DNA of 34,324 nt from a virus (taxonomy: Duplodnaviria; Caudoviricetes). The translations under genes and the position numbers were made by a program. Under the pieces are notes generated by a model. The model did no database searches and was not told the origin of the DNA. It saw only the letters and a list, made by a program, of their open reading frames with translations. Shown piece by piece: positions 1 to 34,324 of the stretch (position 1 is its first letter; every line of letters begins with the position of its first letter). The stretch lies in the IMG/VR virus record IMGVR_UViG_3300033067_000541, positions 1 to 34,324 of that record; one strand, written 5' to 3'.

Positions 1-504
1 CGCATGGACAAGCGCACCCGTGCTGCTTTGCCCGAGCAGCGCGGTTCCGGAAGTGGGGGGCAGAGGCAGTGACCGTTCGGTCGTATCGCTCCAGTAGCTC
101 TTGAGGCTGCGATCTGCGCGAGCCTTGAGTTCCTGAAGATACTCGCCCTGCTTGTCCAGGCGGTTCATCAGGGCGACAGCGCCAAAGGAACCGCCATTCG
201 ACAGGCTGAGGTCCTGATTGTAGCCCTGCACACGATCGGCAACGATGCGTTGCGATGATGTCAGGACTTCCTGACCCGATGTGAGAGTGAACGTCCGCGC
301 ATCCTGTGTGCCGCCAACCGTATAGTCCGTGTTCAGCGAGAGCGTGGTTCCGTCTTCATCCGTGGTGCTGTCATAGCGGACAAGCCTGATATGACTGGTC
401 GAGACAAAGCGGATGGCCTGCGATGTGCCATCGACAAGGCTGTATGGGCCCCTCGTGCCGTTGCCAGAAATAATGACTCTTGGGACTTGGGTTTCAAGGG
501 TCAT
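1..504 (-). CDS. Tail fibre/tailspike, T7 gp17-like N-terminal virion-attachment domain (3' end runs off the window)
   Basis: Not in the ORF track; translated by hand from ATG 504 (ATGA overlap with the HNH stop): MTLETQVPRVIISGNGTRGPYSL...LSLNTDYTVGG...DRVQGYNQDLSLSNGGSFGAVALMNRLDKQGEYLQEL. Open for 168 codons to the edge. The GNG, DYTV and LDK..LQEL pattern and the position after the ejection genes fit. Confidence 0.85.
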   Translation of the reverse strand, partial: MTLETQVPRVIISGNGTRGPYSLVDGTSQAIRFVSTSHIRLVRYDSTTDEDGTTLSLNTDYTVGGTQDARTFTLTSGQEVLTSSQRIVADRVQGYNQDLSLSNGGSFGAVALMNRLDKQGEYLQELKARADRSLKSYWSDTTERSLPLPPTSGTALLGQSSTGALVHA

Positions 505-1115
505 GCGCGAGCCCTGCTAAGCCGAGGAGTTTTGGGGATGATACCAGTGACGTGCGTCCAAGCGCCGCCCCTGCGGATATGACAAATGTGAGTTGGCGCC
601 ACACCATAACGTCTTGCCAAAATGCAGGGCCGCTCATTGCCGATGATAATTCCGACCACTTGTTCGGCAGTCAGCTTTGCGCTGTGATTTTTCTGCCCGA
701 CAATGGCCGTGCCTTGCGCGTGCTTGTCGAATTGATTTTCGACCGCAGTCGCCCATCGAACGTGGTTTGGGTTGACGCAGCCCTTCTTGCCGTTGTTGCA
801 AGAGTGAGCAGCGAGATACGCTGGAGATGGAGGTTCACCATGTGCGAGCCTGCACATTTGTCGGTGAGCGCTCGTATGCTGCCTTTTCCAGACTATTTTG
901 CCGTAACCGCCGGGGTTCAGAGGAAATGGCCAAAGCAGGCACTCGTCTGATTGATAATTTACGTGCTCAAGTAAAAACCTCTCATGCGCACCAGCCTTGG
1001 CCTTCGGTCGCGGGTTGAAGGCGCCGTGATACTCAGCTTGGTAATAGTGATTTTTGCACCACCCGCGCGCGTAGCGCGGCTGCTCGCACATCGCGATTGA
1101 ACAGATATCTGTCAT
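501..1115 (-). CDS. HNH homing endonuclease with N-terminal Cys/His zinc finger and C-terminal HTH
   Basis: CSIAMC...RGWCKNHY finger; ECLLWPF..GYG; AHRQMC..AHG; AAHSCNNGKKGCVNPNHVRWATAVENQFD core; AKLT...LARRYGV..THI HTH. Confidence 0.9.
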   Translation of the reverse strand: MTDICSIAMCEQPRYARGWCKNHYYQAEYHGAFNPRPKAKAGAHERFLLEHVNYQSDECLLWPFPLNPGGYGKIVWKRQHTSAHRQMCRLAHGEPPSPAYLAAHSCNNGKKGCVNPNHVRWATAVENQFDKHAQGTAIVGQKNHSAKLTAEQVVGIIIGNERPCILARRYGVAPTHICHIRRGGAWTHVTGIIPKTPRLSRARA

Positions 1116-1171
1116 AGGCTCTCGTTCCTCGCGATGAAGCGGGGTTGAAGTCGGGTTAGTTGTTGGTCAGG

Positions 1172-4100
1172 TCAGTTCTTGGGAGGCGGTCCGAAGAAGA
1201 TCGCAGCGGGGTTGTCAGTCTCGCCGTTCCACAGCGCCATCGCTCCACGAACGGTCGCGTCAAGCTGGGCCGCGGGATAGTGGAAGATCATGCCAGCCGT
1301 CCTGTTCGCAGGCCGCCAGAAGCTTTCATCCAAGTCGAGTTCAGCTAGAGCCTTTGCCGCGTTGGTGCCTTCAGCGAAGATGCCAAGGCCGGCAGGACCG
1401 CGGTAGCTGAAGGCGTCATCGCCTCGCGCAGCGCCAGCTATCTGCGAAAGGCCGACGAACTGGCTCATCAGGAAGGAGACCTGCTCCCGCGCATACTTCT
1501 CCCAGTAGTCGTCATCGTCATCACCACCGCCCTTGGTCCACGCATCAAGCGCCATCTTGCCGGCCACTGGAACGGCAAGCAGGAGGACGAGATCAAGGCT
1601 AAGAGCCGCTACACCCAGCGCCGTTTTGGTGTTCCTGACACGCTGAACGGACAGGTTATACGTCGTGATCATATAGCTCATGAAATTGGTCAGGAGCCGC
1701 AGGGCTGCTGAATAGCGCGTCCCTGCCCCTGTTTGGATCGCTGCCGTCTGGTGGATCTCGCCGCCGCCCTGAGCATCGATGACGGCTTGGTCCGCCTCAG
1801 CAATCGCATCGGCCTCGTTCATTCCGGCAGCGCTGGCCTTGAAGTACCCCGCATACCAGGTCGGGACGTCGACGCTGTAGAACTGAATGTTGGACATCAG
1901 CCAGAACAGATTGTCGGTAACCCAGCGGGGCGTTACGCCCTTGCGCATCGAGGAGCGAAGGGCTGAAAGTTCCGGGCTTTGCGATTGCCTGCGGTTCTTC
2001 ATGAAGTCGGATTTCTCGGTCGCCCACGAAGCCCGGCGCCTGATGGTCAGGGCATCGGTGCCCATGGCGGCATAGCCCTTGGCGACCCAGTAACCGCCGA
2101 CACGGACCACTGAGTTGGTCACACCGAGAGGCTGGAGGGCCGCTGTCGCCACTTTCCAGCCAAGGCCCACAACCGTAGCCCCGTTGCGCAGATGGTTCAG
2201 GACGCCACTTGCGCCTTCAAGACCGAACTTGGCCGTGACTACCGTGTTGATGATCGTGTTGTAGATTTGCCGGCCATGACGCTGGACAATGGCATCCTCA
2301 ACGACTTTCTGCTTGAGAAGCCGGCCAGCGTCGAAGAAAGCTTCTTCCGTCGCAATCGACGTGGCGACCTGATCCAGATGCTTCGAGACCACGTCAATGA
2401 CGGATAGCCGCAATGGAAGCGTGACCCTGCCCTCGACGCGCTTCTTGCCAAAGCCCGGTTGCGTGCGATTGCCGACCTTCGGAACCGCGCCCTTGGTCTC
2501 TGCCTCGACTGCACGCTGCCCCGCCTTCGAGGAAAGCTCAGGGTCGAACATGATCGGGTAGTATCCGCCCTTGTACCCGCCGAACTTCGTGGCGATCGGA
2601 ATAGGGGCAACCTTATCCATTGGAACGCCGTGGACGGATTCGTGCACCTTGTTCGCTTCGGGGAACCAGGTGTCGAGATAGTCCCAGACGCTTTGAACGA
2701 AGTCCCAATCCTTCTTCGTCAGCGTGTCCAGCACCGATGCGATGCCTGCTTCATCCCAGCCTGTCGAGTCCATGAGACGGGCGCGGTTCTTCTCGTTGCC
2801 CCAGTTGAGCGCAACCGCCAGCCTGCCCTGCTTCGTCAGGCTCACTCCGAGCTGGGCGAAATGGATGCGCTCCTTGAAGAACCTGCCCCGCTCGGCTTTC
2901 GAATAGACGCCGAACAGCTTGTCCAGATCCTTGCCCATCTGCTTCCGAAGGACGGCGAGACGGGCGAACGCGTCATTCAGCGGCCGAACGATGTAGTTCC
3001 AGAACTGCCCACCATCCTTGCCGCCCGCGAACTGGCGAGCGAGGGATTGCAAGGTCCGGTGCATCGCGAAGTATTTGAGGACGCCACGCTTTGTCTTGGC
3101 CGCGAATGTATCGGATTCCACAGGCTCGCGCGGTTTCCGGTTCGGCTGGTTCGTCTCGATCTCCGCCGCGATATCCTCAGCCGCAAGCGACAGCCGGCGG
3201 CGCTCGCCTTCCTTGATCAGCTTATCCTTGAGGGTGGCAAGCCTCCAGATCATGTCCGCTTCATCGCGGACGCCCATCAGCTCGTCGACAGTCAGTGATT
3301 TGTAGTTCCGGGCGTCGACGCCTTCAGCCAGATCAACCAGCGTCCGTGACTTCTCGATTGCCGCCTGTGCCTCAGCCATTTGCTCGGTCGGGGACTTGGT
3401 TGCATCGTTGTAGGCCGCGAACGGATCAATGCCCGCCATCTGCCCCTGCAGCCATGCCGCTCGAGCAGCCCGCTTGTTCTCGCCCTTCTTCGTCTCATTG
3501 CGGAACTGGTAATCGGTGAGCAGACCATTCATCTGCTCGGCATAGTCCTTGCCGGCATGGAACAGGCGCTGCTGCTTGGTCTTGGAGCCGTAGTCTAGGA
3601 GATGCTTGCGGGCGCTCTCGATCTTGTCTGCGAGCTTCCGGCCTTCAGTGTACATGTGGGAGTTGATCAGGCGGTAACGGGCATACTCCGCAGCCTTTGC
3701 GAAGTCGCCTTTCTCCGCAGCCTCGATGGCTTTCTTTGACCAGCGGCGTTCGAGGACGAGCCACTGATTGAAGTTCAGGACTTCGCGGACCTGCTTTGAA
3801 CGAAGGTTCTCAATGGCCTGCTGCTTCGCGAGATTTGATGCGGCCTGCTGTCCCGTGGCCTTTGCCAATGCATCAAGCTCGATCTCGAACTGGCGCTGCT
3901 GGATCTCATTACGGGCATAGGCCGCTGCTTCCTGCTCCAGCGTTCCGTCCCGGAAGATGTCGCCATGCTTCGCGATCATGCGGCGCCGGGTTTCTTCGCG
4001 GATCAGCTGGTTACGCTTGGCGCCCTGATTGAGACCTTGGAGCAGCGCATTGCCGTCCGCCATCTTGAAGAACTCGGCCGCCTCATCCGGGCCGATGGCG

Positions 4101-7100
4101 TTTTCCTGTTGGCCTGAGAGGACGTTGGCGAGCTGGTCGCGGAGACCGAATAGCGGATCGCCTGTGATGTCGACGCCGTTCTCTTCGAACCAGGCTTCCC
4201 AGCGTTCGGCGGATTCCCGCTCTTGCACCGCTGGCATGTCATTGGCGGTATAGAGGACAGCCTGCCCATCAACATCGTTCCTGAGCGCATCCAGAAGCTC
4301 GGCAGGGGTTGGCGGGCTGGTGAAGTATCCTGCCTCGTAAGCTGCCTCGGCTGCGTGATCGAGCGTGTAGCTGCGGACCTTCTTGCCGTCCTTGGTCTCG
4401 TCTGCGATCAGGCCCGGCGCTGCCTTCTTCTCCCCGATGATCTTGAGGAGTTCGCCACCTTCATCCACGATGCCGCTATAAGCGATCTTGTCATTGCCGC
4501 TGCCGATCACCCTGCGTTGGGCAAGGAACTTCCACAGCGACTTCGGGCGCTTCTTCTTCAGCGTCTTGCGGACATCGACGGCGATCTCCACGAACTGGTC
4601 TAGGTCGGTCGCTGCTGCGCTGTAGGCGACGATCTCTGGCGGGAGGGAGGCTAGCGCCTCCTCGCCATATTGCTCCTTCACGGCCTGTAGGTTGAGCCGC
4701 ATGGGGGGAAGATTTGGGGGCGGTGCTGTGCGGCCTGTAGTGTTTGCCGCTTGCGCCAGAAGCTTGCTGCTTCCTGATTGAGAGGGGTCGAAGGAGGCAT
4801 CAGCATCGCGGATATTCTTGGGGTCAAAGATGACGACCTCATCTCCTGCTCGGACGCCATCATATCCGTTTCGCTTCAGCAGCTCCGAAAACTCATCGGC
4901 TCCAATGTTGCGCTGGATAGCGGCGGCGACAGTCAGCGGAAAGCGGACGCCATCTCGTTCCAGTTGCCGATATGCGAGATCTGCAACCGCGTCCTTTTCG
5001 CTTGGGTAGTAACGAGCGACTGCTGAATCTGCATCTGTCCAAACAGTTGCTACGCCATCAGCGTCAATCATTTCGTCGGGAATACTGTGGTTCATCCGGC
5101 GCGAATATGGGTCCATCCGCACTTGGATTTTTTCTACATTGACCTTTGCGACCGCGTCTTCCCACTGCTTGGAAAGCTCTTCGACCTGCCGAGGGAGCCC
5201 TTTCATCCCCTTTAAGGAACTCAAAAACTCCGGCACAATTTGCGTAACGAAGCCACCATCAGTTACTTCAAAAAGTTTTCCCTTGGCGTAAGCCTTTATA
5301 ACTCTAGCCGTAGGAGATGGTGCATCGGCCCCGGGCGCCCATTCTGCGAAATAGTTGGCCTCACCCGGGGAAGTAGAAAAGTACGTACCTTTTCCATAAT
5401 GACCAGTATCGTTGCGATGCCTCGGGCTAGCTGAAAACTCATCGAAGCTCTTGTCAGTCCCATGATACAGCGGCGTCTCTACATCAAACCCCTGCTCTCT
5501 CGCCCTCTGCATCCTTCCTGCTTCTGACATATCAAGAGAGGATTGCGACAGGCTTCCGCCATCCACATGCTTGATGAACGAATGCGGGAAGCCGCCCGGC
5601 ATCTGGGTATAGCCGTAGCGCCGGAACACATCCGGCAGGAATTCATTGAAGACGTTCTCGATATAGACTGCGTCGAGACCGTTATCCCGCGCCTCTTGCT
5701 CAAGACGCGCAACCAGTTCGCGGAAGTCTCCGGGCTTCTCATTCGGCGCCCTGCCGATTTCAAAGCTGGCGTTTTCAGAGTCCGTCCGCTGGATGCTTGC
5801 CAGATCGAGTGTCGTGACAAGCTCGCCCCTCTCGTCCACGCGGCGACCCTTGCGGAGATAGACCTCGTACTTGTCGACAAGGATGTGCGCGTTCTGCAGC
5901 GGCGTCGCCATGAACTGCCGGATCGCAGCAACGCCTGCATCGCTCAATTGGGAAAGCGACCCCTGCTCCTCGGCCTTGACCCGCTGAACGGCCTCGACAG
6001 GAACGCCCACAGCCCGCGCGATCTCACCCACGCGCATAGTTGCGAAGGCGTTCGGATGGCTGATCAGCCAGTCCTGCACCAGCGACATGCCGGCATCGAT
6101 TGCAGCGAGGCGCTTGGCCTGCTCTGGCGACACACGCTCCCGGAACATCCTGCGTGCTTGGTCGACGCCAATGGCGGATGACTGCGTTGCCGCCATGATC
6201 GCGGACAGCGACACATTGCGTGCAGCTTCGGGGTTGGTCTTGAAGTAATCCAGTACCCGCTGGATTTCAGCGGCGCGCTCAGTCGGTCCTACGCGTTGGG
6301 CGAGCTCAGAAGTTCCCTCGCCGCCGCCATTATCTTGACCGACAGCTTCTCCCGCGACCGGAGCGGCAGGTTCTTGATTGCCAGCAAGGGTCCGCGCAAG
6401 CCGTACTGAAGGATTTGCGCTCTCATCTCCTGATCGCTGCACCGCGCCAGCTGCGCGGAGTTCATCAAGGGTTGCCCAGGTGTGACGCTCATCGACGTTT
6501 TCCTGCGTGCCCGGGACCTCGGTTCCCGGCGGGTTCGCCCAGCGCCATTCTGCGGGCATCCGAGACCGCCACTCTACCTGGCGGGCCTGCCATTCTCCAT
6601 GATTGTGTAAATAGACGTTTAACGCTGCGTTGGTCTCCAGCGTCACTTCATCCATCGGCTCGAACAGGATGCTGCCTGATCCCTCTGCTGAGGCCAGCTC
6701 CAGAAGCTTGGCGTCCAGCTTGCGAAGCCGGGCGACCTCGGATTCGAACATCTTCGTGCCGCGATAGAACTCGACGCGGTTGCTGGCGCCACCTGATGCG
6801 AAACCGCCGAATGCCTGAATGGCGTGCTGGATTTCGTGCTGGATCGTCTCCATGAGCGTGTTTGATCCCGCCACGCTGCCGCGGGCGTTGATCAGGGGAA
6901 CGATGCGCGTTTCACCGCTCGGGAAGGTCACGGGTTGCGCGCCTTCGAACCGCCCGCTCTGCGCACCGGTGCTGGCCTTCAGGTACACAGTCCGCAGGAT
7001 CGGCATGGCCTCGAACAGCTCGGGCCACTCAATGAGCTGGTCCAGCCGGCCGCTTTGCGCCTTTGTCTCGGGGTTGAAATTGAACTGCGGCTTGCCTGGG

Positions 7101-10100
7101 ATTTCCCAGACCCAGTCGCCAAACTTGGTCTGCGCCCAGCCTGTCTCCCGCCAGATGTCCTCTTTGCTCTCCCCGCCGATATCCATCAGCGTGGCGCGCA
7201 TCAGCGAATGAAGCGGAGCACCGGCCGCGCTGCGTGGCGCGAACTGCGCAAGCTCTGGCGACGACAGCGTGTCCTGTGTTCCGGTCGTGGCGTACCAGTC
7301 GATACCCTGCATCCCGGCCAGACCCTTGCGCGGGTCGTAGATGCCGTGCTGAAGCTTCAGATCACCAAGGCCCATGATCTCCCGGGCGAGGTCGTGGCTG
7401 TAGCCGGCGGCTGATCCCTGAAAGGCAATGATCCGTCCATTTGGCGCCTTGAAAAGCATGATCACCGGATCGACACCGTCCGCGCGCATCCGCTCCTGCA
7501 GGCGCTTCAGGTTCTCATCGTTGGCGTCAGGCTCGTAATACCGCGAGAAGGCCAGCGCCTCGTCGTACTGTTCGAGGCTCGCCATGGCATCTGCCATGTT
7601 GGCGGCTTCCTCGACCAGCCCTTCCCGTGTCGCCCGCCAGCCCTTGCCAGAGAGCCATGCATAGGCGCGCTGTTCGGGTCGCTCGTCGATCTCGGATTGC
7701 ACTTCGCGGCGGGTTTGGCGCTCCTCATCGCGCCACCAGGCCTTCTGGTTGCGCTCGTAATCTTCCATCAGCCGGGCCATGAGTTCGGCCTCTGCGCGCT
7801 CCTTTGCGGCCAGCAGGCGTTCCCGGGTCTTCTCGACTTGGCGTTCGGTGATGACGCCTTTCTCCAGCAGGGCCTTTGCCATGGCCTCGGCATCGCGGGT
7901 CATGGTCGATGTCTGCGCCTTGATCGCCTCGTCCGTCGCCAGCATCCGGTCGAAGACCTGCCGGATTTCATCGTTCAGCTTCACGCGGGAGCCGATCGAC
8001 GTGACGCTCTTGTAGATGCGGAGGAGCCATGCCTTGAAGCTGGCGAACACGCTGCGGAGGGCCGATGTCGGAGCCTTGCCCTCGCGGAGGTAGGCTTCGA
8101 AGCTCTCAGCAAAGGCCTCCTGGATATCCCGGCCTTCCTGTGTGAAGTTCCCCTGATCGTCGAACATCGCGGTCCAGTTCGGGGACTTGCCCTGCCATTC
8201 GAGGATGGCGGCGATCTGCTCCATGACGAACGGGTGAACCATGTCCTGTGGGTTCAGGATCGCGGACATTTCCTCAGCGGTGAGGACGCTGCCTTCCCTG
8301 ACCGTCATCGTCGGGGCGGTCGTCTGCGCCGGGATGTTCGCCATGCGCCAGAGGGTGTCGAGATACCAGTGCGCGGCTTCGTGAACCAGCGTCGACAGGT
8401 TCGAGCTTTCGAACAGGCGGATCGTTGAACGGCCCATGGCGCGCGGGGTGAATGAACCGCGCTTCTCTTGGGCGAGGCTCAGTTCCTGGCGCCGCGCCTC
8501 GACCGCCTTCCAGTTATTGTTGGACGCGACTCGGGCCTTCTTCGTCCTCTCTTTCACAGATAGATGCGGGAAAAGCTGCCGTCCGATCTCCGCGTTATCT
8601 AGCCCGCGCGCTTTGAGATCGATGATCTTCTGCGTCTCGGCAGATAGCGCCGGTCCAGTCCTAAGCTTCTGGACTTCAAAGCCTTTTTCACGAACGCGCG
8701 AAAGAATGCGCGCAACGTCCTTGGGCTCCATTAGATGATCACCATCGCGGTTGGCGTTCAGGCGATCCGTGACCTCGTCATTGCTGCCGCCCTTGATGGC
8801 TTCCTTCCAGACTTCAAACTCATGCGGAGGAAGCTTCTCGGACGCTGCCAGCACGGTTTCATCATCGACCTGAATGGCCTGGCGCTGGAGACCCTGATCA
8901 AGCGAGCCGGCGTCTTCCTGCCCCGTCAGGCTGGTGACGATGTCGAAGCCCTGCTCCTTCCACAGCGCTTCCGGGTCCTGCCCTGTACGCTCGGCCAGCG
9001 TCGTCACCATCTCCCCGATGATGGACGCCTGCGTATTGGCGGCCTCGGTATTGAAGATGCCCAGCCCTGCGACCTGTTCCCGGATCACCTCGCGGACACG
9101 GTCGGCGCTATCGGCAAAGGCCTGGTCTACATTGCCAGCCTCAACTTGCGCCTTCTGCTCGGCCTCGAAGACCGATTTCATGGCCTCGCGTTCCTTGACC
9201 GTGAAATCATCGGCACGCAGGCGCATGTTCGGGGAAAGGGCTCCATGGATCGTCTCGCCGGAAACTCCGATCTCCTTCTTCGCGGTCTTCAGTGCGGCGG
9301 CATAATTCCCCGCCGGGATCACGACATCTTCGCCGGACGCGATCGAGGCGTTCATGTCCGCGGGGTCAATGCGGAAGGCCTGCGCCAGCTGGTCTGTGGT
9401 CACATTGGCCGACTGCGCCAGTTCGGTGAACGCTTCAGGGGCCACCCTGACGCTTTCCAGCGGTCCGTCCTTGGTGACAGCTGCGACAGCCTCGCGGTAC
9501 TTGTCAGGCAGCCGGTTCAGCAGTTTGGAGTCGGCAGCACCCTGCGCCATGGCATCGAACGTGGCTGAAAGCTGGTCCGTGCGCTTCTGTTGCGCCTGTT
9601 CAGAAATCCGGTTGAAAGCCACGTCAGCCGCCTTGCCGGCCGCCATCTGGCCTTCCGTGCCTACCAGCGTGGCGACAAATGTTTGCATGGCCGCTGATGG
9701 ACGGTCGTTGAGATACTGCTCCCAAGTCCCCTCGGGCTTCAGCGTCAGCCATTCATCCAGGTCTTGCAGCGCCGTTGCCGCCTGCTCGCCAAGATGTTCG
9801 GCAAGGCGGGACTTGACGCCCTCCGTGATCATCGACTTCACGGTGCCCTTGAGGATGCCCTCGACGATCATCGAGGTCGGAACGACTTCAGTCAGGAACT
9901 CGATGCCGCCCTCGCGCAGGGCAAAGCCGACGCGGGCCGCAACCGACAGGTCAGGACGCTCGTCCGTCGCCCGGCTGTAGGCTTCGCCTGCCGTCAGGCT
10001 CGACATGCCAGCCATGGCGATTTCGGGATTGCCGGTGACAACTGACGCCGCGATCAGCGGGACGTTCTGAGTCAGGCTCTCGATGCCGGAATAGTATCCA

Positions 10101-11131
10101 CTCTCGAAATCGTTGCGACCCTTTGGCCTTATGGCAATCTTGACGTCCTTGGCCGCTTTGCGGGCGGTTTCCAGCGCCGAACCGACCTGCGACAGGGGAG
10201 CATTCGGGTCCTTGGGCTTGTCGCCTTGCTGGGTCAGTTTGCGTAGGTCTTCCCCGCGCTGGCCCATCTGAACGGCGATGAACGGTGATGGCTTCGAGCG
10301 GAACCATTCATCGGTAAGGTCAGTAACGCCCTGCCCAAATCCGGCGAGACTTTCACCAATCCCTACAGTTCCGGAAGCAATGGCGCCCGGCGTGTTGTAG
10401 AGCATGGAGCCGATCGATTCCCACCAGCTCAGGTTCTGGAGGTCATCGTGTGAGACTTCGAGATTTTCCCTCGCCTGATCCAGCCATGTCCGCAGCTTCG
10501 GAGCCGACGAGGTCAGCGCATCTATGTTCTTCGCGGTCTTGGCGAACTCATAGGACTGGCGATTGGCCGAGACTTCACCACGGTTGACGCCAAGCTCTCG
10601 CGCCGTCTCGATATCCCTTGCCGCATCATCCGGCGTTCCGGGTTGTTGGGCCAGCGCAGAGCGAACGCCTGCTGCGGCCCGATCGTCACGCTGTTGCTTC
10701 AGGTCGATGATCGTCGCTTCGCTCAGCGGGCCATTCTCAGGACCGCCCGTGCCGTTGATCGCAAAGCCCTGATCGGGTTGCGGATCGCCTTCCAGATCGC
10801 GCGCCGTGAGCGCGGGCGATGGTCCAAGCGAAGAATACTGCCTATCCTGCTCGAAGCGATTGAACAGCGGATCGCCTTCCTGCGGGACAAACGCCTGAGT
10901 TGGCGTAGACGGCCTCTCAAGATCGGGCGTGTCATAGCCGCCCTTGCGCATGTAGTCGGGACGCTTCAGCGGGCCGGGAGGCAGGGGTTCGTCAGGTCCG
11001 AGCTGGACCATGGGCGTGTCGCGCAGGCGCTTGAACTTGGCGTCCGATTCCTCGCGATACCGACGCGCTTCATCTTCGGCGTTGATCTCGCTGACCACAC
11101 GCCTGACGCCGTCCGGAATGGTGAAGGTCAT
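1172..11131 (-). CDS. Giant internal virion/DNA-ejection protein (T7 gp16 position), polyvalent: LPD22-like, HTH pairs, two HEXXH metallopeptidases, LPD23-like, GNAT, ADP-ribosyltransferase
   Basis: 3324-aa ORF in the track; likely start ATG 11131 (ATGA overlap with the upstream stop). Motifs: STLVHEAAHWYL, IWRETGW..GDWVWEI, IQHEIQHAIQ, VYIENVFNEFLPDVFRRYGY, LYHGT..GTYFST..GYDGV..EVVIFDPKNIR. Last of three ejection genes before the fibre. Confidence 0.88.
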   Translation of the reverse strand: MTFTIPDGVRRVVSEINAEDEARRYREESDAKFKRLRDTPMVQLGPDEPLPPGPLKRPDYMRKGGYDTPDLERPSTPTQAFVPQEGDPLFNRFEQDRQYSSLGPSPALTARDLEGDPQPDQGFAINGTGGPENGPLSEATIIDLKQQRDDRAAAGVRSALAQQPGTPDDAARDIETARELGVNRGEVSANRQSYEFAKTAKNIDALTSSAPKLRTWLDQARENLEVSHDDLQNLSWWESIGSMLYNTPGAIASGTVGIGESLAGFGQGVTDLTDEWFRSKPSPFIAVQMGQRGEDLRKLTQQGDKPKDPNAPLSQVGSALETARKAAKDVKIAIRPKGRNDFESGYYSGIESLTQNVPLIAASVVTGNPEIAMAGMSSLTAGEAYSRATDERPDLSVAARVGFALREGGIEFLTEVVPTSMIVEGILKGTVKSMITEGVKSRLAEHLGEQAATALQDLDEWLTLKPEGTWEQYLNDRPSAAMQTFVATLVGTEGQMAAGKAADVAFNRISEQAQQKRTDQLSATFDAMAQGAADSKLLNRLPDKYREAVAAVTKDGPLESVRVAPEAFTELAQSANVTTDQLAQAFRIDPADMNASIASGEDVVIPAGNYAAALKTAKKEIGVSGETIHGALSPNMRLRADDFTVKEREAMKSVFEAEQKAQVEAGNVDQAFADSADRVREVIREQVAGLGIFNTEAANTQASIIGEMVTTLAERTGQDPEALWKEQGFDIVTSLTGQEDAGSLDQGLQRQAIQVDDETVLAASEKLPPHEFEVWKEAIKGGSNDEVTDRLNANRDGDHLMEPKDVARILSRVREKGFEVQKLRTGPALSAETQKIIDLKARGLDNAEIGRQLFPHLSVKERTKKARVASNNNWKAVEARRQELSLAQEKRGSFTPRAMGRSTIRLFESSNLSTLVHEAAHWYLDTLWRMANIPAQTTAPTMTVREGSVLTAEEMSAILNPQDMVHPFVMEQIAAILEWQGKSPNWTAMFDDQGNFTQEGRDIQEAFAESFEAYLREGKAPTSALRSVFASFKAWLLRIYKSVTSIGSRVKLNDEIRQVFDRMLATDEAIKAQTSTMTRDAEAMAKALLEKGVITERQVEKTRERLLAAKERAEAELMARLMEDYERNQKAWWRDEERQTRREVQSEIDERPEQRAYAWLSGKGWRATREGLVEEAANMADAMASLEQYDEALAFSRYYEPDANDENLKRLQERMRADGVDPVIMLFKAPNGRIIAFQGSAAGYSHDLAREIMGLGDLKLQHGIYDPRKGLAGMQGIDWYATTGTQDTLSSPELAQFAPRSAAGAPLHSLMRATLMDIGGESKEDIWRETGWAQTKFGDWVWEIPGKPQFNFNPETKAQSGRLDQLIEWPELFEAMPILRTVYLKASTGAQSGRFEGAQPVTFPSGETRIVPLINARGSVAGSNTLMETIQHEIQHAIQAFGGFASGGASNRVEFYRGTKMFESEVARLRKLDAKLLELASAEGSGSILFEPMDEVTLETNAALNVYLHNHGEWQARQVEWRSRMPAEWRWANPPGTEVPGTQENVDERHTWATLDELRAAGAVQRSGDESANPSVRLARTLAGNQEPAAPVAGEAVGQDNGGGEGTSELAQRVGPTERAAEIQRVLDYFKTNPEAARNVSLSAIMAATQSSAIGVDQARRMFRERVSPEQAKRLAAIDAGMSLVQDWLISHPNAFATMRVGEIARAVGVPVEAVQRVKAEEQGSLSQLSDAGVAAIRQFMATPLQNAHILVDKYEVYLRKGRRVDERGELVTTLDLASIQRTDSENASFEIGRAPNEKPGDFRELVARLEQEARDNGLDAVYIENVFNEFLPDVFRRYGYTQMPGGFPHSFIKHVDGGSLSQSSLDMSEAGRMQRAREQGFDVETPLYHGTDKSFDEFSASPRHRNDTGHYGKGTYFSTSPGEANYFAEWAPGADAPSPTARVIKAYAKGKLFEVTDGGFVTQIVPEFLSSLKGMKGLPRQVEELSKQWEDAVAKVNVEKIQVRMDPYSRRMNHSIPDEMIDADGVATVWTDADSAVARYYPSEKDAVADLAYRQLERDGVRFPLTVAAAIQRNIGADEFSELLKRNGYDGVRAGDEVVIFDPKNIRDADASFDPSQSGSSKLLAQAANTTGRTAPPPNLPPMRLNLQAVKEQYGEEALASLPPEIVAYSAAATDLDQFVEIAVDVRKTLKKKRPKSLWKFLAQRRVIGSGNDKIAYSGIVDEGGELLKIIGEKKAAPGLIADETKDGKKVRSYTLDHAAEAAYEAGYFTSPPTPAELLDALRNDVDGQAVLYTANDMPAVQERESAERWEAWFEENGVDITGDPLFGLRDQLANVLSGQQENAIGPDEAAEFFKMADGNALLQGLNQGAKRNQLIREETRRRMIAKHGDIFRDGTLEQEAAAYARNEIQQRQFEIELDALAKATGQQAASNLAKQQAIENLRSKQVREVLNFNQWLVLERRWSKKAIEAAEKGDFAKAAEYARYRLINSHMYTEGRKLADKIESARKHLLDYGSKTKQQRLFHAGKDYAEQMNGLLTDYQFRNETKKGENKRAARAAWLQGQMAGIDPFAAYNDATKSPTEQMAEAQAAIEKSRTLVDLAEGVDARNYKSLTVDELMGVRDEADMIWRLATLKDKLIKEGERRRLSLAAEDIAAEIETNQPNRKPREPVESDTFAAKTKRGVLKYFAMHRTLQSLARQFAGGKDGGQFWNYIVRPLNDAFARLAVLRKQMGKDLDKLFGVYSKAERGRFFKERIHFAQLGVSLTKQGRLAVALNWGNEKNRARLMDSTGWDEAGIASVLDTLTKKDWDFVQSVWDYLDTWFPEANKVHESVHGVPMDKVAPIPIATKFGGYKGGYYPIMFDPELSSKAGQRAVEAETKGAVPKVGNRTQPGFGKKRVEGRVTLPLRLSVIDVVSKHLDQVATSIATEEAFFDAGRLLKQKVVEDAIVQRHGRQIYNTIINTVVTAKFGLEGASGVLNHLRNGATVVGLGWKVATAALQPLGVTNSVVRVGGYWVAKGYAAMGTDALTIRRRASWATEKSDFMKNRRQSQSPELSALRSSMRKGVTPRWVTDNLFWLMSNIQFYSVDVPTWYAGYFKASAAGMNEADAIAEADQAVIDAQGGGEIHQTAAIQTGAGTRYSAALRLLTNFMSYMITTYNLSVQRVRNTKTALGVAALSLDLVLLLAVPVAGKMALDAWTKGGGDDDDDYWEKYAREQVSFLMSQFVGLSQIAGAARGDDAFSYRGPAGLGIFAEGTNAAKALAELDLDESFWRPANRTAGMIFHYPAAQLDATVRGAMALWNGETDNPAAIFFGPPPKN
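4760..5542 (-). other. ADP-ribosyltransferase module (ART-PolyVal type, H-Y-E clade) inside the giant protein
   Basis: TPLYHGTDKSFDEF...HYGKGTYFSTSPGEANYFA...VIKAY...GYDGV..GDEVVIFDPKNIR; DNA visibly more A/T-rich than its flanks. Confidence 0.8.
5552..5947 (-). other. GNAT-like acetyltransferase module inside the giant protein
   Basis: LDLASIQ...PGDFRELVARLEQEARDNGLDAVYIENVFNEFLPDVFRRYGY matches the GNAT strand-helix-strand layout with N and the F..RYGY ending. Confidence 0.6.
6305..7243 (-). other. LPD23-like domain plus zincin metallopeptidase (HEIQH at 6824-6838) inside the giant protein
   Basis: EDIWRETGWAQTKFGDWVWEIP...LDQLIEWPELFEAMPIL...TIQHEIQHAIQAFGGFASGG...YLHNHGEWQARQVEWR. Confidence 0.75.
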
Positions 11132-12744
11132 TGGCTCGCCACCCACTGGTCATAGGCGGCGCGCGCTTCACCTGGAGACGGAGGGCGGCCATACTGCTGC
11201 TGGAAAGCGCCAAACGCTTCCTTGTAGGCCTGATTGTCGATGTGACTCGAATTGGCGAAGTCGTAGGCGTAGGTTTCCCACTGGACGACAGGCAGGTTCT
11301 TGCCGTCCTTCATGCGGCCAACAGCAAGGGCCGCCGCGCTTCTGATCTGCTCCGGGGACAGCTTTGCTCCACCCGTTTCAGGCGCCATCTCCGCCGCGGC
11401 CTGACGCAGATAACCGCCAAGCTCAATAGCCTCGCGCGTCTTGTCCTTGCGATCCGAACCGACTTGCCATTTCGGGGGCGCAATGCGCTTGGCCTCGTCG
11501 ATAAGCTGGCCCTCGATGCGGTCCACTTCGTTCACGGTCTTTCCGGTCTCGCGCATTTCATAGCGTTTCTTGTTCAGCTCGCGCTGATCGTCCGGCGTCA
11601 TATGCTTGTAGAGTTCATAGAGCTGCGGATCCCACTGGGTTTCCGGGTCCAGCATGAACTGCGCAGGCGTCATGGTTGAAGAGGACTGCAGCGAGTACAT
11701 CGCCTGTTGGCTCCAGCTCTTCCATTCGTTCTTCTGCGCCTCGGTCAGCTTGTCTTCGGCGTTCGCTTCCGCTTTTCGGCGGTCCTGCTCCGCCCGGATG
11801 GAACGCCACAGCGCAGGCTGGTCATTCAGGGCGATCTCGCCTTTGTCGACGGCGGACTGGAGGTCCTTGAAGCTGTAGCCGTCCGTGAGGATGCCCATCT
11901 CGAACGAATTGGCGGCCTTGATCTCGGCCTTGCGCTTTTCCGCATCAAGCCGGTTCTGCTCGGCTCGCATATCCTGCTGGGTCGCTTCCCTTGCCTGCTT
12001 CAGCGCTTTCTGTTCCTCGGCATTGCCGTTGAACTCCGCGATGATGGTCTCGGCGCCTGCATCATCGCCCGCCATGGTCAGCTTCTCGACGCTGTCACGG
12101 GTGCGGATCAGGCTGTCCTTCTGAAGCCAGGTATCCAGTTCGGCATTCATCCTGGCGGCATCGTCCTTGCCCAGAACGCCGTCCTTCACATGACGATCGT
12201 TGAGGCCCTTCTGCGCTGCGATGTTGGCTGCAACGGTTTCGCGCGAGAGGGACAGGTCCCCGACCTGCTTGGCCATTGCAGCGTTATCGCTGATGATGTT
12301 GGCCTTGGCGCCTTCCAGCTGGCGCTGCCGCATGAGATTGCGGGTCTGAAACGTACCTTCCAGCTGCCAGTCTCTGGCCCGCTGGGTCCAGAGTTCACGG
12401 GCTGACTGCGGGACAAGCTTGGCATTGTCCGCAATGATCTTTGTCGCGGCATGTTCATACCGCTGCTCAAATTCGGTTGGATCATCCCCGCTGTCGGCAA
12501 GGCCGCGGTATGCACGGTCCAGTTCCTCGCGCGTCTTCTGGCTCGCATTGACCGCGTCACGGTCGATCTGCGCCTGCCGCAACTTCTGGCCGAACTCGAA
12601 CAGTTTCGAGCCAACCTCCACCTGCGCGCGGCCAGCAGCCATCTCTCCCGACGTATCGGGAACAGGCACACTGACGACGCCACGCGTCTGCTGCGCCTGA
12701 CCGCTCTGAAGGCCAAGCTCCTGCGCTCTTGGAATGCGAGCCAT
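11128..12744 (-). CDS. Internal virion/ejection protein (T7 gp15 position)
   Basis: 538 aa, alpha-helical and charged, MARIP start; lies between the gp14-like and gp16-like genes. Confidence 0.7.
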   Translation of the reverse strand: MARIPRAQELGLQSGQAQQTRGVVSVPVPDTSGEMAAGRAQVEVGSKLFEFGQKLRQAQIDRDAVNASQKTREELDRAYRGLADSGDDPTEFEQRYEHAATKIIADNAKLVPQSARELWTQRARDWQLEGTFQTRNLMRQRQLEGAKANIISDNAAMAKQVGDLSLSRETVAANIAAQKGLNDRHVKDGVLGKDDAARMNAELDTWLQKDSLIRTRDSVEKLTMAGDDAGAETIIAEFNGNAEEQKALKQAREATQQDMRAEQNRLDAEKRKAEIKAANSFEMGILTDGYSFKDLQSAVDKGEIALNDQPALWRSIRAEQDRRKAEANAEDKLTEAQKNEWKSWSQQAMYSLQSSSTMTPAQFMLDPETQWDPQLYELYKHMTPDDQRELNKKRYEMRETGKTVNEVDRIEGQLIDEAKRIAPPKWQVGSDRKDKTREAIELGGYLRQAAAEMAPETGGAKLSPEQIRSAAALAVGRMKDGKNLPVVQWETYAYDFANSSHIDNQAYKEAFGAFQQQYGRPPSPGEARAAYDQWVASQ

Positions 12745-13248
12745 TTATCCGCCGAAGACTTTCGACCAATCCGCATCGATCATGTCGCCAATCCCACTGA
12801 GGAGCGTTGCGCGACCTGCCGCCCTGTAACCCTTCGCCTGCGCCTCTGCCGAACGCTTGGAGGAAATCCCGGTATAGCGGGAGACCTTCGCCGCGTAGCG
12901 GTCCTGCCTTGCCCGATCCTCCGCCTCAGCCATCGTCAGCATGGATTCCAGCCCTGCTTCGCGGATCGTTTCATCGGTGATCGCCTGGACACTGACATCG
13001 GTCGTATCACCGCCGCCGGCCGCAGCCCTTGCACGCTGTGTCGCGATAATGCTTTCCGCGCGCTTCTTGATGAGGTCCGCATTGTAGGAGCCGACAGCCA
13101 CGCCCTGCTTCGCGCGGGTCTCGAGCTGCTTGGCTTCGGCCTCGCCCGCCAGCATGGCGCGCTGACCAGCTTCCTCGGCGGCTGCAGCCTGGGCCTTATA
13201 GCCCTTGCGCTGCTCGTTCGCCCCGAGACCCTTGAAGATGAAGCTCAC
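12745..13248 (-). CDS. Small internal virion/ejection protein (T7 gp14 position)
   Basis: 167 aa, Ala/Gly-rich helical; QRARAAAGGGD and AAGRATLLSGIG segments typical of podophage gp14-like proteins. Confidence 0.75.
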   Translation of the reverse strand: MSFIFKGLGANEQRKGYKAQAAAAEEAGQRAMLAGEAEAKQLETRAKQGVAVGSYNADLIKKRAESIIATQRARAAAGGGDTTDVSVQAITDETIREAGLESMLTMAEAEDRARQDRYAAKVSRYTGISSKRSAEAQAKGYRAAGRATLLSGIGDMIDADWSKVFGG

Positions 13249-13594
13249 GCCGCCATACCTTTTTTGCCTCGTCGACGGGCCTGAACCCTAGACGTTCAAG
13301 CCAGACATCAGCTCTCGGAATCTCGTAATTGCAGTCGGCCCAGACCTCCGGAACGCCTGCCCTGTCCAGCGCCCACAACAGCTTCAGCGCCTCAGCGTGA
13401 ACCTTGTGCGGGCATCCCTCACGCTGATCGAAGTTCCCCCACCAGCGGTCCTGATCGTCGATCCAGACCAGCCCGATCGCCACCAGCCGCTCATCACGCC
13501 TGACAGCAAAGCCCATGATGCGGGAGGGATGCGGAAAGTCTTCAACACCCCATTCCTGGAAATGGCCGGCATTGAGGTCTTCGTACCGGATCAC
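13196..13594 (-). CDS. GNAT-fold tail assembly protein (T7 gp13-like position)
   Basis: 132 aa, GTGA overlap with the nozzle stop; LVAIGLVW and ADVWLERLGFRP motifs; position between nozzle and ejection genes. Confidence 0.65.
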   Translation of the reverse strand: MIRYEDLNAGHFQEWGVEDFPHPSRIMGFAVRRDERLVAIGLVWIDDQDRWWGNFDQREGCPHKVHAEALKLLWALDRAGVPEVWADCNYEIPRADVWLERLGFRPVDEAKKVWRRELHLQGSRGERAAQGL

Positions 13595-15891
13595 CCCGTC
13601 TTCTCGTTGGTTTCCATGTGCGGGACCATGCCCAGAACCGTCGCAGGCCCTGCGCTCGGCATTGACAGGCAGACACGCGGGTCCTTGGACGAATTGCCAT
13701 TGAAGGGCTGGTTGATATCGTCGGTTACCGGAACCATTGGGCTATCGTAAGTCTCCGGATTAGGACCCTTCAGCGTCTCCATCGTCGTGAAGTCGCGGCC
13801 CCATTTCAGGGCTCCCGGCGGCGTCCGGTAAGGCAGGAGGCCAATGCGCTTGATCTGCCTGTCCTGCGTCAGGGCTGATCCGACATTTGTCCCGCCCAGA
13901 ACCCGCGCCGACTTGTACCTGCCCTCGTAGAGGATGCCGACAATGGCGTAGGTCGTCGCCGTGGTCAGCGTGATGGCCCCGCTTGCCACCGTGAACGGTC
14001 CCTGCTGCTGGCCATTGGCCCATGCATAGACCGTCATCCCTTCAAGATGGCTCAGGCCCGTAATGCTGGTCGTCGATACCCCGTAATATTCAATCGCGGA
14101 GCGAAGGCGCCAGGCATCCTCCATATTCTCCCATGCTTCAGGAGCGAGTTTCTCGATATAGCGCACCGTCGAGCTATCAACCGTCCGCCTCACCGCGAAA
14201 TAAACACTGTCCTCGACATCCCCGGGCAGGCAGCAGACGCTCTCGTAATAAGCCCCGGTATCGACCAGCCTGCACCAGGCAACCACCCCCTCGGTCGGTT
14301 CAAACACCAGAACCGACATCCGCCCATCATCGCAGGGCAGCCAGATCCTCGGCTCCGGATTGTACTGGACTGCGCATTCCAGCGCGCCGTCCGTAGTGCC
14401 CTCGTTTCCGAATATCGTCCGGTGCAGCCGCGTCAGTTCGTTGAGTTCGTATTTTTCTCCAGTCAGCGCCATGCGGAACAGCTTGCGCCGGCTGCGATCG
14501 ACAAATGCGACATCCTCGTCAACGACCTGTGCCTGCGCATCCGCAGAGCCCCGCCTTGACCGCGGCCTTGCCTTGGCCGTGGTTGGCGTAATCACATCAT
14601 CCAGCGCATTGGTGCCGATCTCGGCTTCGCGCGCATCCATGCAGATCATAAGGCGGCCGACGCCGACCATGGACTGGACCGAACCCCAGCCGCCAGTCAC
14701 GCGGCGGGAGACCGCATCATCATCTTCGACGCCGATCGAGAAGGCTTCGAAGTCGTCCGATTCCGAGCCCCAGAACCTGTCATCCCGGCCACCCCACAGG
14801 CGGCCATCCGCCAATGCTACGGCGGATAGCCAGCCCGCCGCAGCCGACCATGCGCCAAACGCCCAGTCAGTTGTCGCTGTCGTCTTGCCTACCGGGCTCA
14901 GGATATCGACCGTGCAGGAATTGTCCGCCTCGACGCTATGGATACGGACTATGCCCGTCGTCACCCCATTAGCATGGGTGAGAGCGACCGTTGCCGTTCC
15001 TGACGTATAAGCCGTTGCGATGACCCGGTAATAGACAATCTGGTTATCCAGGTCGTCGTCATAAGTCGTCGAGGTCGTGCCGGTGTGGGTCTGGTACGTG
15101 ACCCAGTTGTATTCATTGCCGACGCTGCGCTGCAGGACCAGCGTTGCCGTGAACACCCCGGTGATATCCAGCGTAAACTTGCGATTGTCGCCTGTCCCGG
15201 TAACCCGGATTGTTTCCGAGGTTTCGCTCAGTGCATCGATAGAGGCCGTGATGTACTGGCCCTGATGCTGGACTTTGACCAGCGCCCCTTCATGCGTGGC
15301 CCGGAAGATCGGAGCCGACGCCGTGAGCGTTGCCTCGCCCGTATTGCTCGAGCATGTCAGGGTGGTGGTCGAGACGTTGAGGTTGGCGAACGGGCCATTC
15401 TCGGGTTGGAACTTCCGTAGGCTCCAGCTCTTGGCCCCGCGGCGCTCCAGAACCCGGGTCTGGATCGACTTCGTTGCAATCCACGCCACGTCAAAGCTCT
15501 GCTCCATGCGGAGCGAGCGCAGCAGGTTTTCCTGCCATGGCGTTTCCAGCGTGAGAGTTCCTGCCGTCAGGGCCTGGAAAGCAATGAGACTGGCCTTGCC
15601 CTCAGCTGCTCCGACATAGCCAATGTCTGGAAGCCGGAATTCGACATAGTAGGGCGAGACGCCCGGGGTAAACGTGATGACATGGACGCCCGGATAGAGC
15701 GTTATGTCCGTGAACAGTTCCTGCCCGCCAGCCGTTGTCCCGGCCCGCATCTTCAGCGGCCGGCGTTCGACCTCGAAAGAGAATGACACCTCATCTGTTG
15801 GCGCAGCAGTCGTGATCTGAGAGCGCGCAATGGCCTCATTTCCCGCTGTCGTGACAAACGCGACATCAGCCCCGGATACGGAAATGCCCAT
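13591..15891 (-). CDS. Tail tubular protein B / nozzle (T7 gp12, P22 gp10-like), C-terminal part
   Basis: 766 aa beta-rich; TPW..LL..LRMEQSFDV, WAFGAWS...W.SAV..ADGRLWGG, FWGSESDDFE, VVAWCR, VYFAVRR, VRYIEKL, GLSHLEG motifs. Confidence 0.85.
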   Translation of the reverse strand: MGISVSGADVAFVTTAGNEAIARSQITTAAPTDEVSFSFEVERRPLKMRAGTTAGGQELFTDITLYPGVHVITFTPGVSPYYVEFRLPDIGYVGAAEGKASLIAFQALTAGTLTLETPWQENLLRSLRMEQSFDVAWIATKSIQTRVLERRGAKSWSLRKFQPENGPFANLNVSTTTLTCSSNTGEATLTASAPIFRATHEGALVKVQHQGQYITASIDALSETSETIRVTGTGDNRKFTLDITGVFTATLVLQRSVGNEYNWVTYQTHTGTTSTTYDDDLDNQIVYYRVIATAYTSGTATVALTHANGVTTGIVRIHSVEADNSCTVDILSPVGKTTATTDWAFGAWSAAAGWLSAVALADGRLWGGRDDRFWGSESDDFEAFSIGVEDDDAVSRRVTGGWGSVQSMVGVGRLMICMDAREAEIGTNALDDVITPTTAKARPRSRRGSADAQAQVVDEDVAFVDRSRRKLFRMALTGEKYELNELTRLHRTIFGNEGTTDGALECAVQYNPEPRIWLPCDDGRMSVLVFEPTEGVVAWCRLVDTGAYYESVCCLPGDVEDSVYFAVRRTVDSSTVRYIEKLAPEAWENMEDAWRLRSAIEYYGVSTTSITGLSHLEGMTVYAWANGQQQGPFTVASGAITLTTATTYAIVGILYEGRYKSARVLGGTNVGSALTQDRQIKRIGLLPYRTPPGALKWGRDFTTMETLKGPNPETYDSPMVPVTDDINQPFNGNSSKDPRVCLSMPSAGPATVLGMVPHMETNEKTG

Positions 15892-15894
15892 GGA

Positions 15895-16440
15895 TCACGG
15901 CAGGATGAACTGCTGGCCGCCTTCGGTCGTGGCGATCCAGTCATAATCAATGTCGACGAAGAACGGATCACCGACGCCGCCAGAACCAGGCTCGATCGGA
16001 GCGCCGCCGCCCGATGAAGGAGGCGCGGACTGGTCAGACCATGCCCCGATAGTCGCCGCTGCTCCATCAATCGTCAGGTATTCCTCCGTCGTATTGTCGA
16101 TGAAGCGGATCTGGTTGGCGGAGAACTCAAGCACGTAGGCGATTTCGCCTGACCTGACGAAAGGCCTGACAATCGCGATACTCTCGCCCTCGGTCGTGAT
16201 CTCTGCGCCGGCTTCATCAAGGACGGAATCGCCATCTTCTTCGGTGACAACGGCGAGGGCTGTCACGTCATTGAGGAATTTCGAGCCGGGAACCTTGGAC
16301 ATCTTCCCCTGCGTGTAGGGAAAGGCATTCTCGAAAGTCTCGGCAAGGCGGGAATAGATATCGAGATCGACCCGCGCCAGCGTCTCCTTGTCGCCCTCGC
16401 CGCCGTTGAAGGCAACGATCGTGGGATTGGTCTTACCCAT
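15895..16440 (-). CDS. Tail tubular protein B / nozzle, N-terminal part (in frame with 13591-15891, separated by TGA-TCC)
   Basis: MGKTNPTIVAFNGGE...LARVDLDIY...ENAFPYTQGKM..VPGSKF...VRPFV...AYVLEF..NQIRF is the canonical nozzle N-terminus. Confidence 0.8.
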   Translation of the reverse strand: MGKTNPTIVAFNGGEGDKETLARVDLDIYSRLAETFENAFPYTQGKMSKVPGSKFLNDVTALAVVTEEDGDSVLDEAGAEITTEGESIAIVRPFVRSGEIAYVLEFSANQIRFIDNTTEEYLTIDGAAATIGAWSDQSAPPSSGGGAPIEPGSGGVGDPFFVDIDYDWIATTEGGQQFILP

Positions 16441-17035
16441 TGTACCGCCGCGAGAAGCCGTAGCGCGCCTTTTCGTATTCGCCCGGAGGGATCACGAACG
16501 GGCCATTCTGCTGGGCATCCCACAGCTTGGCCTCGGACAGGGTCATGCGCGCACCCTTGGCCAACTTGTCCATGTCGACACCGCTTTTGCCGAAGACGCC
16601 GGCAACCTTGTTGGCGATCTTTGCCGCCAGAGCGCCCGCAAAAACCTCAGGCCACATGCCGGGGGTGTCGATCTTGGTTCCGTCGACATAGTCCAGCCAT
16701 GTGTCTTCCGAGTTGGTGAGGATACGCCCGCCGAAGTCGACATAGTCGATGACCCCGGCAGTCGGGTTGGATGACGCCGCCACCTTGACGATGCGCTTGC
16801 ATTGAGCAGGCTTGCCAAAGCCATAGAGCCAGCCATCCGGCGTATCCCCGACAGCGGCAAGCTGCGCCTTGGTCAGCGAGAAGTTCCAGGTGTGGATCTC
16901 GAACAGCTTCTTGACCTCCCGGTCATAAGCGTTCGTGACGCGCACAACCCAGGTGCTGTCATCGTCCGGACCTGTGGAGGGCGGTTCTGACAGCCACTCC
17001 AGCGCATCGTTGGTGACGTCGAGCTGGCTGCTCAT
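16433..17035 (-). CDS. Tail tubular protein A / adaptor (T7 gp11-like)
   Basis: SQLDVTNDALEWL...AYD..V..L..HTWNFS...WLYGFGKP..C.RI...F..ALAAKIA...EAK.WDAQQ; directly upstream of the nozzle. Confidence 0.85.
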   Translation of the reverse strand: MSSQLDVTNDALEWLSEPPSTGPDDDSTWVVRVTNAYDREVKKLFEIHTWNFSLTKAQLAAVGDTPDGWLYGFGKPAQCKRIVKVAASSNPTAGVIDYVDFGGRILTNSEDTWLDYVDGTKIDTPGMWPEVFAGALAAKIANKVAGVFGKSGVDMDKLAKGARMTLSEAKLWDAQQNGPFVIPPGEYEKARYGFSRRYNG

Positions 17036-17559
17036 CAGGCCGGCTCAGGTTCCTTGGCGGGTTCAGCAGCCTTGGGCTTGCGGCCCGGCTTTGCGCGCGC
17101 TTCGCGGGCCACGACAGTGCCAGCCATCTGTTCGACCGCAGCCGCAGCCTCTTCAGGCGTCTTGAACATCGCGCCCTTCTCGGCGTCATTGTAGAAGATC
17201 GACCATTTGCGGTCGGTCCCCATGAATTCCATGGACCAGCCGTCCGGCAGTCCCGGGATGTCGAACTGGACCGGCGGAACGATGGCAGCCGTGATCAGCT
17301 TGTCGACCGTGGGCAGACAGGCCCTGACCATCAGGCGGACATACCAGGAGCAGTCCTCGGGGCGGATGTCGATCATGTCGCCAACGCGCAGCAGGCGGTC
17401 CTGCTGGCTGCGGGTCTGCATCCGGCCGAAGTATTCGGGCGCCATGACCTGTTCGAGCGTATGCGCGGCCGGAGCCGTGCAGACATAGGTCCCGAACTGC
17501 TTGCCGTCGTGTTCGATCTCGAGCGCGCCCTTGTCCGGGCAACGAATGGGTTCGGGCAT
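17035..17559 (-). CDS. Hypothetical phage protein between capsid and tail genes
   Basis: 174 aa; GGAG Shine-Dalgarno upstream; TGATG coupling to tubular A; basic Pro/Lys C-terminal tail. Confidence 0.7.
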   Translation of the reverse strand: MPEPIRCPDKGALEIEHDGKQFGTYVCTAPAAHTLEQVMAPEYFGRMQTRSQQDRLLRVGDMIDIRPEDCSWYVRLMVRACLPTVDKLITAAIVPPVQFDIPGLPDGWSMEFMGTDRKWSIFYNDAEKGAMFKTPEEAAAAVEQMAGTVVAREARAKPGRKPKAAEPAKEPEPA

Positions 17560-17576
17560 GTTGTCTCCAAAATGGA

Positions 17577-17600
17577 GGGAGGAGGCCGAAGCCCCCTCCC
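17577..17600 (-). terminator. GC-rich hairpin with C(UUCG)G loop downstream of the capsid/cement genes (leaky terminator or mRNA-stabilising stem)
   Basis: Minus strand GGGAGGGGGC-TTCG-GCCTCCTCCC followed by TCCATTTT; position analogous to T7 Tphi. Confidence 0.65.
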
Positions 17601-17630
17601 AGTTTGCGTACTCTCGGGGGAGAGTTCAGA

Positions 17631-17969
17631 TCAGTCCGTGTTGGTCGCGGTAATGGCCAGCGTGTTGGTCAAGTCGGCCGCGCCGGTCGTTGCATCCACG
17701 CCAATGACGAAATGGAAGCCGACCGAAACGAGGACGTTGGCCGAAGCCGCCGCCGTCTGCAATTCGCTGGTCGCGGCCGGAATGGCCGTAGTCCAGATGC
17801 GGACGATAACAACGTCGCCCTTGAGCATCCCGCGCGCCTTTGCGTCCGAGATGTAGCCAGCCGTGTCGACCGTGGCCGTGGGGTCGACCGTGTCGAGGAG
17901 CCAGAAACGAAACCCGACCTGGCCAGCGCTTTGCGCGAAGCAGTTCAGGGAGGCGGAAGAATAAGCCAT
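17631..17969 (-). CDS. Putative capsid cement/decoration protein
   Basis: 112 aa right after the capsid gene; AGGAG SD; D..ATVDTAGY..DA..RGM..GDVVIV pattern, beta-rich. Confidence 0.6.
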   Translation of the reverse strand: MAYSSASLNCFAQSAGQVGFRFWLLDTVDPTATVDTAGYISDAKARGMLKGDVVIVRIWTTAIPAATSELQTAAASANVLVSVGFHFVIGVDATTGAADLTNTLAITATNTD

Positions 17970-17993
17970 GTGATTGTTCTCCTGATCCTGGCG

Positions 17994-18848
17994 TTACGCG
18001 ATCGTCGCGGTGTCGTCGTGAATGGCGCGATAGACGCCGCTCGTCAGGACAAGGCCGGCGCAATGGACAACCTTGACCCAGGTCCCATAGCGATCTTCCT
18101 CGTCCTCGTAGTACATGTGGGTCTGCGGCTCGCCGTCGATCTGGTGACCGATCGCATCGCCCGAGAAGATGTAGCACTTGGCCGTAGCCGTGCCCTTGCC
18201 GGTCAAGCCGGTGTGGCGCAGCCATTTGACCCCGAGCCATTCGCGGTACTGGCCGACAGGCGGGGCGCCCTCGACAAGGGGCTTCATCTCGTTGAAGTCG
18301 ATCGACACGAAGTCGTTGATCGTCTCCATCTGGAGCCAGGCGTTCGGGGTGATGAGACCCCAGATATTGCCGTTCCAGTCGACGTCCGCGTTCTGCAGCT
18401 GGGAGACCCAGCCGAGGAACGTGGACTTGACGCCGAAGTCGATGGCCGAGCCGCCGTTGATGGCGTTCGAGGAGCCGTCCAGAGCGTCGATGATCGTCTG
18501 GTCGATGGCCTTGTTGACCGATGCCCGGCCCTTGCGTGCATGCGCCGAACGGGTGTTCGGGTTGGCGCGGAAGAGGTCGAAGGAGTCGATCTGGAACTTC
18601 TTGAAGTGTTCCGCCATCGTCGCGGACTTCTGGCTGAGGCCCAGTTGCGAAACAGGGATCAGGCCGTCACGGGTACGGGTGTTGGCCGCATCCGAAGCGC
18701 CGACGACGTCCCAGTAAACCGTAGACCCATGCTGCGCGCCGTCATTGCGGACGCACTGCTTGAGCAGGCTGGGTTCGCGGTCATAGTCGAACTTGAATTC
18801 GTCGTTGTACTGCGAGCGGAACTGCGCAGTGATCTGGTTGACAGCCAT
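17994..18848 (-). CDS. Major capsid protein (HK97 fold)
   Basis: 284 aa after the scaffold; F..QY..EFK..Y....SLLK.CV, RTRDGLIP, VNKAIDQTIIDAL, WLGVKW..HTGL, AIGH motifs; strongly biased codons; GGAG SD. Confidence 0.85.
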   Translation of the reverse strand: MAVNQITAQFRSQYNDEFKFDYDREPSLLKQCVRNDGAQHGSTVYWDVVGASDAANTRTRDGLIPVSQLGLSQKSATMAEHFKKFQIDSFDLFRANPNTRSAHARKGRASVNKAIDQTIIDALDGSSNAINGGSAIDFGVKSTFLGWVSQLQNADVDWNGNIWGLITPNAWLQMETINDFVSIDFNEMKPLVEGAPPVGQYREWLGVKWLRHTGLTGKGTATAKCYIFSGDAIGHQIDGEPQTHMYYEDEEDRYGTWVKVVHCAGLVLTSGVYRAIHDDTATIA

Positions 18849-19021
18849 GGCTGTACAATCTCCATCTTGAGTTTTTGGGGTTCAGGATGGCGATGCCGTC
18901 CGATGGCGCGGGTTGACCCAAAAGGGCGCCGGCCAGCAGTCTTCAGTCTTCACGGCGCCGCAGAGCGGGTTGACCGTGTGCAGGTCCAGTTGCCTCGATC
19001 GCCTGAGGGCTGGCGTGCAGG
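18849..19021 (-). promoter_or_regulatory. Structured capsid 5' leader with repeated GGTCAACCCGC elements
   Basis: Exact 11-mer at 18908-18918 and 18965-18975, a related GGCAACTGG near 18986-18994, each closing a short stem; tandem GAAGACT x2. Confidence 0.5.
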
Positions 19022-19984
19022 TTAGTTCGCGCCCTGACGCTCGGCGTGGCGAGCTTCAGCGGCGTAAATCTCAGCCAGGCGCCGTTGCGTCTCCGGGCTG
19101 TTGTACTTGGCGCGGTTGGTGGAGCGGAGAGACATGATCTCCTCCTTCTCCTTCGCAAGCGATTTGGCCGGGTCTGACCCGTTGCGACCAGCTTCGAGGA
19201 AGACCGGGTCTTCCATCGTCATGCGGCCGATCTTGGCGAAGGCCTTCACGAACTCGGGATGATCCCCAAGGCGCGTGCCATCGACGAACTGCATGTCCTT
19301 GATGGCGGAAAACTCCTGCCCGAAGAAATGCTTGATTGCGGCATCAGCCAGCGTCGTGTTCTGCTTGAACTCCGGCCCCTGCCACAGTTTCTTCAGGGCG
19401 GATTCAGCGCGTTCCTTCTGGATCGTAGCCGCCGCCTCCATCTGGGCTTCCGCCTCGATGCGCTCCTCGTAGTAGATTTCATGGGCGAGGTTCACGACCG
19501 AGGGATCAGCCCTGAGCCCGCCGGCCTTGTGCAGCCGTGCCGTAATGGCGGCCAGCCTGTCCTTCTCGCTGTCGGACAGCTCCAGACCTTCAGGCGGCTT
19601 GACCTTGATCTCGTACTTGTCGGGGGTCTCGGGAATGCCACGCGACTTGTTCCAGGCGGCCTTGACCTCATCCGGATCTTCGTCAGACGGAATAGCGACC
19701 AGCTTCCCGCTATTCAGCTTGGCGTCGGCCTCGAAATAGGACTTGCCGAAGGCATTGAGGTCGGTGAAGCGCTCAAGACGCTTGGCCAGCTTCTTGTCTT
19801 CGCCGGCAATGGTGGAGCGCCAGTCAAAGTCCTGCGCGCCGCCATCGCCACCTTCCTTGCCTTTGCCAGCGCCCTCGGCCCCAGCGGTTGCAGCTGCGCC
19901 TTTTCCGGCTCCAGCTTCAGCGCCCTTGCCTGCGCCTTCACCGGCACCCTCGCCACCAGCGCCTTGACCTGCTTCTTCAGCCAT
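19022..19984 (-). CDS. Capsid scaffolding/assembly protein
   Basis: 320 aa; low-complexity Gly/Ala/Glu N-terminus; DWR..I...L.RF.D...F.KSY, G.PETPDKY, LKK.W, LGDHPEFVKAFAKIG; position before the capsid gene. Confidence 0.8.
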   Translation of the reverse strand: MAEEAGQGAGGEGAGEGAGKGAEAGAGKGAAATAGAEGAGKGKEGGDGGAQDFDWRSTIAGEDKKLAKRLERFTDLNAFGKSYFEADAKLNSGKLVAIPSDEDPDEVKAAWNKSRGIPETPDKYEIKVKPPEGLELSDSEKDRLAAITARLHKAGGLRADPSVVNLAHEIYYEERIEAEAQMEAAATIQKERAESALKKLWQGPEFKQNTTLADAAIKHFFGQEFSAIKDMQFVDGTRLGDHPEFVKAFAKIGRMTMEDPVFLEAGRNGSDPAKSLAKEKEEIMSLRSTNRAKYNSPETQRRLAEIYAAEARHAERQGAN

Positions 19985-20300
19985 CTGTCTGTTTCTCCAA
20001 TACCTTGCGCTGGCCCAGCGTAACCAGCTGGACTTCAGCCATGCCGAGGAGCGTTGAAGCCACCCAGCGCTTGCCGGCGTTGAACGCCCACGCCTCGGAA
20101 CTCATGACGGCTTCACCGCCATGCACGCCTGTCATTTTCAGGAAATACGCAACGAAGCGGGTCTGCTGTGTTGCATCCGCCCGGCAGTTGAGGACTGCAC
20201 TGATCGCAGCCAACTCGTCTGGACTTGGGGGCGGAGCCTGGTCAGGCCGGAGCGCGATCCTCTCACGCTCCGGGATAACCTGACGTGTGTCTTCAGCCAT
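19977..20300 (-). CDS. Bbp19-like head protein
   Basis: 107 aa with AFNAGKRWVA signature, in the usual portal-Bbp19-scaffold position. Confidence 0.7.
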   Translation of the reverse strand: MAEDTRQVIPERERIALRPDQAPPPSPDELAAISAVLNCRADATQQTRFVAYFLKMTGVHGGEAVMSSEAWAFNAGKRWVASTLLGMAEVQLVTLGQRKVLEKQTDG

Positions 20301-20306
20301 TCAGGC

Positions 20307-21266
20307 TTAGACCGTGGCCGACAGCATGTCCGCGACGTTGGAGCCGGCCGGGCAGACCAGCTTACCAGTCACCATCCAGGTGTTGGTCAAGATGTCCTGC
20401 ACCTCGACCCAGTCGCCAATCTGGCCGCCCGTGGTCGTGCCATTGAGCGTGATCGTGTCATCCGTGCCCGAGGCGGCATAGGCCGTGAGGGCGTTGGAGT
20501 CGTTGTCGAGGATGTCGAGCTGGCCTTTCATCACATCGCTGGAGTTGGCGACCTTGATGACGTGGTTGGACGTGTTGACGGCGCCAACAACAAACCGGAA
20601 CCGGACGCCCGATCCCGAGGCTGCCGGAAGCGTCTGGGCAAGGGATGAGCCCGTCCCGGTGAGAACGCAGGTGCGATAGCCATGCGTGGCGGCCGTGATC
20701 GACGTCGCGCCGGACAGCGTGACTTTCTCCGCGGCAAGCCTTGCCGCGTTGAGGGCGACCTCATGCTCAGCAATCGTCTGGTATTTTGCCGCCGTTGCCG
20801 ACAGGTCATAGATCAGAATCTGGTCATTGGTGGCCGTGCCAGCGCCTGTCAGGGCAGTCCCGGCTGCGTTGACCGTGACCAGCGCGTTCAGGAATTCCGC
20901 CATGGTCATCGACTTGGTCGCCGTGGCCGACAGGTCGTAGATCAGCAGCGTATCGCCCACCGCCGCGCCTGTGCCGGTCAGCGTCGTGGTGTTTGCCACC
21001 ATGAGACCCGTGGCGAATTCCTGTGCCGTCATGTACTTGGCCTGAGTGGCCGAGACATCCCAGATCAGCAGCTGATCGCCCGTTGCAATGCCCGTTCCGG
21101 TCAGAGCCGTGCCCGCCGCATTGACCGTGCAGAAGGCATTCAGGAACTCCGCCATCGTCAGCGTCTTCGAACCGGACGTGCCGGCCGAAACGTCGACAAC
21201 CGGAATCTTGTCGCCAACCGCAGCGCCAGTGCCCGTCAGGGCAGTCATAGCAGAAATCTTGCCCAT
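20307..21266 (-). CDS. Virion fibre/decoration protein with four N-terminal ~42-aa repeats
   Basis: 319 aa Thr/Ala/Gly-rich; repeats T(A/T)LTG.G.A..D...I.D.SA...K..T.AE; C-terminal beta domain (TLPAASGSG..F.F.V, DTITLNGTTTGG..GD). Confidence 0.7.
   Translation of the reverse strand: MGKISAMTALTGTGAAVGDKIPVVDVSAGTSGSKTLTMAEFLNAFCTVNAAGTALTGTGIATGDQLLIWDVSATQAKYMTAQEFATGLMVANTTTLTGTGAAVGDTLLIYDLSATATKSMTMAEFLNALVTVNAAGTALTGAGTATNDQILIYDLSATAAKYQTIAEHEVALNAARLAAEKVTLSGATSITAATHGYRTCVLTGTGSSLAQTLPAASGSGVRFRFVVGAVNTSNHVIKVANSSDVMKGQLDILDNDSNALTAYAASGTDDTITLNGTTTGGQIGDWVEVQDILTNTWMVTGKLVCPAGSNVADMLSATV
20741..21266 (-). repeat. Four tandem coding repeats in an A-B-A-B arrangement
   Basis: Units 1 and 3 share LTGTGAAVGD...TMAEFLNA..TVNAAG; units 2 and 4 share TALTG.G.AT.DQ.LI.D.SAT.AKY; also recognisable in the DNA. 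Confidence 0.85.
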
Positions 21267-21670
21267 CAGGCATTCTCCTCAAGGATTTTGGATGTGCCGT
21301 CCTCAGCGAGGACATCATCGCCGGCTTCTTCGACGACGTAGGAGCCCGCCGATGCGCTGCCTGCGTCGTAGATCGTGTCATTCGCGTTGAGCTTGCCCTG
21401 CACCGCCCACGCGACAGGACCGGTATCGAGCGTCGAGATCGTGAGGCGGAACTTGCTGGCGCCGCCATTGGGCACCTCGACAATCACCGTCTGGCTGGTC
21501 GTGAACGTGTCGACATTCTGCCAGTCCTGGTCATCGAGCAGATCTTGCTGAAGCTGTACTGTCGATGCGCCCGCCGTATGCTTCATGCGGAGGATGAAGT
21601 CCTCATAGGCCGTCCACACGACTGTCGGCGTATCCTGCGCCGTCATCGAACCGCTTAGCTTGGTCGCCAT
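21266..21670 (-). CDS. Small beta-rich virion protein with acidic C-terminal EEAGD..LAEDG..KILEE motif
   Basis: 134 aa; TGATG-coupled to both the portal gene and the fibre gene. Confidence 0.65.
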   Translation of the reverse strand: MATKLSGSMTAQDTPTVVWTAYEDFILRMKHTAGASTVQLQQDLLDDQDWQNVDTFTTSQTVIVEVPNGGASKFRLTISTLDTGPVAWAVQGKLNANDTIYDAGSASAGSYVVEEAGDDVLAEDGTSKILEENA

Positions 21671-23379
21671 CAGGCGCTCTCCTTCATGGCGTCATCCAGT
21701 TTCTGCAGGTTCTCGGGCTTGGCCTTGAGCGCCATGTCAGCGGCCTGCGCCAGTTCCATCTTCTGCTGCTGGGCCTGCTGAGCCTGTGCGCGGCTCTCGC
21801 GCATCGAGCCCACGACGTCCTTGTCCCGCACCCAGTCGACCGGCATCTCGCTCATCCGGCCGCGTGTGACCTCGTCCCAGTCGATATTGTCCAGGCTATC
21901 CGGCGCGATCTGGGCCTGTTCCGTCATATCTGCGACCAGCGCTGAAGCTTGCTGCGCCCTCAGTTCGCGATAGGCCTGAGACAGCGGCGTCTCGAACTCA
22001 AAATCGACCTGCGCGCCCTGCAGCCCTTCCGGCATGCCCTCGGGAATGCGCTGTTCATTCAGCCGGCCAAATGCGCCCTGTTCATAAGAGCGCTCGAACA
22101 CAGCATCCATGAGCTGGGCGTTCTCGGCTTCCATCGGCTCGAACACGGGCGCAGCAGACCGGACATATTCCTCGATCCACTTCCCGGCCTCGTAAGCCGT
22201 CATTTCCTTCTCAGGCAGCTTGAACAGGTCTTGCCAGAACGCCCGGCCCTGGTTCATCGCCAGCCGGTCGGTCAGTTCAATCCCGAAGCGGGGGTCGCCG
22301 GATTCCAGGTTCTCGATCGCCTTGCGATTGGCGCCCTGGCCAAGAGCTTCAGGGTCGTAATAGGTCACCGCCCCGGCCCGGAGGTTGATCTCGCCTACGA
22401 TTGCGTCATGTGCCGCCGTCTTCGGCGGATCGACCGCCCATTCCACCGACTTGAGCAGGGCCTGCTGGGCAATGTTCAGGGTGCGCGCATCGGCAAGGGC
22501 AACACCGGCACAGGGAGAACGGCCATAAGGCTCGCCGGATACCGTCATCCATCTCCGGACCAGATAGGGGAACCAGTTGAAATAGCCCTCGCCTAGCCCG
22601 GCTTCCTTCTCATCGACCTCGCAGGCCATGTAGAGCGACATGAACCGCGCGTCCTTGCGCGGCTTCTCGTCCTTCTCGTATTGATAAAGCTCCAGAGGCG
22701 CGACACAGCGCTGGACCTTGACCTTGCGCTCGGGGTGCTTGTCGAGATTGTCCCGCCATTCCTTGGGCAGCGCATCCTTGCCGAACAGGCCCGCAGCCTG
22801 CTTCAGCGTCATGTTCATGCGCTCGTGGATCTCATCGACAACGCCCTCATGGTTCTCGGCCCATGCGCAATCTTTCAGGTGCGCGCAGGTGAACAGCAGT
22901 CCCGTCTTGGCGCTGTTGTAGGTATGCCGGACAATCGCATTGCCGAATGTCACATAGTCGTTGTCGCTCTCCGCCATGGCCCGGGTGAAGTTGGCCGGCG
23001 GGGAATAGATGATGTTGCGCTGGGTCTTTGTGGTCCTCTCCAGCCACGTCTTGTTGGCCTTGTCCTCCATGAGGAGTTCAGGACGGGCAACGCACTTGAA
23101 CCAGTCCTTGCCGCGGGGGCGAAGCATCGAGCCCAGATTGTTGGCCATGTCCCGGCGCATCCGCTGGGGAACGCTGGTGAAGATGCCGTCGTAACGCTCG
23201 TCCCCGACTGCGCGATCTCCGAAGAAGTCGGCACGTTCGGGGTAGAAGATTTCAGCCTGCGCCTGGAACAGCGAATTGTAGCTGTCCTTCTCAACGAACA
23301 GCTGATCACCGCGCTTTTTCCAGCGCTCGCCCCTCTCCTTGAGGCGACCGTTTGTGCGGCCCGTTTCGTCGTATGCCAT
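21670..23379 (-). CDS. Portal / head-to-tail connector (T7 gp8, BPP-1 Bbp21 family)
   Basis: 569 aa; L.SML.P.G..WF, NF......DYVTFGNA, FPY.V.RW....GE.YGRSP...AL.D...LN, MTAYE, FETPL motifs. Confidence 0.92.
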   Translation of the reverse strand: MAYDETGRTNGRLKERGERWKKRGDQLFVEKDSYNSLFQAQAEIFYPERADFFGDRAVGDERYDGIFTSVPQRMRRDMANNLGSMLRPRGKDWFKCVARPELLMEDKANKTWLERTTKTQRNIIYSPPANFTRAMAESDNDYVTFGNAIVRHTYNSAKTGLLFTCAHLKDCAWAENHEGVVDEIHERMNMTLKQAAGLFGKDALPKEWRDNLDKHPERKVKVQRCVAPLELYQYEKDEKPRKDARFMSLYMACEVDEKEAGLGEGYFNWFPYLVRRWMTVSGEPYGRSPCAGVALADARTLNIAQQALLKSVEWAVDPPKTAAHDAIVGEINLRAGAVTYYDPEALGQGANRKAIENLESGDPRFGIELTDRLAMNQGRAFWQDLFKLPEKEMTAYEAGKWIEEYVRSAAPVFEPMEAENAQLMDAVFERSYEQGAFGRLNEQRIPEGMPEGLQGAQVDFEFETPLSQAYRELRAQQASALVADMTEQAQIAPDSLDNIDWDEVTRGRMSEMPVDWVRDKDVVGSMRESRAQAQQAQQQKMELAQAADMALKAKPENLQKLDDAMKESA

Positions 23380-23639
23380 CAGCCCAGCAATGTCCCTGAG
23401 CCATAGCCTTCATCGCCAAGCTGTCCGCCTGACAGGATGGTTGAGGCCACTCCCTTGCGCTTGAGGGACATCCTGCGCGCCTTGCGCTGGGCCTCGATCA
23501 GGTTGGGATCGGTCTCGGTCGGCAGGTCAGTCGGAGCTTCTGGCCCCTTTGCAACGTCTGCCTTGGCCTGCTCCAGCGTATAGGCTGTCGCGCCGAGCAG
23601 CGGAGTGGTCGGCGTCTTCTTGCCTTTGAAGAGGCCCAT
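23379..23639 (-). CDS. Small virion assembly protein preceding the portal (T7 gp7.3-like position)
   Basis: 86 aa; MGLF start, RKG.ASTIL, and TLLG end typical of pre-portal genes; coupled on both sides. Confidence 0.7.
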   Translation of the reverse strand: MGLFKGKKTPTTPLLGATAYTLEQAKADVAKGPEAPTDLPTETDPNLIEAQRKARRMSLKRKGVASTILSGGQLGDEGYGSGTLLG

Positions 23640-25261
23640 TAGCGTGACTTTCTTCCTACGACTTTGTCGTATTGGCGTTGAACAGTCGGCATCGATTGGG
23701 CGTCGGGCTGGCGCCGTCTCACAGCCTTGCGTTGGGATTTGCGCTGCGTGTCAGGCTCGGCCCACGCGAAGATGAAGGACCAGGCAAGGTCAGGTGAGCG
23801 GCCAATCCGCTTCGATATCTCTTCGTTGTCCTCGATCTGGATGACGTTGCGCATGTCCGCGTGAGCCTTTTCGCGGAACGCCGTCAGCTCCATGAGGATT
23901 TCACGCCCCGGCGGGAGCGCGATGTTGTCGCCCTTCTCAGGGTCCAGTCCCTCGCGGAACTGCCAGATCCATTCTGCCCGCTTGTTGGCGAAACCACGCG
24001 CCCGGCTGCGATCAAGAGCCGTCGACGCCATGGCGCCCTTGCAACGGACCACGTTGAAGCCATTGGCCTCGAGCGTATCGGAAAGCCCGCCACCATAACC
24101 ACCGCCGCAATCGATGTTCATCTGCGGATCGTCCTTGGCGGCATTCACCACCATGGAGACTTTCTGGTCTGTGGTCTTGACCTCTGCGCCAGGCTTGATC
24201 CTCGGTTCCCCGAACACCACGCCATGAAGCGGCGTGCAGACCATCCGGTCACCACCGCCATCAGCAACGTCGACACCCAGCGCCGTCATGGGCTTGGTCG
24301 CCAGTTCGTGCTTGCGCATTGACCAGCGAGCCTGAGCCTTCAGCACCCATTCGGCCGGAATGACCTGCCGCTCGGAATCCTCCAGTGTCGTCGTGAACTT
24401 GCCTTGCAACAGGGCGCGCTGCAGATGCGCCGGCAGGGCTGCGAGTTGTGAAGCATACCCACTATCAAGGAGATCGGGATTGTCGCTCAGGCTGGCCGGG
24501 ATGAATGTCCGGCTCTTTGGCCTGACCTCCATCTCGTTGCCGTTGGCGTCGACAACCACCCCGACATAGTCGTGGTCGACCTCGATATCCTGCCCAGCCA
24601 CGTTGGCGAAGTAGCGCAATTCGCCCGGTTTGGCCGGGTTCCTGTGTTCAGGATCGAGCCAAGGCGCAAACCATTCGAAGATCCACAAGCCTTCCGGCGT
24701 CAGCGGCGGGTTGGAAGCCAGCACCGTCCTGCATCTCTGGTTCGGTACAGCAGTACGGTTCCAACCGATGATGAAGCGGACAATCGCTTCCTGGAACTGC
24801 ACCGCCTCATCGAACCCGATGAAGTCAGCAGCACGGCCCTGATAGGCTTCAGCCTCCTTTGGCGTCTCGAAGGCGCCGAATTCAACCGCGCGCCTTGTTG
24901 ATCCCGGGACCGTCCAGACGTGCTTCTGCGAATTGTAGCCCGATGACGAGCCGAGGATCTGGGCCAGACCCGGAACAAGACCGCCCTCGCCGTCGATATC
25001 CTTGAACTGGCGACGGAACAGGCGGCTGACCCGGTGTTCGTTGATCGCCAGCCCCATGAGAAGCTGAGATTTGCCACCTCCCGCGGCGCCGCCGTAGTAA
25101 AGCAGATCAGCGGGGCTGTAATAGGCTTGCGTCTGAGGACCAGGATTAGGGACCCATAGCTTGTCCCGCGTGCTCTCAATCGCCTTCTGTGCCGCCTTCG
25201 CCTGATCCGCGGGCAGCTTCTGCAAGCGCGAAAGCAAGTCGTCGAGCTGATTCACGGTCAA
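23639..25261 (-). CDS. terL: Terminase large subunit
   Basis: Walker A YYGGAAGGGKS, Walker B FIGFDEA, ASNP, nuclease LGVDVA.GG.D and RSPD. Start is TTG 25261 or GTG 25255. Confidence 0.95.
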   Translation of the reverse strand: MTVNQLDDLLSRLQKLPADQAKAAQKAIESTRDKLWVPNPGPQTQAYYSPADLLYYGGAAGGGKSQLLMGLAINEHRVSRLFRRQFKDIDGEGGLVPGLAQILGSSSGYNSQKHVWTVPGSTRRAVEFGAFETPKEAEAYQGRAADFIGFDEAVQFQEAIVRFIIGWNRTAVPNQRCRTVLASNPPLTPEGLWIFEWFAPWLDPEHRNPAKPGELRYFANVAGQDIEVDHDYVGVVVDANGNEMEVRPKSRTFIPASLSDNPDLLDSGYASQLAALPAHLQRALLQGKFTTTLEDSERQVIPAEWVLKAQARWSMRKHELATKPMTALGVDVADGGGDRMVCTPLHGVVFGEPRIKPGAEVKTTDQKVSMVVNAAKDDPQMNIDCGGGYGGGLSDTLEANGFNVVRCKGAMASTALDRSRARGFANKRAEWIWQFREGLDPEKGDNIALPPGREILMELTAFREKAHADMRNVIQIEDNEEISKRIGRSPDLAWSFIFAWAEPDTQRKSQRKAVRRRQPDAQSMPTVQRQYDKVVGRKSR

Positions 25262-25730
25262 AGCCGGTTTCCTTGGTCACCACCGGGTTGTCTGCATCCC
25301 CGGCGTGGATCACGCGCTCGCCAAACACCTTGGGCAGCGCCTTCGAGAGCAGCCACTTGCGCGTATCGACGCGAAGCCGAGACCGGGCGATCGCCTCCTG
25401 GTTCACAACCTCAACGGCGTCTTCGCCTTGCTTCCGGGTCATCCAGTCGTTTCGGCCGTCATCGCTGATTTCCAGCGTTTCATCGGCCATGGCGTAATAA
25501 CCGATCTCGCGCGCATGAGCGTATTGCGTAAAAAACCCGGGTCTTGCCTCAGTATCGTCGCGAAGAGCCCAGCCTCTGACGGTTGCCTCATTGGGCATTC
25601 CTTCGTCACGGCAGACATCGCGCAGTGTTCTTCCCTCAGAGAGAAGCTGGCAGATCAGGTCGCCTAGTTCCTTGGTGTAGAGCGTTGGCCGGCCGCGGCG
25701 TTCTTCGGCGTTGGCGATATCGTCAGCCAT
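25176..25730 (-). CDS. terS: Terminase small subunit (Sf6 gp1-like)
   Basis: GRPTLY...ICQLL.EG.TLR.VC...GMP...TV..W, F..QYA.ARE, R.RLRVDTRKW.LSK..PK.FG. Confidence 0.93.
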   Translation of the reverse strand: MADDIANAEERRGRPTLYTKELGDLICQLLSEGRTLRDVCRDEGMPNEATVRGWALRDDTEARPGFFTQYAHAREIGYYAMADETLEISDDGRNDWMTRKQGEDAVEVVNQEAIARSRLRVDTRKWLLSKALPKVFGERVIHAGDADNPVVTKETGFDRESARRLAFALAEAARGSGEGGTEGD

Positions 25731-25731
25731 T

Positions 25732-26259
25732 TTAGGCTACCAGCTTGAGATGACGGCGCTTGCCGTATTTGCCGGCACGGCGTTGGTGATTTTCGTAGTG
25801 CGTTTCCCATTCCAGATGCTTTGGATTCACGCACCCGAGATGTCCCTGCTCGCACGTATGGCTGGCTTCGAGCCATGGCAGCGCAGGGTCGCCGTTCGCC
25901 AAGCGGCACATCACGCGATGCGCTCTTGCGGGCTTCCCCTCCCACCGTACTTCAGGATAGCCGTTCCAGGCGCGGGCAAATGGCCACAACACGCAGTCAT
26001 CGCCGGTATAGTTCAAGTGCTCTCGAATAAACGCCTGTGGGGCGCCAGCAGGGGCGCGTCTGCCAAATTTCGTGGCTGTAGGCGTGTAGTCGGTAGTTCG
26101 AACATATGGCTTGTGGCGGACCCTAACCTCTTTGATTTTATGCGGACCCTCTGACCAGACTCCCGCTTCACGCTCTAGTTCCGCAGTGAGCGCATAGTGC
26201 TCCGAACACATACCCCGCGTTAATGGGGTAGTCTTCGAGCAGTTGACGTAAGAGCACAT
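25732..26259 (-). CDS. HNH endonuclease upstream of terS, paralogue of 501-1115
   Basis: CSYVNC...RGMCSEHY finger; DCVLWPF..NGY; AHRVMCRLANG; ASHTCEQGHLGCVNPKHLEWETHYEN. Start uncertain: the frame is open to 26370; ATG 26259 chosen by alignment with the paralogue. Confidence 0.85.
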   Translation of the reverse strand: MCSYVNCSKTTPLTRGMCSEHYALTAELEREAGVWSEGPHKIKEVRVRHKPYVRTTDYTPTATKFGRRAPAGAPQAFIREHLNYTGDDCVLWPFARAWNGYPEVRWEGKPARAHRVMCRLANGDPALPWLEASHTCEQGHLGCVNPKHLEWETHYENHQRRAGKYGKRRHLKLVA

Positions 26260-26459
26260 CACGTAAAAGTGATTACCTTTACTTGCTGTTGACCTTGTTT
26301 TTCGTGAACTGCACTTGTCGAGCGAGTCTTCTATACTCAGTCTCGTCTGTGCGTTGCTAGTAAACACCAAGCAACGTTGATGTTTCTCATCGCAACACTA
26401 GCGAGGCCCGGGGAGGATTGCACCCTCACCCGAGCCTCTAACTCAGAGGAACCTGAGCT

Positions 26460-27023
26460 ATGGAACTCTTTAGCACTGAGCGTGCCCGGTTTGCAGCCAA
26501 TACCCTTGTTGGCGTGGAGATCGCCTTCGGAACACTCTCGTTCTGGTCGCATGCGGTTGAGACGTGGACGTTGATCGCCTTCGTGGTCGCCGCCCTGCTC
26601 ACCCTGACTTTCGGTTCCGTCTCCCTGCTGGCGTCCGGCGTGGTTATCCGCGCCGTGGCCGCCAATCAGGCAGAAGAGAAAGTCACCCGCGGTCTTGTCG
26701 CCTTCTGCGGCGGTGTCGTGGCGCTGATCTCGGGGTTCATGACCTGGCATGGCCTTACTTGGGCCGATGCGCAGGCCAACCTGATCCCGGGAACTGAGCT
26801 GGACTGGCTGTTCATTCCTGCAGCCGCCCTGCTCTCCGGCCTCAACCTCGTGGCGATCTACGTGTTCTGCCGCGATATCAAGCCGAAGGCGAAGCCGGCG
26901 CATCAGTCGATCGATGCGCAGATCTTCGGAACCCCTTCACCCGTTGTTCCGCTTCGTCGCCCGCCAAACAACCCCGCCATTCAGGCTTCGTTGGAAGCGG
27001 TTCGGCAGAAAATGCAGGCCTGA
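26460..27023 (+). CDS. Four-TM membrane protein, moron-like, opposite strand
   Basis: 187 aa with four hydrophobic segments; AGAGGA SD about 10 nt upstream; has its own terminator; occupies a gap between minus-strand genes. Confidence 0.8.
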   Translation: MELFSTERARFAANTLVGVEIAFGTLSFWSHAVETWTLIAFVVAALLTLTFGSVSLLASGVVIRAVAANQAEEKVTRGLVAFCGGVVALISGFMTWHGLTWADAQANLIPGTELDWLFIPAAALLSGLNLVAIYVFCRDIKPKAKPAHQSIDAQIFGTPSPVVPLRRPPNNPAIQASLEAVRQKMQA

Positions 27024-27029
27024 TTGCGG

Positions 27030-27065
27030 AACGCCCTCGGAAAAATCCGGGGGCGTTTTGCTTTT
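27030..27065 (+). terminator. Rho-independent terminator of the plus-strand membrane gene
   Basis: AACGCCCTCGGA-AAAA-TCCGGGGGCGTT followed by TTGCTTTT, 6 nt after the stop codon. Confidence 0.85.
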
Positions 27066-27591
27066 AGTCCGTCAGAAACTCGATATTCCCCCGCAGCACA
27101 ATCCCGCCACCTGTTGGAACATCTGCGACAGCGATTCCGCTGATCGCCTGGCCGCTCCCGCTTCCCACAAACTCGATGATGGCCGAGTTTTCGTTCATTG
27201 CTGTGCAGACGCTGGAATAGCTGGCCTTAGTTATTCCGGCCCATACCAGAGCTCCGCTGTGGCGCTCGGTCGCCACATTTCGGGTCGTATGAGGCGATCC
27301 AGTCACACGCAGCGCGCCGCTCGCCGCGGTGTGCGTGAAGGTCGTTGTGTAAAGGCTGAAGGTCAGGCGAACGAGGTTGCCGATCTTGGCCCAGCTTCCC
27401 GTCTGTCCGCCTGAGCCATAGACAACGTTGAGGTCGCCAGGCGTGGCGAAGGTGATCACAGGCGTCCATGACCCGGTGATTACCAACGCACTATGCAGCA
27501 CATGGCCCTTTGAGCCATCGGCAAGCTCCGCTGCAAACTTGGTTGTCGCAGCCGGGGTCCGCGCCGTGGTCGTGAACTTCGTCCCGCTCAT
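27064..27591 (-). CDS. Virion protein resembling a tail-fibre C-terminal (knob) domain
   Basis: 175 aa; GSWTPVI.F....G...QTGSW.KIGNLV.L.F...GAL.VTG.P pattern typical of fibre tip domains. Confidence 0.6.
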   Translation of the reverse strand: MSGTKFTTTARTPAATTKFAAELADGSKGHVLHSALVITGSWTPVITFATPGDLNVVYGSGGQTGSWAKIGNLVRLTFSLYTTTFTHTAASGALRVTGSPHTTRNVATERHSGALVWAGITKASYSSVCTAMNENSAIIEFVGSGSGQAISGIAVADVPTGGGIVLRGNIEFLTD

Positions 27592-27762
27592 CTAGTTACT
27601 CCAGAAAACGGGTGTGTTGTCAGACCACAGAACAGGCGTGCCATCCGACCAGTAAACGTCGCTGTCGATTGTCACGTCCGGATCTGATCCTTCTTCTCCA
27701 CCCTCGATCACGCGGGTGACAGGCTGCGTCAGCGGTCGGATAAGCTTCCGGGAAACGCTCAT
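27592..27762 (-). CDS. 56-aa protein with Trp-Ser-Asp repeats
   Basis: Below the ORF-track cutoff. MSVSRKLIRPLTQPVTRVIEGGEEGSDPDVTIDSDVYWSDGTPVLWSDNTPVFWSN; TAATG overlap upstream; TAG directly abuts the next ATG. Confidence 0.75.
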   Translation of the reverse strand: MSVSRKLIRPLTQPVTRVIEGGEEGSDPDVTIDSDVYWSDGTPVLWSDNTPVFWSN

Positions 27763-27989
27763 TACGCCCTCAGCCTCATGCCTTCAGCGTTCCGGGCGTC
27801 TTCTGCCTTGAGCAGATTCCGGTTTTCCCGTTCCGCCCTGTCGTGGGCTTCCCGCAACTGTTTCATCGCCTGCTGGAGGATGATCATCCGGCGCTCAGGG
27901 TGGAGCTTGTTGAATTTGTTCGTGAAGTGAAGGGTTGCCTTGCCCAAGCCGAAAATGGGCGCGCGAAGTCTGGCGAAGATGGGCATCAT
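27762..27989 (-). CDS. Hypothetical protein (helical, basic)
   Basis: 75 aa, coupled by overlaps on both sides. Confidence 0.65.
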   Translation of the reverse strand: MMPIFARLRAPIFGLGKATLHFTNKFNKLHPERRMIILQQAMKQLREAHDRAERENRNLLKAEDARNAEGMRLRA

Positions 27990-28579
27990 CTTGTGGGCCT
28001 TGGCTTGCCGACAGGCTTTTGAGGCTCTGCTCGCTTGAGGTCAGGGCCTGTCGCGGCTTTGAGGTTCGCACCCGGGCGGTGGGGGTCTTGGGATTTGGTG
28101 ATGGCGCGCTTTCCATCTGGCGTGCCGGTCGGCGCCATCTCGGGGTCGCCTACCCGTTTCCCCGGGATCGCGTTGAGGATTTTGCTGACCATCCGCCGGC
28201 CAAGGCTGGGCGGGGCCTGCTTCACCGGGAAGTCGATTGCGTCAACAGGCGAGCCGTTGAGAATGGCGTCAGTCTCAGGGCTCCAGCTCACCCGGATGCG
28301 CGCCGTGGTCCGGGTCGCATCGATCATGCAGTCCGCAACAGGCCACTCCCGCGTCACCTGCGGAACAGAGATCATGTCCGGGAACTCGGCTATCAGGCAT
28401 TCCACGATGACCTGACGGGCGCGCTCCTCCAGCTGAACCTCTGCCTGCCTGACGTGATAGACATGCGTCGGGAAGTCCGAACAGGCCTTGTGGATCTGGC
28501 CGCGGACGAATTCGATGAAGCCGTGGGAATTGTGGTTTTCGAAGCGGCGGGGCGGAGGGCCGGGAGGTTTTGTCGACAT
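27986..28579 (-). CDS. Hypothetical protein, first gene after the putative late promoter
   Basis: 197 aa; strong AAGGGAGG SD; Pro/Lys-rich disordered C-terminus. Confidence 0.75.
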   Translation of the reverse strand: MSTKPPGPPPRRFENHNSHGFIEFVRGQIHKACSDFPTHVYHVRQAEVQLEERARQVIVECLIAEFPDMISVPQVTREWPVADCMIDATRTTARIRVSWSPETDAILNGSPVDAIDFPVKQAPPSLGRRMVSKILNAIPGKRVGDPEMAPTGTPDGKRAITKSQDPHRPGANLKAATGPDLKRAEPQKPVGKPRPTR

Positions 28580-28823
28580 GGGGCCTCCCTTTAAGTCCTT
28601 GGGCGGACTCAGAAATCCTACGCGTTGATGATGTGGGCCGCGCCGAAAGCCGAAGCTGGCGCGGCCCCTTGCTGCTAATGGAGCGCGGAGGCTCCTAGCG
28701 GAACTGGATTTAGGACGAGAACCGCTATCGCTGCCCCTCGACGGGACCGCTTACGGCAGGGCAGCTCAGCAAAAGCAGCGAGCACGCGCTGGGGGCAGCA
28801 CCGTACCTAACAACAGCCCACGG
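28580..28823 (-). ncRNA. Long structured 5' leader / candidate small RNA
   Basis: No credible ORF. Stems GCTGCCC/GGGCAGC, TAGCGG/CCGCTA, GGAGC/GCTCC, GGGCCGCGCC-AGC-TTCG-GCT-TTC-GGCGCGGCCC, AGTCC/GGACT. Confidence 0.5.
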
Positions 28824-28828
28824 CAGGG

Positions 28829-28857
28829 ATAGTGGTCTGGTTTGCTTTATTCGTCAA
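28829..28857 (-). promoter_or_regulatory. Sigma70-type promoter, putative late promoter
   Basis: TTGACG (28857-28852), 17-nt spacer, CACTAT (28834-28829); intergenic and pointing into the morphogenesis operon. Confidence 0.65.
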
Positions 28858-28873
28858 CCGGTTGAGTAGAGGC

Positions 28874-29731
28874 TCAAGAACCCACGCGCTGAACATCCGC
28901 CAGCTCGTACTTCCCAAGCTGGCGGGCGATCTTCTTGAAGTCCGGCCCTCGCGTGTTGAACTTCAGGAACGACTCCGCGCTTTCCTTCCAGTTGAAGAAC
29001 TTCTCGCGGATCTCCCAAGCGGTCTCGCCATAGGCAGTGTGATCGCCCCACGTGTCAGGCGACATGCGCAGGGAAGGGTGAGCAACCTCCGCCATGTGCT
29101 TTTCATTCCGCGCCCATGCTTCATCTGGTCCAATGTCCGACATTTGCTGCCATGGGTCGTTGTCCGCTTCCTCGTCATAGACAAAGCCGCAGTAGTCGGG
29201 GCGTGGGAATGAATCAGTGACGCTGTAGGACGTATAGAGATTGCCCGGAGCCGTTTCGTCGCGCAGTAGCTTGATCACCGCTTCCCAGCCCATTTCGTCA
29301 CGCAGGAATTTGACAGCGCGGCCCTTCTCAATGATGGACGCTAGCCATTCGCGGTCCCGCTCGGCAACCCATGTGTGGATTTCACAGCCGCCATGAATGT
29401 TGGCGGCCAGACGGTAGAGATCGCTTCCGCCAGCAACTGCTGTGGCGAGTGATGACAGCCACCAGTTGAACGGCTCGGGATTCTTATCGCCGAACATGCC
29501 ATGGCGAAGCCGCATCGCAACGTGTTCTGCCTTGCTTAGCCACTTGCGATCTTCGGGCGTCACGTCTGGCCAGCACCAGCCAACGAAGGCCGTGATGTAG
29601 CCGTCACCCATGCCGTCCTTGAGGCCAAGCGCGGTCCATGCGAAATCATCAATGCGGATTCCGAACATGTGGCGCTCAGGTCCGCGAACGCGCGCCTCTT
29701 TGGTCTTCGTGATGAATGCTATTGAGCTCAT
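28874..29731 (-). CDS. Hypothetical protein (Trp-rich, globular)
   Basis: 285 aa; GAGG SD; follows the NusG-like gene; no family recognised. Confidence 0.75.
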   Translation of the reverse strand: MSSIAFITKTKEARVRGPERHMFGIRIDDFAWTALGLKDGMGDGYITAFVGWCWPDVTPEDRKWLSKAEHVAMRLRHGMFGDKNPEPFNWWLSSLATAVAGGSDLYRLAANIHGGCEIHTWVAERDREWLASIIEKGRAVKFLRDEMGWEAVIKLLRDETAPGNLYTSYSVTDSFPRPDYCGFVYDEEADNDPWQQMSDIGPDEAWARNEKHMAEVAHPSLRMSPDTWGDHTAYGETAWEIREKFFNWKESAESFLKFNTRGPDFKKIARQLGKYELADVQRVGS

Positions 29732-29738
29732 GGGAACC

Positions 29739-30302
29739 TCATGCAGCTTTATAGCACTGCTCGACCGGAAGCCGAAGCTCTTGAAGACGCCCGAGAAGCG
29801 TCAGGTGGAAGATCGCCTCCCCTGCCTGGATGTCCTGCACAGGTAGATCGAAGCCTTCGAATGAAGGGTGGGCAAGTCGGACGATGTCCCCGATCTTGAA
29901 CTCCTGCTGGCCTGTCCGAAAGAATTTGAAATGATCGGGAAGATTATAGTCGTCGAAGCCAAGGAACTCGCTCAGCGCCTTCGGGTCGAGTTCGGCCGGC
30001 GCGCCATTAAGGCTGACGACGGAGCGGATCAGGTGTAGCCTGCGGACCAGTTTCCACGGGCTCGGCCTCTCGCCGTTTTCGTCAATCCGGTTGAAGTCGA
30101 GGCCGATGAAAACATAGCTCGGCGCTGCGCAGAACGGCGTCGGCTTCCTGACCGGGTCTTTCTTGGTCTTCCGGCGCAGGCGCTGCTCCAGCTTCACATG
30201 GGCCTTGAGCCCATCATAGCGGAGGATCTTCATAACCATCTGCTCGCGCTGGCTGATGACGCGCAAGGCGAACCAGCGGAGGTCTTCCGTCCCCTGTCCC
30301 AT
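29739..30302 (-). CDS. NusG/RfaH-family transcription antiterminator (phage paralogue)
   Basis: NGN domain RWFALRV.SQRE..V...L...G...PSYVFI...V..NGAP; KOW FKIGDIVR....FEG; LLGR end motif. Confidence 0.88.
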   Translation of the reverse strand: MGQGTEDLRWFALRVISQREQMVMKILRYDGLKAHVKLEQRLRRKTKKDPVRKPTPFCAAPSYVFIGLDFNRIDENGERPSPWKLVRRLHLIRSVVSLNGAPAELDPKALSEFLGFDDYNLPDHFKFFRTGQQEFKIGDIVRLAHPSFEGFDLPVQDIQAGEAIFHLTLLGRLQELRLPVEQCYKAA

Positions 30303-30304
30303 GA

Positions 30305-30481
30305 CTAAGCCCTTTCCCTTGATTTGAATGCCCTGCTTGCGAGAAACATCAGGCTGCCAGTCGCAATGCTGGCCATGGAGGCCAGAGCGGCCATGTCAGC
30401 TCCATTGCGGGTCACAACCGTTATGATGGCTGTGCCGGATGTGATGAGGCCAAGACCGAGATAACAGAGAGCTTGTCTCAT
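30305..30481 (-). CDS. 58-aa two-TM membrane protein
   Basis: Hand-translated MRQALCYLGLGLITSGTAIITVVTRNGADMAALASMASIATGSLMFLASRAFKSRERA; stops 2 nt before the NusG-like ATG. Confidence 0.6.
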   Translation of the reverse strand: MRQALCYLGLGLITSGTAIITVVTRNGADMAALASMASIATGSLMFLASRAFKSRERA

Positions 30482-30548
30482 GGGGCTCTACTCGATCCTG
30501 ATTGCCCTTGGGTCTCGGGGAGCAATTCGCTCACTGGCGGTGCGTGTT

Positions 30549-30863
30549 TCACTGGATTCCGCCTTCGCTGGGGATGTTGTCGCGGGCGAACTCCGTGATG
30601 AAAACCTGAAGCTCGTTGTGGATCAGCTCCATGCGTCGCAAATCGCTTTCGGTTGGCTCGCGGTCGTCATCCATGATCGTGTTGATGGACCCGAAGAGAT
30701 GCTGGGCACCCGCAAAGAAAGCCATGCGCATCTGGTGAAGCTGATCAGGCGGCGCATCGTGCAGATCGCAGGCGATGCGCATCCCGACCCATCCAGCCTC
30801 GATGAGCTTGCCCTTGTCGGTCAGTTCCTTGGTGAGACGCTCAAGATGCTTCCGATCAGCCAC
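30549..30863 (-). CDS. Hypothetical phage protein
   Basis: DAPPDQL..MRMAFFAGA segment; probable GTG start at 30863 after GGGAGA. Confidence 0.7.
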   Translation of the reverse strand: MADRKHLERLTKELTDKGKLIEAGWVGMRIACDLHDAPPDQLHQMRMAFFAGAQHLFGSINTIMDDDREPTESDLRRMELIHNELQVFITEFARDNIPSEGGIQ

Positions 30864-31170
30864 GGTCGCTCTCCCAAGGCGCATAGAAGGTCAGATCAAC
30901 GCGGTTCTGCATCGTGTTGATTGGCGAGTCCGCGTAGTGCGTATGCGTGATCTGAAGCTTGCCTGAGAAGAGCAAGCGGAGCCGGTCACCGAGCGTGAAG
31001 TTGAGGCGCGTCTCGGTTCTGGCCCAGCCCTGCGTCAGTTCTTCATGCCGTGGCGGATCTTCGCCATGGTGATGTCGATAGCCAAAGAAACGTGCCGCCT
31101 TGTCTCCGAAGGTGGGCTTGTAGACCATGCAGCCAGCTTCAGAGACTGGCGCTGCGGTGTTCGTATTCAT
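30856..31170 (-). CDS. Hypothetical phage protein
   Basis: 104 aa; ATGA overlap upstream; DRLRLLFSGKL segment. Confidence 0.7.
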   Translation of the reverse strand: MNTNTAAPVSEAGCMVYKPTFGDKAARFFGYRHHHGEDPPRHEELTQGWARTETRLNFTLGDRLRLLFSGKLQITHTHYADSPINTMQNRVDLTFYAPWESDRG

Positions 31171-31451
31171 GCTTGCTCCGTTGTCTGTTTCGGCATCAGG
31201 CCGTACTCTGCGGTGAAGGCGCGCATCTCGGTTTCGGTGGCGATGTAGAGTGGCGGATGCGTTGGCCCCGCGACGGACAGGTAGATGCGGCCCGTCCGGG
31301 CAACCTCCTCCAGTTCGTGAGGCTCAAGCTGCCAGCACGACACAACCATTCGCCGGTTGCGGAAGATGTGCAGGTTGTTGCAGGTTTCCTCTTGGCCAGC
31401 AGGGGCCCTGAGGATCGTGTTGGCGCCGTCGAAGTTGATTGCGTTGGCCAT
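31167..31451 (-). CDS. Hypothetical phage protein
   Basis: Start at TAATG 31451: MANAINFDGAN..L.AP...C..L...VSCW....ELEE...TG.IYL.V.G..HPP. Confidence 0.75.
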   Translation of the reverse strand: MANAINFDGANTILRAPAGQEETCNNLHIFRNRRMVVSCWQLEPHELEEVARTGRIYLSVAGPTHPPLYIATETEMRAFTAEYGLMPKQTTEQA

Positions 31452-31558
31452 TACTCCGCATCTCCCCTGCTGTTGGAAAGCGCCTTGGTGATGATCCACG
31501 CGATGACGCAGGCGATCAGAACCGCTGCTGAAATCCAGAGGCCAATCTCGATGCTCAT
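31451..31558 (-). CDS. 35-aa single-TM peptide
   Basis: MSIEIGLWISAAVLIACVIAWIITKALSNSRGDAE; ATGA and TAATG overlaps at its ends. Confidence 0.65.
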   Translation of the reverse strand: MSIEIGLWISAAVLIACVIAWIITKALSNSRGDAE

Positions 31559-31776
31559 ACGCTCACCATCGCCAGAAACCCGCAGATGACGCCGAGCGGA
31601 GCAAAGACAAGCCCCGGCACAGCGTCTCGGTCGCGGAAGGATTCGTAGGTGAGATAGGCCAAGGCCAGCGTCAGGATTGCCAGAGAGGTCTTGACGATGG
31701 CAGGGATGATGAAGGCTGCGGCCGTGAGGATGGCGATGAGGACGATCCAAGGGCTGAGGTGCTTGGTGAGGGTCAT
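31555..31776 (-). CDS. 73-aa hydrophobic (2-3 TM) protein
   Basis: Highly hydrophobic; ATGA overlaps on both sides. Confidence 0.7.
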   Translation of the reverse strand: MTLTKHLSPWIVLIAILTAAAFIIPAIVKTSLAILTLALAYLTYESFRDRDAVPGLVFAPLGVICGFLAMVSV

Positions 31777-31997
31777 TTGCGCTCCGGCTCCTTCGCCATG
31801 ATCGTCATCTTTCGACCATCGCTGCCGGTGATCTCGCCGTGGTTGACGTAGCCTTCGCCCTCAAGCTGCTTGATGCGCTCGGCCATGTTCGCGGCTGGCT
31901 TTTCTCCACGAGCGATTTCGCGCGCGCTCTTCGCGGCGGACACCAGTCGCTCCCCGGCTTTGCTCTTTGACTTTTTCTTGAACCAGCCAAACATCAC
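31773..31997 (-). CDS. Hypothetical protein
   Basis: 74 aa basic; GAGGAG SD; coupled to neighbours. Confidence 0.65.
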   Translation of the reverse strand: MMFGWFKKKSKSKAGERLVSAAKSAREIARGEKPAANMAERIKQLEGEGYVNHGEITGSDGRKMTIMAKEPERK

Positions 31998-32854
31998 GCC
32001 AGCTCCTCGATCTTGGTGAGGCCGCGTGCAGCCGCCCAGTAGCCAGCTTCGCCGCCATCCCGCGCTGCGGAGAACTTGTCGCCCGGAGGCTCAGCGTCGA
32101 TGACGGCTATGTCGTCTAGCTTTGGAAGCGCGTTGAAGGCTTCATCGGAGAGGGCGGGTTGATCGTGAAGGGCTACTTGATCATGGTCAGTGGTCAGACT
32201 GTCTGATTCAATTCGCTCGGCTTCTGCGGGGGGCTCGACGATTTTGTAGGCGATGATGTTGTAGCGCGGATCGCCTTCATTGCTCCAATCGATCATGTGA
32301 GCGAACACTTCGTTGGTCTGCCCGACGCGGATATCTGGGTCGCGGCAGATGATGTCCACGATGCGTCCGTAGGGAACAGGACACTCTCCCCCGCTCCACG
32401 GGATGAAGCCTTCGGGGATCTCTACAGCAGCAACCGTGTCTGTGTTTGTTTGCTCTACTCGATCATGGTCAGTGACGACTGAAGTTCGCTCAGCGTCGGG
32501 GTGTGCCGCCGCATAGTATTCCTCGGCGCTAACCGGTCGGCGCGAACCATCAGGCATAATCTCAATGATGCCAGTCCCGTACATAAGCGCGTCATTCACC
32601 GCCTCTGCTTCTGCCGCGTCTTGTTCCGCTTGGTTGTGTACCCCGGTGTCTATGGGCTCAGGCTCGTGACCGAGTTGAGCATCTAATCCCTTCCCATCAT
32701 CAGGAGTGAGGGCTGAGATGGCTTTGTCGAGGTCTGCGATTGTCTGGTCCATTTCCGCCAGAGTTCGCTGCGCCGCGGTGATGTAGTCCGCCTGCAAAGG
32801 CCGCTCATCCAAAAGGCTCTGACGCTTCTTCTTCAGTTCATCAATCAGGCTCAT
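31994..32854 (-). CDS. Acidic hypothetical protein with N-terminal coiled coil and a W.GGECPV...IIAY phage domain
   Basis: FIPWSGGECPV...VDI..RD...W......NIIAYKIV; start at ATG 32854 or TTG 32872. Confidence 0.7.
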   Translation of the reverse strand: MSLIDELKKKRQSLLDERPLQADYITAAQRTLAEMDQTIADLDKAISALTPDDGKGLDAQLGHEPEPIDTGVHNQAEQDAAEAEAVNDALMYGTGIIEIMPDGSRRPVSAEEYYAAAHPDAERTSVVTDHDRVEQTNTDTVAAVEIPEGFIPWSGGECPVPYGRIVDIICRDPDIRVGQTNEVFAHMIDWSNEGDPRYNIIAYKIVEPPAEAERIESDSLTTDHDQVALHDQPALSDEAFNALPKLDDIAVIDAEPPGDKFSAARDGGEAGYWAAARGLTKIEELA

Positions 32855-32928
32855 TCTCTCTTCCCTATCCAATGGGGTAAACGCTACGCGGGTTTTTTAG
32901 CTCTACTCGTTCGTGTTCCGTGGATTGC

Positions 32929-33195
32929 TCACCGATCCAGTCCGCTCGGCGGCGGTGTTGATGACGAAACCAGCGGCGCGCCAAAACCCATGAGTAGGCT
33001 GGCAGCAACGAGCATCACCGGACCCGCAATGATGAGCCGGAAGATGTCGCTGGCGAATTTCGCATTGATGGCTTCGATGGAGTCGCCCTTGTACGCAGCG
33101 TTACCAGCAACCATCGCGGCAACACCTGAAGCCATGAGCGCTGTAACGAATGCGCAGAGCGCGATCAGGATGAGCCAGCTTGAAAGGGTGCTCAT
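32929..33195 (-). CDS. 88-aa two-TM membrane protein
   Basis: Two hydrophobic segments; ATGA overlap upstream. Confidence 0.65.
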   Translation of the reverse strand: MSTLSSWLILIALCAFVTALMASGVAAMVAGNAAYKGDSIEAINAKFASDIFRLIIAGPVMLVAASLLMGFGAPLVSSSTPPPSGLDR

Positions 33196-33416
33196 TGCTT
33201 CATCCTGTCGAGATACTGCTGTGTGAGGACGTCGATGCGTTGGCCACGCTCGTCCTGCGGCGAAAGCTGTTCACCATCTCCGGTGCGCAGGTCCTCATAG
33301 CGAGGTAGCTTGAAGCGACCCTGCGCCGCAAACATGCGGGCGCGCTCCATGGCGGCATCCTCTTCGCTCTGGAATGGCGCTAGCTCTTGCGGTGTTGTGA
33401 TGCCTTTCATGGTCAC
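33192..33416 (-). CDS. Hypothetical protein
   Basis: 74 aa, coupled on both sides. Confidence 0.6.
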   Translation of the reverse strand: MTMKGITTPQELAPFQSEEDAAMERARMFAAQGRFKLPRYEDLRTGDGEQLSPQDERGQRIDVLTQQYLDRMKQ

Positions 33417-33637
33417 GCTCCGGTGCGATGAATGAGTAATTGAGCGTCGATGGCTTCCATGGCGGTGTCGGCCATCTGAAGCTGCTCATCGACCACGGCG
33501 AGATGGTCCTTGAGCTCCGCATAGTGCGTGAGCATGTGGTCATGGTGTTTTTTCAGGGCCTCTTTTGCAGCCTCCAGGTCTCTGATCTTTTGCTCAGAGC
33601 GGGCCGTTCGCGCAGATTGAAGATCAACTGGCTTCAC
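33413..33637 (-). CDS. Coiled-coil hypothetical protein
   Basis: GTG 33637 after a GGAGGTGA SD; heptad-rich 74 aa (the ORF track extends it too far upstream). Confidence 0.7.
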   Translation of the reverse strand: MKPVDLQSARTARSEQKIRDLEAAKEALKKHHDHMLTHYAELKDHLAVVDEQLQMADTAMEAIDAQLLIHRTGA

Positions 33638-33704
33638 GATTTCACCTCCGCTCGTGTGCGGATTGGAAAAGCGAAACAGCCACGGGATGTAATCGAGCAG
33701 ACCT

Positions 33705-34100
33705 TCATGCCGCCCTCTCCACGGGACGTGTTGACCAGTTGGTGCGTTTGGTTCGGGCCTCAGGCGCCAGCCGGTAGCCGCGAGCCCAGACGGTTTCGAT
33801 CTCAAGCCCGAGCGGCTTCACTTTCGCCCGCAGCTTGCACATCATCGTGTCGATGGTTTTCGGATCGACATCGAGGCGGGTTGAATGCGCGGCGAAGCGT
33901 GTTGCCTCCCAGAGGAAATCCCTGCTCGCCGGACGATCCCCGCACTTCAGCATGGCGCGGACCATTGCCTCTTCGGCCGGTGACAGCCTCAACTCCTTCG
34001 GCGCCTGCCAGTCGTGGTTGAAGACGTGGCGCTCCAGATCAGCGACCTTGGCTTCCAGCGTCTCGTTACGTGCAGCGAGGATGCGACAAGTTTCACACAT
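33705..34100 (-). CDS. OmpR-type winged-helix protein, CtrA-like DNA-binding domain without a receiver domain
   Basis: Start ATG 34100 (TGATG overlap). LSPAE...PKTIDTMMCKLRAKV....IETVWARGYRL resembles the CtrA C-terminal KIIDVFICKLRKKL...IETVWGRGY; N-terminus is CxxC plus coiled coil. Confidence 0.82.
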   Translation of the reverse strand: MCETCRILAARNETLEAKVADLERHVFNHDWQAPKELRLSPAEEAMVRAMLKCGDRPASRDFLWEATRFAAHSTRLDVDPKTIDTMMCKLRAKVKPLGLEIETVWARGYRLAPEARTKRTNWSTRPVERAA

Positions 34101-34324
34101 CAGGCCGCCTCCTTCTCGCGTTCCAGCATCGCCAATCGCTTGTCCGGTTGCGCTGAATGGGTAACGGCATGGTGCGTCGGGCAGTAGGATGATCCTTCGA
34201 TCCGGGGGCAGCCGCAGAAGCCGAAGCCCTTCTCCTTGGGATCGCCCATCGGGTAGCGGCATGAGCCGTACTGCAGGTCCGTCAGGCCAACCGAGCCAGG
34301 TACAACGGCTTGCACAGGCAGGGG
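34100..34324 (-). CDS. gcrA: GcrA-family cell-cycle regulator, C-terminal part (5' end outside the window)
   Basis: LTDL...SCRYPMGDP....FGFCG.....GSSYC..H is the GcrA C-terminal Cys motif. Confidence 0.88.
   Translation of the reverse strand, partial: PLPVQAVVPGSVGLTDLQYGSCRYPMGDPKEKGFGFCGCPRIEGSSYCPTHHAVTHSAQPDKRLAMLEREKEAA

What the first reader, a model, noticed from the sequence alone, without database searches (positions are those of the whole stretch)
4751..8902. Ejection protein built as a cassette array: every cargo module is bounded by an [S/E/L]-L-x-Q motif
Seen: eight similar motifs fall exactly at the domain borders recognisable by eye: GSLDQ-G (8894-8902), LSLAQ-E (8468-8476), ASLEQ-Y (7568-7576), PELAQ-F (7244-7252), SELAQ-R (6296-6304), GSLSQ-L (5948-5956), GSLSQ-S (5543-5551) and KLLAQ-A (4751-4759). 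They delimit, in order, an HTH pair, the HEAAH peptidase/core block, an unknown ~105-aa domain, LPD23+HEIQH peptidase, a second HTH pair, a GNAT and an ART. The DNA encoding the motif is not conserved (CTTGATCAG, CTCGCCCAA, CTTTCCCAA, CTGTCGCAA), so the constraint appears to be on the protein. Known: phage polyvalent proteins combine such domains and are thought to be proteolytically processed. Inference: this is a virion-injected polyprotein in which a peptidase (best candidate the core RGSF...STLVHEAAH zincin) cuts after L-x-Q to release separate host-takeover or anti-defence effectors, and new cargo is accepted when it arrives with the motif.
Basis: partly seen in the sequence, partly recalled or inferred. 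Interest (0 to 1): 0.88.

Follow-up and report, generated by a model that had tools for sequence, protein, structure and literature searches.

The report
Glutamine-tagged cargo cassettes in phage injector
A giant protein that this short-tailed phage likely injects with its DNA is a fixed scaffold carrying swappable modules, and nearly every joint between modules carries the same Leu-x-Gln tag across many relatives, which is probably where the protein's own zinc protease cuts the cargo free, although no cut has been measured.

Summary
Observation confirmed. All eight L-x-Q motifs lie in a 3324-aa gp16/IVP-D-like protein of the Bordetella BPP-1 Bbp10 family. In a motif-blind test, 486 of 1755 alignment ends among 39 close homologues fall within 5 aa of L-x-Q (shifted null 5.6%), the best of 400 X-x-Y patterns; distant relatives use [YFL]-x-Q. 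Modules change order and partners at these joints. All Leu and Gln codons occur, so the constraint is on the protein. The core HExxH is present in 120 of 120 homologues, with a tag just upstream in 103 of 106 scored; a cargo HExxH such as HEIQH is absent in 29 of 39. Best reading (0.6): the core zincin likely cuts at or beside the tag after ejection. Cleavage, cutter and scissile bond are untested; three L-x-Q inside modules are not joints; N4 vRNAP carries HExxH yet stays intact. Polyvalent proteins and proposed autoprocessing are known; eight literature searches found no tag. This scan reported like tag codes, with other motifs, in other viruses.

The parts
1172..11146 (-). 3324-aa gp16/IVP-D-like polyvalent ejection protein (P0001; probable start is Met6 at 11131)
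   Evidence: ORF; PHROG 9880 E 2e-253; core matches BPP-1 Bbp10 and kin; last of the gp14-gp15-gp16 slot
8894..11146 (-). Conserved N-terminal scaffold, with LPD22 at 10406-10642
   Evidence: Pfam LPD22 E 2e-13; coverage by homologues
8921..9034 (-). Conserved helix-helix-strand-like segment just before cargo bay 1; possibly the first half of the core zincin (not shown)
   Evidence: profile test gave the expected register but probability 1.2%, not above controls
8894..8902 (-). Tag 1 (LDQ, aa 749-751), opens cargo bay 1
   Evidence: 34/36
8468..8893 (-). Cargo: tandem HTH-like module, 142 aa
   Evidence: GerE E 0.004, weak; one or two copies or other cargo in homologues
8468..8476 (-). Tag 2 (LAQ, aa 891-893), closes bay 1 directly before the RGSF strand of the peptidase
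   Evidence: 29/35
7568..8467 (-). Core zincin-like peptidase (HEAAH at 8369-8383, third-ligand candidate Glu1010 at 8117-8119) plus long helices; part of the scaffold, not cargo
   Evidence: HExxH in 120/120; H, E, H and E117 invariant in 31 rows; weak fold hits to zincins
7568..7576 (-). Tag 3 (LEQ, aa 1191-1193), opens cargo bay 2
   Evidence: 27/28
7244..7567 (-). Cargo: 108-aa module of no known family
   Evidence: no Pfam or PHROG hit; 23 hits among 1.84 billion representatives, all in proteins of 383 aa or more
7244..7252 (-). Tag 4 (LAQ, aa 1299-1301)
   Evidence: 13/21
6296..7243 (-). Cargo: LPD23 plus second HExxH peptidase-like domain (HEIQH at 6824-6838), 316 aa
   Evidence: Pfam LPD23 E 5e-11; tag at its N-border in 9/9
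6296..6304 (-). Tag 5 (LAQ, aa 1615-1617)
   Evidence: 8/8
5948..6295 (-). Cargo: second HTH-like pair, 116 aa
   Evidence: HTH_6 E 0.004, weak
5948..5956 (-). Tag 6 (LSQ, aa 1731-1733)
   Evidence: 6/6
5543..5947 (-). Cargo: possible GNAT-like module, 135 aa; recently exchanged with the phage in L030
   Evidence: 93.7% nucleotide identity against 67-78% elsewhere; GNAT label weak
5543..5551 (-). Tag 7 (LSQ, aa 1866-1868)
   Evidence: 11/13
4751..5542 (-). Cargo: ART-PolyVal ADP-ribosyltransferase-like module with a variable interior, 264 aa
   Evidence: Pfam E 2e-8; sits in bay 1 in P0027, P0009, P0034
4751..4759 (-). Tag 8 (LAQ, aa 2130-2132), closes bay 2
   Evidence: 38/38: 29 Gln, 9 His
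1172..4750 (-). Conserved C-terminal scaffold, 1192 aa, with no L-x-Q excess
   Evidence: PHROG 9880; 182 observed against 183.5 expected in the close set
11128..13248 (-). gp15-like (11128-12744) and gp14-like (12745-13248) internal virion genes, context for the ejection role
   Evidence: T7_gp14 E 9e-4, PHROG 418 E 3e-7; gp15 by position and size only

Best explanation
The protein is a conserved scaffold with two variable cargo bays whose modules are joined by a [L/F/Y/M]-x-[Q/H] tag; it is likely packed in the head and ejected like T7 gp16, and its own core HExxH zincin likely cuts at or beside each tag to free the modules. Shown: the tag at joints, module shuffling, protein-level constraint, universal intact HExxH. 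Inferred: the chain is threaded out unfolded, the zincin folds after ejection (about 65% after ejection, 35% in the head) and releases pieces of about 142, 108, 316, 116, 135 and 264 aa as separate DNA-binding or modifying effectors; the bond cut is after Gln (about 55%), before the hydrophobic residue (about 30%) or elsewhere in the tag; L-x-Q inside folded modules is protected. Cassettes probably move by ordinary recombination, partly using the tag's codons as microhomology, and selection keeps recombinants that retain a tag on both sides.
For: Tag at alignment breaks far above chance; same module in different bays and neighbours, tagged each time; identity between partners switches within about 5 residues of the tag; at the last joint 38 of 38 carry it behind at least seven unrelated-looking upstream ends, the only change being Gln to His; all six Leu and both Gln codons among 86 distinct joints; P0089 has an empty bay 1 with a single LDQ; core HExxH in 120 of 120, tag 19-41 aa upstream in 103 of 106 against 36% by chance; model shows strands, HExxH helix and Glu helix, with several zincins among weak fold hits; no tag excess in scaffold or capsid protein; five cultured phages carry the tag before the peptidase; Iyer 2017 proposes autoproteolytic release by such domains; N4 vRNAP, which stays intact, has no such tag in the linker windows checked.
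Against: No cleavage has been measured in any family member that I could find. N4 vRNAP has an HExxH domain and is intact. Fold hits are weak (Z 3.3-4.5, none above unrelated rows; Foldseek none at E 0.001). 68 of 110 dereplicated breakpoints are not at L-x-Q. L-x-Q is also in excess in the N-terminal scaffold (177 against 94.6), where no modules swap, and portal has 6 against 2.3. P0036-P0038 lack the tag before the peptidase. Gln at P1 with small P1' is more typical of 3C-like cysteine proteases than of zincins (own knowledge). Homologues were fetched with a query that contains the peptidase, which favours its presence.
Confidence: 0.6

Rival explanations
1. The tag is a docking or threading signal that is bound but not cut: a repeated peptide recognised by the scaffold, portal or a chaperone so that beads-on-a-string cargo is packed or ejected in order; the HExxH domain does something else.
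For: Explains the protein-level constraint equally well; N4 vRNAP keeps an HExxH domain and stays whole; L-x-Q excess in the N-terminal scaffold.
Against: One tag per joint, on both sides of every module and right before the peptidase, is the layout of a polyprotein; strict Gln/His in exposed variable linkers; catalytic residues invariant.
Confidence: 0.2
2. The tags are cut, but by a host protease or a separate phage protease rather than the core domain.
For: The 320-aa gene at 19022-19984 hits PHROG 458 'protease' (E 2e-12); portal has 6 L-x-Q against 2.3 expected.
Against: That gene's nearest named look-alike is the T7 capsid assembly (scaffold) family; scaffold and capsid protein show no tag excess; the tag persists in phages of Caulobacter, Bordetella, Pseudomonas, Xanthomonas and Cobetia, and its Leu versus aromatic preference follows the peptidase tree (10 changes against 26.6 shuffled; kinship alone can give this).
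Confidence: 0.12
3. The tag is the translation of a DNA recombination site (for example a CA dinucleotide) used by a site-specific recombinase, and has no role in the protein.
For: Gln and His codons share CA; a 94%-identical cassette ends at the tag; CAA is over-represented at joints (29 of 86 against 494 of 2716).
Against: Third codon positions are free; TTA and TTG occur; A-ending codons are raised generally near joints (36% against 28%); Gln far outnumbers His (137 against 10 after [SAEG]L[AS]); no listed repeat family coincides with the tags; distant relatives use Tyr or Phe codons.
Confidence: 0.05
4. The cargo HEIQH peptidase is the cutter.
For: It has an HExxH motif and a contiguous strand-helix layout.
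Against: 29 of 39 close homologues have tagged arrays but no cargo HExxH (27 rows, plus 2 mis-anchored rows whose listed motif is the core).
Confidence: 0.03

Closest known systems
Phage polyvalent proteins with zincin-like MPTase (Iyer et al. 2017, PMC5512222; passages and section 8 read, supplements not seen)
   Same: Giant multi-domain protein with LPD22, LPD23, ART-PolyVal and HExxH domains; the paper proposes autoproteolytic release in the head or after injection.
   Different: The passages read name no cleavage motif ('linker' occurs 0 times in the main text) and no tag-bounded exchange; here a specific tag and two cargo bays are mapped.
Bordetella phage BPP-1 Bbp10 and IVP-D homologues of the epsilon15 subgroup (Hardies et al., PMC4819975; passages and Table 2)
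   Same: Same slot after gp14/gp15-like genes; core peptidase region 33% identical to Bbp10; Bbp10 has FYQ before the RG strand.
   Different: Bbp10 is 2053 aa with a short bay 1 and no long bay 2; no peptidase or processing of it is described in the passages seen.
Coliphage N4 virion RNA polymerase gp50 (PMC13434306; passages)
   Same: Ejected giant protein with cargo beside an HExxH domain, linked as beads on a string.
   Different: Intact when purified; no [LFYM]-x-[QH] in aa 930-1040 or 2060-2220; no significant match to this family's core profile.
Viral polyproteins cut at Gln by 3C/3CL/NIa proteases (recalled, not tested)
   Same: Hydrophobic-x-Gln followed mostly by a small or polar residue, His tolerated in place of Gln.
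   Different: Those are cysteine proteases of RNA viruses; the candidate here is a metallopeptidase and the modules are exchangeable.

Membership tests
Phage polyvalent proteins (Iyer 2017) | Several unrelated conflict domains in one chain, architecture varying between relatives | tested here: met
   LPD22, LPD23, ART-PolyVal; PBECR5 and other cargo in homologues
Phage polyvalent proteins (Iyer 2017) | Encoded among virion genes of a phage | tested here: met
   terminase, portal, capsid, tail and internal virion genes upstream
Bbp10 / IVP-D-like ejection proteins | Sequence kinship and gp16 position | tested here: met
   PHROG 9880; tblastn to Bbp10 E 1e-18; position after gp14-like gene
Bbp10 / IVP-D-like ejection proteins | Present in the virion and ejected into the host | not testable with these tools
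   inferred from position and from PMC4819975 Table 2
Zincin-like MPTase | HExxH helix plus a conserved Glu on a later helix | tested here: met
   H29 E30 H33 and E117 invariant in 31 rows; both on helices in the model
Zincin-like MPTase | Three-stranded sheet with an N-terminal helix | tested here: inconclusive
   model of aa 894-1075 has two strands; weak hits to lethal factor Z 4.5 rmsd 4.9 over 96, 3dl1 Z 4.1 rmsd 4.2 over 96, ArdC Z 3.9 rmsd 3.4 over 88, PPEP-2 Z 3.4 rmsd 4.4 over 88; missing part may lie before bay 1 (inconclusive)
Zincin-like MPTase | Zinc binding and proteolytic activity | not testable with these tools
   needs biochemistry
Self-processing polyprotein | Conserved recognition motif at domain borders | tested here: met
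Self-processing polyprotein | Observed cleavage at the motif by an encoded protease | not testable with these tools
   no proteomic data for a family member found in 8 paper searches; Carin-1 paper not held
Head-maturation protease systems (T4 gp21, phiKZ gp175 type; recalled) | Motif shared by scaffold and capsid precursor | tested here: not met
   scaffold 1 against 0.6, capsid protein 2 against 0.9 expected
Integron-like DNA cassette arrays | Conserved DNA recombination site at joints | tested here: not met
   free third positions in 86 joints; no listed repeat at the tags

The most novel reading that the evidence does not exclude
A phage ejection protein works as a self-unloading delivery chassis with a protein-level cassette code: one cargo bay is inserted inside a loop of the zincin itself, so the protease assembles across its own cargo only after ejection and then cuts every hydrophobic-x-Gln tag, while phages trade effector cassettes using the tag's codons as crossover points.
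Probability: 0.3. Interest if true: 0.85.

Novelty: new variant of a known kind. Interest (0 to 1): 0.7.

Why it matters
Autoprocessing of polyvalent proteins by their zincin domain has been a proposal since 2017 without named sites. The tag gives exact predicted cut points in a large family (1142 hits at E 1e-10) that includes cultured phages, so one proteomics run and two point mutants can settle it. It also gives a rule for cutting these giants into their effector modules, many of no known family, and, if true, shows how a podophage delivers a changeable kit of proteins with its DNA.

Tried and rejected
Split-zincin profile test: right register but probability 1.2%, E 0.043, with controls at E 0.017 and 0.032: not shown. 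Foldseek on both models found nothing at E 0.001; the first VIA search was filled by long helices. Sequence searches of PDB with the core profile and with the empty-bay homologue P0089 found no peptidase. NCBIfam gave only weak HTH hits. ESM Atlas for the 108-aa module: best score 0.82, a lead at most. No free-standing relative of the GNAT-like module among proteins of 74-237 aa; this is no evidence that none exists. No RNA holder listed. My regex missed the core motif in 14 of 120 proteins; the printed regions show HExxH in all 14. The careful tree did not finish; the quick tree was used, 114 rows. Eight paper searches found no report of the tag; PMC13730344, PMC8954989 and bioRxiv 2026.02.16.706137 (passages, section 15) held nothing on processing; the online alignments of Iyer 2017 were not seen and may show the motif. 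Rejected: frameshift or misassembly of the window (run X1 contigs bridge all eight tags with no differences, though X1 may be the source sample); DNA site model; HEIQH as cutter; head-maturation protease.
Full report
Setting. The window is most of a podophage genome: terminases, portal, scaffold, capsid protein (17994-18848), tail tubular proteins, gp14-like and gp15-like genes, then a 3324-aa ORF at 1172-11146 on the minus strand. The giant matches PHROG 9880 and, over its core, BPP-1 Bbp10 and the giants of phages AF, Carin-1, Jess A and CP2. Hardies et al. list Bbp10 as a T7 IVP-D (gp16) homologue (PMC4819975, Table 2). The closest locus in a named genome is a Hyphomonadaceae MAG (L030), which hints at an alphaproteobacterial host. 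Contigs of run X1 bridge all eight motifs with no differences (X1 may be the source sample).

The observation. All eight triplets are present and in frame. I tested the claim blind to the motif, using the best 120 of 1142 homologues. Among 39 close proteins, 486 of 1755 internal alignment ends lie within 5 aa of an L-x-Q Gln (27.7% against 5.6%), the strongest of 400 X-x-Y patterns. Among 81 distant proteins the top pattern is Y-x-Q (232 against 25.5), with L-x-Q at 168 against 61. With ends clustered, 97 of 140 scaffold-edge breaks and 67 of 172 cargo-zone breaks are near L-x-Q (nulls 7.9 and 13.5), but only 1 of 20 inside the core; after dereplication 42 of 110 (null 8.5). Spacing controls LQ, L-x-x-Q and Q-x-L show no excess, L-x-Q 1.87-fold.

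Anatomy. The family has a fixed scaffold (N-terminal part to aa 751, peptidase block 894-1193, C-terminal part from 2133) and two cargo bays. The span from the N-scaffold end to the HExxH runs from 60 to 1869 aa in the 109 of 120 proteins that could be anchored; P0089 has an empty bay with one LDQ. Modules move: the ART sits in bay 1 in P0027, P0009 and P0034 and in bay 2 here, tagged at both ends in most cases (N-border 10 of 13, C-border 13 of 15; 17% by chance). At the last joint 38 of 38 anchored proteins have hydrophobic-x-Gln (29) or -His (9) behind at least seven unrelated-looking upstream ends. Where two proteins share one side of a tag only, identity switches within about 5 residues of it. 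L030 shares the GNAT-like cassette at 93.7% nucleotide identity against 67-78% elsewhere; the right end is the tag, the left end is about 20 codons inside the module. L007 and run X2 differ from the window inside the ART module, so exchange is not confined to tags.

Protein or DNA. Among 86 distinct joints from 20 genes all six Leu codons and both Gln codons occur and third positions are free. CAA is raised (29 of 86 against 494 of 2716 elsewhere) but so are A-ending Glu, Lys and Gln codons near joints generally (36% against 28%). None of the 20 direct-repeat families listed coincides with the tags. The constraint is on the protein; the codons can still act as microhomology.

Who would cut. 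The core HExxH is in 120 of 120 homologues (106 by regex, 14 read from the printout), with a hydrophobic-x-Gln 19-41 residues upstream in 103 of 106 (36% by chance). A downstream Glu is invariant in 31 aligned loci. A cargo HExxH is absent from 29 of 39 close proteins. Scaffold and capsid protein show no excess of the tag, and the gene labelled 'protease' looks like a T7-type scaffold. The AlphaFold model of aa 894-1075 (pLDDT 80, pTM 0.74) has two strands, the HExxH helix and the Glu helix; zincins appear among weak fold hits (Z 3.3-4.5) but not above unrelated rows. The fold described by Iyer needs a further helix and strand. A conserved segment just before bay 1 may supply them, which would put bay 1 inside the protease; a profile test placed it in the expected register but not above controls, so this stays a hypothesis. 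The tag's Leu-versus-aromatic preference clusters on the peptidase tree, which kinship alone can explain.

Mechanism. Most likely (0.6) the protein is packed whole, threaded out like T7 gp16, and its zincin then cuts the exposed tags and frees the cargo. Packing, ejection, cutting, timing and cargo function are all inferred. The bond is open: conserved Gln/His followed mostly by S, T, E, G or A (218 of 314 joints) suggests a cut after Gln, while zincins usually read a hydrophobic residue just after the cut (own knowledge), which would put it before Leu. Against cleavage: N4 vRNAP has an HExxH domain and is intact, though its linker windows lack the tag; the N-terminal scaffold also has excess L-x-Q (177 against 94.6); P0036-P0038 lack the tag before the peptidase. 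A bound-but-uncut docking tag is the main rival (0.2).

Known and new. Polyvalent proteins and possible autoproteolysis by MPTase domains are described (PMC5512222, passages and section 8; supplements not seen). Eight searches found no paper naming this tag or tag-bounded exchange in ejection proteins. Earlier notes of this scan describe like codes with other motifs in other viruses and one member of this family, whose listed summary does not mention the tag; none with a glutamine site in this family was returned. These notes are unchecked and did not change my tests. Verdict: real, family-wide, a new variant of a known kind, directly testable in cultured phages; interest 0.7.

Noticed in passing
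window 13591-15891 and 15895-16440 (minus): The tail tubular protein B (nozzle) gene is split into 181-aa and 766-aa ORFs matching successive parts of PHROG 376; a stop at the same place occurs in L007, L013, L014, L015, L019, L020, L022 and L040, so the split is natural.
   Followed up: partly
L007:13554-16285: L007 is 98.9% identical to the window up to aa 1895, has another ART interior, rejoins for 48 nt, then leaves at the Leu codon of tag 8 into an unrelated 890-aa in-frame tail with weak GNAT and a peptidoglycan-binding hit: an assembly chimera or an ART cassette shared with another protein family.
   Followed up: partly
L008 and L030, upstream of the giant gene: These phages have a giant gene close to the window's but a tail tubular protein B only about 30% identical, and a gp15-like gene similar only in its second half: mosaic exchange upstream.
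   Followed up: no
window 2630-2644 (minus; aa 2835-2839): A third HExxH-like string (HESVH) in the C-terminal scaffold, present in 32 of 39 close proteins; not tested as a metal site.
   Followed up: no
window 9380-9421 (minus; aa 576-589): Two L-A-Q in the N-terminal scaffold, the first kept in 36 of 37 homologues; may be structural or further cut sites.
   Followed up: no
window 19022-19984 (minus): Gene labelled 'protease' by PHROG 458 resembles T7-type scaffolding proteins; the label may be wrong.
   Followed up: partly
window 501-1115 and 25732-26370 (minus): Two HNH homing-endonuclease-like genes, one right after the giant gene and one upstream of the small terminase.
   Followed up: no
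window 29739-30302 (minus): NusG-like antiterminator gene upstream of the structural operon.
   Followed up: no
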